64,000 nucleotides of DNA. Origin: Tenericutes bacterium HGW-Tenericutes-2 (GTDB lineage: Bacteria; Bacillota_I; Bacilli_A; Acholeplasmatales; Acholeplasmataceae). A program made the position numbers and the translations under genes. How positions within the stretch are numbered: position 1 is the first letter of the stretch; each line of letters begins with the position of its first letter. Location: positions 2,444 through 66,443 of the forward strand of contig PGXL01000009.1 in the NCBI GenBank assembly GCA_002839095.1, read 5' to 3'. Below are positions 1 to 64,000 of this stretch, in pieces. The notes beneath the pieces were generated by a model. That model was not told the DNA's origin and did not search any database. It worked only from the letters and a program-made list of their open reading frames with translations.

Positions 1-98
1 TGGCGAAGTGGTCACACCTGTTCCCATACCGAACACAGAAGTTAAGCACTTCAGCGCCGAAGATAGTTCCAAGGAGCGAAAATAGGACGTTGCCAGGC
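1..98 (+). rRNA. rrf: 5S rRNA, 3' portion (5' end cut by window edge)
   Basis: Conserved 5S core (ccataccgaacacagaagttaagc ... cgccgaagatagt) similar to Bacillus-type 5S; 3' end ccaggc pairs with missing 5' end. Confidence 0.85.
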
Positions 99-140
99 AT
101 ACCTCACTTATTTTGAACTTTATTAAGCAGCGCCTAATAG

Positions 141-217
141 GCCTACATAGCTCAGTTGGTTAGAGCACCTGACTGTTAATCAGGGGGTCCCAGGTTCGAG
201 TCCTGGTGTGGGCGCCA
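141..217 (+). tRNA. tRNA-Asn (anticodon GTT)
   Basis: Cloverleaf: acceptor gcctaca/tgtgggc, D-arm gctcagttggttagagc, anticodon loop ctGTTaa, T-arm ccaggttcgagtcctgg, CCA encoded. Confidence 0.9.
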
Positions 218-229
218 CTTAAAATCACG

Positions 230-258
230 AACGGCAACTATGCCGTTTTTTTATTTTT
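230..258 (+). terminator. Rho-independent terminator after rrn/tRNA-Asn
   Basis: Hairpin aacggca-acta-tgccgtt followed by T-run. Confidence 0.75.
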
Positions 259-326
259 TAGATTGCTAGTTATTTATAATTTTGTTACAATTGGTATAGA
301 TAAATCATTTCTAGGGGGAACTATAT

Positions 327-668
327 ATGCGATGTAAGATCTGTGGGAAGAATCATGCTGACGATGCATTAGTTTGTGACAATTGTGGTCAGTCCTTTGA
401 TGGAAGAACAAAAGTAAATACCAAAAAAGATATTTATGTTAATGGCATTAGTTTACTATTATTTATGGGCTTAATTCATGCATTAGGTGGTCTAGTTTTA
501 TTGGTTCTAGCGATCAAAAGTGGACTTCCTTATTTAATTGGTGCATTTGTATCCTTTCTCAATGCTGCAATTTTTATTTCAATAGATTCTAGATTATCTA
601 GACTTGAAGAAGTGAATCGTATGAATGAAGAAAACTTTAATAAAAAAAATGTTTATGAAAAAAACTAA
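327..668 (+). CDS. Small zinc-ribbon (CxxC...CxxC) membrane protein, hypothetical
   Basis: ORF with N-terminal C-x2-C-x15-C-x2-C and two hydrophobic helices; no recognisable family. Confidence 0.45.
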   Translation: MRCKICGKNHADDALVCDNCGQSFDGRTKVNTKKDIYVNGISLLLFMGLIHALGGLVLLVLAIKSGLPYLIGAFVSFLNAAIFISIDSRLSRLEEVNRMNEENFNKKNVYEKN

Positions 669-1425
669 TAGGCTACTCATCATACTCAATCTTATGATCA
701 TTGGATTATTGATGAGTGCATGTCAAAATGACAAAAAAATTGATTTGATAGGACAATGGCAGGTCGTAGAGCATAATGGAGAAGAAGTTGTTGAGTTTAA
801 TCCCTATTACCACCATTTTCTTACCTTTAATGAAGATAACACATTCAAAATGCAATCCTCATATGATCACCCCAATCAAGATTTTGATTACAAAAGAGGA
901 TGGTTTCCAAGAATTAGCAATCGGTTGATTAAACTATCTTCAATCAGTAACCTAATTGGAACCTACACCTTTGAGAATAATATCATTACACTTTATGATC
1001 AAAATCAAGAACCATATCCTTATGAGATGATCTATGAATTAAAAGGGTCTAGAATTTCAAGAGTCTCTGAGCATAGTTATGCGAAATTTGTCTATGAAAA
1101 ATGTGAATATGTTCCTATGCAGGACATGATGCAAGGAAATTGGCATTTAGATATAACAAGCACGAATAAGCTATCAGAAGATGATATTGTATTAAATGGT
1201 ATCATGAAGATTAAGATTCTTAATGACTATATTTCATTCTACGGTCTCTATTCACCAACAAGCACTCTATCCGTGAAGTATTATCCAGGTGAAAGCACAT
1301 TTTTATTACTTTTCGTAGATACTGATGAATTAGTTATTGGCTATATTGTTGAAAATGCAATGCACATCGTTTCAAAAAATAGCTTCCATCTAGTTTATAT
1401 TAAAGAACAAAAGACAAATGAGTAA
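625..1425 (+). CDS. Putative lipoprotein (hypothetical); true start probably at 649 or 655 (MKKTNRLLIIL...LMSAC)
   Basis: Signal peptide with near-lipobox LLMSAC; ORF followed by strong terminator. Confidence 0.55.
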   Translation: MKKTLIKKMFMKKTNRLLIILNLMIIGLLMSACQNDKKIDLIGQWQVVEHNGEEVVEFNPYYHHFLTFNEDNTFKMQSSYDHPNQDFDYKRGWFPRISNRLIKLSSISNLIGTYTFENNIITLYDQNQEPYPYEMIYELKGSRISRVSEHSYAKFVYEKCEYVPMQDMMQGNWHLDITSTNKLSEDDIVLNGIMKIKILNDYISFYGLYSPTSTLSVKYYPGESTFLLLFVDTDELVIGYIVENAMHIVSKNSFHLVYIKEQKTNE

Positions 1426-1429
1426 TGAA

Positions 1430-1463
1430 AAGGCTAACCGATTTGGTTAGCCTTCATTTTTTT
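1430..1463. terminator. Bidirectional rho-independent terminator between convergent genes
   Basis: 10-bp stem aaggctaacc / ggttagcctt, loop gattt, T-run; overlaps hppA stop. Confidence 0.8.
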
Positions 1464-3657
1464 ATTTAAATAAGAATTTTAAAATTGGATCGATTTCTGC
1501 TAGTATTGGTACAATAATCAAGGAAACAATGCTCATTAGCTTAATTAAAATATCCATGGATGGTCCAGCAGTATCCTTAAATGGATCACCAACAGTATCA
1601 CCAGTCACTGCAGCCTTATGAGCCTCGGATCCTTTTCCACCTAAATTACCCTCTTCAATATGCTTTTTCGCATTATCCCAAGCTCCACCTGAGTTTGCCA
1701 TAAAGACTGCGAGCATGATTGCTGAGACTAAACCACCAACAAGAAGTCCTCCTAATCCTTGAGTTCCAAGGAATATTCCAGCAAGTATCGGTGAAAAAAC
1801 TGCAATCATCGCTGGTAAAATCATTTCTTTAAGTGCGGCTTTTGTGGAAATATCGACACATTTCGCATAATTAGGAAGTGAAGTACCCTCCATAATGCCT
1901 GGATCATTTCTAAATTGCTCACGAACCTCTTCAATCATCTTATTAGCAGCTTTACCAACAGATTTAATAACAAGTGCAGTGAATAAGAAGGGTAGCATCG
2001 CACCAATAAAGATACCAACCATTACACCAGGTTGCAAAATATCAATACCAGCACCATCTGACAGACCCGCAGATTTCTCATAAGCAAAGAATAGACCAAT
2101 CGAAGTTAAGGCAGCTGAGCCAATACAAAATCCCTTACCGATTGCAGCTGTAGTATTTCCTACAGAATCTAGTTTATCAGTAATCGCTCTTACCTTTTTA
2201 TCTAGCTTACTCATTTCAGCAATACCACCTGCATTATCTGCAATTGGTCCATATGCATCTACTGAAATGGTAATACCTGCTGTTGAAAGCATACCAACTG
2301 CAGCTAAGGCAATTCCATACATATCTCTTGTAAATAAGTAGGATATAACGATACCACCAACAAGAATCATAACAGTTAAGAATGTGGATTGCATCCCAAC
2401 CCCAAAGCCAGCAATAACATTGGTTGCATGTCCAGTTTTGGATTGCTGTGCAATTTCTTTAACATGCTTATAATCTGAGGATGTATAATACTCAGCGATA
2501 AATCCGATTGCAACTCCGACAACTAAACCGGTAGCAACTGCACCAAAGACTCCCCAGGCACGAATACCGTCAAACATAATATGACTGAATATTAAACTAG
2601 CTAGTAGCATAATAAATGCAGCTAGATAAGTTGAAACACTTAATGCAAGCTGAGGATTATGCCAGTTTTTAGCTCTCACTGTAAACACTGCAATTACAGC
2701 AGCAATCGAACCTAATCCAGCAATTAAAAGTGGATAGATGACTGCACCGACAATACCTGATAAAACAGAAGCATTTAAAATCACAGAACCATCAATAACC
2801 TGAGCAGGAGTAAAGGCAACAAACGCATAGATCCCTAATGTAAGGGCAGAAATAATGGATCCAACATAGGATTCAGTTAAATCACTACCCATACCAGCAA
2901 CGTCACCAACATTATCACCAACATTATCAGCGATAACTGCAGGGTTTCTTGGATCATCCTCAGGAATTCCTGCCTCAACCTTACCTACTAAGTCAGCACC
3001 AACATCAGCAGCTTTTGTAAAAATACCACCACCAACACGTCCAAATAAAGCGATTAATGAGGCACCTAAGCCATAACCAGCAACTGTGTTGACTGCATGC
3101 GTTAAAGCCAAATATTGTTCCTTAGGTACACCAGAGTTTCCACCGAATACCCAATAAAATATAAAAAATAAAATAGTTAACCCAAATAATCCTAAACCTA
3201 CAACGGTCAATCCTAAGACAGAACCACCTGAAAATGCGACTCGTAGTGCTCCAGGCATTCCTTCAGTATTTGCCTTTGAGGTTGTTCTTGAGTTTGCTTT
3301 CGTTGCGGTATGCATACCTACCCAACCTGCAAGACCAGAGAAGGAAGCACCGACAATAAATGCAATAGCTGCTTTCCAACCAACTCCCTCTGACCCCTTT
3401 AAGACAGGAATGAGTTCAGTAGATGCGAGTAATGCACCTACACCAAGAGCAAAGTAAATAATAATTCGGTACTGTCTTTTCATAAACGCCATCGCACCTT
3501 CATGAATATATGAAGAGATTTCTTCGATTCGTTTATGATTGACTTCAATTTTACTTACCTTTCGATATAAAACGTAAGCATACAAAATTGCAATGAGTGA
3601 AGAAATTACTGCGATACCAATAAAAAGGGTTGTTACTGAGAACTCGTTGAATAACAT
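1462..3657 (-). CDS. hppA: Membrane-bound K+-dependent H+/Na+-translocating pyrophosphatase
   Basis: 731 aa, ~16 TM; signature motifs GGG(I/V)[46 protein letters not shown]. Confidence 0.95.
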
Positions 3658-3821
3658 TATATGTTTCTCCTTATCTAACTCATTTGGGCTTATAAAAGAA
3701 AAAAACGAACGATAAACCTATAAATACCCTTATTTTCATTTTACTACAATTTGCAAATAGTATGCTTATAATTTTAAATAAAAAAAAGTACTCTAGACAA
3801 CTATCTAAAGTACCAAACATT

Positions 3822-5669
3822 TTACTTTAATAAGAGACGGAGACTGTTTAATATGACCAAAATAGTAGATGTTTCATGAGCAACTACCCCTGTAGGGAGT
3901 TCGATGATTCCAAAAACATTACTAATTAATAGAAATAAGATAACGGAAGTTGAGAAAATAATATTTTGTAGTGTTATCCTTCTCATTCTTTTAGAAAGCT
4001 TAATAATTCTAGTAATATTTTCTAACTTATCGTTCATAATTACAATATCAGAGGTTTCTAGAGAGACGTCTGTTGCTGTTCCCATCGCTACACTCACATC
4101 AGAAACTGCAAGTGCAGGTGCATCATTGATACCATCACCAACCATCATAACCTTACCAAAAGATTTTTGTAATTCTTTAACTTTATTTACCTTATCATCA
4201 GGAAAGCAATTCGATTCAAATGAATCTACGCCAGCTTCCTTAGCGATGGCATTCGCTGTAAAATTATTATCGCCAGTTAATAAAACTGTTTTTATACCCA
4301 TTTTTCGTAACTCAGTCATCACATCTTTGGCATTATCTCTAATTGTATCCATTAATGCAACAAAGCCTACGGTAATAGAATTTTTAATAATAGCAACATT
4401 GCTATGTCCAAGTGAATTGCATCGATCGAGTTTTTCTAGCAAATCTTCATGTATTTTAGAATCAAACCTACCAATTTGCCATAAATTACCATCGATTTCT
4501 GCTTCCATCCCACGTCCTGATATTTCATTAGTATGAATGGAGGTCTTCATATATTTTTGATCTAGAGAAGAAGCAATTGACTTAGCTAATGGATGCTCAG
4601 ACTGTTTTTCTAAAGTATATAAAATTGATAAAACTTCTTCACGGTCAAGTGAATCAATCACTTCAATTCTTACAACTTTTGGAATTCCAGAGGTAATCGT
4701 TCCAGTCTTATCTAATACAACTGTTTTTAATCCGATTAATTGTTCAAGTGGAGTTCCACCTTTAATTAAGATACGATGTCTTGCTCCATTCGATAATGAG
4801 GATAGCATTGCAGGTGTGATAGATGCAACCAAAGCACAAGGAGAACCAACCACTAAAACGATAACTCCTCTATTAAATGCATATTCAGGTGTCCACCAGT
4901 TAAAAAGCGGAGGAATTGTCATAAAAAGAATGGCCATGACGATAACTATATATACATAATATTTTTCAAACTTATCGATAAATGATTGTGATTTTGTTTT
5001 ATTATGTTGTGCATCTTTAACAAAATCTACAATTTTTTGAACGACTGAATCTTTTGGATCCTTCATTGTTTTGACAACAATTGTTGAATCTATATTGATA
5101 GAACCAGCGAAAATACTATCCCCTGTATCCTTATATACAGGTACGAATTCACCAGTAATTGCAGCTTGATTTAGAGAGGTAGCACCCTTAACAATCTTCC
5201 CATCCACTGGAACCTGCTGACCAACTTTGACGATAACATCTTGACCAATTGATAATTCAGAAACTAAAACTTCAGTTTCCTGATTGTTCTCAAATAGCAA
5301 TGCAGTTTGTGGAGCAAGCTTCAATAAACTTGTTAAAGCCTTCTCACTTCTTGATGTTGCATACGACTCAAGCACACCACTAATGGAAAAGATTAAAATT
5401 AAAATAGCACCCTCAGAATAATCACCAACGATAAATGCACCGAGTGCAGCTAAAATCATTAATATTTCAACATTCAACGATTTATTTTTTATTGTATCAA
5501 GAATACCTTCCTTAGCCTTTGCATAACCACCAATTGCAAATGAAGCTCCAAAAAAAATTGGAATCCAAATCGAGTTAGGGGATGAAGCATCAAAGATGTA
5601 TCCTAATATTATAAATAAGATGGAAATAACAACAAACGATGTTTCCATAATGAGTAATTTCTTTGTCAT
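3822..5669 (-). CDS. Heavy-metal-translocating P-type ATPase, P1B-4-like (SPC motif), no N-terminal metal-binding domain
   Basis: DKTGTIT phosphorylation motif, GDGINDAP, TGE, SPC in TM6 (VGSPCALV), HETST in C-terminal TM; start set at ATG 5667-5669 with AGGAGG SD (ORF track start at 5762 is an upstream extension). Confidence 0.9.
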   Translation of the reverse strand: MTKKLLIMETSFVVISILFIILGYIFDASSPNSIWIPIFFGASFAIGGYAKAKEGILDTIKNKSLNVEILMILAALGAFIVGDYSEGAILILIFSISGVLESYATSRSEKALTSLLKLAPQTALLFENNQETEVLVSELSIGQDVIVKVGQQVPVDGKIVKGATSLNQAAITGEFVPVYKDTGDSIFAGSINIDSTIVVKTMKDPKDSVVQKIVDFVKDAQHNKTKSQSFIDKFEKYYVYIVIVMAILFMTIPPLFNWWTPEYAFNRGVIVLVVGSPCALVASITPAMLSSLSNGARHRILIKGGTPLEQLIGLKTVVLDKTGTITSGIPKVVRIEVIDSLDREEVLSILYTLEKQSEHPLAKSIASSLDQKYMKTSIHTNEISGRGMEAEIDGNLWQIGRFDSKIHEDLLEKLDRCNSLGHSNVAIIKNSITVGFVALMDTIRDNAKDVMTELRKMGIKTVLLTGDNNFTANAIAKEAGVDSFESNCFPDDKVNKVKELQKSFGKVMMVGDGINDAPALAVSDVSVAMGTATDVSLETSDIVIMNDKLENITRIIKLSKRMRRITLQNIIFSTSVILFLLISNVFGIIELPTGVVAHETSTILVILNSLRLLLK

Positions 5670-5820
5670 GACGACCTCCTTTAGTTCAGTGAACCACATG
5701 ATTATTATATCATTAATTAGAATATAATTATAAATAAACGCCCATATTATTATAAACACCACTCTTATTTATAAAAGAAATAAATTTTTAGGATATGGTA
5801 TACTATTTATAGGTGATGAT

Positions 5821-6180
5821 ATGAAATATTTATGGATTGATGAATACTGCATCAATAAGAAGGGTGTAGTTAAAGATTATCAAATGGATTGGGAAGCAAC
5901 AAGATATCTTTTAGATGGAAAAATGTTTGCTATGATTGGCCAGAATAAAGAGAAAAAGGATATTATTAGTCTTAAATTAGAGCCTACCTATGGTCAATTT
6001 TTAAGAAAAGAATACAAGGATATTGTACCAGGATATTACTTGAATAAAGAACATTGGAACTCTATTGATTTAAATGGGGATGTTGAAGACTCCCTTTTGA
6101 AGGAATTGATAGACCAATCCTATGTATTGATTCTTAAGAGTCTTACCAAGGCTAAACAAAAAGAAATTTTAAATAAATAA
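5821..6180 (+). CDS. MmcQ/YjbR family DNA-binding protein
   Basis: 119 aa, family-typical length and sequence (KYLWIDEYC...HWNSIDL); extended -10 TGgTATACT upstream. Confidence 0.6.
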   Translation: MKYLWIDEYCINKKGVVKDYQMDWEATRYLLDGKMFAMIGQNKEKKDIISLKLEPTYGQFLRKEYKDIVPGYYLNKEHWNSIDLNGDVEDSLLKELIDQSYVLILKSLTKAKQKEILNK

Positions 6181-6262
6181 GTAATCTTTGTTTCTTTATA
6201 TTTGTTATTCCATGATTTTTTAGATCAATTTTGATATACTATTTAGGAGGAGATGACTATAT

Positions 6263-6574
6263 ATGAACTTTATTTATGAGGACCATAAAATTTACGTTAA
6301 AAATGAAATTGGAATCGTTATTGTAAACGCAACGTTCCCATTTATTGAAGAAGGTGTTGTCGTAGTAGATCACACTTTTGTTGACCCAACACTTAGAGGA
6401 CAAGGTATTGCCAGCCTACTCATGCACGAGGTTTATAAGCATGCTAAAGCAAAAGGTTACAAGGTTGTAGCAACCTGTCCATATGCAGTTGCTTGGTTTA
6501 AGAAACATAAGGAACAAAACGACATTATTGATGAAGCGGTTCAAGCTAAGCTTGCACCCGAATGTCAAATTTGA
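6263..6574 (+). CDS. Small GNAT-fold N-acetyltransferase (GNAT_acetyltran_2-like)
   Basis: 103 aa; R-G-x-G-I-A motif RGQGIASLLM, typical ~100 aa single-domain GNAT. Confidence 0.7.
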   Translation: MNFIYEDHKIYVKNEIGIVIVNATFPFIEEGVVVVDHTFVDPTLRGQGIASLLMHEVYKHAKAKGYKVVATCPYAVAWFKKHKEQNDIIDEAVQAKLAPECQI

Positions 6575-6585
6575 TAACCTAGGAG

Positions 6586-7218
6586 ATGCCTATGAAGAAG
6601 CCCTTATTAATATTGGTTGCCGGAGGATCTGCATCTGGGAAAAGCACTGTTGTTCAAGAAATATTAGACCGTGCAGGATTTGATGATGTTATCATTATTA
6701 GACACGATGATTATTATTTAGATCAAAGTAATTTACCATTAGAAGTTCGTTATTTAACAAACTATGACCATCCAAGTTCACTGGATAATCAATTGCTTTA
6801 TGACGACCTTAAAAAGCTTTTAGAAGGCAAATCTATAGACAAACCTGTCTATGATTTTGTCAACCATACAAGAAGTAATGAGATTGAACACATCAACCCA
6901 AAACCAATTATTATCGTTGAAGGGATTCTTATTTTAGAAAATGAAAAAATTAGAGAGTTGTCTGACATGAATTTATTTGTCGAACTCGATGATGATACAC
7001 GTTTTATAAGAAGAATGTTAAGAGATATGAAGGAACGTGGAAGAACTTTAGAAAATATTATAAGTCAGTACGAAAAAACAGTAAAACCAATGTTTCATAA
7101 GCACATTAAACCGACAAAAAGATACGCTGATGTGATTATACCAAATGATCGCAAGCATGAAATTGCTGTTGATTTAATTGTTACAAAAATAAAACAAATT
7201 CTAGGAGAAAATGTATGA
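6586..7218 (+). CDS. udk: Uridine kinase
   Basis: P-loop GGSASGKST, IIVEGIL, length 210 aa; strong similarity to Udk. Confidence 0.9.
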   Translation: MPMKKPLLILVAGGSASGKSTVVQEILDRAGFDDVIIIRHDDYYLDQSNLPLEVRYLTNYDHPSSLDNQLLYDDLKKLLEGKSIDKPVYDFVNHTRSNEIEHINPKPIIIVEGILILENEKIRELSDMNLFVELDDDTRFIRRMLRDMKERGRTLENIISQYEKTVKPMFHKHIKPTKRYADVIIPNDRKHEIAVDLIVTKIKQILGENV

Positions 7219-7796
7219 TTTTGGTTGTTATGGCAATGAATGAGGAAGCTAAAGAAATCCTTGAAAACCAATCTTCGAATAAAAAAGTATTGCTAACTGG
7301 AATTGGTAAGGTCAATGCAGCATCCAAATTATCAGCTTTTTTAGCAACCAATCAGGTAGATGCTATCTATAACTTAGGATTCGCTGGTGCGAGTAAGCCT
7401 TATCATGTTGGGGATATTGTTTTAATTGAAAAAGCGAGATATCATGATTTTGATTTAACACTTTTTGGCTATCAAAAGGGTCAAGTCCCTGGACTTCCTG
7501 AAGCCTTTGAATCCTCAAGAGAACTCTTGAACCATGCAAAATCGGTATTGACTTCGTTTGAGATAGGACAGTTATTTACCGGTGATTATTTTATGACTGA
7601 GGAAAAAAATGAATCATTTATTGTAGATATGGAAGGTACAGCACTTTATCATGTTGCACATCAGTTTAACATTCCTATACTTTCGATAAAAGTTATATCT
7701 GATGTTATGGGTATGGATAATCATTTTGATTCCTATAAAAAGTTTGAAAGAGAGTTTGGTGCACAAACTCTATTAAGGATTTACCAATCTTTATAA
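7215..7796 (+). CDS. mtnN: 5'-methylthioadenosine/S-adenosylhomocysteine nucleosidase (short form)
   Basis: Alignable to E. coli Pfs: GIGKVNAA, ARYHDFD..FGY, DMEGTAL, SDV; start overlaps udk stop (ATGA). Confidence 0.8.
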   Translation: MILVVMAMNEEAKEILENQSSNKKVLLTGIGKVNAASKLSAFLATNQVDAIYNLGFAGASKPYHVGDIVLIEKARYHDFDLTLFGYQKGQVPGLPEAFESSRELLNHAKSVLTSFEIGQLFTGDYFMTEEKNESFIVDMEGTALYHVAHQFNIPILSIKVISDVMGMDNHFDSYKKFEREFGAQTLLRIYQSL

Positions 7797-7808
7797 TGAG
7801 GTGATTTC

Positions 7809-8354
7809 ATGAAGGGGTTATTGGTTTTAAGTCATAATGTTGAAGATGGCGAAGCATTAACAACAAGAGCACTCCTAAGAAGAGCAGGACTTGATGTAGT
7901 AACAGTGACATTTGAAAACACATTAGATATAAAAACTGCATTTGGATTACAGGTTAAGGCAGATTACTTTGGTCATGAAGTTCATTTGGGTGCATATGAT
8001 TTTGTTGTGATACCTGGTGGTAGATATGTAGCTGATGTTGTTGATAATGATATTCACATCAAGGAACTTGTTAAATATTTCGATCAAAATCAAAAATTAG
8101 TTGCAGCTATATGTGCTGGACCTAGATTTCTAGGTCAAGCAGGTTTGTTGAATGGACGACAATTTACTGCTTATACAGGCTCTGAAGTTGATATGCCTAA
8201 AGGAATTTATCATCCAGAGTTAAAAGCAGTCAAGGATAAAAATATTATTACAGCCCGTGGTGCTGGTGCAGTATATGAGTTTTCGTATGAAATAACAAGC
8301 TATTTATTAGGGGAAGAAAAAGCAAAAGCCTTACTAAGAAATATACTCTATTAG
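7809..8354 (+). CDS. DJ-1/PfpI family protein
   Basis: 181 aa, nucleophile elbow AAICAGP, family length. Confidence 0.8.
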   Translation: MKGLLVLSHNVEDGEALTTRALLRRAGLDVVTVTFENTLDIKTAFGLQVKADYFGHEVHLGAYDFVVIPGGRYVADVVDNDIHIKELVKYFDQNQKLVAAICAGPRFLGQAGLLNGRQFTAYTGSEVDMPKGIYHPELKAVKDKNIITARGAGAVYEFSYEITSYLLGEEKAKALLRNILY

Positions 8355-8378
8355 TTTTGCATACTTTTTAGGTACATC

Positions 8379-9710
8379 ATGAAGTCAAAGAGAAACTTTA
8401 AATCACTATTTTGGCCAACTTTTATTGAGCTGCTATTTTTTATGCTGATGGGTACTGTGGATACATTAATGTTATCCAACTACAGCGATTACGCAGTCGG
8501 TTCTGTTGGTAATTCAAATACATTAATTTTAATGTTTGCAGTCCTATTGCTCGTTGTAGCAAATGGGGTTGCTGTTTTAGTGTCGCAATATTTAGGAGCG
8601 AAAAAAAGTGATGTTGCTCATCGAGTTATTGGATCTGGTTTAATTATCAATTTATTCGTAGGATTTATTTTAGCATCCACCTTAGTTTTTTCAGCTGATT
8701 TCTTATTGAATGCAGTTAACACAAAGGTTGAGCTTTTCGCTGATTCAAAAACCTATTTACAGGTAATTGCAATGAGTCTATTTTTTGTAGCGATTTCAAA
8801 CGTCATCACTGCATCACTGAGAAGCTATGGTTTCGCAAAATATATCACATTTGTTGTTATGGGTGCAAATTTACTCAACATTCTTGGTAACTATGTGTTA
8901 ATTAATGGTCATTGGGGATTCCCTAGACTTGGTGTCTATGGAGCTGCTATATCTACGCTTGGTGTTCGTGGGCTTATGATGTTTGTCTATTTCATTTTAC
9001 TATTTAAAATTCTTAAGGTCACATTTAAGGATATTCGGTTAGATATCAGTACAAGCAAACAAATCTTTAAGATAGGTTTACCAAGTGCAGCCGAATCTTG
9101 GACATACACATTAATGCAGGGGATTATCCTAAGTATGATTAACAGTCTGGGGCCTGATTTCACAACTGCTAGGACTTATATCAATACGATATTGACATAC
9201 ATCTATATTTTTAGTGTTGCCTTTGCATCAGCAAATGCCGTTATGACGGGTTATTATATTGGTGAGAGGAATTATGAGAAGGCACATAAAGAAACGCTTA
9301 AAAACGTATTTAGATGCCTTGTGGTTGTGCTTTCCATGACACTGATTGTTAATTTTTCATCAGGAATAATATTAAATGTTTTTACTAAAAATGAAGTGAT
9401 TATTAAGACAGTAAGAAACATTCTTTGGCTAGCGATTCTTTTAGAGTTTGGCAGAAGCTTGAATCTAATTTTGATACAGGCATTACGATCTGCTGGAGAT
9501 ACCACTTTTCCGCTTGTTATGGCTGTTCTTAGTATGTTTGGTATTGCTGTGACCTCTGCATATTTCTTTGGGATTCATCTAGGCTTTGGTCTGTTTGGAA
9601 TTTATATGGCCTTCGTTTTTGATGAGGTATTTAGAGGTATATTAATGTTCTTTAGATGGCAATCTAGAAAGTGGGAAACCAAGAGTTCTTATCTTGAAAA
9701 TACCGTATAA
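8379..9710 (+). CDS. MATE family efflux transporter
   Basis: 443 aa, 12 TM, MatE repeat architecture. Confidence 0.8.
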   Translation: MKSKRNFKSLFWPTFIELLFFMLMGTVDTLMLSNYSDYAVGSVGNSNTLILMFAVLLLVVANGVAVLVSQYLGAKKSDVAHRVIGSGLIINLFVGFILASTLVFSADFLLNAVNTKVELFADSKTYLQVIAMSLFFVAISNVITASLRSYGFAKYITFVVMGANLLNILGNYVLINGHWGFPRLGVYGAAISTLGVRGLMMFVYFILLFKILKVTFKDIRLDISTSKQIFKIGLPSAAESWTYTLMQGIILSMINSLGPDFTTARTYINTILTYIYIFSVAFASANAVMTGYYIGERNYEKAHKETLKNVFRCLVVVLSMTLIVNFSSGIILNVFTKNEVIIKTVRNILWLAILLEFGRSLNLILIQALRSAGDTTFPLVMAVLSMFGIAVTSAYFFGIHLGFGLFGIYMAFVFDEVFRGILMFFRWQSRKWETKSSYLENTV

Positions 9711-9774
9711 TTGTGGTCATTTTATGCTCTTTAGAGACATAGGAAAAAAAGATGAAAAAACCTGGTTTTTTGTC

Positions 9775-9802
9775 TTGACAATTCTCGATAAATTGGTATA
9801 AT
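9775..9802 (+). promoter_or_regulatory. Sigma-70 type promoter for tRNA cluster
   Basis: Consensus -35 TTGACA, 16-nt spacer, -10 TATAAT, about 20 nt upstream of tRNA-Glu. Confidence 0.8.
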
Positions 9803-9822
9803 TATATATGCGCTTGCACATT

Positions 9823-9898
9823 GGCCCGTTGGAGAAACGGTTAACTCACTTGCCTTTCACGCAAGCATTCACGGGTTCGAATCCCGTACGGGTCACCA
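9823..9898 (+). tRNA. tRNA-Glu (anticodon TTC)
   Basis: Near-identical to Bacillus tRNA-Glu (GGCCCGTTGG...CCTTTCAC...GGGTTCGAATCCCGTACGGGTCACCA); anticodon loop cttTTCac. Confidence 0.9.
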
Positions 9899-9961
9899 AA
9901 ATGTTTTTAATGAAAAGCGCACAATAATGATATGAGTTTTTAGATGATTAACTCAAGAGTA

Positions 9962-10038
9962 GTACCCATAGCTCAACTGGATAGAGCGTTTGACTACGGA
10001 TCAAAAGGTTGGGGGTTCAAGTCCTCTTGGGTACGCCA
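9962..10038 (+). tRNA. tRNA-Arg (anticodon ACG)
   Basis: Acceptor gtaccca/tgggtac, D-arm gctcaactggatagagc, anticodon loop ctACGga, CCA encoded. Confidence 0.9.
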
Positions 10039-10043
10039 TATGT

Positions 10044-10120
10044 CGGGAAGTAGCTTAGCTTGGTAGAGCGCCTGGTTTGGGACCAGGAGGTCGCAGGTTC
10101 AAATCCTGTCTTCCCGACCA
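10044..10120 (+). tRNA. tRNA-Pro (anticodon TGG)
   Basis: Acceptor cgggaag/cttcccg, anticodon stem cctgg/ccagg with loop ttTGGga, T-loop ttcaaat, CCA encoded. Confidence 0.9.
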
Positions 10121-10130
10121 TTATTAACTT

Positions 10131-10204
<74 letters not shown>

Positions 10205-10214
10205 TCTAATAATC

Positions 10215-10237
10215 AATTCCAGAAATGGAATTTTTTT
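10215..10237 (+). terminator. Rho-independent terminator after tRNA cluster
   Basis: aattcca-gaaa-tggaatt followed by T7. Confidence 0.75.
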
Positions 10238-10433
10238 ATTTTTTTTATATAAATGTCAATAATAGTTAAAAAATTCAAATAAATAAACTAAAAATGGGAA
10301 ATTTTTGTACGAATAGGACATATACGCCCTGTTCTTATTGTATACAGAGTGGTAAAACTGTATTAGAGGTAGTGTAATCTAATCAAAAAAATAATGGATT
10401 ACAAGTCATCTATCTGACAAAGGAGAGATTGCA

Positions 10434-10943
10434 ATGCTAGAAGTCTTATATCCAATAAGTATCGTTATATTTGCATTGACATTACTTTATCTTTTGTCGC
10501 GGATTAAATTAATACCGCAATCAAAGACAGGATTGATTCAAAGATATGGTATATATTATAAACCAATCTCACCTGGATTCCATTTTCTCGTTCCGTTTGT
10601 TGATAAAATGGTTGTATTTGATGTAGATAGAAAGCTAAACCTCAATCGTGAGATCGTCGAGATTAATGGGGAACCTAGAGCAACACTAAGTGTTCAAGTT
10701 GCATATAAGGTAATTGACGAAAAGGATTATCACGATAAAAATGTGGACCAATTCATGCGTAGTTTATTAATTGATATCACCAAGGAGTACATTAAGAATT
10801 ATGGTACCAGCGGAATATCACAGCAAAAGATTGCTCTTACTACAAGATATAAAGGAGCAATATTGAATCGGGTAGTCGAATGGGGAATTGATTTATCCGA
10901 AATAGATTTATTGATGGTCATGGAAATTCCATCTCATCAATAA
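10434..10943 (+). CDS. SPFH/band-7 (stomatin-like) domain membrane protein, short form
   Basis: N-terminal TM then SPFH-like core (GLIQRYG...FHFLVPFVDK...VDR); 169 aa. Confidence 0.55.
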   Translation: MLEVLYPISIVIFALTLLYLLSRIKLIPQSKTGLIQRYGIYYKPISPGFHFLVPFVDKMVVFDVDRKLNLNREIVEINGEPRATLSVQVAYKVIDEKDYHDKNVDQFMRSLLIDITKEYIKNYGTSGISQQKIALTTRYKGAILNRVVEWGIDLSEIDLLMVMEIPSHQ

Positions 10944-10966
10944 ATCTACCTCTTAAGGGGCAACAT

Positions 10967-11428
10967 ATGAAGTTTACAGATCTGTATCAAATGAATGTCA
11001 ATCTCTTTACAAGCCATATAGTCGTTGATTTGATAATAATTATTATCATCACGGCTATTTCTATATTTTTACTCTTCAAACTTGCAGAATATAAAAGCAT
11101 GAAAGAATTAAAGAGTGAAAAGAATTTGAATCATTTGATAAACTACGAGATAATCATTTTTATTATGTTAGTTATTGTTCATTTGATGTTTAGTTTTCTA
11201 CCTATGATGTCCTTTGGATTAAATCGCACAGTATCAACTATTGAACTCATTGTTTTACCTTTTAGTTATGGGATTTACTTAACATTTTTCATGAAAAAAG
11301 TCGATACTTTAGTAGAAAAAAAGTTTACGATTTTTCAGACACTGCATTTCAATAAGGCTTTTATATTGTTTTTGCATTTTTCCATTGTACCGCTATTAAT
11401 TACGACTGTATTGGTTATTATCAATTAA
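10967..11428 (+). CDS. Hypothetical integral membrane protein (4 TM)
   Basis: ORF with hydrophobic helices, downstream of SPFH gene, followed by terminator. Confidence 0.45.
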   Translation: MKFTDLYQMNVNLFTSHIVVDLIIIIIITAISIFLLFKLAEYKSMKELKSEKNLNHLINYEIIIFIMLVIVHLMFSFLPMMSFGLNRTVSTIELIVLPFSYGIYLTFFMKKVDTLVEKKFTIFQTLHFNKAFILFLHFSIVPLLITTVLVIIN

Positions 11429-11429
11429 A

Positions 11430-11452
11430 AAAGCGCACTTATCGCTTTTTTT
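11430..11452 (+). terminator. Rho-independent terminator
   Basis: aaagcg-cacttat-cgcttt + T-run. Confidence 0.7.
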
Positions 11453-11547
11453 AATAACAATGAGTTAAAATAAAAATGAAAGAATTAAGAAATATGTAAG
11501 ATATTTGATGTTATAATGAAAGAAATTAGAAAACACGAGGTAAATAG

Positions 11548-13563
11548 ATGGAATTCATCAAGGAAGCACTAGTTATTTTTAGCGATTTATTAAATAATGC
11601 TATTTTACTATTTGGCTTGGGTTTTATCTATGCTGCAACCAATTATGAAGAGCGCAAGCAAACCCAGATTAAGAAAATCCTTTTAGGTGCCTTAATTGGT
11701 GTTATCACTATAATGATCATGATGAATCCTTGGAAGCTTGCTGAAGGATTAATTTTTGATACGAGAAGTGTGCTGTTAGGTGTTACTGGACTCTTCTTTG
11801 GTGGAATTACAACAGTGGTTGCTGCACTTATAGCGCTAATATATAGAATAACGCTTGGTGGGGTTGGAGTCTATTCCGGTTCATTAACTATTATTTTGAC
11901 ATCAAGTATCGGTTTATCATGGCATATCATTAGAAAAAAATTGCCTCAGTTTAAACCATATATTGAGTATTTATTATTTGGATTCATCATCCATATTGTC
12001 ACTTTATTGTGCTTTTTTGCAATTCCTTGGCCAACATCGCTCAATGTTATTAAAAATACGGTTTTACCTTACCTAACCTTATTTCCTTTATTGACAATGT
12101 CTTTGGCACTAATTGTCCATAATCAAAGGGATCGAGCACTTAGTCAATTAAAAATCAAAAATCAACAGCTATTATTACAGGCTAGTATTGATGCTACTAA
12201 CGCTATGGAAGTATTTGCTTTAGATACCCAACTTTGTTACTTATCCTTTAATGAGTTCCATTATTTATCCATGAATAAGTATTATAATATTAAAATTGAA
12301 AAGGGCAAAAAATTCCTTGATTATATTGAACACCCTAAAATGCGTAAGCGAATTGAAGAGTGTTTACAAATAGCATTAACTGGGAAATTCCATTCAAGTG
12401 TATCATTTGTAGAAACATCAGGTGAGAAATATGTTGAGGAGCAATACTCTCCGATTTTTAATGATGAAGGAGAAGTGATAGGTGTTACAGTATTCTCACA
12501 AGATATTACAGATAGAAAGAAATACGAGCAATCTATATTATATCTTAGTTACAGAGACCCACTCACAAATCTCCACAATAGAAGATACTATTCCGAAGAA
12601 TTAAAACGACTCGATGATCCAAAATACTATCCACTTTCAATCATCACAGCTGATATCAACGGTTTAAAGATTATGAATGATGCCTTTGGTCATGATGCAG
12701 GAGATCAGCTACTATGTATTGTTTCAGATCAGCTAATCAAGGTATTCAAAAATGAAAGTAGAGTAGCACGTATTGGTGGAGATGAGTTTGTCTTGCTATT
12801 GCCAAATACAAGCAAGGAAAAAGCTTTAAATTTAATTGAAGAAGCGAAACAAGCAATTGAGAGTGCAAAGATTAATGAAATGAATATATCGGTTTCCTTT
12901 GGACTTTCGACAAAATATAGTGATGAAGATGTCGAAGACATTCTAAAACTAGCAGAAGATGACATGTATAGTAAAAAACTATTTGAAGTGTCATCACATA
13001 GAAATGAAACCATAAAAACTATCTTAAATACTTTACATGAAAAGAATCCAAGAGAAGAGAAGCATTCTGAGCGTGTTTCAAAAATATGCTTAAGAATGGG
13101 TACAGCATTAAAAATGAAGAGCGAAGATATTAAATTATTAGAGGCAATAAGCAATCTACATGACATCGGTAAAATTGCAATCGATGATGCAATCTTAAAT
13201 AAGCCAGGTAAACTTGACGATAAAGAATGGGAACAAATTAAAAAACATCCAGAAATTGGTTATAGAATACTCGCGACAACTCCGGAATACGCAGAGATAG
13301 CTCAAGATATATTATCTCATCATGAAAGATACGATGGTAGAGGATATCCGAGAGGTCTTAAAGGAGAAAGTATTCCATTAAGAGCCAGAATTATATCAAT
13401 TGCAGATTCCTACGATGCGATGATTTCAGAACGCCCTTATCGAAAACCTTTAACACATCAGGAAGCAATCGACGAAATTAAACGAAATTTAGGGACACAG
13501 TTTGATCCAAATTTGGGTACGTTATTTATTGATTTATTCAGTAATCAGGTAGAGACCATCTAG
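11548..13563 (+). CDS. Membrane sensor: 5TM (LytS-type) - PAS - GGDEF - HD-GYP protein (candidate bifunctional c-di-GMP cyclase/phosphodiesterase)
   Basis: 5 N-terminal TM helices; PAS-like region; intact GGDEF (RIGGDEFVLLL, GHDAGD); intact HD-GYP (HDIGK, HHERYDGRGYPRGL). Confidence 0.85.
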   Translation: MEFIKEALVIFSDLLNNAILLFGLGFIYAATNYEERKQTQIKKILLGALIGVITIMIMMNPWKLAEGLIFDTRSVLLGVTGLFFGGITTVVAALIALIYRITLGGVGVYSGSLTIILTSSIGLSWHIIRKKLPQFKPYIEYLLFGFIIHIVTLLCFFAIPWPTSLNVIKNTVLPYLTLFPLLTMSLALIVHNQRDRALSQLKIKNQQLLLQASIDATNAMEVFALDTQLCYLSFNEFHYLSMNKYYNIKIEKGKKFLDYIEHPKMRKRIEECLQIALTGKFHSSVSFVETSGEKYVEEQYSPIFNDEGEVIGVTVFSQDITDRKKYEQSILYLSYRDPLTNLHNRRYYSEELKRLDDPKYYPLSIITADINGLKIMNDAFGHDAGDQLLCIVSDQLIKVFKNESRVARIGGDEFVLLLPNTSKEKALNLIEEAKQAIESAKINEMNISVSFGLSTKYSDEDVEDILKLAEDDMYSKKLFEVSSHRNETIKTILNTLHEKNPREEKHSERVSKICLRMGTALKMKSEDIKLLEAISNLHDIGKIAIDDAILNKPGKLDDKEWEQIKKHPEIGYRILATTPEYAEIAQDILSHHERYDGRGYPRGLKGESIPLRARIISIADSYDAMISERPYRKPLTHQEAIDEIKRNLGTQFDPNLGTLFIDLFSNQVETI

Positions 13564-13579
13564 GTCTCTATCTTTTTTT
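13551..13579 (+). terminator. Rho-independent terminator (stop codon inside hairpin loop)
   Basis: agagacc-atcta-ggtctct then atc + T7. Confidence 0.75.
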
Positions 13580-13722
13580 GGAGCAAGGTGTTCGGTATAT
13601 CGGATTTAGTCCAAATATTGCTGAAGTATGTCCAATGAAATCGTTTACGGTGGCACTTTCTTTATGGAAATGAGATGAATATTCATGTATAATAGATATG
13701 GGAGTAATTTAGGAGGCATTTT

Positions 13723-15141
13723 ATGAAAAGAAAAACAAAAATTATATGTACTGTTGGTCCATCAATCGATAATGACGAAATGATTGGGAAAATGATAGAT
13801 GCTGGAATGAATGTTGCAAGACTTAATTTTTCTCATGCAGATCATGAAGAACACGGTAGAAGAGTTGAAATGATACGTAGAATTTCGAAAGAAAAAAAGC
13901 GTTTCGTTGGGATTTTAGCTGACACTAAAGGTCCAGAAATTAGAACTGGAAAATTTGAAAATGACATAGCAACCTTTAAAAAAGGTGATAAAGTAGAAGT
14001 TCATAAAGAACCAATACTAGGTAATAGAGAAAGATTCCATATCGACTGTAATGAGTTATACAATGATATCAAAGTTGGTGACTATTTACTAATTGATGAT
14101 GGAAAAATGCGACTAAACGTTTTAGATGTTACTAGTGACATTTTATATTGTGAAATCAATAACTCAGGATCTATTAAAACTAAAAAGGGTGTTAATGTTC
14201 CAAATGTTAAACTATCCATGCCATTTGTTTCTAAGAAAGACTATGAAGATATCGTCTTTGTTGCAGACCAAGGTGTTGATATGATCGCTCTATCTTTTGT
14301 TAGACGTAAAGAAGATGTCTTAGAGGTTAGAGAGATTTTAAAGAAGGTAGGCAAACCTAAGATTGAACTGATTGCTAAAATCGAGAACCAAGAAGGTGTT
14401 GATAACCTTCAATCAATTCTAGAAGTTAGTGATGGTGTGATGGTTGCTCGTGGAGATTTAGGTGTAGAAGTTTCTACAGCTTTAGTTCCTCTATATCAAA
14501 AGCGTATTATCAAAAAAGCAAATGAAATGGGTAAACCAGTTATCACTGCTACACATATGCTAGAATCAATGATGTATTCACCAAGACCTACAAGAGCAGA
14601 GGCTTCTGACGTAGCAAACGCTATTTTAGATGGATCTGATGCAATTATGCTATCCGGTGAGTCAGCAGCAGGAGAATACCCTGTAGAAGCGGTTTTAGTC
14701 ATGGATATGATTGCTAAGTCAATGGAAGACCATATTGATTATAAAGAGAAATTACAGCACGCTATCGCAACCTCAAATCAAACTGTAAATGATGCTATTG
14801 GTATCGCAGTGAGTCAAACGGCGCTTGCACTTCCTAAAGCAGAAGTTATTATTGCATTCACAGAAACTGGTGGTACAGCAAGACGTATTTGTAAGTTTAG
14901 ACCTTCAGTACCAATTATCGCAGTCACTGATAGTGTAGAAACATGCCAAAAACTGACTTATTATTGGGGAACTTTCTCAGCATTAAGAAGCAATGTTACT
15001 GATTATTCAGTTTATGACAAGGTAGCAATTGAAGTTGCTAAAGACTTTGGATTCACTTCAGGTACTACACTGATTATCACATCAGGTTGGGCTCAAAAAC
15101 ATGGGTCAACCAACACCTTAAGAATCATTGATATACCTTAA
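13723..15141 (+). CDS. pyk: Pyruvate kinase
   Basis: 472 aa; KIICTVGP, MVARGDLG, K+ and Mg2+ site residues; strong similarity to Pyk. Confidence 0.95.
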   Translation: MKRKTKIICTVGPSIDNDEMIGKMIDAGMNVARLNFSHADHEEHGRRVEMIRRISKEKKRFVGILADTKGPEIRTGKFENDIATFKKGDKVEVHKEPILGNRERFHIDCNELYNDIKVGDYLLIDDGKMRLNVLDVTSDILYCEINNSGSIKTKKGVNVPNVKLSMPFVSKKDYEDIVFVADQGVDMIALSFVRRKEDVLEVREILKKVGKPKIELIAKIENQEGVDNLQSILEVSDGVMVARGDLGVEVSTALVPLYQKRIIKKANEMGKPVITATHMLESMMYSPRPTRAEASDVANAILDGSDAIMLSGESAAGEYPVEAVLVMDMIAKSMEDHIDYKEKLQHAIATSNQTVNDAIGIAVSQTALALPKAEVIIAFTETGGTARRICKFRPSVPIIAVTDSVETCQKLTYYWGTFSALRSNVTDYSVYDKVAIEVAKDFGFTSGTTLIITSGWAQKHGSTNTLRIIDIP

Positions 15142-15148
15142 TAGACAC

Positions 15149-15175
15149 AATCCCGCTAACTGCGGGATTTTTTAT
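15149..15175 (+). terminator. Rho-independent terminator after pyk
   Basis: aatcccgc-taact-gcgggatt + T6. Confidence 0.85.
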
Positions 15176-15255
15176 TATTAGAACGCTGCTTTGTACCTTA
15201 AACAAGGTTGCTAATTAAGAGCTAAAAATGATATAATGTGATGGTCGAGGATATG

Positions 15256-16635
15256 ATGATGAAGCACTTAATAGGGACAAGAAATTTTTATAAAACATTA
15301 ATAGCTGTTGCAGCACCATTAGTGCTCCAACAGTTGATTACAACATCAGTACAGCTTGTAGATAATGTCATGGTTGGAAAACTTGGCGAACAAGCGATTG
15401 GGTCAGTTTCAGTTGTTAATCAACTGTACTTTGTTGTTATTTTAATTACATTCGGTGCCATGGGTGGTGCTGGTGTTTTTTCTGCACAATACTTCGGGTC
15501 CAAAGACTTTGATAAATTAAGACAAACATTTAGATTTAAGGTTATTATTGGATTTATGGTAGCTTTATTATCATTTATAATATTTACTTTTTTTGGTGAA
15601 GGACTAATCTCACTATTCACTTCAAATCCAACAACAATTCAAGGTGGACTTAACTACTTAAATATTGTTAAATGGAGTGCGTTTCCATGGATTATATCAG
15701 TTGCTATTTCCAATACATTTAGAGAAACTGGCGTTACAAAGCCATTGTTATATATATCAATTGTTGCGATAGTTGTAAATACTTTACTGAATTTTATTCT
15801 GATTTTTGGTTTATTTGGTTTTCCAGCACTTGGTATTGTCGGCGCTGCGATTGCTACTTTAATTGCTAGAGTCATTGAGTTCACCCTCATGTTAATTTTA
15901 TTAGAGAGAAAGGGACAAATTTTTAACTCGAAATTATTTGAAATTTTCAAAATAGATAAAAAAGTATTAGCAGCAATTGTCGTCATGGCAATCCCACTTA
16001 CATTAAATGAAGCGCTTTGGTCCTCTGGGCAAACTGTCTTTTTACATGCATATTCGACAAGAGGAGATAGTGCACTAGCCGCACTCAATATTACAGGTGC
16101 GATTTCGCAATTAGTATTTGTTACATTTGGGGGAATAGCAACAGCAGTGGCTGTAATGGTGGGAAATACTCTTGGTAAAGGTGATCTTCAGGAAGCTAAG
16201 GATAACTCTAAAAAACTAATTGCATTTTCAGTTTTTATTGCAGCCATAGCTGGAATTATTCTCTTCATATTGAGTTTCTTTATTCTAGATCTCTATGATG
16301 TTGCTGAATCAACAAAACAGACAGCAGCATTTAACATCCGAGTCAATGCACTCTTTATTCCTGTCTATTCATTCAATGTAGCCCTATATTTCACACTGAG
16401 AGCTGGTGGAGATACAAAGTCTACGATGATGATCGATTCAGGGTATATGTGGGTAGTTCCTGTTCCTATAGCATTAGCACTAGCATATTTTACAAATCTT
16501 CCTGTGACACTGATGTTTTTACTTGTTCAATCACTAGATATTCCTAAAATGGCTTTCGGACTTGCAAGATATCGAAAAGAACATTGGGTAAAAAATCTTG
16601 CTACAGAAAGTGAAATTGATGTTATAAAGGAATAA
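15256..16635 (+). CDS. MATE family efflux transporter
   Basis: 12 TM MatE architecture; -10 TATAAT at 15232-15237 and GAGGA SD place start at ATG 15256 or 15259 (ORF track start at 15238 is upstream of the SD). Confidence 0.75.
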   Translation: MMKHLIGTRNFYKTLIAVAAPLVLQQLITTSVQLVDNVMVGKLGEQAIGSVSVVNQLYFVVILITFGAMGGAGVFSAQYFGSKDFDKLRQTFRFKVIIGFMVALLSFIIFTFFGEGLISLFTSNPTTIQGGLNYLNIVKWSAFPWIISVAISNTFRETGVTKPLLYISIVAIVVNTLLNFILIFGLFGFPALGIVGAAIATLIARVIEFTLMLILLERKGQIFNSKLFEIFKIDKKVLAAIVVMAIPLTLNEALWSSGQTVFLHAYSTRGDSALAALNITGAISQLVFVTFGGIATAVAVMVGNTLGKGDLQEAKDNSKKLIAFSVFIAAIAGIILFILSFFILDLYDVAESTKQTAAFNIRVNALFIPVYSFNVALYFTLRAGGDTKSTMMIDSGYMWVVPVPIALALAYFTNLPVTLMFLLVQSLDIPKMAFGLARYRKEHWVKNLATESEIDVIKE

Positions 16636-16729
16636 CATTAACTTTATTTCTTAAGTTTCGCAAATAATAATCATCTATACATGTTTTCATGTATAATAAA
16701 CTTAACTTACACAAAAAGGTGGTGAAAGT

Positions 16730-18370
16730 TTGGAAGATCAAAAAAACAAACAATTTAGCAAACCCAAGTTCAAAGAAAGAGATGTATTGAACGCAACCAA
16801 TGCGACTACAAAAATCATCGTTTTCTATTTAATATTAGGTTTCTCCTGGATTTTATTATCAGATTTTGTTATTTCTAGAATATTTAATGATCCAGAAACT
16901 TTAAAATTAGTTCAAAGTGCAAAAGGTGTTTTTTATGTAGGATTTACTGCAATCATATTCTATTATATTATCCATAGAAAAATAGATATGTATGTCATGA
17001 CAATTTCTGACTTGAATAAAGCGTATATTGAACTTGACCAGGGACATCAAAAATCACTATCACTTGAAGGTAAATTATTTGATTTAGCATTCTATGATCC
17101 ATTGACAGGACTTCCAAATAAAACCCTACTTGAAGAAACTATAAATAATTACATTAAAAACAAAAAAGAAAACGGAATTATTGGTTTCGTTTATTTTGAT
17201 ATAGATGAGTTTAGAAATATTAATGAAGTCAAGGGACATTCAGTTGGCGATATGTTAATTCAACAGGTAGCAAAACTACTATCAGAAAAGGTTCATAAAC
17301 CAAATATGCTAGCAAGAATGGGCGGAGATGAGTTTGTCCTTGCATTATTTGATATCGAGGAACTTGAGAAATTTATGCCTACAGTTGAAGATATGTTCAA
17401 TCACATTAGAAAATCATTTATATTGGACGAGGACGATTTTTTCATCACATACAGTGCAGGTGTAGCGCTTTATCCAGATCATGGAACAGACTATATTACT
17501 TTACTCCGTCACTCAGATGCTGCGATGTCCATCGCGAAATCTAAGGGTAGAGACCAAATTGTTATCTTTGATGACGAAATGGTAACATTAATTAAGCAAC
17601 AGACAGAAATATTGAATCAGCTTAGACAAGCAATACACAATAACGAGTTTATGCTGCATTATCAACCAATCATTCGATTAAAAGATAATTCTATTGATGG
17701 TACAGAAGCTTTAATTCGTTGGGTCCATCCAGTCAAAGGATTTATCCCACCTTTAGAATTTATTTCATTATCCGAAAAAAATGGATTCATTAAAGACATT
17801 ACAGAATGGGTATTTAAAGAAGCTGCAGACCATTTCAAAGAGTGGGGTGCTAAAAATAAGAAATTCAAGGTCTCAATCAACCTATCAGCAGTCATGTTGA
17901 TGAATGATAAATTTATCACGAATCTAATTAAATGGATTGAAGAACATCAAATTGATTGCACTAAATTTAATCTTGAAATTACCGAAACAGCAATTATTAG
18001 CGATATTCAAAAAAGTGTTCATGTGTTAAATTCATTGAAGCGTCTTGGCTTTACCATTGCTCTTGATGACTTTGGTACAGGATATTCATCATTAACCTAC
18101 TTACAAAAGCTACCAATTGATACAATTAAAATTGATCGCAGCTTTATATCCAACATTAAAGAAGATACTGAAGAATTTTACGTATTGAAATACATGATAG
18201 ATTTAGCGCATCATTTAAAGTTAACCGTAGTTGCTGAGGGTATCGAAACACTTGAACAAGCAGAAATGGTTAAAAAATATAACGTAGATTTTGCTCAAGG
18301 ATATTATTATTGCAAGCCAATGCCTCAAGAGAGAGTTTTAGAATATATTAAAGCATATCATCAGAAATAA
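16730..18370 (+). CDS. Membrane GGDEF-EAL protein (c-di-GMP signalling)
   Basis: TTG start with AAAGGTGGTG SD; 2 TM; GGDEF (RMGGDEFVLAL); EAL domain motifs EALIRW, DDFGTGYSSL, EGIE, QGYYY. Confidence 0.85.
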   Translation: MEDQKNKQFSKPKFKERDVLNATNATTKIIVFYLILGFSWILLSDFVISRIFNDPETLKLVQSAKGVFYVGFTAIIFYYIIHRKIDMYVMTISDLNKAYIELDQGHQKSLSLEGKLFDLAFYDPLTGLPNKTLLEETINNYIKNKKENGIIGFVYFDIDEFRNINEVKGHSVGDMLIQQVAKLLSEKVHKPNMLARMGGDEFVLALFDIEELEKFMPTVEDMFNHIRKSFILDEDDFFITYSAGVALYPDHGTDYITLLRHSDAAMSIAKSKGRDQIVIFDDEMVTLIKQQTEILNQLRQAIHNNEFMLHYQPIIRLKDNSIDGTEALIRWVHPVKGFIPPLEFISLSEKNGFIKDITEWVFKEAADHFKEWGAKNKKFKVSINLSAVMLMNDKFITNLIKWIEEHQIDCTKFNLEITETAIISDIQKSVHVLNSLKRLGFTIALDDFGTGYSSLTYLQKLPIDTIKIDRSFISNIKEDTEEFYVLKYMIDLAHHLKLTVVAEGIETLEQAEMVKKYNVDFAQGYYYCKPMPQERVLEYIKAYHQK

Positions 18371-18385
18371 AGGAGGATATCCTCG

Positions 18386-19534
18386 ATGCTGGAACAAATT
18401 TTATCTTACGATTTAAGTTTGTTTTCTTTAATTTTGCTTATCGTCTTATTTGTAATTACAAAAATTAAAAAGGATGTCATCAGTTTTTCATCAACATTAT
18501 TTCACTGGATAATCATCGTGAATATGATTGGATTAATAGCTGAAGCAGCGTCCTGGATTTTTGATTTAAAGCCAGGATTTATCAACTATTTAATATCATA
18601 TTCAAGTAACTTTTTGGTCTTTTTAATGGCACCAATCATCGTCGGTTTATGGGCTTCATATTTAGATTACAAGCTCTTTTCAAACAGAAAACGAATTTAT
18701 AATAGATATTTCTACATGTTTCCCGCAATGATTACCTTTGTTATTTTACTTTTTAACTTCAAATTACCACTGTATTTTTCAATCGATCAACAAACCAATG
18801 TTTATACAAGTGGGAATTTATTACCTCTACAATATTTATTCGTATATTCAGTTTATTTATATATCATTATCTTAGTGATTCAAAATAGAAAACACAAGGA
18901 TACAAATACTATCAAGGGTATTATTCTATTTCTAGCATTTCCATTATTAGGTTCTACACTTCAACTGATTCAAAATAATCTTTTGTTTACCTGGTCATCA
19001 CTAGCTATTAGTTTAGTTGTGGTCTATATTTTTATGGAAACGACTTCAGGTAGCCTGGATTATTTGACAAAGCTTTACACTAGGAAAATACTCGAAATCT
19101 ATGTGAAATCTTTAATAGAGGATAAAAAGGATTTTTATGTCGTTATGATTGACTTTGACCGCTTCAAGGAGGTTAATGATTTATTTGGACATAGTATTGG
19201 TGATAGGGTACTAATAGAGTTTTCTAATATTATCATTGAGACAAGTAGCAACTATCAATTGTTTGCTTCAAGACTTGGTGGAGATGAATTTTTACTGGTT
19301 TTGCAAAATAATATAGAAGAAGTTCCAAAAAAGCTAATTGAAGAGTTGAAACAAAAAGTGAATTTACATCCTTACATGTCTAAATTTAAATTTCTATCAT
19401 TTTCAGCAGGGTATGTTCAATACGATCATAAGATGAATTTAGATGATTTATTAACAGCTGTTGACAAGAAAATGTATGAAAAAAAAATAAATCATAAGCT
19501 CATGCAAAAACAGATTCATGATTCCGATTATTAA
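18386..19534 (+). CDS. Membrane diguanylate cyclase (7-8 TM N-terminal sensor + GGDEF)
   Basis: AAAGGAGG SD; multi-TM N-term; GGDEF motif RLGGDEFLLVL. Confidence 0.8.
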   Translation: MLEQILSYDLSLFSLILLIVLFVITKIKKDVISFSSTLFHWIIIVNMIGLIAEAASWIFDLKPGFINYLISYSSNFLVFLMAPIIVGLWASYLDYKLFSNRKRIYNRYFYMFPAMITFVILLFNFKLPLYFSIDQQTNVYTSGNLLPLQYLFVYSVYLYIIILVIQNRKHKDTNTIKGIILFLAFPLLGSTLQLIQNNLLFTWSSLAISLVVVYIFMETTSGSLDYLTKLYTRKILEIYVKSLIEDKKDFYVVMIDFDRFKEVNDLFGHSIGDRVLIEFSNIIIETSSNYQLFASRLGGDEFLLVLQNNIEEVPKKLIEELKQKVNLHPYMSKFKFLSFSAGYVQYDHKMNLDDLLTAVDKKMYEKKINHKLMQKQIHDSDY

Positions 19535-19564
19535 AAAAAATTAATATAAAACAAGGAGAGAAAA

Positions 19565-20800
19565 ATGTCAAACAAAGTATTAATGAATAAGCTAGCTAAG
19601 CTTGCAGTATTAGTTGGTGCAAATGTGCAAAAAAATCAGGAAGTTGTAATTCGCACATCAACTGAAACCAAAGAATTAGCGAGAGAGATTGCTGAAGAAG
19701 CATATCTAGCTGGTGCTAGAAAAGTACACGTACAATGGAGTGACGATTATATATCAAAAAGCTCATTAAAACACATGACAGTTTCAGATTTAGAAACAGT
19801 TTCACCATGGCTTATTGATCAGTATAAGGAATATGTTGATGCAGGCGCATGCTTCATTTCTATCACTTCACCAATTCCAGGATTAAATGGAGATGTTGAT
19901 CCAATCAAGGCTCAAAAATCAGGAATTGCATTAAACAAAGCAGTAGGATTCTTTAGAGAGCATTTGATGGGTAATAAAGCACAATGGACAATCGTTGCTG
20001 CACCAAATGCAGTTTGGGCTAAACAAGTATTTCCTAACATGAGTGAAGATGATGCTGTTGAAGCTTTATGGAATGCTATTTTTGATGCATCAAGAGTTAC
20101 ACTCGATAACGATCCAATCAAAGAATGGGAACAGCATAATGCAATTTTACTCAAACACAACAAGGTCTTAAACAATTACAATTTTAAGCATCTTCATTTT
20201 AAAAACAAGCTAGGAACTGATCTCATTGTTGAACTAGTCAAGGATCACGTATGGGCTGGTGGTGGAGAACATGCTACCAATGGTGCATACTTTAATCCAA
20301 ACATTCCAACAGAAGAAACATTTACCATGCCTTATAAGTGGGGAACACGTGGTAAGGTTTATGCGACAAAGCCACTAAACTATCAAGGGAAATTAATTGA
20401 TGGATTCTGGTTAGAATTTAAGGATGGAAAAGTAGTTAATCATGATGCTAAAAAAGAAAAGAGTGCACTAGATAATTTACTCGATACAGATGAAGGATCA
20501 AGATATATCGGTGAAATCGCATTGATTAGCCATATTTCTCCAATATCCGATACCAACATTTTATTCTTAAATACATTATTTGATGAAAATGCTTCATGTC
20601 ATATGGCTCTAGGCCGTGCATACCCAATGAATGTTAAAAATGGTGTCAACACTCCAATTGCTGAACTTGAAAAAATCGGTTATAACAATTCATTAGTACA
20701 TTCTGATTTCATGTTTGGTAGTGACGATATGGAAATTACTGGACTTACCTATGATGGAAAAGAAGTTAAAGTGTTTGAAAAAGGAAATTTCGTTATTTAG
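19565..20800 (+). CDS. Aminopeptidase, M29 family (AmpS/PepS-like)
   Basis: 411 aa, M29 hallmark regions (MNKLAKLAV, EIALISH, MFGSDD); typical length. Confidence 0.85.
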   Translation: MSNKVLMNKLAKLAVLVGANVQKNQEVVIRTSTETKELAREIAEEAYLAGARKVHVQWSDDYISKSSLKHMTVSDLETVSPWLIDQYKEYVDAGACFISITSPIPGLNGDVDPIKAQKSGIALNKAVGFFREHLMGNKAQWTIVAAPNAVWAKQVFPNMSEDDAVEALWNAIFDASRVTLDNDPIKEWEQHNAILLKHNKVLNNYNFKHLHFKNKLGTDLIVELVKDHVWAGGGEHATNGAYFNPNIPTEETFTMPYKWGTRGKVYATKPLNYQGKLIDGFWLEFKDGKVVNHDAKKEKSALDNLLDTDEGSRYIGEIALISHISPISDTNILFLNTLFDENASCHMALGRAYPMNVKNGVNTPIAELEKIGYNNSLVHSDFMFGSDDMEITGLTYDGKEVKVFEKGNFVI

Positions 20801-20861
20801 AATGACATGAGAATGCCAATTTTTGGCATTTTTTCATATAAAAAACAAAGGATGGTTATTT

Positions 20862-22841
20862 ATGGAAAACATTAAATTAAATGATTTTTTAGAATTCAAA
20901 TTTATATCTGGTCTTCAAGCAAGTCCAAGCCAAACCCAAATGGCATTTTTAGTAGCAAAGGCTTTAGAAAAGAAAAACGAATATTCATACGATTTATTTT
21001 TAAGTGACGGAAAAAAACATCAAAAACTTGTTAATCTTAAAAGCAAAGGAAGCTTTGTCTGGGAATCTGACCAATCGCTTTTATTTCCATTCGCGAAAAA
21101 TAAAAAGGAAGATAAAGCAGTCAAGGAACTAAAAAAGACTATTTATTATCGCTACAACTTAATTGATAGAAAGCTTGAAAAGGCGTACGAATTCAATTTC
21201 GGTGTTTCAATTACTAATGTGTTAAATGAAAATAAATTATTACTTTCTGCAACACTTTCTGAAGGTCAACATCACCTATATCAGGATGATGAAGATGCTA
21301 GAAAGAAGTTTATGGAGGACGAAAAGAAAAGAGCATTATACGAAGATATCAATGAAATCCCGTTTTATTTTAATGGATTAGGGTTCACTGCGAATATGCG
21401 TAATCAGCTTTTCATCTATGATATTGAAGCGAAAGTGATTGCACCGATTGTTAATCCAAACTTTAGCGTCGGTATTGTAAAGGTATCTGACGATAAGAAG
21501 AAGATATATTTTACTGGGCAGGATGTGACAGGTGTTAGAAAGCTTACCACAAATGTTTATGTATATAACCTAGATACAAAAACATCTGAAGCTATTTATG
21601 AAGACAATGATCTTTCAGTTGCTAGAATCTATTTATTAAAAGACCAAGTTGTATTAGCAGGAACTGACATGAAGGATTTTGGCATCAATCAAAATGATGA
21701 CTTCTTTCTTCTAAAAAATAAAAAGCTAGAATTATTAAATCTTTACCGTGGTAGTATTGGCAACTCAGTAGGCTCAGATGTTAGACTGGGTGGTAGCCCT
21801 TCTGATTTAACACATGATGGAAAAATCTACTTCGTGACTACAGTTGATGATCATAACGAACTTAATTCTTTAGATCTTCAAGGGAATATACGTTTAGAAT
21901 ATCAATTCAATGGTTCAATTGATGGTATTGCATTGGTTTCAAATGAATTTTATGCGATTGGTTTATATCGCCAAAAGCTTCAAGAAATATACCATTTAGA
22001 TCTAAAAGTAAATAAGCTAGAACAACGTACAAGATTCAATCAAGCAGCATTAAAAAACAAATATGTTGCAGTTCCTAAGGAATTTATTTATAGAGAACAC
22101 ACGCATATCGTTAAAGGATGGGTGTTATACCCTAAGGATTTCAATCCAAACCAAAAATATCCAGCAATCTTAGATATTCATGGTGGTCCAAAGACTGTTT
22201 ATGGTAAGGTCTATTATCATGAAATGCAATATTGGGCAAATCAAGGATATATCGTTTATTTTGCGAATCCAAGAGGATCCGATGGTAAAGGCGATGCATT
22301 CGCTGATATTCGTGGGAAATATGGAACAATCGATTATTCTGACTTAATGAATTTCACAGAGTTAATAATTAGAAAAGTTCCACAGGTTGATATAACTAAG
22401 TTATTCGTGACTGGTGGCTCTTACGGCGGATTTATGACCAATTGGATAGTTGGACATACTGATCGCTTCAAAGCTGCTGTGACGCAAAGAAGCATCTCAA
22501 ATTGGCTATCATTCCATGGAACTTCAGACATCGGATTCTATTTCTCTAAGGATCAAACTGGTGGTCATCCAAACCTAGATACAGAAAAGCTTTGGGAACA
22601 ATCTCCAATGAAGTATGCAATGCAAATCAAAACTCCATTATTATTCATCCATTCTGATATGGATTATCGCTGTCCAATTGAACAAGCTATGCAGCTATTT
22701 TCAATCTTAAAAGAAAAGGGTAATGATACAAAGCTGGTATGGTTTAAGGGAGAAACTCACGAGCTTTCACGCAGTGGAAAGCCTCAAGCAAGACAAAAGA
22801 GATTAACTGAAATCTCTAATTGGTTCGAGAAATATAGATAA
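20862..22841 (+). CDS. S9 family serine peptidase (prolyl oligopeptidase/acylaminoacyl-peptidase-like, beta-propeller + alpha/beta hydrolase)
   Basis: Catalytic GGSYGG nucleophile elbow, C-terminal D and H; start set at ATG 20862 after AAAGGA SD (ORF track start at 20823 is TTG, an upstream extension). Confidence 0.85.
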   Translation: MENIKLNDFLEFKFISGLQASPSQTQMAFLVAKALEKKNEYSYDLFLSDGKKHQKLVNLKSKGSFVWESDQSLLFPFAKNKKEDKAVKELKKTIYYRYNLIDRKLEKAYEFNFGVSITNVLNENKLLLSATLSEGQHHLYQDDEDARKKFMEDEKKRALYEDINEIPFYFNGLGFTANMRNQLFIYDIEAKVIAPIVNPNFSVGIVKVSDDKKKIYFTGQDVTGVRKLTTNVYVYNLDTKTSEAIYEDNDLSVARIYLLKDQVVLAGTDMKDFGINQNDDFFLLKNKKLELLNLYRGSIGNSVGSDVRLGGSPSDLTHDGKIYFVTTVDDHNELNSLDLQGNIRLEYQFNGSIDGIALVSNEFYAIGLYRQKLQEIYHLDLKVNKLEQRTRFNQAALKNKYVAVPKEFIYREHTHIVKGWVLYPKDFNPNQKYPAILDIHGGPKTVYGKVYYHEMQYWANQGYIVYFANPRGSDGKGDAFADIRGKYGTIDYSDLMNFTELIIRKVPQVDITKLFVTGGSYGGFMTNWIVGHTDRFKAAVTQRSISNWLSFHGTSDIGFYFSKDQTGGHPNLDTEKLWEQSPMKYAMQIKTPLLFIHSDMDYRCPIEQAMQLFSILKEKGNDTKLVWFKGETHELSRSGKPQARQKRLTEISNWFEKYR

Positions 22842-22963
22842 TAACGATAAATGCTATCAGTCGATAGCATTTATTTTTATATTTATGTGATAAATAATAT
22901 ATTTATTATCGAGTCAAAATATGATAAAATATACTCAAATAGCGTAAAAGGGGGTATGTGAAG

Positions 22964-23560
22964 ATGTGGTGGGAATCGTTAACTAGTTTTCAACAAATAA
23001 TGTTTGTTATAGCAGTGAGTTCATCAGCGGTTATGCTCATCTTTTTGGTTTTAATGCTAATTGGTGTAGATGGATCTGACTTTGATGGTGTTGATGCACC
23101 GGATCTAGATGTTGATTTCTTAAACGATGAGCCATTATCAGGCATTGGGGGGCTTCGCATTTTGACCTTGAAGGGAGTTTTAGCATTCCTTTCAATTGGA
23201 GCGTGGACTGCATATTTGTTTGTAGATGTATTGGGACCTATTTTTTCATCATTAATTGGTGTTGTGCTTGGTTTTGTAGCAGCCTATTTACAAGCACTAG
23301 CATATAGAGCAATGATGCGATTAGAGTCATCAGGTAATATTGACTATAACAATGCAGTGGGAAAAACAGGAACTGTTTATATGAGAGTTCCAAAATTGAA
23401 GTCTGGCAAGGGTAAAGTAACCCTAGTCATTCAAGAACGTTACGCAGAAATTGATGCTGTAACTGAGGAAGAGGAAGATATCCTTCCCAAAACCTCTATT
23501 GTCGTCATTGGGTTATTAGATCCAACAACATTGATAATTAAAACAAACAAAGGAGAATAA
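22964..23560 (+). CDS. NfeD family membrane protein (C-terminal OB-fold)
   Basis: TM segments + C-terminal beta domain; immediately upstream of flotillin gene (typical NfeD-SPFH pairing); GGGGT SD. Confidence 0.7.
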   Translation: MWWESLTSFQQIMFVIAVSSSAVMLIFLVLMLIGVDGSDFDGVDAPDLDVDFLNDEPLSGIGGLRILTLKGVLAFLSIGAWTAYLFVDVLGPIFSSLIGVVLGFVAAYLQALAYRAMMRLESSGNIDYNNAVGKTGTVYMRVPKLKSGKGKVTLVIQERYAEIDAVTEEEEDILPKTSIVVIGLLDPTTLIIKTNKGE

Positions 23561-23562
23561 TT

Positions 23563-24999
23563 ATGCATAATATTTTCGCAGTAGGAATTGGTGATGTAAT
23601 AGGCTTTATCGTAACAATACTTATTATTATATTTTCGATTTTAGTTTTCATTGTAACAAGAATCAAAAAATGTCCTTCGGATAAAATTCTAGTTAAATAT
23701 GGTAAGGTTGGAAATAATGTTGATGGAACTAGTAAATCAGCAAAATGTATCCATGGTGGCGCAGAGTTTATTTGGCCATTTCTTCAGGCTTATCGCTTTC
23801 TAGATTTGACTCCAATGTCAATTCAAGTCGACTTAACAAATGCTCTTTCTAGACAAAATATTCGTATTGATGTTCCTTCAAGATTTACCGTTGGTATTTC
23901 AACTGAAGCAGGTGTTATGCAAAATGCTGCAGAAAGACTATTGATGCTTAAGATGGGTGAGATTCAAGAATTAGCTAAAGATATTATTTTTGGACAATTA
24001 CGTCTTGTAGTAGCAACCATGGATATTGAAGAAATCAATACCGATAGAGATAAGTTCCTAGAAGCAGTTTCAGGAAACGTAGAATCAGAATTAAAGAAAA
24101 TTGGTTTACGCTTAATTAACGTAAACGTTACAGATATCAATGATGAATCTGGATATATCGAAGCTCTTGGTAAAGAAGCAGCTGCTAAAGCAATTAATGA
24201 TGCTAAAAAGTCTGTTGCTGAAAAAAACAGAGATGGTGCAATTGGTGAAGCCAATGCACATCGTGATGAAAGAATTCAAGTTGCAGTAGCAAATTCTAAG
24301 GCTATTGAAGGGGAAAATAAATCCTTAGGAGATATTTCTCAAACGAATGCTTCCCGCCGTGAAATTGAAGCTGAATCCTTAAGAAGAGCAATGACAGCAG
24401 AAAAAATTGCACAAGCAAAGGCTTTAGAAGATGCATATATGGCAGAGCAAACAGCAGAATTAGCACGTGCGACTAGAGAAAAAGCAACTTTAGAAGCTGA
24501 CGTTATTGTTAAATCTGAAATTGAAAAATTAAAGAAAGTCATTGAAGCGGAAGCAACTGCAGAAGAAACAAGAAGAAAAGCCAAAGGGGAAGCTGATGCG
24601 ATTTATGCTAAGCTAGAAGCAGAAGCGCGTGGATCATTTGAAATTCTTTCTAAGCAAGCAGAAGGTTTCAAGGAAATAGTTAAATCCGCTGGAGATAATC
24701 CAGATGCAGCTGTTAAGCTATTAATTGCAGATAAGCTTGAAAAGCTTGTTCAAATCCAAGTTGAAGCAATTAAGAACTTGAAGTTTGATAAGATTACAGT
24801 TTGGGACTCTGGTTCTAAAGATGGTCAATCCTCAACATCAAGCTTTGCATCATCACTTTTTAAATCGATTCCACCAATGAAAGAACTTTTCGATATGGCT
24901 GGTATGGATCTTCCAAAATACTTAGGAACAACAAAGATTGAAGAACCAAGTATAGAGGAAAAAGAAGTCAAAAAGGAAACAAAGAAAGAAACTAAATAA
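23563..24999 (+). CDS. Flotillin-like SPFH protein (FloT/YqiK-like)
   Basis: 478 aa, N-terminal TM, SPFH domain, long Ala/Glu-rich coiled coil (flotillin repeats). Confidence 0.85.
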   Translation: MHNIFAVGIGDVIGFIVTILIIIFSILVFIVTRIKKCPSDKILVKYGKVGNNVDGTSKSAKCIHGGAEFIWPFLQAYRFLDLTPMSIQVDLTNALSRQNIRIDVPSRFTVGISTEAGVMQNAAERLLMLKMGEIQELAKDIIFGQLRLVVATMDIEEINTDRDKFLEAVSGNVESELKKIGLRLINVNVTDINDESGYIEALGKEAAAKAINDAKKSVAEKNRDGAIGEANAHRDERIQVAVANSKAIEGENKSLGDISQTNASRREIEAESLRRAMTAEKIAQAKALEDAYMAEQTAELARATREKATLEADVIVKSEIEKLKKVIEAEATAEETRRKAKGEADAIYAKLEAEARGSFEILSKQAEGFKEIVKSAGDNPDAAVKLLIADKLEKLVQIQVEAIKNLKFDKITVWDSGSKDGQSSTSSFASSLFKSIPPMKELFDMAGMDLPKYLGTTKIEEPSIEEKEVKKETKKETK

Positions 25000-25020
25000 T
25001 CTATAACTAATGATAAAAAG

Positions 25021-25050
25021 GACTAGCGCACAACGACGCTAGTCTTTTGT
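25021..25050. terminator. Bidirectional terminator between convergent genes
   Basis: gactagcg-cacaacga-cgctagtc + T-run; contains stop of minus-strand gene. Confidence 0.75.
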
Positions 25051-25736
25051 TTTCTTTTTAAATAGCTTGTTAAGAATTTTGATTTTTTTGATGTTATTGC
25101 ATGTCTTGGACAGACCTGTACACAGTGATTACATGAAATACAGGAATCAAGAATTTTAATCGATTGTGTAATGGATCCTGAAGGACATTCTTTAATGCAT
25201 AAATTACAATGATCACACAGATTCTTATCAACAATCAACTTGAAATTTGATTTCATTAATGATTTCTCAAACATTGAGAATAATACATTATGGAATCTAT
25301 AGGGAATCTTAATCTCATGATATTTTTGAGTTTTCAATTTTTTAATCACTGAATCATATAGAGTGTATTGAATATCAATTTGTTGATCTATAAATGAATG
25401 TTTTACTGGTGTTATGGTGTATCCTACAATTTGTGAAACCAACAACTGTTTTTTTATTTTACGCAGTACATTCCCATATGAGAAGCCACCATAAGTTAAA
25501 TTGATAAAAACCTGAGGTGCTTTGACATGTATTAAAAAGCTTTTCATCGGTTTTGGAATGTTTTGTAAGTAGACAGGAAGTGATAGAATATATAAGTCAG
25601 CTTTAAGCTTCCTATAATCAACTCGTGATTGAGGGAGTGTTAAATCGATGAATTTACCACCAAGTTCGTTATAGAATAATTGAGCAATCTTTTTGGTTTC
25701 ACCGTTTGGTGAAAAATAACCATGAACAATTTCCAT
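25023..25736 (-). CDS. Flavodoxin-like domain protein fused to 2x[4Fe-4S] ferredoxin domain
   Basis: N-terminal flavodoxin-like fold; C-terminal CDHCNLCIKECP and CISCNHCVQVCP cluster motifs. Confidence 0.75.
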   Translation of the reverse strand: MEIVHGYFSPNGETKKIAQLFYNELGGKFIDLTLPQSRVDYRKLKADLYILSLPVYLQNIPKPMKSFLIHVKAPQVFINLTYGGFSYGNVLRKIKKQLLVSQIVGYTITPVKHSFIDQQIDIQYTLYDSVIKKLKTQKYHEIKIPYRFHNVLFSMFEKSLMKSNFKLIVDKNLCDHCNLCIKECPSGSITQSIKILDSCISCNHCVQVCPRHAITSKKSKFLTSYLKRKQKTSVVVR

Positions 25737-25890
25737 ATTATCATTCCTTTTCTAAAGTATAGCATAAGCAAACACGTTAAACTAGTATCATTTAAAAAAT
25801 TAAGGAAATGAGTTAATTACTCCAATTTTACCAATAAAAGTAATATACTATTTGTATATTAAATAAGAGTTTAAGAAATGAGGTAAACCA

Positions 25891-28389
25891 ATGAAAAATA
25901 AATTCTTGAAAATAGCATCATTTGCATTGATTCTATTGGGACTTACTCTTTTTTCTGTTACTCAAGTCAATGCCACATATTCAGATACAATCAAAGTTGA
26001 AGTCATTTATGAGGTTAGTGATGAATCCCATGCTTACCAAATAGAAGAAACATACGAATTAAAACTGATATCCTATTCAAACTATGGCTTTGCTGTATAT
26101 GAAGCCAGTGAAAATCAAATTGAAATATTATCCAATCATGGCTTTGAAATCAATAACACACACCAAATATTTGCACCACCATGGATTATTCCAGGAACCA
26201 CTACTGATCCATATATTAATGATCAGTATGCACTAGATATGTTAAACGTTCATGGAGCGTGGCTAGAGACTACAGGTAGTATCGATGTCACTATAGCTGT
26301 GATTGACACAGGAATTGATACGGATCACGAGGAATTTGTGAATCGAATTTCTACACTATCCTATAATTCAAGAACTAAACAAGTCGGAATAACATATGTT
26401 GAAGATGATAACGGACACGGAACACTAGTAGCAGGTGTTATTGGAGCCAATAAAGATAATTCTAAGGGAATCGCTGGAATTGTGCAAAACAGTAAACTAC
26501 TAATTATTAAAGCGAATAATCTTGATGATCCTTCAACAGAAACTAATGAATCAAAATCATTTACTGACGCAGCAATTATAGAAGGTATTTATTATGCTGC
26601 AGATCAAGGTGCTCATGTCATTAACATGAGTCTTGGTAGTAACAATGCCAACTCATTAATGCAAACAGCTATCAATTATGCGAGAAATAAAGGTGTTATA
26701 TTGGTTGCTGCCAGTGGTAATGATGGTGTATCTACAAAATTTTATCCTGCATCCTTTGACGGAGTGATTTCAGTTTCAGCAGTTAATGAAGATGAGACCA
26801 TCTGGTCAAGCTCAAATTATAATGATAAGGTTGATATTTCAGCACCAGGATCTCTAATTGTATCTACAGCCTTAAACAATGGCTATGCTACAGCTTCAGG
26901 GACATCATTGGCAGCACCACAAGTCAGTGGTGTAATCGGTTTAATGCTTGCCTATTTTACAGAATTTGATTCCAATCAAATTATCCAACAACTTTTAAGC
27001 AGCGCAGTAGATAAAGGCGCTCCAGGATATGATGTTTATTATGGAGCTGGTATTGTGAATGCTGCAGCATCCTTAAATGTTCAGTATATCACCGTAACAT
27101 TAGATACTAGTGGCGGAGAACCAATCGATTCATTTCAAGTTGTTAAGGATTATGCCTTTAGCTTAAATAATGCAGTAAAGACAGGACATGAGTTTAAAGG
27201 ATGGTTTAGAGATGCTTCATTCACGAATGAATTTATAATTGGAGTCGATACATCAGCTGTAGATATCACATTATATGCTAAATTTAGCGCAAATGTATAT
27301 CAAGTCGATTTTGTAACATCAGGAAGCTCAGTGAATTCGATACAGGTATCCTACGGTCAAACCTTTGAAATTCCAGAGTCAAACAGAACAGGATATATAT
27401 TTAATGGCTGGTATCTAGAAAATAGCTTTGAGACATTATATAATGGCGCTCCAGTTCAAAATAATCTTACGCTCTATGCAAAATTTACAATTATCAAATA
27501 CACAGTCAACTATTATGTTGATGGAGTATTAGATAGCTTTATACAGGTAGATTACGGAAACACATTTACTCCGATGGTACCGGAATCTGAATACTATTTT
27601 ATCAATTGGTATCTTGAATCAGGCTTTATCAATGTATACCAAATCGAACCAGTTTATGCTAACCTTAATCTTTATGCAAGATTTGATGATGGACAATATA
27701 CAGTCGTTTTTTATGGTAGTGATCAAACCACAGTTATTCTAACAACGTTTGCTTATTATGGCGATGACATCATTGCCCCTGATGATCCTATGAAGCCATC
27801 ATCACCATCATTTGACTATATTTTTTATGGTTGGAGTAATGAACTTTCTACCGTTACTGAAGATATTTCATTTTATCCAATATATACCAAAATATTCAAA
27901 CCTGAATCTGTTTACTTATTACCTGGTATTGATACGATTGCTTCAATTGATGATTGGATTGATGGAGGAATATATGAAATCGACCCTAATCTGACTTTTG
28001 AGGTTAGAATTGTCGAGGATGAGAATAAATCGGATAGATATCTAATATATTATGATCTTTATTCTGAATATGAACTCATAGACACGAGATTAAGAGTTGT
28101 GAATGTCAACGTAGAAAATCCAATAATCATTACCTTAAAGCCGGATATAGCAACACTTGAACTTGGATCCAAATATAGTGATAAAGGTATTGAAACTAAT
28201 ATTGGAACCGTATCTAAAACAGGAGTAGTTGATACAAATGTTGCTGGTACATATTTAATCGTCTATACAGTTACATATCAGGACTATACATTATCAAAGA
28301 CTAAGTATGTCTATGTTTTAGAATCTGAAGATCTCTATGATACAACGACTCTTTATCATAAAAAGGAAGAGGAGGGTTTATTCATATGA
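25891..28389 (+). CDS. Secreted S8 (subtilisin) family peptidase with Listeria-Bacteroides (Flg_new) repeats and C-terminal Ig-like (DUF5011-like) domains
   Basis: Signal peptide; catalytic triad context VIDTGID (D), HGTLVAG (H), GTSLAAPQVSG (S); repeated ...(F/Y)xGW(Y/F) 70-aa modules; C-term LPGIDTI...WIDGG. Confidence 0.85.
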   Translation: MKNKFLKIASFALILLGLTLFSVTQVNATYSDTIKVEVIYEVSDESHAYQIEETYELKLISYSNYGFAVYEASENQIEILSNHGFEINNTHQIFAPPWIIPGTTTDPYINDQYALDMLNVHGAWLETTGSIDVTIAVIDTGIDTDHEEFVNRISTLSYNSRTKQVGITYVEDDNGHGTLVAGVIGANKDNSKGIAGIVQNSKLLIIKANNLDDPSTETNESKSFTDAAIIEGIYYAADQGAHVINMSLGSNNANSLMQTAINYARNKGVILVAASGNDGVSTKFYPASFDGVISVSAVNEDETIWSSSNYNDKVDISAPGSLIVSTALNNGYATASGTSLAAPQVSGVIGLMLAYFTEFDSNQIIQQLLSSAVDKGAPGYDVYYGAGIVNAAASLNVQYITVTLDTSGGEPIDSFQVVKDYAFSLNNAVKTGHEFKGWFRDASFTNEFIIGVDTSAVDITLYAKFSANVYQVDFVTSGSSVNSIQVSYGQTFEIPESNRTGYIFNGWYLENSFETLYNGAPVQNNLTLYAKFTIIKYTVNYYVDGVLDSFIQVDYGNTFTPMVPESEYYFINWYLESGFINVYQIEPVYANLNLYARFDDGQYTVVFYGSDQTTVILTTFAYYGDDIIAPDDPMKPSSPSFDYIFYGWSNELSTVTEDISFYPIYTKIFKPESVYLLPGIDTIASIDDWIDGGIYEIDPNLTFEVRIVEDENKSDRYLIYYDLYSEYELIDTRLRVVNVNVENPIIITLKPDIATLELGSKYSDKGIETNIGTVSKTGVVDTNVAGTYLIVYTVTYQDYTLSKTKYVYVLESEDLYDTTTLYHKKEEEGLFI

Positions 28390-28910
28390 AAAAAATGATA
28401 CTAGCACTCACACTTCTTTTATCAATATTTCTGAGTTCTTGCCAAGCACCCTCTGCAGAGTTTATCATTATCAAACTCAATCAAAGCATTGATACTGTAG
28501 AGATTGGAACTACGTATTTAGACCCCGGTGCAACCGCTAAATACGGACTTAAAGTTCTTATTGTCTCGGTAATCTCAAATACTGTGAACACGAATGAGTT
28601 AGGCACCTATGAAATCGTCTATGAAGCAACACACAATAATTTTATTAAAACGATGAAAAGAATTGTCACAGTCATCGATGAGACACCACCTGTAATCCTA
28701 TTAAACCCTGGAATAGATACAATCTATTCTGATGAAACCTGGATAGATGCAGGAGTATTAGTCACTGATAATAGTCAAGAAAATATTACTGTAACACAAA
28801 CAGGTAGTGTTTTATCAACACCTGGAGAATATACAATCACTTATCAGGCAACTGATGAAAGTGGCAATGTCAGCATTAAAGTAAGGTATGTAAATGTAAT
28901 TGCAAGATAA
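28386..28910 (+). CDS. Lipoprotein with Ig-like DUF5011-type domains
   Basis: Lipobox LSSC; two repeats related to C-terminus of upstream protease (NPGIDTIYSDETWIDAGV); ATGA overlap suggests translational coupling. Confidence 0.7.
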   Translation: MKKMILALTLLLSIFLSSCQAPSAEFIIIKLNQSIDTVEIGTTYLDPGATAKYGLKVLIVSVISNTVNTNELGTYEIVYEATHNNFIKTMKRIVTVIDETPPVILLNPGIDTIYSDETWIDAGVLVTDNSQENITVTQTGSVLSTPGEYTITYQATDESGNVSIKVRYVNVIAR

Positions 28911-28912
28911 AT

Positions 28913-28936
28913 AAGGAGTGAAAGCTCCTTTTTTTA
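28913..28936 (+). terminator. Rho-independent terminator
   Basis: aaggag-tgaaag-ctcctt + T-run. Confidence 0.7.
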
Positions 28937-29035
28937 TAAATTTATGTCAAAAAAACATGAAATAAACTATATAACGTTTTTTTATTGGATATATGTATTA
29001 TAATGAAAGTAAAGTAATTGAAGGGAGAATTGTCT

Positions 29036-29467
29036 ATGTGTTTTTTTAGAAAACGTCGCGCAAGAAAACTAGCTGAAAAAGCTAAGTTAGCTCAAGTCAA
29101 TCAAGAGAAGCAAGAGGTAAAAAAGGTAGAGGTACCAAAAGTAGAGGAAACTAAGGTTCAAGAAACAAAGGTACAAGAAACAAAAGTAGAACCAGTTGTT
29201 GCTGCTACTGAGAAACCTGAAGCAAATACCAACAAGCAAGAAAAACCGAAGAAATATCATGTTTCTCAAAATAAAGAAGAAGGTACAGAAAACTTTAAGA
29301 AATGGCGTGTTAGAAAAGAAGGGTCAACAAAGACTATCAAATTCTTTGATACCCAAAAAGATGCCATTGCTTATGCTGAAGAATTAGCTGAATCTGCAGG
29401 ATCATCAGTAGTTATCCATAAAGTAGATGGATCGATTAGAAAACAAGATTATCAAAAGAAAGAATAG
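29036..29467 (+). CDS. Basic N-terminus + ETKVQ tandem-repeat linker + C-terminal DUF2188-like domain protein
   Basis: AAGGGAG SD 8 nt upstream of ATG 29036; 15-nt tandem DNA repeats encoding (ETKVQ)n; C-terminal KFFDTQKDAIAYAEELAESAGSSVVIHKVDGSIRK resembles DUF2188. Confidence 0.55.
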   Translation: MCFFRKRRARKLAEKAKLAQVNQEKQEVKKVEVPKVEETKVQETKVQETKVEPVVAATEKPEANTNKQEKPKKYHVSQNKEEGTENFKKWRVRKEGSTKTIKFFDTQKDAIAYAEELAESAGSSVVIHKVDGSIRKQDYQKKE

Positions 29468-29493
29468 AAGTTAGCCAACTAGCTTCTTTTTTC
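29468..29493 (+). terminator. Rho-independent terminator
   Basis: gaagttag-ccaa-ctagcttc (one G-U) + T6. Confidence 0.75.
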
Positions 29494-29577
29494 TTATCAT
29501 TTCCTTGTTATATTTATATGTCAAAAAGATTAAAATATGATAAAATTAAATGGTATTTTTAGAAAGAGGGACATCTG

Positions 29578-30585
29578 ATGTTAGATACATTTTTGTTTGC
29601 TGCTAATGCCATTTTACCAATAGTTATTATTATCCTATTAGGTTATTTCTTAAAGAAAATCAAATTCATTGATCTGCACTTTATTAACATATTGAACAAA
29701 TATGTTTTTAGAGTTGGTTTACCTATATTACTTTTCTACAATGTGTACAATATTGAGGATTTCAGCCAGATTAACTGGGGTGTTATTCTATTCTCAGTGT
29801 TTGCCATGCTTATTTTATTTATTATTTGTTATATCTCACTTATCTTCACAGTTAAAGACCCAAATCAAAAAGGGGTTATTTTGCAAGTTGTTGTTCGTTC
29901 CAATTTTGCGCTAATTGGTATTCCACTTGCACAAACCATCGGAGGGTTTGAGGCACTGGTAGTAGTTGCACTATTGTCAGCTTTCACAATTCCTTTAGCA
30001 AATGTCCTATCAGTTATTGCATTGACTATGTTTCAGGTCGATGAAGTTGGTGAGAAGATTAGTGCAAAAAAAATGATTAGAAATATTTTGACTAATCCAT
30101 TAATCATTGGAGTGTTTGCTGGGATGTTTGTTGTATTAGTCCGAGGATTGATTACACCAGCAGGTGGAGAACCAATTTTTACTATAAAAAGAGATTTGTA
30201 CTTTGTCTATGATTCTATTCGTTTAGTTTCTGTTACAGCTTCACCGATGGCTTTAATTGCTTTAGGTGGTCAATTTGAATTATCAGTAGTTAGACCTTTA
30301 ATCAAAAAGATTATTTTAGGAGTATCATGGAGAATCATCATCGTCCCAGGAGTTGTATTAACCGCAGCATATCTACTTCAAGATAAAATTTCAGGTATGG
30401 AATATTCGTATCCTGCACTAATAGCGTTATTTGCAACACCTGTTGCAGTTTCATCCGCTATTATGGTTCATGAGATGGGTGGAGATGAAAAGCTAGCAGG
30501 ACAATTAGTCGTATGGAGTTCTGTATTTTCTATCTTCACATTGTTTGCTGTAATCGTTATATTTAGAATGTTAGGAGCGTTATAA
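29578..30585 (+). CDS. AEC (auxin efflux carrier / malate permease-like) family transporter
   Basis: 335 aa, 10 TM, family-typical N-terminus MLDTFLFAANAILPIV. Confidence 0.8.
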   Translation: MLDTFLFAANAILPIVIIILLGYFLKKIKFIDLHFINILNKYVFRVGLPILLFYNVYNIEDFSQINWGVILFSVFAMLILFIICYISLIFTVKDPNQKGVILQVVVRSNFALIGIPLAQTIGGFEALVVVALLSAFTIPLANVLSVIALTMFQVDEVGEKISAKKMIRNILTNPLIIGVFAGMFVVLVRGLITPAGGEPIFTIKRDLYFVYDSIRLVSVTASPMALIALGGQFELSVVRPLIKKIILGVSWRIIIVPGVVLTAAYLLQDKISGMEYSYPALIALFATPVAVSSAIMVHEMGGDEKLAGQLVVWSSVFSIFTLFAVIVIFRMLGAL

Positions 30586-30587
30586 AA

Positions 30588-31274
30588 ATGTATCATCATT
30601 TAAGTGAATTCTATAACGATATATTTCCCCATGACCCAGCCTTAAAGGGCTTTATTAAAGGGTTTATAAAAACAGGTGAACATGCTATTGATTTAGGCTC
30701 TGGAACTGGAAGACTCACTGAATTAATTCATGATCTTGGAATGAAGGTCATTGGAGTTGATTTAGATGAAGGCATGATCAAAGTAGCTAAACAATCATAT
30801 CCAAAGCTTGATTTTAAGGTTGCCGATATGGTTGAAGTCTTAAAAGAAAATCAACAGTATGAACTCATGACATGCTTTGGAAATACGCTTGTTCATTTAA
30901 ACAAAAATCAGTTAATGCATTTTTTTACGGAAGTTAAAAAAAAGCTATCTCCAAAGGGATATCTAATTGTACAAATATTAAACTATGTGAAGATATTGAA
31001 GGAAAGACCAACTGAATTAAAAGAGTTAAGAAATAATGATATCCTCTTTAATAGATATTATGACTATCATAAGGATCACATTTTATTTACCACAAAACTT
31101 ACAATTAAGGGTAAAGAATCTTTGGGTACTACAAAGCTTTATCCATATACTTATCAAGAGTTTACTTCCTTATTTAAAAAGCTTGGATTGAAATACCAAT
31201 ATCTTGGTAATCTTAAACTTCAACCATTCCTAGAATCAGATTATTACTTATATATGGTCATTACACAATCATAA
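30588..31274 (+). CDS. Class I SAM-dependent methyltransferase
   Basis: Motif I IDLGSGTGRLT, motif post-I VIGVDLDE; 228 aa. Confidence 0.8.
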   Translation: MYHHLSEFYNDIFPHDPALKGFIKGFIKTGEHAIDLGSGTGRLTELIHDLGMKVIGVDLDEGMIKVAKQSYPKLDFKVADMVEVLKENQQYELMTCFGNTLVHLNKNQLMHFFTEVKKKLSPKGYLIVQILNYVKILKERPTELKELRNNDILFNRYYDYHKDHILFTTKLTIKGKESLGTTKLYPYTYQEFTSLFKKLGLKYQYLGNLKLQPFLESDYYLYMVITQS

Positions 31275-31297
31275 TACCCTTGAAGGGTATTTTTTTG
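31274..31297 (+). terminator. Rho-independent terminator
   Basis: ataccc-ttgaa-gggtat + T7. Confidence 0.75.
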
Positions 31298-31361
31298 TGC
31301 ATTTTTTAAGTAATTATTTCAAGAATATGATACTTTTAATATGGAAGAAAGGATGATATAA

Positions 31362-32687
31362 ATGTCTTCATTAAAAAAAGAAATAGGCTTGTTTGGAGGA
31401 ATCTCTATCCTAGCTGGAATTATGATCGGGTCCGGTATATTTGTTTTTGGTAGTCTTGTCTTAGTTCAAGTTGGTTATGCAATAGGATTATCTTTATTAG
31501 CTTGGTTAATCGGTGGAGTGATTACATTATTTTCTGGGTTAACATATGCTGAGCTTGGTACAATGTTTCCAGAGACTGGTGGATATTATGTTTATTTAAA
31601 AAAGGCTTATGGGTCTAAGGTTGCATTCTTAAGTGGGATTACATCCTTTGTCTTATCGAGTAGTGGATCCATTGCACTATTAGCTTTAGTGTTTGCTGAA
31701 ATTCTTTCCTATGTAATACCTATAGCAAATTACGTTAAATTGATTGCTGCTTTATTGATTATTGCACTTTCTGTTGTTAATTACTTTGGTGTCAAAGCAG
31801 GAGCTATTGTTCAAAAAGTATTTTTAGTTGCTAAGATTATACCAATCTTTGCAATTATATTCATTGGTTTATTTATGGGTACAGAATCTGTGAATCTTAC
31901 ATTTACACCAATTGGAGATGTATCATTCTTTAAAATACTTTCAATGGTAGGCTTTGGTGTGGTTGCTACACTTTGGGCTTATGAAGGATGGACAAATTTA
32001 AATACTGTTGCTGGAGAAATGAAAAATGTTAAGAGAGATCTTCCAAGAGCTTTAGTCATTTCAATCAGTGCAGTTACAGTTATTTATGTTTTATTTATCT
32101 TTGCACTTTATAGAATTATTCCTTATGCAAGCTTAATGGCATCTGATGCAAGCTCAAACTTCACGATAGGTGCGATGATGACTTTATTTGGTGAAACTGG
32201 GATGCTCGTTGTATTTATAGCGGTTATGATTTCAATATTTGGTGCATTAAATGGTAGTGTCATGGTTTTCCCGCGTGTCTATTATGCGATGGCAGAAGAT
32301 AAGACATTTTTTAAGTCATTTAGTAAATTAGACAAGAAGTATAATACTCCGTTTGTATCGATTATTGGTTCAGGCTTAATGGCTATCGTTTTACTTGTCT
32401 TTAATATTAGAGAATTACTTACATTTGTAGTATTTGGTGGACTGATTTTTAATACACTTATTTTCTACTCAGTCTTTATGTTTAGAAAAAAGAATCCAGA
32501 GCTTGAAAGACCTTATAAGGTTTGGGGGTATCCATACGTACCAGCGATTGCGATTATTGGTATGGTTGGGTTATTAATTGCGACCTTAATTGAAAGCTTA
32601 GTACCATCCTTAATTGGATTTGCAGTATTAATTGTTGGATATTTCGTATATGATCTAGTCTTTAAACTTAAGAAAACAAAAGAATAA
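31362..32687 (+). CDS. APC superfamily amino acid permease
   Basis: 441 aa, 12 TM, APC-family N-terminal signature region. Confidence 0.8.
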   Translation: MSSLKKEIGLFGGISILAGIMIGSGIFVFGSLVLVQVGYAIGLSLLAWLIGGVITLFSGLTYAELGTMFPETGGYYVYLKKAYGSKVAFLSGITSFVLSSSGSIALLALVFAEILSYVIPIANYVKLIAALLIIALSVVNYFGVKAGAIVQKVFLVAKIIPIFAIIFIGLFMGTESVNLTFTPIGDVSFFKILSMVGFGVVATLWAYEGWTNLNTVAGEMKNVKRDLPRALVISISAVTVIYVLFIFALYRIIPYASLMASDASSNFTIGAMMTLFGETGMLVVFIAVMISIFGALNGSVMVFPRVYYAMAEDKTFFKSFSKLDKKYNTPFVSIIGSGLMAIVLLVFNIRELLTFVVFGGLIFNTLIFYSVFMFRKKNPELERPYKVWGYPYVPAIAIIGMVGLLIATLIESLVPSLIGFAVLIVGYFVYDLVFKLKKTKE

Positions 32688-32695
32688 AAGGAAAA

Positions 32696-32720
32696 AAAGT
32701 GCAATTTTTGCACTTTTTCT
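32696..32720. terminator. Bidirectional terminator between APC permease and clpB
   Basis: aaagtgcaa-ttt-ttgcacttt + T-run. Confidence 0.8.
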
Positions 32721-34850
32721 TTACACTTTGATTCTTATCTTGAGTTGAGCATCTTCAACATACATCTGATAATACTTATGTGGCTCTATTGAGCCCTCGA
32801 TTATCTTAGTTGCTACAAGCGTTTCAATATGTCTTTGGATAAATCTTTTCAAAGGTCTAGCACCATATTCATCATTAAATCCATGCTGTATTACATATTT
32901 TTGAATATCTTCACCGAGTTCAATAAATAAATTCTTTTCCTTTAATCTTTCATTCAAGTCATTTAACATCTTATTTGCTATTTCTATTTGAACCTTTAGG
33001 TTTAATGCGTTAAAGATAATAATCTCATCAATTCTATTGATAAACTCTGGTTTAAACTTTTCTTTAACTAACTTCATGACTTCCCTTTGAGCTTCTTTTT
33101 CATAGCTGAGTAAATACTCACTACCGATATTTGAAGTTAATATAATGATTGTGTTCTTAAAATCAACAGTACGTCCTTGGTTATCAGTTAATCTTCCATC
33201 CTCAAGTATTTGAAGAAGGATGTTAAAGACTTCAGGATGTGCTTTTTCCACTTCATCAAATAAGATAATGGAATATGGCTTTCTTCGTACAGCCTCAGTG
33301 AGCTGACCACCTTCATCATATCCAACATATCCAGGAGGAGAACCAATTAATCTAGCAACACTATGAGATTCCATGTACTCGCTCATATCAATTCTAACGA
33401 TTTGATGCTCACTATCAAATAAGGCTTCAGCAAGTGATCTTGCTACTTCTGTTTTTCCGACACCGGTAGGTCCTAGGAATAAGAAGGAACCTATTGGTCT
33501 ATTTTCATCCTTAATCCCTGCACGTTGTCTAATAATCGCGTCACTTATCAATCTTAGGGCATGATCTTGTCCGATTACTCTTTTTTTAAGCGTAGATTCT
33601 AGATGTAAAAGCTTTTCCTTATCACCTGACATGAGCTTTGATATTGGAATATTGGTCCATTTAGAAACAATTTCAGCGATACTTTCTTCAGAGACAATCT
33701 CAGTGAGTAATTTACCTTCCATTTGATTTTCTAGTGCAATATCATTAATCATCTTTTCTAAAGATGGTATTTTTGAATATTGTAATTCTGCAGCCTTTTG
33801 ATAATTAGAATCATTGAATGCATTTTGTAGATCAATGCGAAGCTTTTCAAGTTCATTTTTCTTAACTTTGATTTGATTCAAATGATCCTTTTCGGTTTCC
33901 CATTGTTTTCTTAAATTTTTCTCTTTGACCTTTAATTGTTCGATTTCTTGTTTGATCTTTGCTAGTCTATCCTTTGAGATAGGGTCAGTTTCTTTATCTA
34001 GTGCAGTTTTTTCTATTTCTAGCTGCATAATTCTTCGAAGTACAGTATCAAGTTCGACTGGCATCGAATCTATTTCCATACGAATAGAAGCACAGGCTTC
34101 ATCAATTAAGTCGATTGCTTTATCAGGTAAAAAACGGTCTGAGATATATCTATTCGATAAAGTAGCAGATGCGATAATTGCTGGGTCTGAGATATGAACG
34201 CCATGATGCGCTTCAAATCTGGACTTTAACCCTCTTAAAATACTGATGGTATCCGCTACAGTTGGTTCATTGATTAGAACCTTTTGGAAGCGTCTTTCTA
34301 ATGCACTATCCTTTTCGATATATTTTCTATATTCATTTAAGGTTGTTGCACCTACACAGTGCAATTCACCTCTAGCTAGCATTGGCTTTAACATGTTAGA
34401 TGCATCCATTGCTCCATCTGCTCTACCGGCACCTACAATCGTGTGGAGTTCATCAATGAATAGAATAATTTCACCATTAGATTCTTTAATTTTATTTAAA
34501 ACTGCCTTTAATCTTTCTTCAAACTCACCTCTAAATTTAGCACCAGCAACAAGTGATGCTAAATCTAGTTCGTATATAATTTTATTTTGCAGTCCTAAAG
34601 GAACGTCTTTATCGACGATACGTCTAGCTAAGCCTTCAACGATTGCTGTTTTACCAACACCAGGTTCACCGATTAATACTGGGTTGTTCTTGGTTTTTCT
34701 TGATAAAATCTTAATCACACGACGAATTTCCTCTTCACGTCCAATCACAGGATCTATTTTTCCCTGTTTGACAGCCTCAACGATATTTCGCCCAAACTTG
34801 TCCAAAACCTTAGGATCATTGTTATAATCTTCCATTTGTGTAAAATTCAT
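32721..34850 (-). CDS. clpB: ATP-dependent chaperone ClpB (short form lacking N-terminal domain)
   Basis: 709 aa; two AAA+ modules (GEPGVGKT; GPTGVGKT), long coiled-coil M-domain between Walker A/B of NBD1, C-terminal sensor; GGAGG SD. Confidence 0.9.
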
Positions 34851-35014
34851 GATTGTCCTCCTTGGCAGTCTTTGTAATCAATTGCCAATACCATTATAAA
34901 ACATTAAATTGGCACTGTCAACAATTAAGTGCTAAATATACGTTTTTTAAATGAGTTGTGATACAATATATTTGACTTGCAAAACTATAATGATATGTAG
35001 AAGAGGATAACTAT

Positions 35015-35473
35015 ATGATCAAGGTCTTATTTGTTTGTTTAGGAAATATATGTCGCTCCCCAATGGCTGAAGGAATGCTAAAGAAAATGATTCATGATCA
35101 TGGGCTACAAGATAAGATTCATGTTGAATCTAGAGCAACTTCAACATGGGAAGAGGGTAATCCTCCACACCCAGGTACGAGAAGAATTCTAGATCGAATT
35201 GGTGCTGATTATCAAAATAAAAAATCAACCCAAATTACAAAAATGGATTTTAATGAATATGATTACATTATTGGTATGGATCATGCGAATATGAAATACC
35301 TTCAAGAGCATGCAGGAAAGAATATTCATAAGCTTTATCTCTTAAGAGATATTGATCCGAATACAAAGGGGGAAGTAATTCCTGATCCTTATTTTTCAGG
35401 AGAGCATGAAAAAACATATTTATTATTAAGTGATGCATTAAAGCTTTGGCTTGATAAGCTGAAAAATGAATAA
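35015..35473 (+). CDS. Low-molecular-weight protein-tyrosine phosphatase / ArsC-type reductase fold
   Basis: P-loop CLGNICRS, DP motif; 152 aa. Confidence 0.85.
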   Translation: MIKVLFVCLGNICRSPMAEGMLKKMIHDHGLQDKIHVESRATSTWEEGNPPHPGTRRILDRIGADYQNKKSTQITKMDFNEYDYIIGMDHANMKYLQEHAGKNIHKLYLLRDIDPNTKGEVIPDPYFSGEHEKTYLLLSDALKLWLDKLKNE

Positions 35474-35482
35474 GTTTTATAT

Positions 35483-35511
35483 TGACTTTTCAGTTAATAA
35501 AAAGTTATAAT
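35483..35511 (+). promoter_or_regulatory. Sigma-70 type promoter for tRNA-Cys
   Basis: -35 TTGACT, 17-nt spacer, -10 TATAAT, 16 nt upstream of tRNA. Confidence 0.75.
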
Positions 35512-35526
35512 GATATAGCATGTTAA

Positions 35527-35600
35527 GGCCTCATAGCCAAGTGGTAAGGCAAGGCACTGCAACTGCCTGATCATCGGTTCAAATCCGTTTGAGGCCTCCA
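35527..35600 (+). tRNA. tRNA-Cys (anticodon GCA)
   Basis: Acceptor ggcctca/tgaggcc, anticodon stem aggca/tgcct loop ctGCAac, T-loop ttcaaat, CCA encoded. Confidence 0.9.
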
Positions 35601-35664
35601 AAATATGTTTTAATTGGTATCACCAGTCGAATTAGAACTGGGAATACCAACTATGATTGATAAG

Positions 35665-35693
35665 CACTCCAAATGGAGTGTTTTTTCTTTTTT
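35665..35693 (+). terminator. Rho-independent terminator after tRNA-Cys
   Basis: cactcc-aaat-ggagtg + TTTTTTCTTTTTT. Confidence 0.85.
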
Positions 35694-35817
35694 ATGAAGG
35701 ACATTATAATAATCAAACTTCTTTATGGCAATCTAATGATATAATTTGAGTAAATATGAATGATGATAGTTAGCTATAATTAAAATTAGTCCAATCAAGA
35801 AATGGGGGTATAGTACA

Positions 35818-36249
35818 ATGAAGAAAATGATATGCATGATGTTTCTATTATTAGTAACACTATTTTTGTCGTCTTGCGCTAAATCAAATCAATTCAATTA
35901 TTATTCATTGCGAGAGGATGTTTCAAAAGTCGAAATTATACATGTAAATACACAATGGGAATTGAAATATGAAGTGTTGAATGAGTTGAGCGAAAATGAA
36001 GTAGAAGTATTTTTGGAAAAGTTATCGGAAATTAATTATACTAAATCCTTGTTTGGTGATCCAGGTACTTTGGATGACGAAAAATGTATAAAAATCACAT
36101 ATAAAAGTGGAGATTTTGACATTGTTACATCATATTTAATAGTTAAATTCGATGCAAATAGTTCACAGATTCAATGGGAAAGTATAATTATAGATAAATT
36201 AATAGTAGCAGAAAAATATAATGTATTAATTGAAGAGTATGGTGAATGA
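35818..36249 (+). CDS. Lipoprotein, hypothetical
   Basis: GGGGGT SD; signal peptide with lipobox LSSC. Confidence 0.6.
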   Translation: MKKMICMMFLLLVTLFLSSCAKSNQFNYYSLREDVSKVEIIHVNTQWELKYEVLNELSENEVEVFLEKLSEINYTKSLFGDPGTLDDEKCIKITYKSGDFDIVTSYLIVKFDANSSQIQWESIIIDKLIVAEKYNVLIEEYGE

Positions 36250-36423
36250 TTGAATATATCTATATCAAATCAATTTTTACAGCTGCACTATTAATACTCA
36301 AAATTTATAAAATTGGAATGGCACACATATTTAAAATGGAAACAGAAGTTAATACACCTGATGCAGAAAAACAAATTGATCCAACTTAAGGTTAATAGAA
36401 GCCTTAATTTATCATGCCTCAAA

Positions 36424-36455
36424 CGTCTAATGTCTTCTCATTAGACGCTTTTTTT
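36424..36455 (+). terminator. Strong rho-independent terminator 175 nt downstream of lipoprotein gene
   Basis: 9-bp stem cgtctaatg / cattagacg, loop tcttct, T7. Confidence 0.85.
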
Positions 36456-36576
36456 ATATCACATAGTCAAACCATAATTAGGAGTACACTATGATTTTAG
36501 TCACTTTTGGTGTACAATTATAATGATGTGTAAATACATACATACGATACAAATCTATAAAACAAAAGGAGAATAT

Positions 36577-37488
36577 ATGGAAAAAACAGAATATAAAATA
36601 GCATTAATGATCGATTCAGAGAATGTATCCTACAAATATATTAAATCAGTAATGAACGAAATTGCTAAATACGGTAAGATTGTCATTGCTAGATTTTATG
36701 GGGACTTAAATAATTTATCAAAGGATTGGCATAAGACAGCACAGGACAACGCGATAAAACCAGTCCATCAATACAATGTAGCAATCGGCAAGAATGCTGC
36801 AGATATGGCAATGGCACTAGATGCTCAGGAAATGATGTATCAAGAAAAGGTCAACGCCTTCTTTTTAGTAACATCAGATTCAGATTTCACACCTCTCGCA
36901 GTTAAGCTCAGAGAAGGTGGAATGCACGTTATTGGTGTTGGTAATGAGAAAAAGGTTACTCAAGCTTTTAGATCTGCATGCAATGAATTCAAATATTTTG
37001 AATATTTAAATGATGAAGATGATGATGAAACAACAGAATCAATTGAAAAGAGCGCAGCTACAAGTCAAGAAATCGGTGGAATCATCAAAAGTATCATTAT
37101 TGAGAATGGAGCAGATAATAAAATTCAATTGAGTAGATTAGGAGACATACTAGTCAATCGTTTTTCTGATTTTGACTCAAGAAAATATGGTCATAAAACT
37201 CTATCAAGCTTAGTCAGTTCATTAAACGGAATCTCATTATCTCAAGAAAAAACAACTACATTTGTAAACTTCAGTTCAAAATTGTCGATGAAAGACATTT
37301 CTAAGGCAATTAAAGAAATCATTTCTCAAAATAAGAGTAAGGAAATGATATTAACAAAAATAAAACAAGAATTAGAAAAGAAATATCCTGAATTCAATTA
37401 TCAGGAATTAGGTTTCACAAGATTTTCTAAATTGATTGGAAGTATTGATGATGTTGCTGTAAAGAGTAATTCAGCTAAGCTCAAGTAA
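36577..37488 (+). CDS. NYN (LabA-like) domain protein with C-terminal OST-HTH/LOTUS domains
   Basis: AAAGGAG SD; NYN core (IALMIDSENV...FFLVTSDSDF...IGVG) with conserved acidic residues; C-terminal LOTUS-like repeats (start at 36523 in ORF track is an upstream extension). Confidence 0.75.
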   Translation: MEKTEYKIALMIDSENVSYKYIKSVMNEIAKYGKIVIARFYGDLNNLSKDWHKTAQDNAIKPVHQYNVAIGKNAADMAMALDAQEMMYQEKVNAFFLVTSDSDFTPLAVKLREGGMHVIGVGNEKKVTQAFRSACNEFKYFEYLNDEDDDETTESIEKSAATSQEIGGIIKSIIIENGADNKIQLSRLGDILVNRFSDFDSRKYGHKTLSSLVSSLNGISLSQEKTTTFVNFSSKLSMKDISKAIKEIISQNKSKEMILTKIKQELEKKYPEFNYQELGFTRFSKLIGSIDDVAVKSNSAKLK

Positions 37489-37489
37489 T

Positions 37490-37825
37490 ATGAAAAGCTT
37501 CGATATCAAAAGTGACATGCCACTCGCATCTGAAGCTGGAAGAAGACTTGCTTTGATTATAAGAAATTGTACTGGTAAGGATAAGGTCATTAAAATCGTT
37601 CACGGCTATGGTTCTTCTGGGATTGGTGGGTCAATCAAAACAGCAGTACACAAATCACTGCGCTCTAAAGTATCTAATGGAGAGATTAAAGCTTACATAC
37701 CAGGTGAAGCATTTTCTGTTATGATGGGTTTTGATGAGGTTATCCAAATGTACTCTAATTTAATTCAATCAGATTCTGATTATAAGAAAATGAATGATGG
37801 TATTACATATATAATTCTCAAATAG
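37490..37825 (+). CDS. Smr domain protein (degenerate N-terminal DxH region)
   Basis: Smr core KVIKIVHGYGSSG...IKTAVHKSLRS; ATG 2 nt after upstream stop (operonic). Confidence 0.6.
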   Translation: MKSFDIKSDMPLASEAGRRLALIIRNCTGKDKVIKIVHGYGSSGIGGSIKTAVHKSLRSKVSNGEIKAYIPGEAFSVMMGFDEVIQMYSNLIQSDSDYKKMNDGITYIILK

Positions 37826-37837
37826 GGGTGGGAACGT

Positions 37838-38656
37838 ATGACAATAGAACAACTAAAGAAAAGAAAAGATTATCTTGATAATATACTTATTCTTATTAGT
37901 TTTTTATTACTTATAGCAATTTCTATAGGCTTGGCAGTTCATTGGTTTTTTTTAATTGCATTATTGATTGCACTTTTTTTCATACCACATCAACTAGCTT
38001 ATAAAAAGCTCAAACTTGATTTCAAGAATCATCATGTTAAAAAAATGATTGATTCAATTATCCCAGGACTAACATATGTTCCTGAAAAAGGTTTTGATGA
38101 AAATGAGGTTTTTGAGTCAAAAGTTTTAAAAAAATTCACAACCTATAAAAGTGAAGACTATTTATCTGGAACTATCAAAGGTAAATCATTCGAGTCAGCA
38201 GATGTCAGAATCGAACAAGTGGTATCTAATGGTAAGACTACTACTAGAATTATAAGATTTTTAGGAAGACTCTTTATTCTAGATTTTCAGAAAAAATTTG
38301 AAAATGACGTATATATATCAACTGACAAAATACATAACCAGTCTATATTTTCTAATGACAAGAAAGTAAAAACAGAGTCCATTGAGTTTAACAAAAAATT
38401 TAGTGTATTTTCAGAATCACAACATTCAGCTTTTTATCTATTGACACCACGCTTTATGGAGAGACTAGAATCATTCTCAACGATTGCTAAGCACGTTATG
38501 TTTGCATTCAAGGATAACAAAGTATATATAGCTCTTCACACTGAAAGAGATGCATTTGATATAAAGTATAGCGATACAATTGATGTGAATTATATTGAAT
38601 TTGTTAAAGAAGAACTTAAACTTCTTGAAGATCTAGTTGCATTTATACCTCAATAA
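37838..38656 (+). CDS. Membrane protein, DUF3137-like (2 N-terminal TM helices + cytoplasmic domain), uncertain family
   Basis: GGGTGGGA SD; N-terminal TM hairpin, remainder soluble; tight spacing with Smr gene. Confidence 0.4.
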   Translation: MTIEQLKKRKDYLDNILILISFLLLIAISIGLAVHWFFLIALLIALFFIPHQLAYKKLKLDFKNHHVKKMIDSIIPGLTYVPEKGFDENEVFESKVLKKFTTYKSEDYLSGTIKGKSFESADVRIEQVVSNGKTTTRIIRFLGRLFILDFQKKFENDVYISTDKIHNQSIFSNDKKVKTESIEFNKKFSVFSESQHSAFYLLTPRFMERLESFSTIAKHVMFAFKDNKVYIALHTERDAFDIKYSDTIDVNYIEFVKEELKLLEDLVAFIPQ

Positions 38657-38678
38657 CAACCCCAAAGGTTGTTTTTTA
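38655..38678 (+). terminator. Rho-independent terminator
   Basis: aacaacc-ccaaa-ggttgtt + T-run. Confidence 0.75.
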
Positions 38679-38724
38679 ATTGAACATACATGGTAAAATA
38701 TAGTAAATACTAGGAGGTTTATCT

Positions 38725-39732
38725 ATGAATATTTCAAATTATTTCAAACCAAAAACCATGATTTATACGGGTAAGCATGTTAAAACACCGACATCCATCA
38801 AGCATTATGCTTATGATGCAAAATCACTACAAATCACTTCTGATTTTAAATCTAACAACCTAAAAAACTATATTCAAATTGTTGGATTATCCAATGTTGA
38901 AGAAATAGCAATCATTAAGAATCACTATAACATAGATTCTCTTATACTAGAAGACGTTTTTAATGTCAACCAAAGAAATAAGCTAGAAGTTATTGATAAT
39001 TCGATCTTTGGTGCTTTTCATGTCGAATATCTAGAAAATGATTATGTTAAAGAGGATTACATGAGTATGATCATGATTGAGAATACAATCATTACATTTC
39101 ATGAAACAGAACCTATATACTTAAAGTCACTAGATTCATTATTTAATGATCATAAGGAGCTTAGAGAAAGAAGTATTGATTATCTTTTATTCCAAATACT
39201 AGATATCATCACTGATAATCACTTGGATGTATATGATGAACTTGATCTAGCAATAAATATATTTGAGGAAGAAATTCTTGAAACAAAAAATATCGAGCAA
39301 GAAGATGTTTATTTGGTCAGAAAAAACATGCTTAAACTAAAAAACAATGTTACACCTATTTATGAACAGCTTGATAAAATACTTCTTAAACATCCTCAAT
39401 TATTTGCTGTTGAAAATAAGCTTTATTATGAAGACTTAAAGGACCATCTACAACGCTTAGATAGTAGAATCAATCAATCTAGAGAAGTCATGAGAAATTT
39501 ATTAGATCTTCATATGAATAACCAATCCAATAAGATGAATAAGATTATGGCTACACTAACACTTTTTTCAGCAATTTTTATTCCGTTGTCCTTTTTAACT
39601 GGATTCTTTGGAATGAACTTTGTTCACTTTGGAGTATTAGAGTACACGCATGCAGTTTTATTATTTACTGCAATGTGTGTGATTATAGCTGTTTCAATGG
39701 TTATTTTCTTTAAAAAGAGAAAATGGTTTTAA
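38725..39732 (+). CDS. corA: CorA family Mg2+/Co2+ transporter
   Basis: GMNF motif in penultimate TM (FFGMNF), two C-terminal TM helices, 335 aa. Confidence 0.85.
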   Translation: MNISNYFKPKTMIYTGKHVKTPTSIKHYAYDAKSLQITSDFKSNNLKNYIQIVGLSNVEEIAIIKNHYNIDSLILEDVFNVNQRNKLEVIDNSIFGAFHVEYLENDYVKEDYMSMIMIENTIITFHETEPIYLKSLDSLFNDHKELRERSIDYLLFQILDIITDNHLDVYDELDLAINIFEEEILETKNIEQEDVYLVRKNMLKLKNNVTPIYEQLDKILLKHPQLFAVENKLYYEDLKDHLQRLDSRINQSREVMRNLLDLHMNNQSNKMNKIMATLTLFSAIFIPLSFLTGFFGMNFVHFGVLEYTHAVLLFTAMCVIIAVSMVIFFKKRKWF

Positions 39733-39737
39733 CAAAA

Positions 39738-39763
39738 AAGGAGCGAGTGCTCCTTAATTTTTT
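39738..39763. terminator. Bidirectional terminator (corA / PucR-like gene)
   Basis: aaggagc-gagt-gctcctt + T-run. Confidence 0.8.
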
Positions 39764-41313
39764 CCTGGCTCAAAATTTTTATAAAGATAGAGTGCAAAAT
39801 ATAAATCGAAATGGCTTTCCTTGTTCGATAGTACACTAAATCCCAATTGTTCAATCACATCTAAACGATATCTCACAGTATTATAATGAATAAATAGCTT
39901 TTCTGCAGTATCCTTGGCATTGAATTTGCATTCTATATGTTTATAGAGTGTATCAATCAAAGGGGTACTATTTTTTTGCTCGTATTCAACAAGAGGTTTT
40001 AAAATGGAATAAACATATTCTTTTAGATTTCCATAATCAATATTTTTTAATAGGTTTAAAAGCTTGATATTATCTTCTGTGTATAAGTGAATGCCTAAAT
40101 TTTTATTTTCGATATGGATCATAGCCTCTGAAAGCTGGAAATAGGTCTTTGAAATATTTGCTGCATCGAAAATCAAATTGGAATAGGTAATTCTAAATTG
40201 AGATTCCTTATATTTGATTTTTAATGTATCATACACGTTTTGCATGGTTTCATGCATACTAATCGTCTCAATCGTATTGATAATAAAAAGCAATTGATCA
40301 TTTAAAAGTGTGTATCTAAGCTCCTCACTGTTCAAATGGAATTTATTGATAATCACGGTTCTAATATACTCAACCATATTTGGGTTGATCATATTTTTAT
40401 GATTTTCCTTGATAGAGAATAGAATTAATGTTACTGGGAAGATGACATTCCATTTATACCGTTTGGTCGCTTCTATCAATTGTGTATTCGTGTAATTGGA
40501 TGATAAATTGGAAACGAAATTCAATAAAAATTGATTTTGTTTTAATATGTTTTCTACTTTTTTCTGATGGATTACAATAATCATTAATTTAAATATTTCA
40601 ATATAGTTGTGTAAAATATGTCGTTTTTCATTTTTAGCCATAAAAACGAATCTATAAATTGGTTTATCATCATATATAACATCTTCAGAATAATAGAGTG
40701 CATCTCCAACACGCTGGAATAAATTTTTAGTAGTCTTGGATTGATTGAAGTAGTTTAGCATAATCTCATTTGAATAATATGTCGTTTTATTATCTGAGTT
40801 TTGAATTAATAGTTCAAGATCTGGAATCTTATCAACAATACTCATTAATGTTTTTGTCGATGGATTATCATACACTTGTTTTAGAAATAAAGAGTAGTTC
40901 GCATCGAAAGAGTAATTTGTGTAATCCTGAGTTTGAAGCTCGCTGAGTATATTATTAAACAGTAATGACAAATTTGCATCATAGTTTAATGCGACAATCG
41001 GAATATTTAACTGATCACTTAGCTTTAAAATTTCCTCAGGTATGATATCAATATATCTTTTCATTTTTATAAGGATTCCTGCGGTTTCCTTTTTATTTAA
41101 GGCAAACAATAAATGCTTAAAAGTTTCTACATCTGTTTTAACAGGATAAAAAGTAGTCAGTATTAGACTTCTTTCAATAATATAGTTTTCGAAATCAGGT
41201 GTCTCTAAAATAGATACACTTTCAAAGCTACGATTTAAGTGTTCCTTGGCAGTCAATATTTCATAGGATTCAAATATTTCTCTCTCAAACAAATCCTTTA
41301 ATGTGGTTTTCAT
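39754..41313 (-). CDS. PucR-family (purine catabolism regulator-like) transcriptional regulator
   Basis: C-terminal PucR-type HTH region; start set at ATG (cat 41311-41313) after GAGGTG SD; ORF-track start at 41340 is an extension. Confidence 0.6.
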   Translation of the reverse strand: MKTTLKDLFEREIFESYEILTAKEHLNRSFESVSILETPDFENYIIERSLILTTFYPVKTDVETFKHLLFALNKKETAGILIKMKRYIDIIPEEILKLSDQLNIPIVALNYDANLSLLFNNILSELQTQDYTNYSFDANYSLFLKQVYDNPSTKTLMSIVDKIPDLELLIQNSDNKTTYYSNEIMLNYFNQSKTTKNLFQRVGDALYYSEDVIYDDKPIYRFVFMAKNEKRHILHNYIEIFKLMIIVIHQKKVENILKQNQFLLNFVSNLSSNYTNTQLIEATKRYKWNVIFPVTLILFSIKENHKNMINPNMVEYIRTVIINKFHLNSEELRYTLLNDQLLFIINTIETISMHETMQNVYDTLKIKYKESQFRITYSNLIFDAANISKTYFQLSEAMIHIENKNLGIHLYTEDNIKLLNLLKNIDYGNLKEYVYSILKPLVEYEQKNSTPLIDTLYKHIECKFNAKDTAEKLFIHYNTVRYRLDVIEQLGFSVLSNKESHFDLYFALYLYKNFEPGKN

Positions 41314-41438
41314 TTGCTCACCTCTACCATATTTTAGCAATCATTGTTACAAATTACAAGAATCAAGCGTTTTTATTGTAAAGCATTGCTAATTACAAAC
41401 ACTATACCATTTTTGTATAATTAAACTACATTGAGGAG

Positions 41439-42971
41439 GTGTTTACTATTAAATACTTTGTTAAAAGCGACTGGAATGGATTCTTTGGATTGTTCACAAA
41501 TAACTTGACCAATATTTTAGTTATGGCCAGTTTACTTTCAGTTGTTGTAGGTCTACCAGGGAATATTGTCTATGGTAGAATCCTTCCAGCAGTGGGCTTA
41601 TCTATTTTCATCTCATCTATTTATTATAGCTTTATGGCAGTCAAGCTATCTAGAAAAGAAAAAAGAGATGATGTAACAGCTCTACCTGCAGGTACTTCGG
41701 TACCACATATGTTTTTAATTGTATTTTTAATCATAGGTCCTGTGTATTGGACAACTCAAAATGCTTATTTAGCATGGGCAGCTGGTCTAGTATGGTCTTT
41801 ATTAGAAGGTGTAATAGAGCTTTTAGGAAGCTTTATAGGTACAAAGGTTAGAAAAATACTTCCAAGAGCTGCAATGCTTGGATCACTTGCCGGTGTTTCC
41901 ATCACCTATATTGCATTAAATCCTGCATTTAGCATCTTTGCAATTCCTTATATTGGTCTAGTATCACTTGCTATCGTTTTACTTGGATGGGTTGGTAAGG
42001 TAAAAATGCCATTCAATATTCCAACTGGTCTTGTTGCTATTCTTGTCGGGGTCATTATAGGATGGGTGAGTGGTTTAATGAGTCTTGGTCCTCTATTAGA
42101 CAGTCTAAGAAGCATTACACTCGGTGCACCTGTACCAAGCTTTTCAAGATTTAGTGATGGCTTCCAAAGCGCATTACCATTTCTTTTCTCAGCAATTCCT
42201 CTAGGAATTTACAATTTCTTTGAAACCATTGATAATTGTGAATCTGCGGCAGTTGCAGGAGATCATTATTCAACAAGAGAAGCAATGATTGCAGATGGAA
42301 CAACAACCATCATTGGTTCTATATTTGGAAATCCTTTCCCAACAGCAATATTTATTGGTCATCCAGGTTGGAAGGAAGCAGGAGCAAGAATAGGATATTC
42401 ATTTGTTTCAGGACTTGTTCTATTTATTTTAACTTTATTTGGCATGATTTCAATTCTACTAAATATCATTCCAGTAGTCGCAATTCTACCTATCCTTCTT
42501 TATATAGGTATCGTAATCACTACACAAGCATTTACCTCTGTTTCACATAAATATGCACCAGCAGTTGTTTTAGCGATTGTTCCATGGTTAGCAGATTGGA
42601 CGAAAAATGCTGTAGATATCGCACTTGGTGCAGCAGGAACAAATGCTTCAACCATTGGTTTTGGTTTACTTGAAGGTAATGGCTTGAACTATTTTGGAAT
42701 GATGAATTTAGGTGCAGGTAGCATTATTGTTGGGATGATCTTAGGATCAATTGCTGTGTATATTATTGATCATAAATTTGTTCATGCAGCATTTACAACA
42801 ATCATTGCAGCTATCCTTACATTCTTTGGAATTATTCATTCAGGAGTTGTGACAGTAAATGCTAATCTTGAAATGACAATTGGATATTTACTCATTACAA
42901 CACTATTTATTGGATATTACCTATATTACAAATCGAAAGGAGAAAATCAAATTGAGAAAGTATCAAGTTGA
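41439..42971 (+). CDS. NCS2/AzgA-like nucleobase-type permease, paralog 1 (start codon uncertain)
   Basis: ~12-14 TM; alignable blocks to B. subtilis PbuG/AzgA family (..E..AGAR.G.. region: GHPGWKEAGARIGYS); GAGGAGG SD overlaps the annotated GTG, so true start may be non-canonical (ATT 41448) or read-through. Confidence 0.6.
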   Translation: MFTIKYFVKSDWNGFFGLFTNNLTNILVMASLLSVVVGLPGNIVYGRILPAVGLSIFISSIYYSFMAVKLSRKEKRDDVTALPAGTSVPHMFLIVFLIIGPVYWTTQNAYLAWAAGLVWSLLEGVIELLGSFIGTKVRKILPRAAMLGSLAGVSITYIALNPAFSIFAIPYIGLVSLAIVLLGWVGKVKMPFNIPTGLVAILVGVIIGWVSGLMSLGPLLDSLRSITLGAPVPSFSRFSDGFQSALPFLFSAIPLGIYNFFETIDNCESAAVAGDHYSTREAMIADGTTTIIGSIFGNPFPTAIFIGHPGWKEAGARIGYSFVSGLVLFILTLFGMISILLNIIPVVAILPILLYIGIVITTQAFTSVSHKYAPAVVLAIVPWLADWTKNAVDIALGAAGTNASTIGFGLLEGNGLNYFGMMNLGAGSIIVGMILGSIAVYIIDHKFVHAAFTTIIAAILTFFGIIHSGVVTVNANLEMTIGYLLITTLFIGYYLYYKSKGENQIEKVSS

Positions 42972-43614
42972 GGCAAAGCCATTTGTATTTGACTTTGACC
43001 TCGAAAAAACTGCACTTGTCATTATTGACATGCAAAGAGACTTCTGTGAGTTTGGCGGTTTTGGTGAAGCGTTGGGTAATGATATTACGCCAACAAAATC
43101 AATTATACCAACTGTTAGAAAAGTGCTAGATGCAGCAAGAGCTGCTCATATGTTTATCATTCATACAAGAGAAGGGCATCGACCGGATTTAAGCGATGTA
43201 CCTAAAGCGAAAAAGGTAAGATTTTCATCTATAGGTGAAATTGGACCTATGGGTAGAATATTAATTCGTGGTGAATATGGCCATGATATAGTAGATGAAT
43301 TAAAGCCACTTCCTGGAGAAGTTGTCATTGATAAGCCTGGTAAGGGTGCATTCTATGAAACGGATCTTCATTCAATTTTACAAAATAAAAATATTGAATC
43401 ACTCATCTTTTGTGGTGTAACTACACATGTTTGTGTACACACAACAATTCGTGAAGCAAACGATAGAGGATATGAATGTTTAATGCTAGAGGATGGAACA
43501 GCTGCATTTGATCCTAAAGATCAAGAAGCTGCAATTCGAATGATTAACCAACAAGGTGGTATCTTTGGTTGGACAACAACAAGTGAAGAACTACTTAAAA
43601 AACTAAAAAAATAA
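42952..43614 (+). CDS. Isochorismatase-family cysteine hydrolase (amidohydrolase)
   Basis: Isochorismatase fold signatures: ALVIIDMQRDF (Asp), K at ~+80, catalytic Cys in FCGVTTHVCV; TTG start 42952 with AAAGGAG SD 8 nt upstream (ORF track 42880 is an extension overlapping permease). Confidence 0.8.
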   Translation: MRKYQVEAKPFVFDFDLEKTALVIIDMQRDFCEFGGFGEALGNDITPTKSIIPTVRKVLDAARAAHMFIIHTREGHRPDLSDVPKAKKVRFSSIGEIGPMGRILIRGEYGHDIVDELKPLPGEVVIDKPGKGAFYETDLHSILQNKNIESLIFCGVTTHVCVHTTIREANDRGYECLMLEDGTAAFDPKDQEAAIRMINQQGGIFGWTTTSEELLKKLKK

Positions 43615-43626
43615 AGGAGAATACGA

Positions 43627-45153
43627 ATGTTTAAGAAGCTTGAAGGTGGCACACGTTGGTGGGTCAAGGGAGATTTAAATGGATTTTTCGGTTTGTTTTC
43701 TAATGTTTTAACTAATTTTTTAGCAGCAGTAGGACTTTTAATTATTATCGGTATGCCAAGTGATATCGTATTTGGTAATGTCGTACCAGGCACTGCAGTT
43801 GCAGTAGGTCTTGGTGGTATCATTTTAGCTTTTCAAGCTAAGCAATTATCTGTCAAGATGAAGAGAGATGACGTGACTGCAATGCCATATGGCCTATCAG
43901 TACCTCATTACTTCGTCGTTGCATTTGGTGTTATTGCAGTTGTTTATGCAACTACCAATGACTGGCAAACAGCTTGGGCTGCAGGTATCGTATGGAACTT
44001 TATTCAGGGTATTATTATGGGTATAGGTTCATTTGTTGGTATCTATATTAAGAAATATATTCCTCGTGCAGCAATGCTTGGTGCACTTGCGGGGTTAGCA
44101 ATTACATATATTGCTATGAATCCAGCAGGTCAAGTATTCACTACTCCATATATTGGAATGACATCACTTGCTATTATCTTTGTCGGTTGGTTTGCACTTA
44201 AGAAAATGCCATTTGGTATTCCTGCTGGTGCATTCGCGATTATGATTGGTACAATTCTTGCTTGGGCAACTGGTTATATGGATCCACAAGCAGTTGGTGA
44301 CTCATTCTCTAACGTAGGATTTAGCCTACCTGGCTTGGCACTAAATGTTTTTGGTCGGGGCTTTGCTCAAATTGCTCCATTCCTTCCAGCTGCAATTCCT
44401 TTAGCTATCTATGATTTCCTTGAAAGCTTAGATAATCTAGAATCTGCAGAAGTTTCTGGTGAAAAATATAACGTTCCAAAGGCTATGATGGTTCCTGCAG
44501 GATTAACGATTCTTGGTTCATTCTTAGGTTCTCCATTCCCAACAATCATCTACATTGGTCATCCTGGATGGAAATCAACAGGTGCACGTATAGGTTATTC
44601 ATGGGTAACTGGTGTCGCAGTCTTGTTACTTGCATTCCTAGGATTTATGAATTTTATCCTAGCTATTATTCCTCTGGTTGCATTACTACCAATTCTAATG
44701 TATATCGGTATGGTTATTACAACTCAAGCATTTGCTACCACTAAGAAAGAGCATATGCCAGCAGTAGCATTATCCTTTATTCCACTGATTGCAGGTTTTG
44801 TAACACTACAGGTTAAAAACGCGATTAACGCTACTGGTGGTACTCTAGACTATCAAGCCTTAGCGAACACAGGTATCCCACTACTTGGTTGGGAAAGACT
44901 TGCTGCAGGTGATATTTTAGTAGGGATGATGATCGCTACCATTGCAATCTTCATCATCGATAAGAAATTCTTAATCTCTGCAATATATGCTTTAATTACT
45001 GCAGCTCTTGCATTCTTTGGATTTATACATGCACCAGCAATTGGATTTGCTACAGGCTGGGAAGTTGCATTAGGTTATGTTGCAATGGCTCTTGTTCTAG
45101 TTGCGATGAATTTCTATCGCAGTCATGAAAATGTAGTCAGTGAGACAGAGTAG
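43627..45153 (+). CDS. NCS2/AzgA-like nucleobase-type permease, paralog 2
   Basis: AAAGGAG SD; same architecture and ~45% identity by eye to 41439 gene (GDLNGFFGLFSNVLTN, IGHPGWKSTGARIGYS). Confidence 0.65.
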   Translation: MFKKLEGGTRWWVKGDLNGFFGLFSNVLTNFLAAVGLLIIIGMPSDIVFGNVVPGTAVAVGLGGIILAFQAKQLSVKMKRDDVTAMPYGLSVPHYFVVAFGVIAVVYATTNDWQTAWAAGIVWNFIQGIIMGIGSFVGIYIKKYIPRAAMLGALAGLAITYIAMNPAGQVFTTPYIGMTSLAIIFVGWFALKKMPFGIPAGAFAIMIGTILAWATGYMDPQAVGDSFSNVGFSLPGLALNVFGRGFAQIAPFLPAAIPLAIYDFLESLDNLESAEVSGEKYNVPKAMMVPAGLTILGSFLGSPFPTIIYIGHPGWKSTGARIGYSWVTGVAVLLLAFLGFMNFILAIIPLVALLPILMYIGMVITTQAFATTKKEHMPAVALSFIPLIAGFVTLQVKNAINATGGTLDYQALANTGIPLLGWERLAAGDILVGMMIATIAIFIIDKKFLISAIYALITAALAFFGFIHAPAIGFATGWEVALGYVAMALVLVAMNFYRSHENVVSETE

Positions 45154-45931
45154 TATAACTTCAATCGATTGCAATGTTTTAGATGAAATCAAGATGAATG
45201 GTGCAACTATACAAGGTGTCTATAGGAGTACCATTCATCTTTCCTTAAGGGACTCTATCGTAACATTGGGAAATCGAGTGACTTCAGGAAAACATCATAT
45301 TACAATTTTTGAAGATTTAGACTTTGGGATATATGATTTAACTCCTGGAAAGAAAATAGTTATTGATCAGGATAAAATGCTTATTGGTGATCTTGAATTT
45401 GAAATCAATAAAGAAACAGTAAAGAGCTTTGAACCCTATAGCAAGATATATAAGATCAATACAGGAGTTATCAATGTGCTGAGAAAGCTAAAAAAAATGC
45501 TTAATGAAGGGCACAATCAAAATCTATTCTCTTATAACAAAAATGATGCATTACTCAAATATCAATTTGAAAAAATTGATGTCTTTTTGAACAGTCCAGG
45601 ATTGCCGAGTTCATTATCTATACTCGGTTTAGGTATGGGTTTAACTCCTTTAGGAGATGATATTCTTACAGGATTTATATTAGGGCTAAATTCTGTAGGT
45701 AAATCTTTACCTTGGATTCCCGCACTAATTAAGGAAGCATCTAAAAAAACGAGCAAACTTTCTGCTCAAAACTTAAAGGATACATATGAAAGATATTATC
45801 CTCAGGTCTTTATTGATTTGCTTGATGGATTGTTTCTTGATTATGATGTAGAAAAAGCAAAAACTATATTAAATTTAGGTGCAACTAGCGGAGCTGGAAT
45901 TCTCACCGGATTTATTTATGGACTCATGTAG
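45140..45931 (+). CDS. DUF2877 protein (YlbF/AllH-like, putative oxamate carbamoyltransferase subunit); start uncertain (GTG 45140 or ATG 45194)
   Basis: Size (~260 aa) and position adjacent to fdrA-like and DUF1116 genes as in E. coli fdrA-ylbE-ylbF-ybcF. Confidence 0.55.
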   Translation: MRQSSITSIDCNVLDEIKMNGATIQGVYRSTIHLSLRDSIVTLGNRVTSGKHHITIFEDLDFGIYDLTPGKKIVIDQDKMLIGDLEFEINKETVKSFEPYSKIYKINTGVINVLRKLKKMLNEGHNQNLFSYNKNDALLKYQFEKIDVFLNSPGLPSSLSILGLGMGLTPLGDDILTGFILGLNSVGKSLPWIPALIKEASKKTSKLSAQNLKDTYERYYPQVFIDLLDGLFLDYDVEKAKTILNLGATSGAGILTGFIYGLM

Positions 45932-45941
45932 GAGCGATGAT

Positions 45942-47477
45942 ATGAAAAATTACAAAATATTAAAAAACAGTTATTATGATTCTGTTACCTTAATGAGTAC
46001 AACAGTAGCACTCAAAAAGGAATTCAATTTTAAAGAGCTTGTGATGTTTATGGGAACTGACATGAATAAGGACATGATTAAGTCAGTTGGTTTGTTCCAT
46101 GAAGAATTATCTTCAGCTGAACCCAATGACTTGATGCTTTCTGTAGAAATGTCAGAAGAAAACTCAAATTGGGTTGAAGAAATACTTTCTAGATTGTCAG
46201 CTAAAAAATCAACAGCTAAGGAATCTGATAAGATATATAAAACAATCAATCAAGCCATTGATGATTTAAACCCTAATATCGCTGTTATCAGTGTTCCAGG
46301 TATTTATGCAGCAAATGAAGCCTACAAGGCATTGGAAAAAAATTTGCATGTCATGCTTTTTTCAGATAATGTTAGTGTAGAAGATGAAATTGAACTCAAA
46401 GAGATAGGGATTAGGAAGAATTTACTTGTTATGGGACCTGATTGTGGAACTGCTATAATCAATGGAAAAGGTTTATGCTTCGCAAATCAAATCCGAAGAG
46501 GAAGTATTGGACTAGTTGCTGCAAGCGGAACAGGTCTACAAGAGGTTAGTGTTATTATCGACAAATTTGGAGGAGGAATCACTCAGGCTATTGGAGTTGG
46601 TGGTAGAGATCTATCAGAACAAGTCGGTGGACGGATGATGTTGATGGGTATCGATGCATTAGAACAAGATGAACTAACAAAGGTTATTGTTTTAATCTCT
46701 AAGCCTCCTCATCAAACTGTGCTAGATAAAATTCTAGCAAAGCTCAAATCGATAAAGAAACCTGTTGTACTATGTCTTTTAGATGCAAAGCTAGATGAGA
46801 AAATTAAAAACGTGTATTTCGTTTCGACATTAACTGAAGCATCTATTCAAGCATTAAAGCTGATAGGATTTGATACACCTGATTTACTTCAAGTCGATCA
46901 AGAGATGAAAGGCTTGATTCAAAAACATCAAAAGAAATTTAGTCCTTCACAAACCAAGGTGAAGGGGTTATTTTGTGGTGGTACATTAACAGCGGAGTCA
47001 CTCAGCATACTAAGACCTATCCTAAAGTTAATTAAAAGTAATGTTGCAAAAAAGGATTATGAAAAGATGGAAAACCCACTCATATCTAACGGTAATAATT
47101 TGGTTGATCTAGGTGATGATATCTTTACACAAGGTAAACCACATCCAATGATTGAACCTACAATTCGATTAGAGCGTATTTTAGAGGAAGCCAATAATTC
47201 TGAAACTGCAGTATTATTACTTGATTTTGAGCTTGGCATTGGCTCACATGATGATCCAGTTGGCGTAACGTTAGATACACTTGTTGAAGCGCAAAACATA
47301 GCAAAGAACAATGGCAGACATTTGTCTATCGTTTCTTATGTTTGTGGAACTGATAAGGATCATCAAGGATTACAAAATTCAGAAAATAGATTAAAGGAGA
47401 TTGGTGTGATTGTTGCAAAAACGAATGCACATGCTGCAATCATCGCTGGTGAACTATTAAAAGAGGTGAAAAAATGA
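45942..47477 (+). CDS. fdrA: FdrA-like (AllF-like) CoA-binding/succinyl-CoA-synthetase-fold protein
   Basis: TAGGAGCG SD; N-terminus KNSYYDSVTLM resembles FdrA (..FQDSVSLM..); CoA-binding and ligase-CoA-like regions; 511 aa. Confidence 0.7.
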   Translation: MKNYKILKNSYYDSVTLMSTTVALKKEFNFKELVMFMGTDMNKDMIKSVGLFHEELSSAEPNDLMLSVEMSEENSNWVEEILSRLSAKKSTAKESDKIYKTINQAIDDLNPNIAVISVPGIYAANEAYKALEKNLHVMLFSDNVSVEDEIELKEIGIRKNLLVMGPDCGTAIINGKGLCFANQIRRGSIGLVAASGTGLQEVSVIIDKFGGGITQAIGVGGRDLSEQVGGRMMLMGIDALEQDELTKVIVLISKPPHQTVLDKILAKLKSIKKPVVLCLLDAKLDEKIKNVYFVSTLTEASIQALKLIGFDTPDLLQVDQEMKGLIQKHQKKFSPSQTKVKGLFCGGTLTAESLSILRPILKLIKSNVAKKDYEKMENPLISNGNNLVDLGDDIFTQGKPHPMIEPTIRLERILEEANNSETAVLLLDFELGIGSHDDPVGVTLDTLVEAQNIAKNNGRHLSIVSYVCGTDKDHQGLQNSENRLKEIGVIVAKTNAHAAIIAGELLKEVKK

Positions 47478-48895
47478 GCATCAACAAGCTTTTTAGTGAA
47501 GAACTTAAAGTTGTGAATATTGGTTCACCTAGTTTTAAGAATGATTATGAAAAACAAGAAATCGAGTATATTCATTTGAATTGGGCTCCACCTGCATCAG
47601 GGAACTTACAAACATTAAATCAACTGAGTCAAATTAGACCGTATATGGATAAAATTCATAAAGCCAATGAACAAGCTGTCCAAAAAATAAAAGCAGCAGA
47701 AGCTAGGCTCATAGCTGTCAAAAAAGCATATGATGTGATTCCAAATATGAGTAAAAATACAATTTTACATGCTGGACCACCAATCGAATTCAAAAGAATG
47801 GCAGGTCCAATGCGGGGTGCAATTATTGGTGCATTGATTTATGAGGGATTAGCAAAAAACGAAAAAGAAGCGATTAAGCTTGCTGAGTCTGGTGATATAG
47901 AATTTGATAGTGCTCATCATCATGATGCTGTTGGCCCAATGGCTGGTATTATTTCAGCATCCATGCCAGTTCATGTGCTATATAACATTATCGATAAAAA
48001 TTATAGCTATTGCACAATCAATGAAGGATTAGGCAAGGTGTTAAGATATGGAGCAAACAGCGAAGATGTTATTAAACGCTTGAAGTGGATTGAGCATACA
48101 TTTCAGCCTGTAATGAATGAGGCGTTAATTCTTTCAGGTGGTATTGATGTTAAAAGCATCATTACACAGGCATTACATATGGGTGATGAATGTCACAACA
48201 GAAATAAGGCATCCTCAGCACTATTTTTAAGAGAAATAGCCACACATGTTCTATCTACACAATTTACCGATCAAGAGAAAAAGGAAGTCATTGAGTTTAT
48301 TAAGAATAATGAGCATTACTTTCTAAATCTATCTATGCCTTATTGTAAGCTTGCACTGGATTCCGCAAGAAACATTAAATATTCTACCGTGGTCATCGCA
48401 ATGAGTAGAAATGGTGTTGATTTCGGAATCCAGCTTGCACATAGCAATACATGGTACAAGGCTCCAGCAAATTATGTAAAAGGGTTAATGTTTCCAGGAT
48501 TTAATGAAGATGATGCTGCTCCAGATATTGGAGATAGTGCAATCACTGAAACCTGTGGTATTGGTGGATTTGCTATGGGTGGAGCACCAGCGATTGTCCA
48601 GTTTGTAGGTGGTGTTGTCAAACAAGCATTTGATTACTCGAAGGAGATGCATGAAATAACAGCAGGTAGACATCAAGTATTTACCCTGCCACCACTTGAT
48701 TTTATGCCAACTGCTGTTGGTATCGAAATGACTAAGGTACTAGAGACTGGTATTTTACCAATCATTAATACTGGAATGGCTCATAAGGATGCTGGAGTAG
48801 GTCAAGTAGGTGCTGGTCTTGTTCATCCACCAATGGCTTGTTTTGAGAAGGCTTTGAAAGGATTTTTAGAAGAATTAAAGGAGGATAACAAATGA
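47474..48895 (+). CDS. DUF1116 protein (YlbE/AllG-like)
   Basis: AAAGAGGTG SD; ATGA overlap with fdrA; size 473 aa and gene order match fdrA-ylbE arrangement. Confidence 0.6.
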   Translation: MSINKLFSEELKVVNIGSPSFKNDYEKQEIEYIHLNWAPPASGNLQTLNQLSQIRPYMDKIHKANEQAVQKIKAAEARLIAVKKAYDVIPNMSKNTILHAGPPIEFKRMAGPMRGAIIGALIYEGLAKNEKEAIKLAESGDIEFDSAHHHDAVGPMAGIISASMPVHVLYNIIDKNYSYCTINEGLGKVLRYGANSEDVIKRLKWIEHTFQPVMNEALILSGGIDVKSIITQALHMGDECHNRNKASSALFLREIATHVLSTQFTDQEKKEVIEFIKNNEHYFLNLSMPYCKLALDSARNIKYSTVVIAMSRNGVDFGIQLAHSNTWYKAPANYVKGLMFPGFNEDDAAPDIGDSAITETCGIGGFAMGGAPAIVQFVGGVVKQAFDYSKEMHEITAGRHQVFTLPPLDFMPTAVGIEMTKVLETGILPIINTGMAHKDAGVGQVGAGLVHPPMACFEKALKGFLEELKEDNK

Positions 48896-49818
48896 AAATT
48901 TTAGTTGCACTAGGTGGTAACGCTCTTGGTGATACTCCAGAAGAACAAAAAGAACTCGTTAAGCATGCAGCTGATAGCGTTGCTGATTTGGTAGAACAGG
49001 GACATAAGGTAGTAGTTGTACATGGCAATGGACCTCAGGTTGGCTTAATTCAGAGTGCATTTGAAATAGCAAATGAAGTGAAACCCAATATGCCTTTGAT
49101 GCCTTTGCCTGAATGTGGAGCAATGAGCCAAGGATATATAGGTTATCATCTTCAAAATGCGATTTACAATTCTTTACTAAATAGAAACATTCATAAAGAT
49201 GTAGTCACTGTTGTCACACAAACAGTTGTAGATCCAAATGATCAAGCATTTAAAAACCCTTCTAAACCAATTGGAAAGTTTTATACTAAAGAAGAATCAG
49301 AAAAAATGGTAAAGCAATACAATATTCCAATGGTTGATGATTCAGGAAGAGGGTATAGACTTGTTGTACCAAGCCCAATGCCAATCGATATTATCGAAAA
49401 AAACGTTATTAAGGAGCTACTAGAAAATGATCATATTGTAATCGCATCTGGTGGTGGTGGAATACCTGTAATCAAAAAAGATACTTTAATGGGTGTTGCT
49501 GCGGTTATTGATAAGGATTTTAGTAGTGCAAAACTAGCTGAGTTGATTAAGGCAGATGTTTTTATCATACTCACAGCAGTAAAAAGAGTTTCAATTAACT
49601 TTAGGAAGCCTAATGAACTTGAATTTTCTAAATTATCAGTTAAGGAAGCTAAGCATTATATCGATATCAATATGTTTGGCAAGGGTAGCATGGAGCCAAA
49701 AATAGTCGCAGCTGTATCTTTTGTTGAAGCAAACAAGAACGGTCAAGCCATTATTGCTAGCCTAGAAGACGCTGCTCTTGCTGTAAAAGGAAAAGCAGGA
49801 ACAATAATCTATTCATAA
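48892..49818 (+). CDS. Carbamate kinase
   Basis: AAGGAGG SD; N-terminal MKILVALGGNAL, VVHGNGPQVG, C-terminal GGGGIPV - canonical carbamate kinase/amino-acid kinase family. Confidence 0.9.
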   Translation: MKILVALGGNALGDTPEEQKELVKHAADSVADLVEQGHKVVVVHGNGPQVGLIQSAFEIANEVKPNMPLMPLPECGAMSQGYIGYHLQNAIYNSLLNRNIHKDVVTVVTQTVVDPNDQAFKNPSKPIGKFYTKEESEKMVKQYNIPMVDDSGRGYRLVVPSPMPIDIIEKNVIKELLENDHIVIASGGGGIPVIKKDTLMGVAAVIDKDFSSAKLAELIKADVFIILTAVKRVSINFRKPNELEFSKLSVKEAKHYIDINMFGKGSMEPKIVAAVSFVEANKNGQAIIASLEDAALAVKGKAGTIIYS

Positions 49819-49820
49819 AA

Positions 49821-49841
49821 AAAAGGCGTTATGCCTTTTTT
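49821..49841 (+). terminator. Rho-independent terminator after carbamate kinase
   Basis: aaaggc-gttat-gccttt + T-run, directly followed by upp SD. Confidence 0.65.
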
Positions 49842-49853
49842 AAGGAGGGAAAT

Positions 49854-50477
49854 ATGCCATATCAAGTATTCAATCATCCATTAATGAAACATAAGATGAC
49901 GATTATTAGAGATAAAAACTGCGGAACCAAAATGTTTCGAGAAGTTATTGAAGAACTCACAGCATTAATGGTTTACGAAATTAGTAGAGATTTAGAATTA
50001 GCTGAAGTAGAAATTGAAACACCTATTGCTAAGGCAACAGGTTATCAAATGGTCAAGGATATTGTGATTGTTCCAATTTTAAGGGCAGGATTAGGTATGA
50101 CTCAAGGGATTCAAAATCTTATACCTTCTGTAAAAATAGCTCATGTTGGAATGTTTAGAAACCCAGATACACTACTACCTGAGATATACTATGCAAAATT
50201 TCCTAACAACATTCAAAATGCAAAAACGTATATATTAGACCCTTTGCTTGCTACTGGCGGATCAGTCTTAGCTGCAATTGATTTACTGAAAGCAAAAAAT
50301 GTTAAGGATATCTCTGTGTTATCCATCATCGGAGTAGATACTGGTATTCAAAAAATACTAAATAAATATCCAGATATTCAGATTTATTTGATTAGCAAGG
50401 ATGAAAAACTGAATGATCATGCATATATAGTACCTGGTTTAGGTGATGCTGGGGATCGGTTATTTGGAACAAAATAA
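49854..50477 (+). CDS. upp: Uracil phosphoribosyltransferase
   Basis: 207 aa; PRPP-binding motif YILDPLLATGGS, conserved Upp N-terminus; AAGGAGGG SD. Confidence 0.95.
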   Translation: MPYQVFNHPLMKHKMTIIRDKNCGTKMFREVIEELTALMVYEISRDLELAEVEIETPIAKATGYQMVKDIVIVPILRAGLGMTQGIQNLIPSVKIAHVGMFRNPDTLLPEIYYAKFPNNIQNAKTYILDPLLATGGSVLAAIDLLKAKNVKDISVLSIIGVDTGIQKILNKYPDIQIYLISKDEKLNDHAYIVPGLGDAGDRLFGTK

Positions 50478-50479
50478 AA

Positions 50480-50505
50480 AGTTGGATATTTTCCAACTTT
50501 TTTTA
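50480..50505. terminator. Bidirectional terminator (upp / GntR)
   Basis: agttgga-tattt-tccaact + T-run. Confidence 0.8.
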
Positions 50506-51267
50506 CTTGAAATATTTGATAATATCATCCTCTTCTAAGGTTGAAGGAATACGATGTCTTGGTGCACACCATAGCTCACCATATTCGATGAGTCTATCAT
50601 ACTGATCATATGCATGGGTAATCTCATAAAAAATTGGCATGTCCTTAGAAATGTTTAATAAAGATGAAATCTCATCACTACTCGAAACAATGTTTAGATT
50701 ACGCTTTGATTTACTCATAATGATTTCGTATTCTTTTCTAAAGAAGGAGTAAAACATTTTATTAGTCATGTCAACCTGATCTAAATCAGTAAATATATCG
50801 AGTGGAAAATACATGCTTGCAATAAATAAGGGCTGATTGTTGGATTTATATAGTCTAGAAAAATAAACTAAGTCTTGATTTACACGAAATCCAGTCAGTA
50901 ATGCAATCTCATCCGTAGCCTTTAGGGCTATTTTTTTCAATAGGACCACCTCTGGAGTTTCACCGGATGATTTCAATGTATCATTTACATGAATTAACTT
51001 ATTATGAAACACATTTGGATTCGCATTATAGGTAACTTCATAATGATTATTTATTTTAATGACTAATGCCATATCAATAAGTTTTTTATATGCGCTTCTG
51101 ATAGCAGTAGTAGGAACATGTAATTCTTCTGAAAGTTCTTCAGCACTAGGCAAACTATCACCATTCTGAATCTTTAGTTTCATGATACCTACATAAATGT
51201 AATCCTTGATTTGATCAACGATAGAAACAGTCGATCTTTTATCGATTGCCAGTTTAATATTTTTCAT
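50503..51267 (-). CDS. GntR-family regulator, HutC/UTRA subfamily (paralog A)
   Basis: N-terminal wHTH (LPSAEELSEELHVPTTAIRSAYKKLIDMALV), C-terminal UTRA-like effector domain; start set at ATG 51267 (GGAGG SD). Confidence 0.75.
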   Translation of the reverse strand: MKNIKLAIDKRSTVSIVDQIKDYIYVGIMKLKIQNGDSLPSAEELSEELHVPTTAIRSAYKKLIDMALVIKINNHYEVTYNANPNVFHNKLIHVNDTLKSSGETPEVVLLKKIALKATDEIALLTGFRVNQDLVYFSRLYKSNNQPLFIASMYFPLDIFTDLDQVDMTNKMFYSFFRKEYEIIMSKSKRNLNIVSSSDEISSLLNISKDMPIFYEITHAYDQYDRLIEYGELWCAPRHRIPSTLEEDDIIKYFK

Positions 51268-51991
51268 TCTCAATGACCTCCTCAAATTTTACATAATCGC
51301 CTGGAAGTGCATGGAGTATAACTGCAATAATTCTATTTTCAATATCAACAACTCTGGTGGTCGCAAAGTATATCTTATCCTTAATTTCAATGCCTAAAAG
51401 AAGGGCTTCAACATTACCAGCTTCGCTGGCTATAATGTCTGTATAAATTCCAGAGATTTGATATTTATAATCGTTAGTAATCAAGGAGAAAAGATTATCT
51501 GTTAAATCTACTTTCTTCTCAATATTTTGAAAATATTTATATGGGAAATAAATTCTTTGCAAAGAGATTGGATAATTTCCGATAAGTAATCGGTAGCTAA
51601 TGTCATATGTCATTTCACCCTTTTGTAATCCTAAAATAGGATATACTTGTTTTCTATAATCCACAGAGCCTATGACAACAACTTCTTTCTTGGCTTGATT
51701 ACCAAAATTAAATATATCCTTAACAGTACCATTGAAATGATATCTTCGATTGACGAAGGAACCATACCCTTGTTTGCTTATTACTAAGCCTTTTTTAATC
51801 AAATCTTCGTATGCTCTTCTAATGACAGATCTGCTCAGACCAAAAAGATCACAAAGATCCTTTTCTGTAGGGAGTTTATCCAAATGTCTAAGTTGATTTG
51901 AGTATATTGCATTTTCTATTGCTTTAGTAATCTGCTTGTAAATGGGCACCTTAGAAAACTTATCAATATAAATAGGTATCACTTGAATCAC
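51254..51991 (-). CDS. GntR-family regulator, HutC/UTRA subfamily (paralog B)
   Basis: wHTH (LPTEKDLCDLFGLSRSVIRRAYEDLIKKGLV) + UTRA-like domain. Confidence 0.75.
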   Translation of the reverse strand: MIQVIPIYIDKFSKVPIYKQITKAIENAIYSNQLRHLDKLPTEKDLCDLFGLSRSVIRRAYEDLIKKGLVISKQGYGSFVNRRYHFNGTVKDIFNFGNQAKKEVVVIGSVDYRKQVYPILGLQKGEMTYDISYRLLIGNYPISLQRIYFPYKYFQNIEKKVDLTDNLFSLITNDYKYQISGIYTDIIASEAGNVEALLLGIEIKDKIYFATTRVVDIENRIIAVILHALPGDYVKFEEVIENEKY

Positions 51992-52167
51992 CTTCTTTAG
52001 TACAGTATATATGATTTAAGGATAAATTGCACTCTAATAATTGTTTTTTTACATGGAATACATTTTAGGGAAAATCGCAAAAGAATACATTTCAAACACG
52101 CAATAAAAAAACTCTTTTTGCATAAAATTAAAAACTGAATAAAAGTGCAATATTTTCTTTATTTTCT

Positions 52168-52197
52168 TTGTCACAAATCATAGGAAAAGCGTATAAT
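52168..52197 (+). promoter_or_regulatory. Sigma-70 type promoter upstream of small ORF / hyd operon
   Basis: -35 TTGTCA, 18-nt spacer, -10 TATAAT. Confidence 0.6.
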
Positions 52198-52366
52198 GAA
52201 GTTGAAGAGATTCATCTATAAAATTGCAGCCTAAAATGATACTGTAAGCAACAATAAACCTCTTAATTGAATATCTGTTTTCACACACTTAATCAATTAA
52301 CATTTAATCGTTTACAGAATCATTTCAAACATAAAAAAATCAGAATCGAAAGTGAGGTGAAAACAC

Positions 52367-52462
52367 ATGCAAAACAAGAAACCAGCTCCAAAAGTTCAAG
52401 CGGCTCCAGCTAAACCAGCTCCAAAAGCTCCAGTTCAACCTGCTAAACCAGTTAAGAAATAA
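52367..52462 (+). CDS. Candidate 31-aa Lys/Pro/Ala-rich small protein (MQNKKPAPKVQAAPAKPAPKAPVQPAKPVKK)
   Basis: GAGGTGA SD 6 nt upstream of ATG; below ORF-track size cutoff; composition highly biased so could be non-coding. Confidence 0.35.
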   Translation: MQNKKPAPKVQAAPAKPAPKAPVQPAKPVKK

Positions 52463-52729
52463 TCACTGAAAACAGTTTGAAAGAAGCTTGATTCAAACTG
52501 ATTGTATGGATGCAATCAGACCTATAAAAAACTAAACATACCAACATGCCAGCTCTTACGAACTGACATGTTTTTTTATTTCAAATATCCTCGTATTTAT
52601 TTATATTATATTTAGAAAACGTTATCATACATTATTTACAATGATTATATAAAAATGGGCTTTCCAAATCGAAAATACGTGTTATAATGAGGGTGAAAAT
52701 AACGATAAACAATTTAAAAGGAGTCCCCT

Positions 52730-53245
52730 ATGAATGCACATTCACAGATTACTAGTGAAAAGCTTGCTCTTTTTTACTTGCAATTAGAAAAGAACAAAGT
52801 ATTACCTGGACCATTGATGCCGACACTACATGATGCTCAGCATATTTTTGGTTATATACCATTATCAATTCAAAAAATTATTTCAAAAGAACTTGGCGAA
52901 AGTATTGCTAAGATCAATGGAGTTGTTACCTTTTATGGTAACTTCTCAGTAACACCTAAAGGTAAAAAAACGATTGGTGTTTGTCTTGGAACTGCCTGCT
53001 ATGTAAGAGGTTCTAAGAATATTATGGACACCATCGAAGATGATTTAAAAATTAAATCTGGCGAGACAACAAAGGATGGAGAGATTACTCTAACTGCAAC
53101 ACGCTGTATAGGCGCATGTGGACTAGCTCCAGTTTTTTCCGTTGGTGATCATATTTATGGGAATTCAAACGTTTCTAAAGCCAAGCAAGTCTTAAAGGAA
53201 ATGAGAGAAGCAGCTGAAAATAAGGTAAAAGCCGATGAAGCTTAG
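52730..53245 (+). CDS. hydC: NuoE-like [2Fe-2S] thioredoxin-fold subunit (HydC of HydABC-type hydrogenase)
   Basis: AAAGGAG SD; Cys pattern C..C...C(x35)C in GVCLGTACYVRG ... RCIGACGLAP. Confidence 0.85.
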   Translation: MNAHSQITSEKLALFYLQLEKNKVLPGPLMPTLHDAQHIFGYIPLSIQKIISKELGESIAKINGVVTFYGNFSVTPKGKKTIGVCLGTACYVRGSKNIMDTIEDDLKIKSGETTKDGEITLTATRCIGACGLAPVFSVGDHIYGNSNVSKAKQVLKEMREAAENKVKADEA

Positions 53246-53618
53246 TGAAATCATTAAAAAGTATAATTTCAAGGTCTATACACCTGAAATATTACATGAA
53301 ATGGATATTAATTATGCATTTTGCTCTGATTTAATGAGTGATGCATTAATCATTCTAAATTCTGTTACAGACGAAAGAATACTTGCACAAAGTATGCTGA
53401 TTACTGGTCTAACGACCAATCAATCGATTCGAACTGCTGAAATGCTAGATGTGAATGTAGTTTTACTTGTTAGAGGAAAAATACCATCACTCAAAGTGGT
53501 TGACTTAGCAATTGAATCTAACATTTTATTACTTTCGACAGAACAAACCATGTTTAACATGAGTGGTTTGTTATATGGTGATGGAATTAAAGGAATTTAT
53601 TACAATCAGCAATGGTAG
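53235..53618 (+). CDS. DRTGG domain protein
   Basis: 127 aa; DRTGG-like core (MLITGLTT.. / DVNVVLLVRGKIPS) as in small hydrogenase-operon proteins. Confidence 0.55.
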   Translation: MKLSEIIKKYNFKVYTPEILHEMDINYAFCSDLMSDALIILNSVTDERILAQSMLITGLTTNQSIRTAEMLDVNVVLLVRGKIPSLKVVDLAIESNILLLSTEQTMFNMSGLLYGDGIKGIYYNQQW

Positions 53619-54046
53619 CTAAAGAATATCAAATTATCGCTAAAAATTATGAGTTCGCTGGTCGAGCATCTAGTGATATAAAAAAAACATTAAAAAGATT
53701 AGAAATCGATAGAAATCTAATGAAACGCGTATGTTCAGCATCCTATGAAGCTGAAATTAATGTCGTCATTCATTCCTTTGGTGGATTTGCAGTTTTTCAA
53801 ATGGATGAATCCAAAATTGTTTTAGACTTCATCGATGATGGTCCAGGAATTCAAAACATTGATCTTGCGATGACTGAAGGCTATTCAACAGCAACTGAAC
53901 TAGACCACTCTAATGGCTTTGGTGCAGGTATGGGTTTACCTAACATCAAACGCATTGCAGATGAGATGGATCTTCGATCTGATCATTATGGAACACATCT
54001 CAAGATTACATTCTATCTTGGAGGTGACAAAAATGCTAGTCAGTGA
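53612..54046 (+). CDS. Histidine-kinase-like ATPase, anti-sigma-factor (RsbW/SpoIIAB)-type Ser/Thr kinase fold
   Basis: HATPase_c N, G1 (DDGPGI) and G2 (GFGAGMGL) boxes; 144 aa; ATGGTAG overlap with upstream gene. Confidence 0.7.
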   Translation: MVAKEYQIIAKNYEFAGRASSDIKKTLKRLEIDRNLMKRVCSASYEAEINVVIHSFGGFAVFQMDESKIVLDFIDDGPGIQNIDLAMTEGYSTATELDHSNGFGAGMGLPNIKRIADEMDLRSDHYGTHLKITFYLGGDKNASQ

Positions 54047-54365
54047 TTTAATCAATAGTTCATATGAACTGCTAACGAATCAAGATACACTATCGAATAC
54101 AGTTCAAGGAATATATCAAACTGATCTTTTAAGTGCAGCAATCAAAAGTGCGAAACCAAATGATGCATTAATCACGTTGATTTCACATGTAAATACAATA
54201 GCTTTGGCAATGATGATTGACCTTTCGTTGATCATCATTGCTGAACATAGATCAGTTTCAATAGAAATGATTGATAAAGCGAATGAAGAGGGTATTTGCA
54301 TTCTTCGAACGCATTTGAAATCTCATGAAGTCGTTATTGACTTATTTAAAAGAGGTCTCCTATGA
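54033..54365 (+). CDS. DRTGG domain protein (second copy)
   Basis: GGAGGTG SD; 110 aa; related to 53235 gene (ALITLISHVNTIALAMMIDLSLIIIAE). Confidence 0.55.
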   Translation: MLVSDLINSSYELLTNQDTLSNTVQGIYQTDLLSAAIKSAKPNDALITLISHVNTIALAMMIDLSLIIIAEHRSVSIEMIDKANEEGICILRTHLKSHEVVIDLFKRGLL

Positions 54366-55063
54366 TTTATTATTATGACCTACATATACATTCTGTATTA
54401 TCTCCAGATGCTGATACTTTAATGACACCAAACAATATTTTTAATATGGCAAACCTAAAGGGTTTAAATATTATATCAGTCACAGACCATAACTCATTCA
54501 AGCAGCTTCCTGTTTTATATGAAATATCGAAAAGCTATGATATGCTTTTCATTCCTGGTGTTGAAATTTCCGTTAAGGAAGGCTTTCATCTTTTATGTTA
54601 TTTCAAACATATTGAAGATGCGCTTTCCTTCGATGCATTGTTAGATACATGTAATCATAAACAAGGATATGATGAAAAGACTTTAGGAAGATCAGAGATT
54701 ACCGACATTCATGATGCTGTCATTGATCTCTATCCCTATGATTTAACTCTTTCTCTAACTCTTTCTTTGAAACAATTGATTCTAATTCTAAAGGATTATG
54801 ATCATATCTTAGTTTATGCACATGTGGATAGAAAAAAACATAGTGGCCTAGCATATATTCATGAATATCCATTGGATGCGATTGAACTTACTAAAAATGC
54901 AAATAATGATTTCATAATACAAAATCAACTCACAAATCAAATCATTGTATATAATTCTGATGCACATCAGATTACAGATATTTCTGAAAGAGAAAAAATG
55001 AATCAAATGGAATTAGAAAGCTTGACCATGGAGTCATTTTTTAGGTTCTTTAAAAATGGATGA
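54362..55063 (+). CDS. PHP (polymerase/histidinol-phosphatase) domain metal-dependent phosphoesterase
   Basis: N-terminal YYYDLHIHSVLSPDA... and SVTDHNSF motifs; AAGAGG SD. Confidence 0.75.
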   Translation: MIYYYDLHIHSVLSPDADTLMTPNNIFNMANLKGLNIISVTDHNSFKQLPVLYEISKSYDMLFIPGVEISVKEGFHLLCYFKHIEDALSFDALLDTCNHKQGYDEKTLGRSEITDIHDAVIDLYPYDLTLSLTLSLKQLILILKDYDHILVYAHVDRKKHSGLAYIHEYPLDAIELTKNANNDFIIQNQLTNQIIVYNSDAHQITDISEREKMNQMELESLTMESFFRFFKNG

Positions 55064-55625
55064 TTTAGCAACCTATTTATTAGATATCATTCAAAATTCT
55101 ATCACTGCAAAGTCATCTATCATTCATCTTTCTATAGATATTCAAGATGACATGAAAATATCTATTAAAGATAATGGATTGGGTATGTCAGAAGACATAT
55201 TAAAAAAAGCGACCTCTCCCTTCTTTACAACAAGAACGACAAGGACAGTAGGTCTAGGATTATCATTTTTAAAAATGATATCAGAACAAACAGAAGGATC
55301 TTTTCAATTAGAATCTATAGAAAATAAAGGAACAAACCTTTATATGACACTTAATTATCTACATCCAGATATGCCTCCATTGGGAGATCTAGGAGAATTG
55401 ATATATACATTATCCATTCATCAGGATTTAATAGAGTTCATATTTGATTTTAAATATAAAAATCATTCATATCATTATCAAGCAAGTGAAATGAAGGAAA
55501 TGTTTAAAGAACTTTTAAGTACATATTCAATAATGAAAGCTTTAATAGAACTGATTAATCAAGAAATACATATAGATGAGGTGAACCATGAAATCTTTAG
55601 AAGATTTAAAGAAGTTAAGAGATGA
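55056..55625 (+). CDS. Stand-alone histidine-kinase-like ATPase (HATPase_c) domain protein
   Basis: N box (IIQNSITA), G1 DNGLGM, G2 GLGLSF; no DHp or receiver domain. Confidence 0.65.
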   Translation: MDDLATYLLDIIQNSITAKSSIIHLSIDIQDDMKISIKDNGLGMSEDILKKATSPFFTTRTTRTVGLGLSFLKMISEQTEGSFQLESIENKGTNLYMTLNYLHPDMPPLGDLGELIYTLSIHQDLIEFIFDFKYKNHSYHYQASEMKEMFKELLSTYSIMKALIELINQEIHIDEVNHEIFRRFKEVKR

Positions 55626-55956
55626 AGCGTTAAAAAAGATGACAATGCGCTATACAAAAGATGGATATAGAATCCAAATTGGAATGGGTACATGTGGGAT
55701 TGCATCAGGTGCAAAACCAATTCTTTCTGCTTTTTTAGAAGAAATTGAATCACATGAACTTTCAAATGTTACAGTCACACAAGTTGGTTGTATGGGCGAA
55801 TGTGCCTATGAACCAATGGCAGAGGTCATTGATATGAATGGTCAGTCCTACGTATATTGTGGGGTAACTATTCCTATGGTTAAGGAAATCATTGAGAAGC
55901 ATATTATCAATAATGAGCCTCAAACAAGATACCTTTTAACATCAAGAAAGGGATAG
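55588..55956 (+). CDS. Thioredoxin-like [2Fe-2S] ferredoxin (HydD-like small subunit)
   Basis: GATGAGGTG SD; Cys motifs GTCGIASGA ... GCMGECAYEP. Confidence 0.75.
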   Translation: MKSLEDLKKLRDEALKKMTMRYTKDGYRIQIGMGTCGIASGAKPILSAFLEEIESHELSNVTVTQVGCMGECAYEPMAEVIDMNGQSYVYCGVTIPMVKEIIEKHIINNEPQTRYLLTSRKG

Positions 55957-55965
55957 GGCGAAATC

Positions 55966-57777
55966 ATGTTAGAAAGAATACAAGTATTAATATGTGGTGG
56001 GACAGGATGCTTAAGCTCAAATGCTAAAGAAATAAAAAAAGCTTTTGAAGAACACCTAGAAGTATTAGAAATGACAGATGAGGTTGGACTAGTTTTGACT
56101 GGTTGTTTTGGCCTATGCGAAAAAGGACCTGTAGTTGTAGTTTATCCTGATGAAACCTTCTACACACATGTCACAGTTGATGATGTAAAGGAAATATGTG
56201 AGGAGCATCTACTAAAAGGTAGACCGTTAGAAAGATTGATGGTAAAAAATCCTTTAGATAAATCAAAGATTAAAAATATGGGTCAACTCAAATTCTATGC
56301 AAAACAAAAGAGAATTGCATTAAGAAATTGTGGAAATATAAACCCAATGGAAATTGAAGAATATATCGCAAAGGATGGATACCTAGCACTAGGTACAATC
56401 TTAAAGGAAAAAACACCACAGGAAGTTATTGATCAAATGATTCATTCAGGTCTTCGTGGTCGTGGTGGTGGAGGATTCTCCACAGGTAAAAAATGGCAGT
56501 TCGCTAAAAACTCAGAATCAGATCAAAAATATGTGATTTGTAATGCTGATGAAGGAGATCCAGGTGCATTTATGGACCGCGCAGTTTTAGAGGGCGATCC
56601 ACATTCTGTATTAGAAGCAATGGCTATCTGCGGTTATGCCATTGGTGCAAACCAGGGATATATCTATGTACGTGCAGAATATCCAGTCGCAGTAGAAAGA
56701 CTTGGAATTGCAATTAAACAAGCAAAGGAATACGGACTATTAGGTAAAAACCTTTTTGGTTCTAATTTTAGCTTTGATATTGATATTCGTTTAGGAGCAG
56801 GAGCATTCGTATGTGGTGAAGAAACAGCATTAATCGCATCCATTGAAGGATATAGAGGAATGCCAAGACTTAAACCTCCATTTCCAGCTGTTCGAGGACT
56901 ATGGGGCAAGCCTACCAATGTCAACAATGTGGAAACACTTGCTAACATCCCTGTTATCTTTTTAAAAGGTGCTGATTGGTTCAAATCCATAGGTACTGAA
57001 AAATCAAGTGGAACCAAAGTGTTTGCTCTTGGTGGAAAAATTAATAACACAGGATTAGTAGAGGTTCCAATGGGCACTACCATCAGAGAAATAGTTTTTG
57101 ACATCGGTGGTGGTATTCCAAATAAAAGAAAGTTTAAAGCGATTCAAACAGGTGGACCATCTGGAGGATGTATTACTGCAGAATTTCTAGATACCCCAAT
57201 TGATTTTGAAAACTTAACTGCCTTAGGTTCTATGATGGGATCAGGTGGAATGATTGTAATGGATGAAGACAATTGCATGGTCGATGTCGCAAGATTTTAT
57301 CTTGACTTCACCGTCGATGAATCCTGCGGTAAATGTACACCATGTCGTGAAGGTACTAAGCAGATGAGAGATATTCTAGACCGTATTTGTGAAGGCCTAG
57401 GAACCTTAAAGGATTTAGATGAGCTTGAACGCTTAGCACACATGATTCAAGAAACATCATTATGTGGATTGGGGCAAACTGCACCAAATCCAGTTTTATC
57501 TACGCTAAAGCATTTTAAGGATGAATATATTGCACATGTGGTTGATAAAACATGTCCAGCTGGCGTTTGCCGTGAATTGACCAATTTCTTTATTGAAGAT
57601 AATTGTGTTGGTTGTGGTAAATGTGCTAAATACTGCCCAGTTAACGCAATTACAGGTTGGCAAAGAGACATACACAAGATTGATTTAGATCTTTGCATCC
57701 GCTGTGGAGCATGTAAAAAAGCATGTCCAGTTAATGCAATAACAAGCAAACCAATGCATGAGGAGGCATCTAGATGA
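55966..57777 (+). CDS. hydB: NuoF-like NADH-binding flavoprotein subunit of bifurcating [FeFe]-hydrogenase (HydB), with N-terminal 2Fe-2S and C-terminal 2x[4Fe-4S] domains
   Basis: FMN site GRGGGGFSTGKKW, NADH site, SLBB, 4Fe-4S CGKCTPCREG, C-terminal CVGCGKCAKYCP and CIRCGACKKACP. Confidence 0.9.
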   Translation: MLERIQVLICGGTGCLSSNAKEIKKAFEEHLEVLEMTDEVGLVLTGCFGLCEKGPVVVVYPDETFYTHVTVDDVKEICEEHLLKGRPLERLMVKNPLDKSKIKNMGQLKFYAKQKRIALRNCGNINPMEIEEYIAKDGYLALGTILKEKTPQEVIDQMIHSGLRGRGGGGFSTGKKWQFAKNSESDQKYVICNADEGDPGAFMDRAVLEGDPHSVLEAMAICGYAIGANQGYIYVRAEYPVAVERLGIAIKQAKEYGLLGKNLFGSNFSFDIDIRLGAGAFVCGEETALIASIEGYRGMPRLKPPFPAVRGLWGKPTNVNNVETLANIPVIFLKGADWFKSIGTEKSSGTKVFALGGKINNTGLVEVPMGTTIREIVFDIGGGIPNKRKFKAIQTGGPSGGCITAEFLDTPIDFENLTALGSMMGSGGMIVMDEDNCMVDVARFYLDFTVDESCGKCTPCREGTKQMRDILDRICEGLGTLKDLDELERLAHMIQETSLCGLGQTAPNPVLSTLKHFKDEYIAHVVDKTCPAGVCRELTNFFIEDNCVGCGKCAKYCPVNAITGWQRDIHKIDLDLCIRCGACKKACPVNAITSKPMHEEASR

Positions 57778-59531
57778 TTAAAGATATCCATATTCAAATT
57801 AATGGTCAAAATATAACAGCAAAATCCAATCAGACTATTTTAAAATCAGCAGAGGAAAATGGAATCTACATTCCACGTCTTTGTTACTTTGAAGGTATAC
57901 ATGAAGAAGGTAACTGTCGTGTTTGTTCTGTGAAGATAAATGATCAAAAAAACTTAAAGCCTGCTTGTAAAACAATGGTTGAAGAAGGCATGAAAATCGT
58001 TACAGATGATTTAGATGTATACCAAACTGTAACCATGAATTTAGAGCTATTATCTCATAAGCATCATTTTGAATGTTTTAACTGTTCAAGAGAAGATAAT
58101 TGCGAATTTTTAGATTTACTTAGAAGATACTCAGTTGAAAATGAATTAACTCATCTTTATGGAGCACATGATGCACAACGATATTTTTCAGATTCCTCAG
58201 GAGTTTTAGAACTAGATAGCAGTAAATGTATCTTATGCGGAAGATGTGTTTCAGCATGTGAAAAATATACTGGATTAGGTATTTTAAATTATAACGAACG
58301 TGGATCAGAAACATACGTAGGACCAGCACTTTTTCATAATCTTGAGGATGCTGGATGTATTTATTGTGGCAAGTGTATTCAAGCATGTCCAACCGGTGCA
58401 CTCAGTGAAAAGGATGACATCAGACTTGTTGAAATGGCACTTCGTGATCCGAAGAAAAAAATTATTGTTCAAGTTGCACCTTCAATTCGTGCAACGCTAG
58501 GTGAAGAATTCGGTTATCCAGTAGGAACCAATGTTGAAGGCCAAATGTTTGCAGCACTTCACGCACTTGGAATTCATGAGATTATGGATACCAATTTTAC
58601 TGCGGATTTAACCATTTTAGAAGAAGGAACTGAGTTTATTAATCGACTTGAAAATAATGGTCCTTTTCCAATGTTTACCTCCTGTTCACCAGGTTGGGTG
58701 AATTATTTAGAGCTATATCATCCAGAATATATACCAAATCTTTCTAGCTGTAAATCACCACAACAAATGGCTGGAGCTTTAATTAAGACCTATTATGCGA
58801 AAGAGCTCAATATGGATCCAAAGGATATTGTATCTCTTTCCATCATGCCATGTATAGCAAAAAAGGCAGAAGCAAAAAGAGAAGATATGGGTAGAGATGG
58901 GTATAGAGACGTAGATATCGTGTTGACAACTAGAGAGATTGCAAGACTGATTAAGCGCAGAAAAGTGGATTTTAGAAATTTAAAACCAATCAAGCCTTAT
59001 GGAACACTTGCATCCTATACTGGTGCTGCTAATATATTTGGTGCAACAGGTGGAGTGATGGAAGCAGCACTTAGAACTGTAACTGAAATACTTGAAGATC
59101 ATGAAACTCCTATTGATTTCAAGGAAGTTCGTGGAAATCAAGATATTAAAGAAGCAACCTATATGATTAAAGGAACACCAATTCATATTGCAGTCGTTCA
59201 TGGTGGTACCGCGATAAAAACATTTATGGAAGACATGATTAAAAATAACAAGAAATATCATTTCGTTGAAATCATGGGTTGCACAGGTGGTTGTATCAAT
59301 GGTGGTGGTCAACCGATTGTTCCAGCAAAGATTTATGAAAAGGTTGATATTCGTTCCATTAGAGCAAGCGTATTATATGATATCGATTCTAAATCTGATT
59401 TGAGAAAATCCCATAACAATCCGTTTGTTAAAAAATTATATGAAGATTTCCTAGGTCATCCAAACTCACATAAATCTCATGAATTGCTGCATACATCATA
59501 TAAGAAAAGAGAAATCTACAACAACATTTAG
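57774..59531 (+). CDS. hydA: [FeFe]-hydrogenase catalytic subunit (HydA, M3-type N-terminal arrangement) with variant L1 motif TSCSP
   Basis: N-terminal 2Fe-2S, His-ligated 4Fe-4S (HKHHFECFNCSREDNC), two 4Fe-4S, H-domain motifs FTSCSPGW (L1 variant), MPCIAKKAEA (L2), EIMGCTGGCINGGGQP (L3); ATGA overlap with hydB. Confidence 0.9.
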   Translation: MIKDIHIQINGQNITAKSNQTILKSAEENGIYIPRLCYFEGIHEEGNCRVCSVKINDQKNLKPACKTMVEEGMKIVTDDLDVYQTVTMNLELLSHKHHFECFNCSREDNCEFLDLLRRYSVENELTHLYGAHDAQRYFSDSSGVLELDSSKCILCGRCVSACEKYTGLGILNYNERGSETYVGPALFHNLEDAGCIYCGKCIQACPTGALSEKDDIRLVEMALRDPKKKIIVQVAPSIRATLGEEFGYPVGTNVEGQMFAALHALGIHEIMDTNFTADLTILEEGTEFINRLENNGPFPMFTSCSPGWVNYLELYHPEYIPNLSSCKSPQQMAGALIKTYYAKELNMDPKDIVSLSIMPCIAKKAEAKREDMGRDGYRDVDIVLTTREIARLIKRRKVDFRNLKPIKPYGTLASYTGAANIFGATGGVMEAALRTVTEILEDHETPIDFKEVRGNQDIKEATYMIKGTPIHIAVVHGGTAIKTFMEDMIKNNKKYHFVEIMGCTGGCINGGGQPIVPAKIYEKVDIRSIRASVLYDIDSKSDLRKSHNNPFVKKLYEDFLGHPNSHKSHELLHTSYKKREIYNNI

Positions 59532-59538
59532 GAGACTT

Positions 59539-60441
59539 ATGAAAAAAATATTACTCATCATTCTTTTATCTTTCATCCTATTTGGATGCAAGAAGGATGA
59601 TTCAATTACAATCATTGTTCCATATGGTAGTCCAAAGCTTGCTCAACTCTATCTAGAAAATTCTGATGATTATCAAGTGGATGTAGTCAATGGAGCAGAT
59701 CCATTAGTTGCAGCATTCGGTTCATCTTCACATGATGTTATTTTCGCACCAACCAATTTAGGTGCGAAAATGTATCAATCTAAGGATTCATATCAATTAC
59801 TTGCAACCATAGTTTGGGGTAATTATTACTTAGTTTCTAGTGAAGAGCAAGAATTTAATATTTCATCACTTGATGGAAAAAGAATTACTGTTTTTGGAAA
59901 GAATCAAACCTCAGACATTATTTTGACTTACCTTCTTCAAGAGCTAGATATAGAAGTAGAAATAACATATGTGGATTCAGTTAGCTCAGCAGCTCAGCTA
60001 TTTCTTTCTTCTCAAGAAAGTATTGTTTTGTTAGCTGAACCAGTTTATTCTAATGTCATGAGCCAGCTACCTCAAACAAAAACGATAGACATTCAAGAGC
60101 TTTATCAAAGTGTTACAGGTAAAGATTCATATCCCCAATCCGGAGTATTTATTAAGAGAAATTTGGAGCAATCCAAGATTTTAAAAATTCAAAATGATTT
60201 GATAGAATCTATTGAAAAAACGAATCAATATCCCTTGGATGCTGCACAACTTGCAGTAGAGCTTCAAATGGGATTAACTAGTGAAATTATAGCAAGTGCT
60301 ATTTTAAATAGTAATTTGCGGTATGTATCTGCTAAAAACTCAAAAGAGGATATAGTTTCTTATTTTGGGTTAATCCTAAGCATGAATCCAGCATTAATTG
60401 GTGGTCAGCTACCAAATGACTTATTTTACAATGGTGATTAG
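59539..60441 (+). CDS. ABC transporter substrate-binding lipoprotein (NMT1/SsuA-like, NitT/TauT family)
   Basis: AGGAGA SD; lipobox LFGC; periplasmic-binding fold type 2 features; no terminator after hydA. Confidence 0.65.
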   Translation: MKKILLIILLSFILFGCKKDDSITIIVPYGSPKLAQLYLENSDDYQVDVVNGADPLVAAFGSSSHDVIFAPTNLGAKMYQSKDSYQLLATIVWGNYYLVSSEEQEFNISSLDGKRITVFGKNQTSDIILTYLLQELDIEVEITYVDSVSSAAQLFLSSQESIVLLAEPVYSNVMSQLPQTKTIDIQELYQSVTGKDSYPQSGVFIKRNLEQSKILKIQNDLIESIEKTNQYPLDAAQLAVELQMGLTSEIIASAILNSNLRYVSAKNSKEDIVSYFGLILSMNPALIGGQLPNDLFYNGD

Positions 60442-61176
60442 ATGAAAAAGACGATTTGGATATCCAGCTCAATATTTGTTTTATTTCTTATTTGGGTTTT
60501 GACATATCAAGTCATCGATCATCCGTTGATTATGCCATCACCGCAAGCAGTTTTTTTGTCATTATTCAATATATTAACAAATTTGGATTCTTTAGGTATC
60601 ATTTTAGCGTCTATTTTTAGATTGATTATATCCATTGTCTTATCAACAGTATTAGGAATCATTCTCGGTATGCTATCTGGTCTTTACCAAAAAGTCTCAT
60701 GGGTAATGAAGCCATACGTTACTATTTTAAGAACAATTCCAGTCATATCGATTATTGTGATCCTACTCATTTTATTTGGTTACCGAATCACACCATTTGT
60801 AATTACCTTCTTAATGGTTTTTCCAATCGTGTTTCAAGCAGCAGAATCAGGTATAAAAGCTATTAATCACGAGTTAATTGATGTTTATCGATTAGAGGAG
60901 CACCACTTTTTTATCTCACTTAAATTTTTATATTTTCCAATGATTCAAAAATATCTAATCCTTTCCTTTCTCCAATCCTTTGGGTTAGGCTTAAAGGTGT
61001 TAGTCATGGCAGAATACCTAGGACAAACTAGAAATTCCATTGGTAATTCGCTATACCTAGCAAGAATGAACTTAGACTATTCAGCAGTATTTGCTTGGAC
61101 GATTTTATTAATTTTAATCTCGTTTGGAATAGAATATATAGTCCATTACTACCAGTTAAGGAAACTTGTTGATTAG
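60442..61176 (+). CDS. ABC transporter permease (NitT/TauT family, BPD_transp_1)
   Basis: 6 TM with EAA-like loop (AESGIKAINHELIDVYRL); start abuts SBP stop; no ATPase gene adjacent. Confidence 0.7.
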   Translation: MKKTIWISSSIFVLFLIWVLTYQVIDHPLIMPSPQAVFLSLFNILTNLDSLGIILASIFRLIISIVLSTVLGIILGMLSGLYQKVSWVMKPYVTILRTIPVISIIVILLILFGYRITPFVITFLMVFPIVFQAAESGIKAINHELIDVYRLEEHHFFISLKFLYFPMIQKYLILSFLQSFGLGLKVLVMAEYLGQTRNSIGNSLYLARMNLDYSAVFAWTILLILISFGIEYIVHYYQLRKLVD

Positions 61177-61210
61177 TTATTTTTTATTTCTTTAATCGTT
61201 ATCAAATCAA

Positions 61211-61239
61211 TTGAAATTGAAATTGTTTTCATGTATAAT
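61211..61239 (+). promoter_or_regulatory. Strong sigma-70 type promoter (extended -10) driving short GC-rich transcript
   Basis: -35 TTGAAA, 17-nt spacer, TGtATAAT. Confidence 0.65.
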
Positions 61240-61245
61240 ACTATT

Positions 61246-61324
61246 GTTTCCCTTCCCTTTTGTGAGGGGCGACGCGTGAATTGGTCCTAGTGTCTACATC
61301 CCCCCCAGACATTAGGACTTTTTA
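61246..61324 (+). ncRNA. Candidate small RNA (~78 nt, GC-rich) ending in intrinsic terminator
   Basis: Between promoter above and hairpin ggtcctagtgtct...agacattaggac + T5 (61284-61323); local GC ~55% versus ~30% genome background; no match to riboswitch consensus I know. Confidence 0.35.
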
Positions 61325-61403
61325 TTTTAATCAAGAACCTATCTCTCTTTTCATGTATGATATAATTAGTGTATAAGAATAATGATATGAATCGAGGAAA
61401 AAT

Positions 61404-62159
61404 ATGGCACTATTTGAATGTAATATTAAGTCAGATGTTCTAGAATTAAACGTAGCAGTGAATGTTATTATTCCACAAGACGTAAAAAAAGGAGAAAAGC
61501 TGCAAGCAGTCTATCTCCTTCATGGATATATTGGAAATCATACAGATTGGTGTAGATATAGCTCTGTCGAACGCTATGCATGGGAGCATAGATTCGCAAT
61601 CATTATGCCTGGTGTGAATAATAGCTATTATTCGAATACCAAATTTGGACAAAAATATTTAGACTATGTTTCCATTGAACTACCAGAAATCATATCAAGA
61701 ATGTTTCCGATATCTGACAAAAGAGAGGATAATTTTGTTTGCGGTTTATCCATGGGAGGATATGGAGCACTTAGAGTTGCTCTACATAATCCAAAGAGAT
61801 TCTCTAAGGCTGCGAGTCTTTCAGGAGCTGTAAATATTGATTCCATTAAAAAGCTAGTTGAAGATACTCCAAGAAAGCACTTTACAAACGCAACCTTTGG
61901 TGAAGCCTCAACAAAAGATACAGAAAATGATTTACTATATCTCATTCAAACACATCAAAAAAATAAACAGGAGCTACCAAATATTTATCTTGCTTGCGGT
62001 ACAGAAGATTTTTTGTATAAGGATAATCTAGAATTTAAGAGAGCATTGGATCATTTAAAGATGCCTTACACCTATGAGGAATCTAAGGGAGATCATAACT
62101 GGGCATTTTGGGATGAATATTTGCAAAAAGTATTATATTGGCTAGAAAAAAAGGTCTAA
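61404..62159 (+). CDS. Esterase family protein (esterase D / tributyrin esterase-like alpha/beta hydrolase)
   Basis: Nucleophile elbow GLSMGGYGAL, esterase-D-like N-terminus; own extended -10 (TGaTATAAT). Confidence 0.8.
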   Translation: MALFECNIKSDVLELNVAVNVIIPQDVKKGEKLQAVYLLHGYIGNHTDWCRYSSVERYAWEHRFAIIMPGVNNSYYSNTKFGQKYLDYVSIELPEIISRMFPISDKREDNFVCGLSMGGYGALRVALHNPKRFSKAASLSGAVNIDSIKKLVEDTPRKHFTNATFGEASTKDTENDLLYLIQTHQKNKQELPNIYLACGTEDFLYKDNLEFKRALDHLKMPYTYEESKGDHNWAFWDEYLQKVLYWLEKKV

Positions 62160-62175
62160 AATTTAGACCTTTTTG
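62152..62175. terminator. Bidirectional terminator between convergent esterase genes
   Basis: aggtcta-(aaatt)-tagacct + T-run; contains both stop codons. Confidence 0.75.
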
Positions 62176-62945
62176 TTTATCCAAAGTACAAATTCCTTAA
62201 ATACTTTTCTCCATGCAAGCTCATTGTGTTTATCATCTGTTTCAATATAGAATATATCACTTACATTTTTACTTTCTAGCAAACTCTTCAAGTTTCTACT
62301 ATTATTTAAATATATTTCACTAAAGCTAGGATTACTTTCATCTGAACTTTCCTTTTTACCAATGGATATAAAGTATCTTTGATCAGAATCAATATCAGCA
62401 GATTCTAAAAAATTTAAGAAATCAGGTTCATTAAACCACGATGCGAGTGAGAAAACACCAATGACTGAAAATACATTTGGATATTTTACTCCAATATAAG
62501 TAGAAATATAGGCTCCCATTGAGCTACCTGCTATCATTGTATGTTCATAATCTGCTAGGGTTCTATAGATTTGGTCGATATAGGGCTTCACCTGATTAAC
62601 AACGAAGTCAGCATAAACATCTCCTAATCCACCAGTATCAATTGCTGTAATTTTTTTAACCTCAGGAACACTTTTCCAAGGTGAATACTCAAATAATCTT
62701 AGCTCTGAATTATCAATACCAACAACAATCATTTGATCTAGCTTTAAATCCTTCAAGGTTTCATCAATACCCCAAGAATGACCTCCATAAGATGTTTCAT
62801 CCTCAAACAAATTTTGTCCATCATGCATGTAGAGTACAGGATACTTTTGATTCGAGTTTTCATATCCTTCTGGAAGAAGAACACGTAGTGTACGTGGTTG
62901 ATTAGAAGTTAGTATAGGTAATTGAAGGAGTTGAATATTTTTCAT
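62163..62945 (-). CDS. Alpha/beta hydrolase, putative esterase (PF00756-like)
   Basis: AGAGAGG SD; nucleophile elbow AGSSMGAYIS; 260 aa. Confidence 0.75.
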   Translation of the reverse strand: MKNIQLLQLPILTSNQPRTLRVLLPEGYENSNQKYPVLYMHDGQNLFEDETSYGGHSWGIDETLKDLKLDQMIVVGIDNSELRLFEYSPWKSVPEVKKITAIDTGGLGDVYADFVVNQVKPYIDQIYRTLADYEHTMIAGSSMGAYISTYIGVKYPNVFSVIGVFSLASWFNEPDFLNFLESADIDSDQRYFISIGKKESSDESNPSFSEIYLNNSRNLKSLLESKNVSDIFYIETDDKHNELAWRKVFKEFVLWINKKV

Positions 62946-63044
62946 AAAATAACCTCTCTTTTATCTCATTGTATCATGTTATATATTTCTTTTCTATTGC
63001 CAATGAAATTATGGTAAAATTATAATATACGTAGGAGGTACATT

Positions 63045-63977
63045 ATGAAACACACGCACTACGCAAACACAAACAAATTAATTAATCGTTTAGGATTTGG
63101 AGCATGGCAGTTAGGTAATACTGACTTTTGGGGACATATGTCAATGGAAGATGGAGTAGAGTTAGTCAATTATGCAATCCAAAAAGGGATTCATTTTTTC
63201 GATACCGCACCTGGCTATGCAGCAGGTATGAGTGAAAGAATCATCGGAATGGCAACAGCAAATCAAAGAAATCAGGTTGTTATCAACACCAAGCTAGGAC
63301 ATACTGCCGATGGTGAAACAGATTTCTCAGTATTCTCCCTCAAGGAACAAATTTATGACAGTATGGAAAGACTTCAAACAGATTATATCGATTCAGTTAT
63401 TCTTCATAATCCAAGCATGGATATATTAGAGGGAAAGACACTTCATTTTCAAGAATTAAAGAAATTGAAGGAAGAAGGTATGATTAGAGCTTATGGTGTA
63501 TCTATTGATACCTATGAAGAGCTAAAGGCTGTCATAGACAATCTTCAAATTGATGTTGTTGAAATTCTTTTCAACATCTTTTTCCAAGAGCCTGCAAGAT
63601 TATTTAAAAAGGCAAAGGATAAAGGGATTTCATTAATCGCAAAGGTTCCACTAGACTCAGGATGGTTAACTGGAAAATATGATGAATTCTCAGAATTCGA
63701 AGGTATCCGTTCAAGATGGGATGATGAAACTATTAGTAGAAGAGCATCTCTAGTTAGAGAAGTTAAAACGATTACTGGAGCAAACGATATAACAAAATAT
63801 GCAATCGCATTCGTTCTAAGCTTTCCAGAAATCACTGCAGTTATTCCAGGAATCAAAACGAAAGAACAATTGGATGATCATTTAATCAATTCTACATTTG
63901 TTTTAGACAATACCATCAAAAAAGAATTAGTTGATCTATACAAAAGACGGATTCAAAAAGATCCTCTATATTGGTAA
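63045..63977 (+). CDS. Aldo/keto reductase family oxidoreductase
   Basis: GTAGGAGG SD; AKR motifs (FFDTAPGYAAG, catalytic tetrad context D..Y..K..H: HNPSMD), 310 aa. Confidence 0.85.
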   Translation: MKHTHYANTNKLINRLGFGAWQLGNTDFWGHMSMEDGVELVNYAIQKGIHFFDTAPGYAAGMSERIIGMATANQRNQVVINTKLGHTADGETDFSVFSLKEQIYDSMERLQTDYIDSVILHNPSMDILEGKTLHFQELKKLKEEGMIRAYGVSIDTYEELKAVIDNLQIDVVEILFNIFFQEPARLFKKAKDKGISLIAKVPLDSGWLTGKYDEFSEFEGIRSRWDDETISRRASLVREVKTITGANDITKYAIAFVLSFPEITAVIPGIKTKEQLDDHLINSTFVLDNTIKKELVDLYKRRIQKDPLYW

Positions 63978-64000
63978 TTCATAGCACAATAAAGCCAATT

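Follow-up and report, generated by a model that had tools for sequence, protein, structure and literature searches.

A conserved operon of a mollicute with a TrtA-like hydrolase, an AllFGH-type carbamoyltransferase and a carbamate kinase: a possible route for energy-yielding breakdown of polyureides

Positions 39754-49818 of the window (the whole 64-kb stretch of DNA that was analysed) carry the gene of a PucR-family regulator and, divergent from it, a tight seven-gene operon encoding, in this order, a permease, a cysteine hydrolase, a paralogous permease, AllH-, AllF- and AllG-like subunits and a carbamate kinase. This eight-gene operon is real and widely conserved; its gene content, the homologies of its products, the active-site signature of the hydrolase and the conserved linkage of the genes were observed directly. 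On balance, we lean toward the view that the locus serves PucR-controlled uptake and energy-yielding breakdown of polyureides (triuret, biuret or cyanuric-acid-derived compounds). Such a route is undescribed so far; each of its enzyme families is already known. If it exists, energy would be conserved in the steps downstream of the hydrolase, instead of ammonia release alone.

Organization of the locus

All eight genes that the first-pass annotation had placed between 39754 and 49818 were confirmed, with homology well above chance level. The seven operon genes lie on one strand and are separated by gaps of 10-40 nt or overlap: permease A and the hydrolase by 20 nt, allF and allG by 4 nt, and allG and the kinase gene by 4 nt. 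The hydrolase and the transferase are the sole catabolic enzymes of the operon. The annotation had described a 10-kb unit of four genes in the order fdrA-ylbE-ylbF-ybcF. The actual order is allH-allF-allG-kinase, and these four enzyme genes occupy ~4.7 kb; 10 kb is the length of all eight genes. Terminator-like hairpins bound the eight-gene unit. On the left, a bidirectional intrinsic-terminator-like hairpin lies between corA and pucR (39738..39755; 7 pairs, 4 of them G-C, then a T-run, on both strands). On the right, a weak terminator-like hairpin with an A-tract, a stem and a T-tract (49819..49841, + strand; RNA fold -9.8 kcal/mol, z = -2.5 against shuffles) directly follows the stop codon of the kinase gene.

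The regulator (39754..41313, - strand) belongs to the PucR family, as annotated (PF07905, 71.7 bits; PF13556, 55.3 bits). Its start was refined to 41313, and other contigs of this organism have an identical gene call of 519 aa. The genes for PucR and permease A diverge from a control region (41314..41438) that contains a promoter-like site on the + strand (41392-41421, 10/12 matches), another on the - strand (41359-41331, with the extended TG) and GGAGG immediately upstream of the permease A reading frame. An Rfam search of 38500-51500 at E <= 1 gave chance-level matches only. Beyond the right hairpin lies upp, encoding uracil phosphoribosyltransferase (49854..50477, + strand; PF14681, 233 bits; NF001097, 263 bits), which is probably outside the pathway. 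This adjacency is kept in mollicute relatives (L001, L094-L102) and absent in Bacillota relatives.

Permeases

Permease A (41439..42971, + strand; start codon uncertain) and permease B (43627..45153, + strand) are paralogues, as had been proposed (45% identity over 505 residues, E = 2e-153). The automated start at 41523 is downstream of YFVKSDWNGFFGLF, the conserved N-terminal motif of the permease A family. An orthologue with 80% identity occupies the same position in locus L001. Neither permease reached any Pfam threshold; permease A had a sub-threshold match to Xan_ur_permease (16.7 bits, E = 0.003), and a profile of 18 family members of permease B found no PDB sequence at E <= 1. The AlphaFold2 model of permease B (pLDDT 85.7, pTM 0.82) matched SVCT1, SLC26Dg, UraA, UapA and AZG1/2 in Foldseek (TM 0.5-0.6, 12-18% identity). 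Both belong to a so far unclassified family that has the UraA/SLC23/SLC26 (7+7) fold. The earlier label "AzgA-like" holds for the fold, which AZG proteins also have, and for database names, but not for the sequence. Homologues carry the source labels "xanthine permease" or "AGZA family". The link with the hydrolase extends across phyla; the permeases are therefore not plain purine-base carriers unrelated to the enzymes.

The hydrolase

The hydrolase gene (42952..43614, + strand) encodes, from its refined start at 42952, a 220-aa cysteine amidohydrolase with an isochorismatase-like fold (PF00857, 164 bits). The first-pass annotation had named it an isochorismatase-family amidohydrolase; the family stands, but the protein is TrtA-like and not a generic member. 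Its closest solved relative and best PDB match is TrtA (6XIX; 258 bits, 55% identity), followed by biuret hydrolases (221-229 bits) and RutB (113 bits). It scored 285.9 bits against the BiuH model, under the cut-off of 370, and 127.7 bits against the RutB model. The signature of 14 active-site and second-shell positions is DFFNEKKATHCFQI in the hydrolase, DFFNEKKATECYQI in TrtA and DFYYEKKSTDCTQV in BiuH. The hydrolase is the same as TrtA at 12 of these positions, and the exceptions are E160H and Y187F. The catalytic triad (D24/K129/C162) and the residues that contact the substrate (E72, K132, Q202) are common to both proteins, and the hydrolase also has F35, N41, A134 and I205, which were defined as TrtA-specific (PMC7948467). 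Judged by these residues and alignments, it belongs to the triuret/biuret hydrolase clade, nearest to TrtA. RutB-like and N-carbamoylsarcosine-amidase-like identities were rejected on this placement.

TrtA retains 50% of its activity as E160D and less than 10% as Y187T. With both positions changed, the substrate of the hydrolase could therefore be biuret or another ureide. H160 and F187 are present in all 120 closest homologues, and this invariance raises the question of whether the H160/F187 subtype diverged from TrtA toward a different substrate, a ureide or amide formed when purines or pyrimidines are degraded anaerobically, e.g., one of the ureidomalonate type. PucR regulators are a purine-catabolism type, upp is adjacent, a cytosine-deaminase-like amidohydrolase and a Xan_ur_permease gene adjoin the related locus L092, and triuret is no known metabolite in anoxic habitats. 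Nevertheless, we regard this reading as unlikely. Some classical clusters that have BiuH and AtzF or an amidase (L010, L050, L069) contain an H160-type hydrolase as well, and the remaining active-site contacts are all as in TrtA. Moreover, the ring-opening enzyme encoded within the locus of four close relatives (L092, L107, L118, L121) scores as cyanuric acid hydrolase, not as barbiturase (equivalog NF052395, 547 bits, cut-off 360; PDB 486 versus 308 bits); in the PDB, the Moorella enzyme matches it best. The product of cyanuric acid hydrolase is 1-carboxybiuret, the same intermediate as from triuret, which speaks for the polyureide pathway.

Carbamoyltransferase subunits and carbamate kinase

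Profile searches bore out the proposed homology to AllF, AllG and AllH. The AllH/YahE-like subunit (45194..45931, + strand; DUF2877) matches PF11392 (59.2 bits, cut-off 25). The AllF/YahF-like subunit (45942..47477, + strand), a member of the FdrA family and a relative of succinyl-CoA synthetase alpha, matches PRK06091 in NCBIfam (470.5 bits, cut-off 433), PF00549 and PF02629 in Pfam and, as a precomputed match, PF27530 (HMA_AllF_N). The AllG/YahG-like subunit (47474..48895, + strand; DUF1116) matches PF06545 (302.3 bits) and the PDB entry 3CLQ, an "uncharacterized protein" (E = 1.8e-125). The allH and allF starts are refined ones; the start of allG overlaps the stop of allF (ATGA), and that of the kinase gene overlaps the stop of allG. 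The carbamate kinase (48892..49818, + strand), rightly named as their partner, adjoins these genes and is of the catabolic type (TIGR00746 arcC, 361.9 bits, cut-off 358.25).

The block had been likened to E. coli fdrA-ylbE-ylbF-ybcF. The families are the same, but yahE-yahF-yahG-(yahH)-yahI, an uncharacterised paralogue of allFGHK, is closer in order, subunit boundary and identity. Its gene order is that of the window, and each of the four proteins finds its best E. coli match there. The AllH-like subunit aligns with YahE over the full length (BLASTP E = 1e-7, 22%) and with AllH/YlbF partially (E = 9e-5). Identity is 44% to YahF versus 35% to AllF, 47% to YahG over the full length versus 44% to AllG aligned from residue 60, and 41% to YahI versus 38% to AllK. 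The subunit lengths (511 and 473 aa) correspond to YahF (515 aa) and YahG (472 aa) and not to the fdrA-ylbE block; residues 7-55 of the AllG-like subunit match the C-terminus of E. coli AllF, so that ~50 residues are shifted from one subunit to the N-terminus of the other. Since these identities are modest, orthology is claimed for none of the four. Unlike the window, the yah cluster has YahD (ankyrin repeat) and YahJ (amidohydrolase) as neighbours, and neither a TrtA-like hydrolase nor the permeases of the window.

E. coli AllFGH converts oxalurate and Pi to oxamate and carbamoyl phosphate, coupled to AllK (PMC11326118). This is the precedent for the chemistry expected here, phosphorolysis of an N-acyl urea to carbamoyl phosphate and then ATP, and the same FdrA, DUF1116 and DUF2877 families are encoded with a catabolic carbamate kinase in both. 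The locus could be an E. coli-type oxalurate pathway, in which the permeases take up oxalurate or its precursor and AllHFG splits oxalurate into oxamate and carbamoyl phosphate. The hydrolase would either form oxalurate out of an amide precursor or turn oxamate into oxalate by de-amidation. The subunits are true homologues of the family's sole characterised enzyme, and E. coli AllG falls within the TrtA-linked AllG sequences (49-54% identity to those of proteobacterial and chloroflexal loci, 45% to the AllG-like subunit of the window). As E. coli AllG is no outgroup, AllG phylogeny cannot separate substrates. We still find this pathway improbable. The window has the order H-F-G-K instead of F-G-H-K and lacks allD, allC and allE neighbours. 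With a TrtA-like hydrolase and two permeases as partners, the transferase probably takes a substrate other than oxalurate. The earlier statement that allantoin genes are not adjacent to the block extends to the whole 64 kb: tblastn with E. coli AllA, AllB, AllC, AllD, AllE, Gcl, Hyi, GlxR and GlxK gave no match, and Pfam-annotated gene calls contained no urease, amidase or allantoin enzyme. Homologues of AllB, AllC, AllD and AllE, i.e., allantoin/ureidoglycolate genes, were found in none of the first 80 related loci. Because the block is nearer to yahE-yahF-yahG-yahI than to allFGHK, oxalurate is not the default substrate. The partners in related loci (BiuH, AtzF, AH_C domain, AtzD) act on ureides with C-N bonds only, which cannot supply the C-C bond of oxalurate. 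Furthermore, the TrtA pocket binds a neutral ureide via D24 and E72, a poor fit for an anion such as oxamate.

Conservation of the gene set

Co-occurrence was counted in loci of at least 10 kb within a view of +/-10 kb, ignoring kinship; an exact TrtA signature means all 14 positions. AllF/AllG were present in 40/44 loci of the H160 subtype, and the kinase in 33/44. The pucR gene adjoins the operon in 34 of the 40 AllFG-positive H160-type loci. Across the 80 genome loci L001-L080, a kinase gene accompanied AllF/AllG in 23 of 33 cases and occurred in 1 of the 47 loci that lack them. The permease-hydrolase-AllHFG-kinase module occurs in Mycoplasmatota, Bacillota, Actinomycetota, Chloroflexota, Pseudomonadota, Verrucomicrobiota and Methylomirabilota. 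Thus, the partners that the first-pass annotation called non-canonical form a conserved module. AllF/AllG were also present in 26/66 loci with the exact TrtA signature, and these 26 come from at least seven phyla. Among the 66 loci, a BiuH paralogue is present in 2/26 loci with AllF/AllG and 12/40 without (p = 0.035, kinship ignored), and allophanate hydrolase or its stand-alone C-terminal domain in 14/26 and 10/40, respectively (p = 0.02, kinship ignored).

These counts bear on whether two independent nitrogen-scavenging functions merely share one locus, the permease and hydrolase freeing ammonia from triuret or biuret, and AllHFG-kinase degrading oxalurate or another ureide that comes from elsewhere. 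The hydrolase and permease occur without AllF/AllG in 40/66 exact-TrtA loci, and the hydrolase module is therefore able to stand alone. The sole paper noting such a co-location (PMC12625717) found biuH/trtA beside allFGHK, with no upstream purine or allantoin genes as in the window, in comammox Nitrospira and ammonia-oxidising archaea; for these aerobic nitrifiers, biuret and oxalurate pathways were treated as separate and no coupling was proposed. Their transporter is BmpA-NupABC, unlike the permease family of the window. We give independent functions a small chance, if a slightly better one than the oxalurate pathway. In the subtype of the window, the linkage is near-obligatory and the genes overlap. 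Both halves would be dead ends, with no consumer of carboxybiuret or biuret and no oxalurate source in the window or the loci; the 64-kb window contains a known upstream or downstream partner for neither half. In addition, AllF/AllG are anti-correlated with BiuH, which suggests replacement and not independence.

Proposed pathway

In the polyureide pathway that we favour, the two UraA-fold permeases would take up a neutral, planar substrate. The TrtA-like hydrolase would then remove one terminal amide as ammonia and leave the N-carboxy form, converting triuret to 1-carboxybiuret and/or biuret to allophanate. Both products would be anions and close aza-analogues of oxalurate. From these, the three-subunit AllH-AllF-AllG (Yah-type) carbamoyltransferase would pass the terminal carbamoyl group on to phosphate, so that carbamoyl phosphate forms together with either allophanate (from carboxybiuret) or carbamate (from allophanate). 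The carbamate kinase would use the carbamoyl phosphate to make ATP from ADP, with release of ammonia and CO2. We infer what the substrate is, in which order the hydrolase and the transferase act, and that the transferase accepts N-carboxy-ureides. The earlier idea that a ureido compound is imported, de-amidated or trans-carbamoylated, and used to gain ATP fits all findings.

A compact set of TrtA, permease, AtzF, AllH/F/G and kinase recurs in L020, L022, L037, L146, L148, L166 and L170, and it would mineralise triuret completely only if the transferase turns carboxybiuret into allophanate. Full-length allophanate hydrolase was found in 0/44 H160-type loci, including that of the window; there, the fate of allophanate would rest on a second, putative specificity of the transferase.

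The transferase might instead act on neutral ureides. Carboxybiuret has a half-life of ~20 min in vitro and could decarboxylate spontaneously to biuret, and AllHFG could phosphorolyse biuret (or triuret) to carbamoyl phosphate and urea (or biuret), the urea being excreted or used elsewhere. Biuret and triuret are likewise N-acyl ureas, and stand-alone AH_C domains adjoining AllFG-kinase genes could be N-carboxy decarboxylases. This is unlikely, as the hydrolase, of all partners the most tightly linked one, would be superfluous or even a competitor. The allophanate hydrolase itself, which occurs in 11/26 AllFG-positive exact-TrtA loci, would have no substrate where BiuH is absent. The characterised member of the transferase family takes a carboxylate-bearing ureide, and the window has no urease for the product.

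Comparison with known systems

The TrtA-(TrtB)-BiuH-AtzF pathway of Herbaspirillum and Rhizobium (PMC7948467) shares with the window the hydrolase fold, the catalytic triad and most of the signature, and BiuH, AtzF and the same permease family occur in loci related to the window. The window itself differs in having His at 160 and Phe at 187 and in lacking BiuH and AtzF; its downstream steps are a carbamoyltransferase and a kinase. The known hosts are plant-associated aerobes, whereas the host of the window is a fermentative anaerobe, a mollicute. Substrate-level phosphorylation via carbamoyl phosphate is established (PMC3282769, PMC6022934): the arginine deiminase pathway, agmatine deiminase/putrescine transcarbamylase and allantoin fermentation likewise lead from a ureido compound through carbamoyl phosphate to ATP by carbamate kinase. 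The transcarbamylases of these pathways are encoded by single genes, have the ATCase/OTCase fold and act on N-alkyl ureas, whereas the window encodes an unrelated three-subunit FdrA/DUF1116/DUF2877 enzyme whose proposed substrate is an N-acyl or N-carboxy urea.

Organization of the locus

The gene set at 39754-49818 of the window was verified by ORF listing and profile searches. The gene of a PucR-type regulator starts at 41313 on the minus strand, and its product has both domains of the PucR family, an N-terminal PucR domain (PF07905, 71.7 bits) and a C-terminal HTH_30 domain (PF13556, 55.3 bits). Divergent from it are seven plus-strand genes, which overlap or are separated by gaps of 10-40 nt. 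They encode permease A, a 510-aa membrane protein (ORF from GTG 41439); a hydrolase of the isochorismatase fold (start 42952), which lies between two membrane-protein genes; permease B, the second membrane protein, 45% identical to permease A; AllH/DUF2877 (start 45194; PF11392, 59.2 bits, cut-off 25); FdrA/AllF (start 45942; PRK06091, 470.5 bits, NCBIfam cut-off 433); AllG/DUF1116 (from 47474; PF06545, 302.3 bits); and, as the last gene, carbamate kinase (TIGR00746, the arcC equivalog, 361.9 bits, cut-off 358.25). These assignments bear out both the proposed AllFGH-like subunits and their carbamate kinase partner. The allG stop is overlapped by the kinase start. The starts of the hydrolase, AllH, AllF and PucR genes were refined from gene calls on the same contig in several public metagenome assemblies. 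The left edge of the locus is formed by a bidirectional hairpin and the right edge by a weak A-tract/hairpin/T-tract after the kinase stop codon. An Rfam scan of 38500-51500 (E <= 1) for riboswitches and other known RNA elements gave just three chance-level matches.

Gene calls in the window (H+-pyrophosphatase, pyruvate kinase and a HydABC-type [FeFe] hydrogenase) indicate that the host is a fermentative anaerobe. The nearest genome, that of the unclassified Mycoplasmatota bacterium MO-XQ, has the identical gene order, with 62-88% protein identity, lower for AllH (35%).

The hydrolase is TrtA-like

The best PDB match of the hydrolase is the triuret hydrolase TrtA (6XIX/6XJ4; 258 bits, 55% identity), and the alignment to 6XIX spans residues 5-213 and takes in an N-terminal hairpin region missing in the biuret hydrolase BiuH. 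Next in the ranking are biuret hydrolases (221-229 bits), RutB (113 bits) and N-carbamoylsarcosine amidase (38-39 bits). The last two had been suggested as possible relatives; neither suggestion held, as both fall far below TrtA and the RutB model gives 127.7 bits against a cut-off of 378. BiuH was rejected as well: the score on NF050097 is 285.9 bits, below the cut-off of 370, and the hydrolase differs from the BiuH signature (Y35, Y41, S134, D160, T187, V205) at all six positions.

The catalytic triad of TrtA is D24/K129/C162, its substrate contacts include E72, K132 and Q202, and six positions separate it from BiuH (PMC7948467). All residues of the triad and all three contacts are conserved in the hydrolase. 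Among the discriminating positions, F35, N41, A134 and I205 are as in TrtA, position 160 is His (Glu in TrtA, Asp in BiuH) and position 187 is Phe (Tyr in TrtA, Thr in BiuH). The 14 signature positions read DFFNEKKATHCFQI in the window protein, DFFNEKKATECYQI in TrtA and DFYYEKKSTDCTQV in BiuH-type proteins. Therefore, the predicted pocket of the hydrolase is that of TrtA changed at two positions (E160H and Y187F), and on its sequence the hydrolase is TrtA-like. Both changes are present in all 120 of the closest database homologues (at least 68% identical), which come from Mycoplasmatota, Erysipelotrichales, Tissierella, Peptoclostridium, Carnobacterium, Amphibacillus and others. A metagenome-assembled genome labelled Staphylococcus epidermidis (L002, CAMBSI010000008.1) also contains the complete operon, and its hydrolase and the mollicute protein are 81% identical; this label is probably a binning or labelling error.

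The carbamoyltransferase block is of the Yah type

It had been proposed that the block reproduces E. coli fdrA-ylbE-ylbF-ybcF (allFGHK). The three subunit families and the kinase are indeed present; the gene order is H-F-G-K and the subunit boundary differs. In E. coli allFGHK, the order is F-G-H-K and AllF and AllG have 555 and 419 aa, whereas the window proteins have 511 and 473 aa. Residues 7-55 of window AllG, whose N-terminus is encoded at 47474-47640, correspond to the last ~50 residues of E. coli AllF (507-555; profile positions 507-551), and the C-terminus of window AllF lies at 47330-47477. This allF/allG boundary is unlike that of E. coli AllF and AllG and is common to YahF and YahG. 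The second E. coli paralogue, yahE-yahF-yahG-yahI, has the gene order and the boundary (511/473 aa) of the window, and is the best E. coli match for every window subunit. AllF is 44% identical to YahF versus 35% to E. coli AllF; AllG is 47% identical to YahG over the full length versus 44% to E. coli AllG from residue 60; AllH aligns to YahE over the full length (E = 1e-7) and to E. coli AllH partially (E = 9e-5); and the kinase is 41% identical to YahI versus 38% to AllK. The window lacks the YahJ-type amidohydrolase that neighbours the E. coli yah genes. Judged from these comparisons, membership of the block in the AllFGH family is secure and the block is Yah-type.

E. coli AllFGH, the sole characterised enzyme of the family, converts oxalurate and Pi to oxamate and carbamoyl phosphate (PMC11326118), and our search of the literature on yah gene function found no functional study. 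The substrate is therefore not transferable by homology. In a neighbour-joining tree of AllG, the window clade lies beside YahG. We considered this phylogeny as a means of splitting oxalurate-type from TrtA-linked enzymes and rejected it; since the tree is star-like and E. coli AllG is nested among TrtA-linked sequences, it is uninformative on substrate. The succinyl-CoA-synthetase-type GHAG phosphohistidine motif was not found in window AllF, E. coli AllF or YahF, and thus gives no mechanistic handle.

A true oxalurate pathway was considered, in which the block would act as its characterised E. coli relative does. The oxalurate-producing genes allB, allC, allD and allE were sought by tblastn, and none was found in the window or in the first 80 related loci. 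Likewise, Pfam-annotated gene calls over the whole 64-kb window contain no allantoinase, allantoate amidohydrolase, ureidoglycolate dehydrogenase, urease, amidase or second isochorismatase. The first-pass annotation was thus right that the block has no adjoining allantoin genes.

Two related loci, L120 (2598-5566, 10740-13658) and L122 (7973-10909, 14828-17823), each contain two AllF-AllG pairs. Identity to the window proteins is 51-60% for one pair and 40-42% for the other, a pattern that suggests paralogous transferases of different substrate specificity.

The permeases form a distinct family of the UraA-type fold

The two permeases had been described as AzgA-like paralogues. They are a paralogous pair, and a UraA-type 7+7 fold is predicted; a sequence match to AzgA or AZG was found neither in Pfam nor in the PDB. 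A Pfam search (E <= 10) gave Xan_ur_permease at 16.7 bits for permease A, below the cut-off of 27, and no match for permease B, and a profile of the family retrieved zero PDB sequences at E <= 1, though UraA, UapA and AZG1/2 are deposited there. The permeases were then placed by fold comparison alone. An AlphaFold2 model (pLDDT 85.7) has the UraA-type 7+7 inverted-repeat fold with short strands at 88-90 and 306-308, and Foldseek matched it with probability 1.0 to SVCT1, SLC26Dg, UraA, UapA and AZG1/2 (TM 0.5-0.6, 12-18% identity). The model is no nearer to AZG than to SLC26 or SLC23. The permeases are thus, as modelled, a distinct family of the UraA-type fold. The source annotation of permease homologues is 'xanthine permease' or 'AGZA family'.

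In automated gene calls, permease A begins at ATG 41523, so that a conserved N-terminal motif of the family, YFVKSDWNGFFGLF, is cut off. The motif lies within the ORF from GTG 41439, and an ATT at 41448 is 8 nt past a GGAGG.

The hydrolase and the carbamoyltransferase are linked in many genomes

A hydrolase scan of one genome per species plus a metagenome collection gave 160 loci, and the neighbours were mapped by tblastn. Counts refer to loci of at least 10 kb and to 10 kb on either side of the hydrolase, and the statistics ignore the kinship of the genomes. Among the 44 loci whose hydrolase has His160 and Phe187 (the H160 subtype), AllF/AllG is present in 40, PucR in 35, carbamate kinase in 33 and two permeases in 31. 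A BiuH-type paralogue is present in seven and cyanuric acid hydrolase in four; full-length allophanate hydrolase is in none. In a few loci, the H160/F187 hydrolase and a BiuH-type paralogue occur together, which speaks against the hydrolase being simply redundant with BiuH. The eight-gene layout is identical in Peptoclostridium acidaminophilum DSM 3953 and Tissierella sp. MB52-C2. The module of an AllFGH/YahEFG-type carbamoyltransferase and kinase with a TrtA-like hydrolase is widespread in anaerobic Bacillota and Mycoplasmatota.

AllF/AllG also occurs in 26 of the 66 loci whose hydrolase matches TrtA at all 14 signature positions (exact-TrtA loci). These 26 come from Alpha- and Betaproteobacteria, Chloroflexota, Actinomycetota, Verrucomicrobiota and Methylomirabilota. 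Within the exact-TrtA set, a BiuH paralogue is found in 2/26 loci with AllF/AllG versus 12/40 without (p = 0.035, kinship ignored), and allophanate hydrolase (AtzF) or its C-terminal domain AH_C as a stand-alone protein in 14/26 versus 10/40 (p = 0.02, kinship ignored). Typical compact layouts are kinase-AllG-AllF divergent from AtzF-TrtA-permease, and AllH-F-G-kinase-TrtA-permease-AH_C. The hydrolase is flanked by the same permease family in most loci.

Stand-alone AH_C genes (PF21986, 129-140 bits) adjoin AllF-AllG-kinase in L024, L027, L029, L040, L046, L050 and L053 (e.g., L053:14576-14929). The amidase domain is missing in most of these seven loci, L050 excepted, and the proteins might be N-carboxy decarboxylases.

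Cyanuric acid hydrolase accompanies the operon in some relatives

In an Erysipelotrichales metagenome-assembled genome (L092), a permease, an H160-type hydrolase and AllH-F-G lie on one side of the PucR gene. The genes on the other side encode a Xan_ur_permease, a hydrolase with the BiuH signature, a cyanuric acid amidohydrolase, an amidohydrolase resembling cytosine deaminase and a membrane protein of 413 aa. On the equivalog model (cut-off 360), the cyanuric acid amidohydrolase reaches 547 bits; barbiturase was rejected as its identity, at 308 bits in the PDB versus 486 for the best match, the Moorella cyanuric acid enzyme. The metagenomic relatives L107, L118 and L121 also have cyanuric acid hydrolase and the membrane protein within the locus. 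In the close relatives L097 and L098 (hydrolase 91-92% identical), a BiuH-type gene lies directly upstream of AllH-F-G-kinase. 1-Carboxybiuret is the product of cyanuric acid hydrolase as well as of TrtA, and allophanate is that of BiuH (PMC7948467).

The membrane protein of ~413 aa is polytopic, has no Pfam family and accompanies cyanuric acid hydrolase beside the operon (L092:3429-4670; also L107, L118, L121), which makes it a candidate cyanurate transporter. It is also present in L097 and L127, where cyanuric acid hydrolase was not detected alongside. The cytosine-deaminase-like amidohydrolase adjoins cyanuric acid hydrolase in L092 (2234-3409) and, as a homologue, in L121 (398-1549). The L092 protein is 26% identical to E. 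coli YahJ (L082:11126-12508), whose gene adjoins yahEFG-yahI, a possible hint that the E. coli yah cluster handles an amino-triazine or aza-pyrimidine-type compound.

A possible coupling of hydrolase and carbamoyltransferase

The simplest scheme that uses every enzyme of the locus and no other is proposed as follows. The substrate would be taken up through the permeases and de-amidated by the TrtA-like hydrolase, the three-subunit AllHFG enzyme would take off the carbamoyl group by phosphorolysis, and the kinase would form ATP. In length, oxalurate (H2N-CO-NH-CO-COO-) lies between allophanate (H2N-CO-NH-COO-) and 1-carboxybiuret (H2N-CO-NH-CO-NH-COO-), and the three have a common carbamoyl-amide-carboxylate layout. 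Some other ureide, derived from a purine or pyrimidine, was also considered as the substrate of the locus. Action of AllHFG on neutral biuret or triuret was considered too; these substrates would be taken directly by the transferase, and the characterised substrate of the family, oxalurate, has the carboxylate layout.

In the exact-TrtA loci, complete mineralisation of triuret by TrtA, AllHFG, kinase and AtzF would require that AllHFG converts carboxybiuret to allophanate, and this reaction would explain why BiuH is dispensable in those with AllF/AllG. Since AtzF is lacking in the window subtype, allophanate would there be either a second substrate of AllHFG or lost. The former, with up to two ATP per triuret, is the least supported part of the model. 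The preferred model is drawn entirely from gene context and analogy, which is its main weakness, and the failure of the phylogeny to separate E. coli AllG from TrtA-linked AllG proteins is a further one. In its broadest form, FdrA/DUF1116/DUF2877 enzymes would be general N-acyl/N-carboxy urea phosphorylases, with the window clade converting 1-carboxybiuret and allophanate to carbamoyl phosphate; we rate this as a serious possibility, somewhat short of an even chance.

Two independent pathways could instead share one locus, which is the published reading for nitrifiers: a 2025 study recorded the co-location and did not propose coupling (PMC12625717). That report was the only one returned by a full-text literature search for AllFGH, FdrA or DUF1116 together with triuret, carboxybiuret, allophanate or cyanuric acid. 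Each protein family is already known; the hypothesis that is new is a TrtA-like hydrolase feeding a carbamoyltransferase-kinase module of the AllFGH/YahEFG type. The coupling hypothesis is specific and testable, and directly so because cultured carriers exist, including Paraliobacillus sp. PM-2 besides the Peptoclostridium and Tissierella strains.

Polyureides form when urate and guanine are oxidised and when s-triazines are broken down, and they are present as impurities in fertiliser and feed. If the coupling is real, it would be a new route of substrate-level phosphorylation in anaerobes, and polyureides would be added to arginine, agmatine and allantoin as compounds that yield carbamoyl phosphate. 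It would also provide a second substrate class for a transcarbamylase family whose genes have been known only since 2024, define a function for a permease family that has no Pfam model, and account for the joint occurrence of trtA/biuH and allFGHK in nitrifiers and in many bacteria of soil and gut. In the broadest form of the model, triuret, biuret or cyanuric acid could be fermented with a yield of at most two ATP per molecule, an energy metabolism not recognised before. For the uncharacterised E. coli yahEFG-yahI-yahJ, it would be the first functional lead, and a testable one.

Neighbouring genes

The uracil phosphoribosyltransferase gene upp (49854-50477) begins 35 nt past the kinase gene with the weak hairpin alone between them. 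The kinase-upp adjacency is retained in the mollicute relatives (L001, L094-L102) and absent from the Bacillota relatives; co-expression of upp with the operon by read-through is possible. Directly downstream of upp are two tandem GntR/UTRA regulator genes on the minus strand (50503-51991). At 52730-59531 is the HydABC-type electron-bifurcating [FeFe] hydrogenase cluster (2Fe-2S thioredoxin-like, Complex1_51K and Fe_hyd_lg_C proteins), with which genes for HATPase_c and PHP-domain proteins are interleaved. On the other side of the locus, upstream of corA (36523-38656), an NYN/OST-HTH (LOTUS) protein, a small Smr-like protein and a DUF3137 protein are encoded in a row, which is an unusual trio.

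Follow-up and report, generated by a model that had tools for sequence, protein, structure and literature searches.

What do two DRTGG-fold proteins, two GHKL ATPases and a PHP phosphoesterase contribute to the operon of an [FeFe]-hydrogenase? The question is raised by nine close-set genes (hydC, Da, Ka, Db, PHP, Kb, hydD, hydB and hydA) on the + strand at positions 52730-59531 of the window, the whole 64-kb stretch of DNA analysed, which comes from a wall-less, anaerobic relative of Acholeplasma (Table 1). The nine open reading frames lie on the strand and at the coordinates where a preliminary description had placed them, and independent gene calls on four public contigs with the same DNA concur. 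That description counted five small genes between hydC and hydB; all five are present, but the total is six, the sixth being a hydD-like 2Fe-2S ferredoxin gene. The genes are packed as closely as it held, with the ATGGTAG and ATGA overlaps it quoted, and the junctions from hydC to hydA measure, in order, -11, -7, -14, -4, -8, -38, +9 and -4 nt. The start of Db is placed at 54033, giving the length seen in its orthologues, and not at the longest-ORF start at 53913.

Upstream of hydC, a hairpin and T-run probably end a 31-aa ORF and may mark the 5' limit of the hyd transcription unit. They are followed by a promoter-like site, which is a consensus match only (10/12 matches, TG present), and by the RBS AAAGGAG at about 52718. 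A search upstream of the operon returned no Rex-box-like site. The genes immediately before the operon, transcribed divergently from it, encode two GntR/UTRA regulators.

Table 1. Features of the hyd locus (window coordinates).
Feature	Coordinates	Strand	Evidence
hydC, NuoE/HoxE-like thioredoxin-like [2Fe-2S] subunit, 171 aa	52730..53245	+	PF01257, HoxE/NuoE models
Da, single-domain DRTGG-fold protein, 127 aa	53235..53618	+	orthologue alignments, profile/fold comparisons
Ka, predicted SpoIIAB/RsbW-like GHKL Ser-kinase-type ATPase, 144 aa	53612..54046	+	Pfam, NCBIfam, motifs
Db, second DRTGG-fold protein, 110 aa	54033..54365	+	Pfam, orthologues, hhalign
PHP-family metal-dependent phosphoesterase, 233 aa	54362..55063	+	Pfam, NCBIfam, ligand alignment
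Kb, GHKL ATPase, 189 aa	55056..55625	+	Bergerat core and C-terminal extension
hydD-like small [2Fe-2S] ferredoxin subunit, 122 aa, four Cys	55588..55956	+	PF01257, E 3e-6
hydB, NuoF-like FMN/NADH subunit	55966..57777	+	Pfam/NCBIfam
hydA, [FeFe]-hydrogenase catalytic subunit, group A3/'A6', M3 architecture	57774..59531	+	Pfam, NCBIfam, motifs
Hairpin, then T-run	52543..52580	+	read from sequence; same palindrome reported on - strand by scan
Promoter-like site TTTCCA-16 nt-TGTTATAAT (extended -10)	52661..52688	+	42 nt upstream of hydC ATG

The hydrogenase subunits

HydC matches 2Fe-2S_thioredx (PF01257, E 7.5e-43 in Pfam), while the HydD-like protein (ORF7) also matches a clostridial 2Fe-2S ferredoxin model (NCBIfam/Pfam searches); orthologues of 121-126 aa occupy the hydD position in nearly all loci. 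HydB carries a 2Fe-2S_thioredx domain at 4-80, Complex1_51K, NADH_4Fe-4S and two C-terminal Fer4 domains at 543-593. The N-terminal [2Fe-2S] and C-terminal 2x[4Fe-4S] domains of HydB are said to be necessary for bifurcation (PMC11406978), and the domain set of HydB and HydC appears, at the domain level, to be of the bifurcating type. HydA scores 765.3 bits with FeFe_hydrog_A6 against a cut-off of 765 (NCBIfam), and contains Fe_hyd_lg_C (1.9e-91) plus SSU, Fer2_4 and Fer4 domains (Pfam), with the H-cluster motifs TSCSPGW, MPCIAKKAE and EIMGCTGGC. Among solved structures it comes nearest to HydA1 from the bifurcating HydABC complex (7q4v/8a5e); TSCSPGW is shared with the HydA1 of 7q4v, and the motifs MPCxxKxxE and ExMxCxxGC are identical in type. 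The prediction that the operon encodes an electron-bifurcating-type HydABC(D) [FeFe]-hydrogenase is well supported by these domains and motifs.

A conserved cassette and its missing putative sensor gene

Iterated HMM searches combined with synteny gave 84 loci for comparison, 80 of them from other species. Among these 80, the usual order in Clostridia is Da-Ka-HydS-Db-PHP-(HydC)-Kb-HydD-HydB-HydA, and many Oscillospiraceae and Acutalibacteraceae loci read exactly C-Da-Ka-S-Db-PHP-Kb-D-B-A. The conserved synteny asserted in the preliminary description is thereby confirmed, the gene order being held in >70 species, far beyond chance. The embedding of the cassette in the hyd operon is likewise real, but it is no oddity of this genome; it is the conserved neighbourhood of group D (M2e) HydS. 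In Clostridia, hydS sits between Ka and Db, and its product is a putative sensory group D (M2e) [FeFe]-hydrogenase. Neighbours belonging to the cassette have been on record in the literature since about 2010. The HydS proteins at these loci are 415-470 aa long and lack a PAS domain, 54 of 56 have Cx2Cx4Cx~16C at the C-terminus, and the L1 motif is SSACP, not TSC(C/S)P; these features are group D hallmarks (PMC8163306).

The nine genes are orthologous to, and in the same relative order as, those in the group D HydS-HydABC loci of Caldanaerobacter (TTE0887-0894), C. thermocellum (Cthe_0335-0342), Caldicellulosiruptor (Csac_1857-1864), Halanaerobium (Halsa_1862-1871) and Thermoanaerobacter mathranii (the TamHydS locus). 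The M2e hydrogenase tags upstream of HydABC (TTE0887, Cthe_0335 and Csac_1857; PMC3561251) and the published Halsa_1862-1871 gene list (PMC4237134) are consistent with this order. That similar genes lie beside clostridial hydrogenases, with their biochemistry unassigned, was part of the preliminary description and agrees with the literature (PMC3561251, PMC4237134, PMC8163306, PMC13104023, PMC4694547); at the clostridial group D loci, too, the accessory genes have no assigned role (PMC13104023, PMC8163306).

Unlike in these clostridial loci, hydS is cleanly missing here, Ka directly overlapping Db by 14 nt, and no second H-domain protein was found within the 64-kb window. The gene is absent in 12 of 12 Mollicutes-type loci (Ka-Db gap -26 to +28 nt), all loci examined from Acholeplasmatales, Izemoplasmatales and Anaeroplasma being of the HydS-less form, and the PHP sequences of the Mollicutes-type loci form an exclusive clade. 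Ka, Kb and PHP here keep their full sets of catalytic motifs. Gene content and order thus give good support to the view that the cassette (Da, Ka, Db, PHP and Kb) is a derived, HydS-less form of the HydS-associated set, and that Acholeplasmatales, Izemoplasmatales and Anaeroplasma-type Bacillota typically carry this form. As the cassette is intact without the sensor gene, it evidently has a job or an input that is independent of HydS.

Compared with the clostridial group D loci, Da and PHP have diverged here at many positions conserved where HydS is present. The positions conserved in HydS+ loci but altered in HydS-less loci number 12 of 37 in Da and 13 of 57 in PHP, several Cys among them, and 2 of 44 in Kb. 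The highest mirror-tree partial correlations are HydS-PHP (0.73) and HydS-Da (0.71), although phylogeny confounds both the divergence and the mirror-tree analyses, and neither includes a test of significance. Since the constraints on Da and PHP shift with HydS, these two proteins are likely HydS contacts. Two gene pairs are particularly tight, the Da-Ka and Db-PHP junctions having a median of -4 nt across loci; the Db-PHP gap is <=10 nt in 95% of loci, and this pair is also found by itself (L021, L040, L044, L079) and adjoins rho in two loci. PHP and Kb are naturally fused in L048.

A possible switch acting on HydABC

The preliminary description saw a partner-switching flavour in this domain set, and we agree. 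Not far short of an even chance is given here to the reading that the HydS-less cassette of the HydABC(D) operon works as a partner-switching-like ATP/phospho-switch tuning HydABC. Ka, as a predicted SpoIIAB-type Ser kinase, would bind a DRTGG protein and phosphorylate the invariant Ser of its D-x-[L/M]-S motif; Da would be the prime candidate substrate because it is encoded immediately upstream of Ka and overlaps it as spoIIAA does spoIIAB, Db being the second candidate. PHP, coupled to Db and sometimes fused to Kb, would hydrolyse the phospho-group and so reset the switch, while Kb, which stays with the hydC/hydD genes, would be the output arm that couples the state of the switch to the HydABC complex or its synthesis. 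HydS, where present, would feed in an H2/redox signal, probably by way of Da and PHP. The HydS-less lineage would have lost this input, and its switch would answer to another cue, the most plausible being ATP/ADP or a phosphorylated/redox metabolite at the conserved Arg/Lys/Thr/Ser crevice of Da. A physiological observation that would fit such tuning is the four-fold drop in Caldanaerobacter hydrogenase activity under high pH2 (Soboh 2004, cited in PMC3492117). Such a phospho-switch, if true, would represent new partner-switching chemistry and a rare post-translational control of an electron-bifurcating enzyme, with a bearing on the H2 and ethanol yields of fermenters. A bolder version is unlikely: an autonomous switch without H2 sensor, in which the DRTGG proteins are new phospho-Ser antagonists (STAS analogues), the nuclease-like PHP is a protein phosphatase, the MutL-like ATPase signals directly to the bifurcating hydrogenase and HydS is an optional, discarded input. 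If it were true, flavin-based electron bifurcation would be gated post-translationally by energy charge or redox metabolites.

The likeness to SpoIIAA/SpoIIAB/SpoIIE, RsbV/RsbW/RsbU and RsbR-S-T-X lies in the gene of a small, predicted SpoIIAB/RsbW-type GHKL kinase that overlaps the gene of a preceding alpha/beta protein of ~110-130 aa, whose invariant Ser marks a strand-to-helix junction, and in a metal-dependent phosphoesterase in the same operon; two antagonist-like and two GHKL proteins also recall the two-tier Rsb arrangement. Unlike in those systems, DRTGG stands for STAS and PHP for PP2C, and the second of the GHKL proteins carries an extension of the MutL/GyrB type. As had been observed from the outset, the operon contains no sigma factor, STAS, DHp or receiver domain. 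With neither a STAS antagonist, a PP2C phosphatase nor a sigma-factor output, the cassette is not a canonical partner-switching system.

Ka (ORF3) matches HATPase_c at 31.7 bits, over the cut-off, whereas HATPase_c_2 gives 25.9 bits, just short of its cut-off (27.4). TIGR01925, the model for SpoIIAB, gives E 7e-9, yet only 35.7 bits against a cut-off of 135, and PDB matches to SpoIIAB are weak (E about 0.9). The N-box, G1 and G2 are invariant across 65 orthologues. Of the calls made in the preliminary description, the two for DRTGG were the least secure, and they are upheld through orthologues and fold. Da (ORF2) alone has no Pfam match and Db (ORF4) alone reaches 18.8 bits with PF07085, under the 25.2 threshold; the same model is matched by 52 of the 57 Da orthologues and 54 of the 57 Db orthologues, and hhalign shows the two families to be paralogous (probability 99.4%, E 3.8e-21). 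Invariant residues are D32, M34, S35, T57, G58, Q63, R80 and K82 in Da, and D31, L33, S34 and T48 in Db, which is without the Arg/Lys pair of Da. Both share the family-specific invariant motif D-x-[L/M]-S with the Ser at a strand-to-helix junction (in Da, S35 at the N-terminus of helix 34-43, following strand 27-30), and both are translationally coupled to the next gene, Da to Ka by the -7 nt overlap and Db to PHP by the ATGA overlap. This motif of their own, as well as their existence as stand-alone, duplicated proteins accompanied by a kinase and a PHP enzyme, sets them apart from the DRTGG regions of class II phosphotransacetylase (Pta) and CBS-pyrophosphatase and from the stand-alone AF1212. 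Two points weigh against the proposed switch: to our knowledge no DRTGG protein is a known kinase substrate, and the cassette is missing from many characterised HydABC enzymes (T. maritima, A. woodii). The function of DRTGG is still called unknown (PMC12724200).

The PHP enzyme and possible metabolite sensing

PHP (ORF5) matches PF02811 at 30.8 bits, over the cut-off, and its metal ligands are complete (H8, H10, D42, H43, E68, H76, H154, D200 and H202), all nine being invariant in 60 family members, the window protein included. In profile comparisons with the PDB it is nearest to EndoQ (1.4e-16), TM0559, RNase AM (7ug9) and a TrpH-type enzyme (3e0f), with further matches to PolC, YcdX and the pAp phosphatase 2yb1, and in NCBIfam it matches a 3',5'-nucleoside bisphosphate phosphatase (3.7e-10). 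The PHP protein phosphatases CpsB and YwqE are not among the PDB profile matches at E <= 0.01, and a CpsB/YwqE-type protein phosphatase is not what PHP most closely resembles. A simple kinase/phosphatase reading is weakened because the nearest relatives are nucleases and nucleotide phosphoesterases, not protein phosphatases. In Da, the invariant D32, S35, T57, G58, R80 and K82 lie at C-terminal strand ends and would suit a small-molecule phosphate-binding site equally as well as a phospho-acceptor site.

These features may instead reflect metabolite or nucleotide sensing without protein phosphorylation, by which HydABC would be adjusted to energy charge or NADH level; this is considered somewhat unlikely. 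The DRTGG proteins would bind a phosphorylated/redox metabolite or an adenine nucleotide, as in Pta and CBS-pyrophosphatase, PHP would degrade pAp, nanoRNA or a dinucleotide, and the GHKL pair would act as ATP-dependent conformational switches. The relatives of PHP just listed, including the nucleoside bisphosphate phosphatase match, agree with such a role, and the invariant Arg, Lys, Thr, Gly and Ser of Da at strand C-termini resemble a classical ligand crevice, although the Arg/Lys pair is absent from Db. The DRTGG region of Pta modulates pyruvate activation (PMC12724200), and DRTGG lies within the nucleotide-regulated insert of CBS-PPase (3l2b/3l31 matches), where, however, the nucleotides are bound by the CBS domains and not by DRTGG. 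The MutL/GyrB-like fold of Kb and the retention of the cassette without HydS would also be explained, whereas the cassette lacks genes for a cyclase or synthetase that could make a second messenger, Ka looks specifically like a protein kinase of the SpoIIAB/RsbW type, and the Da-Ka order mirrors antagonist-kinase pairs.

The Kb ATPase and a possible role in hydrogenase assembly

Kb is an orthologue of the Tte0891-type 'histidine kinase-like' genes within hyd operons. It had been described as a stand-alone HATPase_c protein, and HATPase_c is indeed matched (ORF6, E 1e-15), but that description overlooked an overall fold nearest to MutL/GyrB-type ATPases. The Bergerat core is invariant at D10, N14, D39, G41, G43, G66 and G68, and the C-terminal extension consists of a beta-hairpin and three helices. 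No HisKA, DHp or receiver domain was found, Kb comprising a CA-like core and the C-terminal extension only; without a DHp and a cognate receiver, and with a fold closer to MutL/GyrB, it does not qualify as a two-component histidine kinase. Because of this fold Kb looks like an ATP-driven switch rather than a histidine kinase, and its resemblance to ATP-driven clamps more than to kinases speaks against the proposed phospho-switch. So does the position of Kb (Tte0891) outside the purified HydABCD enzyme (PMC4694547), the Caldanaerobacter enzyme as purified being only HydA-D according to what that source relates of Soboh 2004. The stoichiometric coupling and the direct post-translational action on HydABC put forward in the preliminary description are thus far conjecture. 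Among the PADLOC anti-phage models Kb has two marginal matches (E 6e-4 and 4e-3) and the other four cassette proteins none, and membership of an anti-phage defence system was rejected.

Assembly, repair or protection factors for HydABC maturation or oxygen protection, with Kb as an Hsp90/MutL-like chaperone and PHP as a processing enzyme, offer a very unlikely explanation. Assembly is normal in characterised HydABC enzymes that have no such genes (PMC6288185), even though tte0891 formed part of a synthetic operon that yielded active enzyme in E. coli (PMC4694547). The constant position of Kb between hydC and hydD would fit such a role, as would the retention of the cassette in Mollicutes despite the loss of the sensor; the cassette is, however, also found away from HydABC (L029, L048, L056, L061) and beside Bcd/Etf genes (L071), and the SpoIIAB-type kinase and the linkage to a sensory hydrogenase point to signalling.

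Possible control of expression, and related hydrogenase systems

Control of the expression of hyd (perhaps fermentation) genes rather than of enzyme activity, through a DNA/RNA-binding partner encoded elsewhere, is decidedly unlikely. Proposals for sensory hydrogenases lean to transcriptional control (PMC3561251, PMC3492117, PMC8163306), an AraC regulator lies beside TamHydS (PMC8163306), and the hfsB/HydS system alters adhE transcript levels (PMC5707799). The divergent GntR/UTRA pair at the present locus would fit this pattern, but such genes are not conserved beside the operon in other Mollicutes loci and no regulator gene is consistently linked across loci. Similarly, rho adjoins Db-PHP in two loci and PHP is related to nucleases, yet a DNA-binding domain occurs in none of the five cassette proteins (Pfam), and Kb is embedded between the structural genes hydC and hydD.

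In group C (M2f) systems (R. albus HydS, Thermoanaerobacterium hfsABCD, T. maritima HydS), too, the putative H2 sensor is an [FeFe]-hydrogenase linked with genes for a Ser/Thr kinase and phosphatase, as well as with a hydrogenase that is bifurcating or depends on ferredoxin, and genetic evidence for their regulatory role is on record (PMC5707799, PMC11837493). They use a PAS-domain HydS and a PP2C-type phosphatase and are without DRTGG, PHP and Kb (hfs: PMC11837493, PMC5707799); with neither a PAS sensory hydrogenase nor a PP2C in the operon, the present cassette is not a module of this type. HoxBC-HoxJ-HoxA of Cupriavidus (Ralstonia) necator shares the concept of a hydrogenase-linked kinase cascade controlling hydrogenase genes (PMC5707799), but its proteins are unrelated and form a true two-component system with the DHp and receiver that are absent here.

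Group D putative sensory [FeFe]-hydrogenases are under active biophysical study, and their interaction partners and signalling route are stated to be unknown in the field (PMC13104023). A conserved partner set is now defined for them, comprising two paralogous DRTGG proteins, a predicted kinase of the SpoIIAB type, a PHP-family enzyme and a GHKL ATPase resembling MutL, along with the pairs that travel together, and in a wall-less clade of Bacillota the cassette is whole and the sensor gone from these loci. The genome paper of the cultured Peloplasma aerotolerans reports hydrogenases of groups A1 and A3 only (PMC11122141); the same HydS-less operon is present in this organism, which offers a natural 'delta-hydS' background in culture.

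A nine-gene hyd operon of the A3 class

The hyd operon comprises nine ORFs in the order hydC-Da-Ka-Db-PHP-Kb-hydD-hydB-hydA, where Da and Db are DRTGG-fold paralogues, Ka is a SpoIIAB-like kinase-type ATPase, PHP a phosphoesterase and Kb a GHKL ATPase with a MutL/GyrB-like fold. Successive junctions measure -11, -7, -14, -4, -8, -38, +9 and -4 nt, most starts are preceded by Shine-Dalgarno-like sequences, and the gene calls are identical on four public contigs carrying the same DNA, all of which confirms the nine packed genes of the preliminary description. The proteins of the operon are 99% identical to those of Acholeplasmataceae UBA2284. Scans of the operon revealed no plus-strand terminator inside it, and promoter-like hits in the internal-promoter scan (37) do not exceed the number expected by chance (39.4). 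Profile searches identify HydC as NuoE-like, the small 2Fe-2S ferredoxin as HydD-like and HydB as NuoF with an N-terminal 2Fe-2S domain and two C-terminal 4Fe-4S domains, and also confirm HydA, the closest solved structure of which is HydA1 of the bifurcating HydABC complex (7q4v/8a5e). Judged from sequence at the domain level, the operon belongs to the HydABC (A3) class. The L1 motif of HydA reads TSCSPGW, compared with TSCCPGW in CpI. A missing H-cluster Cys ligand was considered and rejected, as TSCSPGW is shared by the solved bifurcating HydA1 (7q4v) and by every HydA of the compared loci for which this region could be recovered, and is therefore normal for the clade, a point to bear in mind where motif rules are applied.

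Features of the window and of loci from other genomes (L handles)
Feature	Coordinates	Remarks
hyd operon	52730-59531	nine ORFs, + strand
HydA L1 motif	58650-58675	
31-aa Lys/Pro/Ala-rich ORF (MQNKKPAPKVQAAPAKPAPKAPVQPAKPVKK)	52368-52463	good RBS; called as gene on 4/4 public contigs
Hairpin + T-run of 31-aa ORF	52543-52580	
RAGATH-8 match (Rfam)	56639-56836	inside hydB
Lipoprotein substrate-binding protein (300 aa) + TauC/SsuC/SaoP-like ABC permease	59539-61176	downstream of hydA
Two esterase genes (PF00756)	61404-62945	convergent; beyond ABC genes
Two tandem GntR/UTRA regulators	50503-51991	- strand; divergent from hyd operon
AllH, AllF (FdrA-like), AllG, carbamate-kinase-like and UPRTase genes	~43000-50500	upstream of GntR genes
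Isolated Db-PHP pairs after transcription terminator gene rho	L021:1106-2178; L040:9637-10708	Christensenellaceae MAG, Clostridia MAG
PHP-Kb natural fusion	L048:9965-11266	Clostridiaceae bacterium HSG29
Cassette with displaced HydS-like gene	L071:8313-14450	Anaerovorax odorimutans MAG
Run of N in Kb	L003:11900-12000	JGI contig

The cassette in Clostridia surrounds a putative sensory hydrogenase

Used as a query against 1.84 billion representative proteins, PHP defines a family of proteins of ~230 aa, with 745 clusters below E 1e-10, and a scan in which each species was represented by one genome yielded at least 597 loci encoding it. In the best 80 of these, ORFs were called and assigned by iterated HMMs seeded with the proteins of the window. 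These loci carry a strongly conserved cassette, with the order Da-Ka-HydS-Db-PHP-(HydC)-Kb-HydD-HydB-HydA in Clostridia. HydC stands either first or after PHP, and the hydC-Kb-hydD-hydB-hydA block is sometimes oriented divergently or located at another site. In Clostridia, Ka and Db flank a protein of 415-470 aa with an H-domain match, in which SSACP takes the place of TSC(C/S)P; a Cx2Cx4Cx~16C motif is present at the C-terminus in 54 of 56 copies. These features are published hallmarks of the M2e or group D putative sensory hydrogenase, HydS, of the TamHydS type (PMC8163306). The “D M2e” genes TTE0887, Cthe_0335, Csac_1857 and Teth39_1463 are located five genes from HydABC genes (PMC3561251), the same gene set is listed for Halanaerobium (Halsa_1862-1871; PMC4237134), and Tte0891, which corresponds to Kb and lies between hydC and hydD, has been described as a “hypothetical protein encoded within the native operon” (PMC4694547).

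The conserved order and these locus tags therefore identify the five-gene module as a known neighbourhood. Its genes are ordinary for Clostridia, and the window cassette, an orthologue of the group D HydS neighbourhood, lacks HydS, the most conspicuous feature of that neighbourhood. The earlier statement that similar accessory genes adjoin clostridial hydrogenases is borne out by the comparison of the 80 loci and by the locus tags. The preliminary description was also right in calling their biochemistry unassigned and in seeing a partner-switching flavour in the domain set, while the HydS context, and the absence of HydS from the window operon, escaped it. Several published papers mention the neighbourhood as “kinases/phosphatases upstream of bifurcating hydrogenases”, the literature holds no characterisation of the HydS-associated accessory genes, and the latest TamHydS paper calls identifying interaction partners “critical” (PMC13104023).

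HydS is absent from Mollicutes-type loci

All 12 Mollicutes-type loci, from Acholeplasmataceae, Mariniplasma, Acholeplasma sp., Izemoplasmatales, Anaeroplasma and one MAG labelled Staphylococcaceae, show the order C-Da-Ka-Db-PHP-Kb-D-B-A and no hydS. The distance from Ka to Db in these loci is -26 to +28 nt, and therefore no remnant of hydS is left. In a neighbour-joining tree their PHP sequences form an exclusive clade, which is consistent with one ancestral loss of hydS. No second H-domain protein was found in the 64-kb window, so that the absence of HydS is known for the locus and the window. The same operon occurs in a cultured member of the Acholeplasmataceae, Peloplasma aerotolerans M4Ah, for which the genome description gives, by HydDB, hydrogenases of groups A1 and A3 only (PMC11122141). 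Literature searches found neither a description of a HydS-less cassette in Mollicutes nor a link between DRTGG proteins and hydrogenases.

The catalytic signatures are kept in the HydS-less lineages at 40-60% identity: PHP has all nine metal ligands, Ka its N, G1 and G2 boxes, and Kb the residues D10, N14, D39, G41, G43, G66 and G68. An apparent natural knockout of Kb in L003, a locus on a JGI contig, was rejected, as the truncation is a run of N at a scaffold gap and therefore an artefact. The synteny, together with the negative plasmid and defence searches, excludes chance and mobile-element explanations; there was no plasmid match, PADLOC gave no meaningful hits, and composition is unremarkable. 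The persistence of the cassette without its sensor sharpens the question of how such cassettes signal, and the HydS-less operon points to a cultured organism, P. aerotolerans, for testing it. In the A. odorimutans MAG, the cassette (Da-Ka-Db-PHP-Kb) also has no HydS between Ka and Db, and is followed by genes for an acyl-CoA dehydrogenase, an ETF subunit and a 438-aa HydS-like protein. There the cassette has another flavin-based bifurcating system as its neighbour, and the sensor-like gene is displaced.

Cassette parts that change with HydS

Of the positions at least 85% conserved in loci with hydS, those that differ in the HydS-less clade lie mainly in Da (12 of 37) and PHP (13 of 57), with lower counts in Ka (6/48), Db (2/16) and Kb (2/44). 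Several of these are Cys residues. Da C29, C75 and C110 (~80%), Db C66 (91%) and PHP C16 (100%), C12 and C49 are conserved where HydS is present and mostly replaced in the HydS-less Mollicutes clade (alignments of loci L001-L084), at the Da positions by hydrophobic residues (Phe, Val and the like). Such replacement may mark the loss of a redox or Fe-S connection with HydS, or equally a general Cys depletion at buried positions; the Da Cys of HydS-containing loci may be merely buried residues and not Fe-S ligands. A crude mirror-tree analysis of 26 loci, with the HydA/HydB background removed, gave the highest partial correlations for HydS-PHP (0.73), HydS-Da (0.71), HydS-Db (0.68) and Ka-Kb (0.67). 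Both analyses, each confounded by phylogeny, agree in placing Da and PHP as the HydS-proximal parts and Kb as tied to the enzyme, which is suggestive only.

A putative ATP/phospho-switch

Profile searches bear out the earlier HATPase, PHP and HATPase identities by confirming the SpoIIAB-like HATPase (Ka), the PHP protein and the second HATPase_c protein (Kb). The best-supported reading, each step of which we infer, is that the cassette forms a partner-switching-like ATP/phospho-switch. Ka would bind and phosphorylate a DRTGG protein at an invariant Ser. An invariant Asp-x-[Leu/Met]-Ser motif is common to Da and Db, and in the Da model its Ser lies at the N-terminus of helix 34-43, right after strand 27-30. 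Da-Ka and Db-PHP are the tightest gene pairs (median overlap 4 nt), and the overlapping order of Da then Ka resembles spoIIAA-spoIIAB and rsbV-rsbW, the gene order of which is established. As noted earlier, no sigma factor, STAS, DHp or receiver domain is present in the cassette. It would work like a partner-switching system without being a member of the family, since it has no STAS domain, PP2C or sigma factor, and it is not a two-component system, because there is no DHp or receiver domain. An analogy to hfsABCD and group C HydS was also rejected, as the literature shows PAS-HydS and PP2C in that module, a gene set different from that of the cassette.

PHP together with Db would reset the switch. 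Their genes are spaced by at most 10 nt in 95% of the loci and are also found as an isolated pair without the rest of the cassette, twice directly 3' of rho and in one of these cases (L021) followed by a pyruvate phosphate dikinase gene. This points to the DRTGG-PHP pair as a unit complete in itself, with uses beyond the cassette. The main rival explanation holds that the cassette senses a metabolite or nucleotide without phosphorylation, PHP serving to break down a nucleotide-type signal. It is favoured by the profile affinities of PHP, which matches EndoQ (1.4e-16), TM0559, RNase AM and TrpH/pAp-phosphatase-type structures and gave no match to the protein phosphatases CpsB and YwqE. It is also favoured by the ligand-site look of Da, in which T57-G58, Q63 and R80-x-K82 are invariant at strand C-termini, a set found only in Da, Db being without the Arg/Lys pair. 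DRTGG regions are part of the nucleotide-regulated insert of CBS-PPase. They also contribute to the allosteric regulation of Pta by pyruvate (PMC12724200).

In the switch reading, Kb would pass the state of the switch to HydABC or to HydABC synthesis; an expression-level output via an unlinked regulator is another rival. Kb remains with hydC/hydD even in loci whose hydC-Kb-hydD-hydB-hydA block runs divergently from the other cassette genes, and in Clostridiaceae bacterium HSG29 PHP (18-125) and HATPase_c (259-355) domains are joined in one 433-aa ORF, Rosetta-stone evidence that PHP and Kb probably act together. The core of Kb is most similar in sequence to histidine-kinase CA domains; despite this, Kb looks in its structure model like an ATP-driven dimerising switch, the C-terminal region completing a GHL-type sheet plus helices. 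An AbiJ_NTD4 identity of this region was rejected (Pfam score 28.7 against a cut-off of 34).

HydS, where present, would supply H2 or redox information via Da and PHP. In Mollicutes, where this input is gone, candidate inputs are adenylate status, via the two ATP-binding GHKL proteins, or a metabolite in the Da crevice. In Caldanaerobacter, NADH-dependent hydrogenase activity drops four-fold at high pH2 (Soboh 2004, as reported in PMC3492117), a hint that is the only physiological pointer to the mechanism. An assembly or protection role of the cassette is a further rival.

Regulatory signals and flanking genes

A promoter-like TTTCCA-16-TGTTATAAT lies 5' of hydC and is preceded by the 31-aa ORF, which has no family match and is placed between the divergent GntR genes and the hyd promoter. 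No Rex-box-like site was found upstream of hydC and matches across the window are at chance level; control by Rex was rejected. A structured RNA was likewise rejected, the single hit (RAGATH-8, 23 bits against a gathering score of 86.7, E 0.011) being treated as chance.

The lipoprotein gene 3' of hydA is separated from it by a 7-nt gap, with an RBS (AGGAG) overlapping the hydA stop, and its product has a weak MqnA/VitK2_biosynth-like hit. It abuts the permease gene, and no ATPase gene is present with the pair. The same pair recurs 3' of hydA in other Mollicutes loci (L006-L009 and L085, Peloplasma) and may therefore be co-transcribed with the hydrogenase. On the other side of the operon, the genes upstream of the GntR regulators suggest oxamate/allantoin-type catabolism; Peloplasma does not share the linkage of the GntR/All genes with the hydrogenase operon. 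The first of the two esterase genes also lies 3' of the permease in Peloplasma.

Follow-up and report, generated by a model that had tools for sequence, protein, structure and literature searches.

A natural serine at the cubane ligand position of the L1 motif in a predicted HydABC-type [FeFe] hydrogenase of Acholeplasmataceae

The [FeFe] hydrogenase catalytic subunit HydA (585 aa; hydA, 57774..59531, + strand), recognized from its ORF, its Pfam and NCBIfam families, and its PDB match in the window (the whole 64,000-nt stretch of DNA analysed), bears serine instead of the second cysteine of the L1 H-cluster motif. The Ser305 substitution is real, yet it is not new: it is conserved throughout a natural clade of considerable size, and an earlier publication describes it in the solved, fully active enzyme of Acetobacterium woodii. 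Very probably, HydA is the catalytic subunit of an A. woodii-type HydABC, an NADH/ferredoxin-dependent bifurcating/confurcating hydrogenase of a fermentative member of Acholeplasmataceae, in which Ser305 holds the cubane ligand position.

The L1 motif and its serine codon

Within 58671-58700 of the window, the frame of the hydA ORF reads atg ttt acc tcc tgt tca cca ggt tgg, i.e., M-F-T-S-C-S-P-G-W. The L1 (P1) motif itself, T302-S-C304-S305-P-G-W308 (58677..58697, + strand), is invariant in 35/35 aligned homologs, and in phmmer matches this stretch runs without gaps against both ‘ftsCCpgw’ of CpI (4xdc/4xdd) and ‘itsCSpgw’ of A. woodii HydA1 (7q4v), the alignments to these two proteins being gapless along their entire length as well. 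According to the MAFFT alignment, the retained Cys304 (codon tgt, 58683..58685, + strand) corresponds to CpI C299 and A. woodii C300, the proton-relay cysteine, and Ser305 (codon tca, 58686..58688, + strand) corresponds to CpI C300, CrHydA1 C115, and A. woodii Ser301, the [4Fe-4S]H ligand position. In CpI, the first L1 cysteine, C299, is the proton-relay residue (PMC9563086; bioRxiv 10.1101/2023.06.23.541094), and the second, C300, is a cubane ligand (bioRxiv 10.1101/2023.06.23.541094). HydA therefore departs from the strict pattern TSCCPxW with both cysteines: it reads TSCSPGW, with the relay Cys304 kept and serine at the ligand position, and since all the other ligands are kept too, it has the features of a natural Ser-variant site. 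The first-pass annotation, which had read TSCSP within 58671-58700 (tgt tca at 58683-58688) and proposed that the ligand is replaced while the relay cysteine stays, was right in both the reading and the assignment of the two residues.

The chance that Ser305 is a sequencing or assembly artefact, with the true codon at 58686-88 encoding Cys, is negligible. The identical 585-aa HydA is present on 11 contigs from at least five independently assembled samples, and the five loci of this protein that were fetched are 100% identical at the DNA level. All 36 genomic loci covering the site in different species, among them those of the cultured isolate Peloplasma aerotolerans and of the closed genome of Izemoplasma sp. 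B36, encode TSCSPGW; the Ser codon is TCA in 30 of them, TCT in five, and TCC in one, and the flanking codons likewise vary synonymously. TSCSP is also carried, with L2 and L3 intact, by 120/120 of the closest homologs of HydA (66-99% identity). Moreover, two substitutions separate TCA from either Cys codon, TGT or TGC, which is more than a single-base error could produce. An error as the source of Ser305 is thus rejected, being effectively refuted by the independent assemblies, the 36 other genomes, and the two-base distance. Canonical CC in close relatives, named beforehand as a sign of an artefact, was found neither in the 120 homologs nor in the 36 loci. As judged from these sequences, Ser305 is conserved under purifying selection over a large clade.

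The remaining motifs of HydA and the hyd operon

HydA has a CpI-like M3 layout consisting of a 2Fe-2S cluster, a His-ligated 4Fe-4S cluster, two further 4Fe-4S clusters, the H-domain, and a small-subunit-like C-terminus; the N-terminal cluster set is that of a HydABC-type HydA. The corresponding Pfam domains are Fe_hyd_lg_C (PF02906, 1.9e-91), Fe_hyd_SSU, Fer2_4, NADH-G_4Fe-4S_3/Fe_hydrogense_Fe-S_bd, and Fer4. The score against NCBIfam TIGR02512 (494.2 bits, cutoff 405.95) places the protein among group A [FeFe] hydrogenases, and that against NF040763, the NADH-dependent [FeFe] hydrogenase of group A6, is only marginally above the threshold (765.3 bits, cutoff 765). The NF040763 name has been given by NCBI to several HydA homologs at 66-72% identity (e.g., P0049, P0053, P0066). 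In global fold, the AF2 model of HydA resembles CpI, 7q4w_A, and 8a6t_A (TM 0.82-0.84).

Both of the other H-cluster motifs are intact. L2, of the form MPCxxKxxE, is represented by MPCIAKKAE (residues 358-366; 58845..58871, + strand), where Cys360 aligns with the cubane ligand C355 of CpI and Lys363 with K358, E366 closing the motif. L3, of the form ExMxCxxGCxxGxGxP, reads EIMGCTGGCINGGGQP (E499 to P514; 59268..59315, + strand), its Cys503 being equivalent to the ligand C499 of CpI and Cys507 to the bridging C503. The proton pathway defined in CpI by C299, E279, S319, E282, and R286 is conserved throughout as C304, E284, S324, E287, and R291. The accessory-cluster ligands are present and invariant, including Cys 37/48/51/65, His97 with Cys 101/104/110, and, for the two ferredoxin-type 4Fe-4S clusters, Cys 152/155/158/162/195/198/201/205. 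With L2, L3, the relay cysteine, the proton pathway, the pocket, and the accessory ligands all preserved in its sequence, the gene is not decayed, and on this point Pfam, the alignment, and the 120/120 homologs uphold what the first-pass annotation had stated.

The genes for the partner subunits lie upstream on the same strand. hydC (52730..53245, + strand) encodes a NuoE-like 2Fe-2S subunit of 171 aa (Pfam 2Fe-2S_thioredx, 7.5e-43), and hydB (55966..57777, + strand) a NuoF-like flavoprotein subunit of 603 aa, which in Pfam comprises an N-terminal 2Fe-2S thioredoxin-like domain, FMN/NADH and 4Fe-4S domains, and a C-terminal 2x[4Fe-4S] domain. Such a co-encoded pair is characteristic of HydABC (HydDB group A3 type). 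The best PDB matches are A. woodii HydA1 for HydA (7q4v_A, E 6.9e-169), A. woodii HydB for HydB (7q4v_B, E 6.5e-264), and A. woodii HydC for HydC (7q4v_C, E 5.1e-39), so that by sequence all three subunits are closest to the solved A. woodii complex among the PDB matches.

Five accessory ORFs (53235..55625, + strand) are placed inside the operon. Family searches describe them as a 127-aa protein with no family, a 144-aa HATPase/anti-sigma-F-like protein, a weak DRTGG-like protein of about 110-150 aa, a 233-aa PHP protein, and a 189-aa HATPase. Their order is kept in Peloplasma aerotolerans (L011), and they are absent from Izemoplasma B36 (L031); they are probably regulatory and separate from the L1 finding. 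Between them and hydB lies a gene for a 122-aa thioredoxin-like 2Fe-2S ferredoxin (55588..55956, + strand; Pfam, NCBIfam), which is conserved in both of these bacteria. No HydE/F/G maturase genes were found within the 64,000-nt window, and such linkage is not required; scans for Rfam families, tRNAs, and promoters/terminators near the operon yielded nothing that bears on the L1 finding. In its available text, the paper describing Peloplasma lists group A1 and A3 hydrogenases and contains no H2 measurements.

Distribution of the serine and its predicted role

Serine occupies the ligand position in 14 of the 138 representatives of 50%-identity clusters (10%), and a figure of about 20% of putative hydrogenase sequences is quoted, after Winkler 2013, by Kertess 2017 (PMC5855289); hence the description of TSCCP as near-invariant in the first-pass annotation does not hold. 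Within the wall-less lineages Acholeplasmataceae and Izemoplasmatales, all HydA sequences sampled carry Ser here. A quick NJ tree, a method too crude for counting origins, has only Ser tips in the query clade (23 tips) and in that of A. woodii (three tips), with the remaining Ser representatives dispersed among Cys-type ones; a single monophyletic TSCSP clade is accordingly not demonstrated. Two degenerate sequences, P0123 (TSYSP) and P0170 (TSSSP), both without L2 and L3, are found near the query clade.

A neighbouring cysteine might have taken over the ligand role, as had been considered from the start, and this was rejected. The H-domain of HydA contains five cysteines in all (304, 326, 360, 503, and 507), and the only additional residue, Cys326 (SSCKSP), aligns to CpI A321, beside the relay serine and away from the cubane; it also occurs in 54% of the CC-type sequences of the sample. 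No Cys column specific to the Ser group, and thus no compensating cysteine, was found in the sampled H-domain alignment. Residues co-varying with Ser gave weak signals only, and no strong compensating signature was found in the sequence sample beyond the enrichment of Gly307 (88% vs. 34%, Fisher p 6e-5, phylogeny ignored).

What the serine may do is best seen from the electron-bifurcating HydABC of A. woodii (PDB 7Q4V, 7Q4W, 8A5E; Katsyv et al. 2023, PMC10021017). In its HydA1, Ser301Aw replaces the Cys cubane ligand (Cys299Tk), and the infrared H-cluster signatures and activities are similar to those of the all-Cys Thermoanaerobacter kivui enzyme (PMC10021017). The identical case has thus been published for a bifurcating enzyme, which takes away the special interest that the first-pass annotation saw in it. 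Likewise, the altered redox potential and catalytic bias that it predicted are unsupported so far, the properties recorded for A. woodii, infrared signature and activity, being normal. By homology with A. woodii, Ser305 would sit at the cubane ligand site, and the [4Fe-4S]H subcluster would be held by Ser305, Cys360, Cys503, and the bridging Cys507. Cys304 would keep its proton-relay role to the azadithiolate bridge via the intact E284/S324/E287/R291 pathway. The enzyme is expected, from the same comparison, to be active in both directions, with an H-cluster of ordinary spectroscopic properties, and, by analogy with the A. woodii and T. kivui HydABC, to couple H2 turnover to NAD(P)+ and ferredoxin. 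Physiologically, it would serve as an outlet for reduced ferredoxin and NADH, with H2 as the product.

Among the alternatives, a cubane held by three cysteines (Cys360, Cys503, and Cys507) survives best, although it is improbable. In such a site-differentiated [4Fe-4S]H, the fourth Fe would carry water or hydroxide and Ser305 would only donate or accept a hydrogen bond. The A. woodii reduced-state map was obtained at 3.4 A (Katsyv 2023, PMC10021017), a resolution at which Fe-O(Ser) cannot be separated from Fe-OH2...Ser, so the Fe-O(Ser) bond is modelled rather than resolved. Besides, the engineered variants C115S, C115D, and C115A of CrHydA1 lose most of the [4Fe-4S] cluster, take up no [2Fe], and are inactive (Kertess 2017, PMC5855289); C115S being devoid of stable cluster binding, serinate ligation is not guaranteed. 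On the other hand, both the model and the text of Katsyv 2023 give Ser301 as a ligand, and the FTIR spectra of the H-cluster are normal. The strictness of the serine, which none of the 120 homologs or 36 loci replaces by Ala, Gly, or Thr, argues for a specific role of the hydroxyl group. Furthermore, C115A is no worse than C115S in CrHydA1, so natural alanine would be expected were no ligand needed.

Still less probable is a shift of register, whereby Cys304 would become the cubane ligand and Ser305 or water the terminal proton relay, bringing HydA nearer to a relay-modified enzyme. The confidence of the AF2 model is somewhat lower in the L1 loop (mean pLDDT 68 for residues 301-310), which leaves some room for this idea, but the alignment is gapless on either side of the motif with both CpI and A. 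woodii, the A. woodii model puts Ser301 rather than Cys300 at the cluster, and the other residues of the proton pathway are those of standard enzymes. In four enzymes, activity falls 10- to 10,000-fold when the relay Cys is replaced by Ser (PMC9563086); A. woodii HydABC, by contrast, is described as having full activity.

That HydA is a non-catalytic, sensory, or decaying paralog whose serine marks a lost H-cluster is extremely unlikely, even given the degenerate sequences mentioned above and the Melainabacteria ACD20 TSCSPGW hydrogenases, which have also lost an L3 cysteine (PMC3787301): it is rejected since no PAS or sensor domain was found in HydA by Pfam, the functional residues are invariant across homologs, the hydC...hydB-hydA operon is complete, and the corresponding A. 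woodii enzyme has catalytic activity.

Returning to Ser305 as a cubane ligand, it may be asked whether the exchange is adaptive. It is conceivable, though rather unlikely, that Cys-to-Ser represents a tuning of HydABC that shifts the [4Fe-4S]H potential or the stability toward oxidants and is enabled by scaffold features missing from the algal enzyme, such as Gly at +2 (TSCSPGW). If true, this would reconcile the failure of engineered C115S with the working natural Ser enzymes. Serine is fixed both across the sampled Acholeplasmatales/Izemoplasmatales homologs and in the A. woodii lineage. The searchable literature yielded no redox titration, EPR, or electrochemistry on natural H-clusters of the Ser type. 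The natural tolerance of Ser as against the collapse of C115S, and the effect of Ser on the cubane potential, are questions already raised by published work and not newly by the window. The survey makes small additions, namely the fixation of Ser in Acholeplasmataceae/Izemoplasmatales, purifying selection, and the lack of a compensating cysteine.

Comparison with known hydrogenases

The closest known system, A. woodii HydA1, shares with HydA the TSCSPGW motif with Ser301Aw at the position of Ser305, the M3 architecture, a similar length (583 vs. 585 aa), conserved L2, L3, and proton pathway, and HydB and HydC partners that are likewise the best PDB matches. The differences are nevertheless appreciable. 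The H-domains are only about 52% identical, L3 contains MGCTGGC in HydA and MACPGGC in A. woodii, and the operon described here has five extra HATPase/PHP/DRTGG-like ORFs. The host belongs to Acholeplasmataceae (Mollicutes-like Bacilli) rather than to clostridial acetogens, and the direction of the reaction likely differs as well, with H2 produced from fermentation here and taken up for acetogenesis in A. woodii. Since A. woodii HydA1 is active and Ser occurs in about 10-20% of sequences, strict TSCCP is invalid as an exclusion criterion. Genome annotation should not make it a strict condition for calling an [FeFe] hydrogenase functional, as the sizeable TSCSP group includes a proven active bifurcating enzyme.

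The HydABC enzymes of T. kivui (PDB 8A6T) and Thermotoga maritima (7P5H) have the same three-subunit bifurcating architecture and are strong PDB matches for HydA, HydB, and HydC. As the ligand residue in T. kivui HydA is Cys (Cys299Tk), Ser is not a requirement of bifurcation. CpI aligns collinearly with HydA over the full length (E 1e-160) and is similar in fold; the pocket and proton-pathway residues of the two proteins are identical except for C300 (Ser305) and the second-shell I268 (Thr273 in HydA). Unlike HydA, CpI is a monomeric, ferredoxin-dependent enzyme with canonical TSCCPGW and C300 on the cubane.

CrHydA1 C115S shares with HydA both the position (C115 corresponds to CpI C300) and the Cys-to-Ser chemistry, but it is engineered and not natural. 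The failure of the C115 variants indicates that Ser ligation is not trivially tolerated. Set against the activity of the natural TSCSP enzyme from A. woodii, it implies that the natural scaffold makes room for Ser by some means that is lacking in the algal one.

Finally, natural variation in L1 is also known from putative HydS enzymes (groups C/D), where it is the first, relay Cys that has disappeared (PMC9563086) and sensor domains, such as a C-terminal PAS domain, are present. HydA shows the reverse, as the first-pass annotation had noted: Cys304 stays and Ser stands in for the ligand Cys. A sensor domain is also lacking, so that the protein does not fit the HydS type. The TSCSPGW motif was noted in print for the trimeric confurcating-type hydrogenases of Melainabacteria ACD20 (Di Rienzi et al. 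2013, PMC3787301); in these proteins, the L3 Cys is replaced by Ile and they may be inactive (PMC3787301), whereas L3 of HydA is intact.

The HydABC operon and its surroundings

The hydrogenase genes of the window belong to a nine-gene operon. It opens with hydC (52730-53245), which encodes the NuoE-like partner, followed by five small accessory ORFs (53235-55625), the gene of a 122-aa thioredoxin-like 2Fe-2S protein, and hydB (55966-57777, + strand), which directly adjoins the 585-aa ORF called as hydA (57774..59531, + strand). HydB, a NuoF-like flavoprotein, has a 2Fe-2S domain at its N-terminus and a 2x[4Fe-4S] domain at its C-terminus. The accessory ORFs encode a 127-aa protein without a family, a 144-aa HATPase/anti-sigma-F-like protein, a protein with weak DRTGG/HPr-kinase-N-like similarity, a 233-aa PHP-domain protein, and a 189-aa HATPase. 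Together they resemble a regulatory module appended to HydABC. The same gene order, accessory ORFs included, is found in Peloplasma aerotolerans, whereas the operon of Izemoplasma sp. B36 lacks all five and consists only of hydC, the 2Fe-2S gene, hydB, and hydA. Neither HydE/F/G maturase genes nor a second hydrogenase were found in the 64-kb window.

HydA bears the full H-domain (Fe_hyd_lg_C, 1.9e-91) together with a small-subunit-like C-terminus and N-terminal 2Fe-2S and ferredoxin-type 4Fe-4S Pfam domains. It scores 494 bits against TIGR02512 ([FeFe] hydrogenase group A; cutoff 406) and only just reaches NF040763, “NADH-dependent [FeFe] hydrogenase, group A6” (765.3 versus a cutoff of 765). 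In the PDB, HydA is matched best by chain A (E 6.9e-169), HydB by chain B (E 6.5e-264), and HydC by chain C (E 5.1e-39) of a single group of entries (7Q4V/7Q4W/8A5E) that show the Acetobacterium woodii electron-bifurcating HydABC (Katsyv et al. 2023, PMC10021017). The AlphaFold2 model of HydA (pTM 0.79) superimposes on CpI of Clostridium pasteurianum and on the HydA1 subunits of A. woodii and T. kivui with TM 0.82-0.84.

As mechanically called, the ORF at 59479-60441 shares 53 nt with the 3′ end of hydA; in public gene calls it begins at 59539 and encodes 300 aa, starting with a lipoprotein-like signal sequence MKKILLIILLSFILFGC. Since an ABC permease gene (BPD_transp_1) comes next, it probably encodes a substrate-binding lipoprotein. 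Elsewhere in the window, three cyclic-di-GMP-type signalling proteins lie inside 8 kb (5TM-LYT + GGDEF + HD-GYP, 11548-13563; GGDEF + EAL, 16730-18370; GGDEF alone, 18386-19534), which stands out in a reduced, Mollicutes-related genome. At 39754-49818, a PucR-family regulator (- strand) adjoins a + strand cluster comprising a weak xanthine/uracil-permease-like ORF, an isochorismatase-family gene, a 508-aa ORF without a family, AllH, an FdrA-like CoA-ligase, AllG, and a carbamate-kinase-like gene, resembling a purine/allantoin catabolic cluster of the oxamate carbamoyltransferase type. The window starts inside a 5S rRNA gene (partial, 1-98), followed by tRNA-Asn (within 1-217); a Glu, Arg, Pro, Gly tRNA cluster occupies 9823-10204, and tRNA-Cys 35527-35600.

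Serine at the ligand position of the L1 motif

The DNA at 58671-58697 (atg ttt acc tcc tgt tca cca ggt tgg) encodes M-F-T-S-C-S-P-G-W, with Cys304 at 58683-85 (tgt) and Ser305 at 58686-88 (tca), both on the + strand; the first-pass annotation, which had reported TSCSP instead of TSCCP here, gave coordinates and codons that are exact on re-reading. In a MAFFT alignment, Cys304 corresponds to CpI C299, Ser305 to C300, Cys360 to C355, Cys503 to C499, and Cys507 to C503. C299 is the proton-exchange cysteine, with sensory hydrogenases as the known exception (PMC9563086), and C300 coordinates the cubane (bioRxiv 10.1101/2023.06.23.541094), so the roles given to these residues in the first-pass annotation agree with the literature. 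That the ligand position is serine while the relay cysteine is retained, as had been proposed, is borne out by phmmer and MAFFT alignment to CpI. Katsyv et al. (PMC10021017) name Cys354Tk/Cys356Aw as the cysteine also binding the di-iron site; by alignment, Cys356Aw is the L2 cysteine (CpI C355), and the bridging cysteine of CpI/CrHydA1 (C503/C366) is Cys506Aw, equivalent to Cys507 here, so that the published naming is probably a numbering slip.

Taken together, the analysis makes it very probable that the window encodes a functional HydABC in which [4Fe-4S]H would be held by Ser305, Cys360, Cys503, and the bridging Cys507, with Cys304 relaying protons. Most plausibly, in a fermentative wall-less Acholeplasmataceae host, the enzyme would confurcate, producing H2 as it oxidises NADH and reduced ferredoxin. 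The description of Peloplasma, a cultured relative, mentions hydrogenases of groups A1 and A3 as well as an Rnf complex.

A cubane bound by three cysteines with water as the fourth ligand is unlikely, though it draws some support from the A. woodii reduced-state map, whose 3.4 Å resolution makes the Fe-O(Ser) bond a modelling decision rather than a resolved feature. The motif region aligns without gaps to CpI “pfpmftsCCpgw” in phmmer, and a register shift by which Cys304 ligates the cubane is a still slimmer prospect. The proton pathway (E284, S324, E287, R291) is conserved relative to CpI, as are all pocket residues checked (A235, P236, S237, K327, P329, Q330, M358, K363, F422, M501), while second-shell I268 of CpI is Thr273 in HydA and likewise in A. 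woodii; that HydA is a non-catalytic paralog is scarcely credible.

Conservation and frequency of the variant

The identical 585-aa HydA occurs on 11 contigs. At least five samples, each assembled independently, contributed them (Logan SRR3546449, SRR3546451, SRR3546455; JGI 3300038335, 3300038336). Among named genomes, the nearest is that of the MAG Acholeplasmataceae bacterium UBA2284 (protein identity 99%, DNA identity 95.7%). Canonical CC, which would have spoken for an assembly error, did not appear among close relatives: all 120 closest homologs (66-99% identity) from a 5.8-billion-protein collection have TSCSP with intact L2 and L3, those with source names being Acholeplasma, Acholeplasmataceae, Izemoplasmatales, Tenericutes, Bacilli, or Firmicutes/Bacillota. 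TSCSPGW is present in 36/36 genomic loci covering the site, among them those of the cultured P. aerotolerans M4Ah and of Ca. Izemoplasma sp. B36, whose genome is closed. The serine codon varies (TCA 30, TCT 5, TCC 1), as do adjacent codons synonymously, a sequence pattern indicating purifying selection on the serine. With hydA DNA also 100% identical in all five loci fetched, an artefactual codon is ruled out for practical purposes.

HydA was also scored against 1.84 billion cluster representatives. In the 138 surveyed representatives whose H-domain is complete, C-C-P occurs in 105, C-S-P in 14 (10%), and the relay-position variants SC, AC, WC, and QC in a handful. Nearly all representatives closest to HydA are Ser-type. 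The top-scoring representative of the whole survey, P0121 (4,122 aa), contains seven H-domain matches. Five of these copies are spaced exactly 444 residues apart and share ~99% identity; copies six and seven have diverged from the first (73% and 46% identity). Its L1 reads TSCCASW (Pro to Ala). Either this is a giant tandem polyprotein, or the gene model or the assembly is at fault. P0123 (TSYSPGW) and P0170 (TSSSPGW), close sisters of the query clade, are altered at both L1 positions and lack L2 and L3; they are probably non-catalytic HydA-like paralogs from the Ser-type lineage.

Comparison with known Ser- and Cys-type hydrogenases

The A. woodii HydA1 sequence in PDB reads “itsCSpgw”, and TSCSPGW has been printed for trimeric hydrogenases of Melainabacteria (Di Rienzi et al. 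2013). Given these cases and the survey, calling TSCCP near-invariant was an overstatement. A bifurcating enzyme with serine at the ligand position is already published; rarity and novelty find no support, nor does the altered catalytic bias expected from serine. HydA belongs to a known, published natural variant and is itself uncharacterised.

In the algal CrHydA1, Kertess et al. (2017, PMC5855289) replaced C115, at the equivalent position, by Ser, Asp, or Ala, and the variants became inactive and lost most of their cubane; natural Ser-type scaffolds must therefore differ in some enabling way. No cysteine column specific to the Ser group was found in the H-domain alignment, and Cys326 (SSCKSP), the only other H-domain cysteine of HydA, has a counterpart in 54% of sampled CC-type sequences. 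Among non-redundant representatives, co-variation is strongest for Gly at +2 (TSCSPGW; 88% versus 34%, Fisher p 6e-5, a raw value uncorrected for multiple tests and phylogeny). In a quick neighbour-joining tree, the query and A. woodii clades are each pure-Ser, and the remaining Ser representatives are mixed among Cys ones. Finally, the HydABC of T. kivui has cysteine where HydA of the window has Ser305, so serine is not required for bifurcation.
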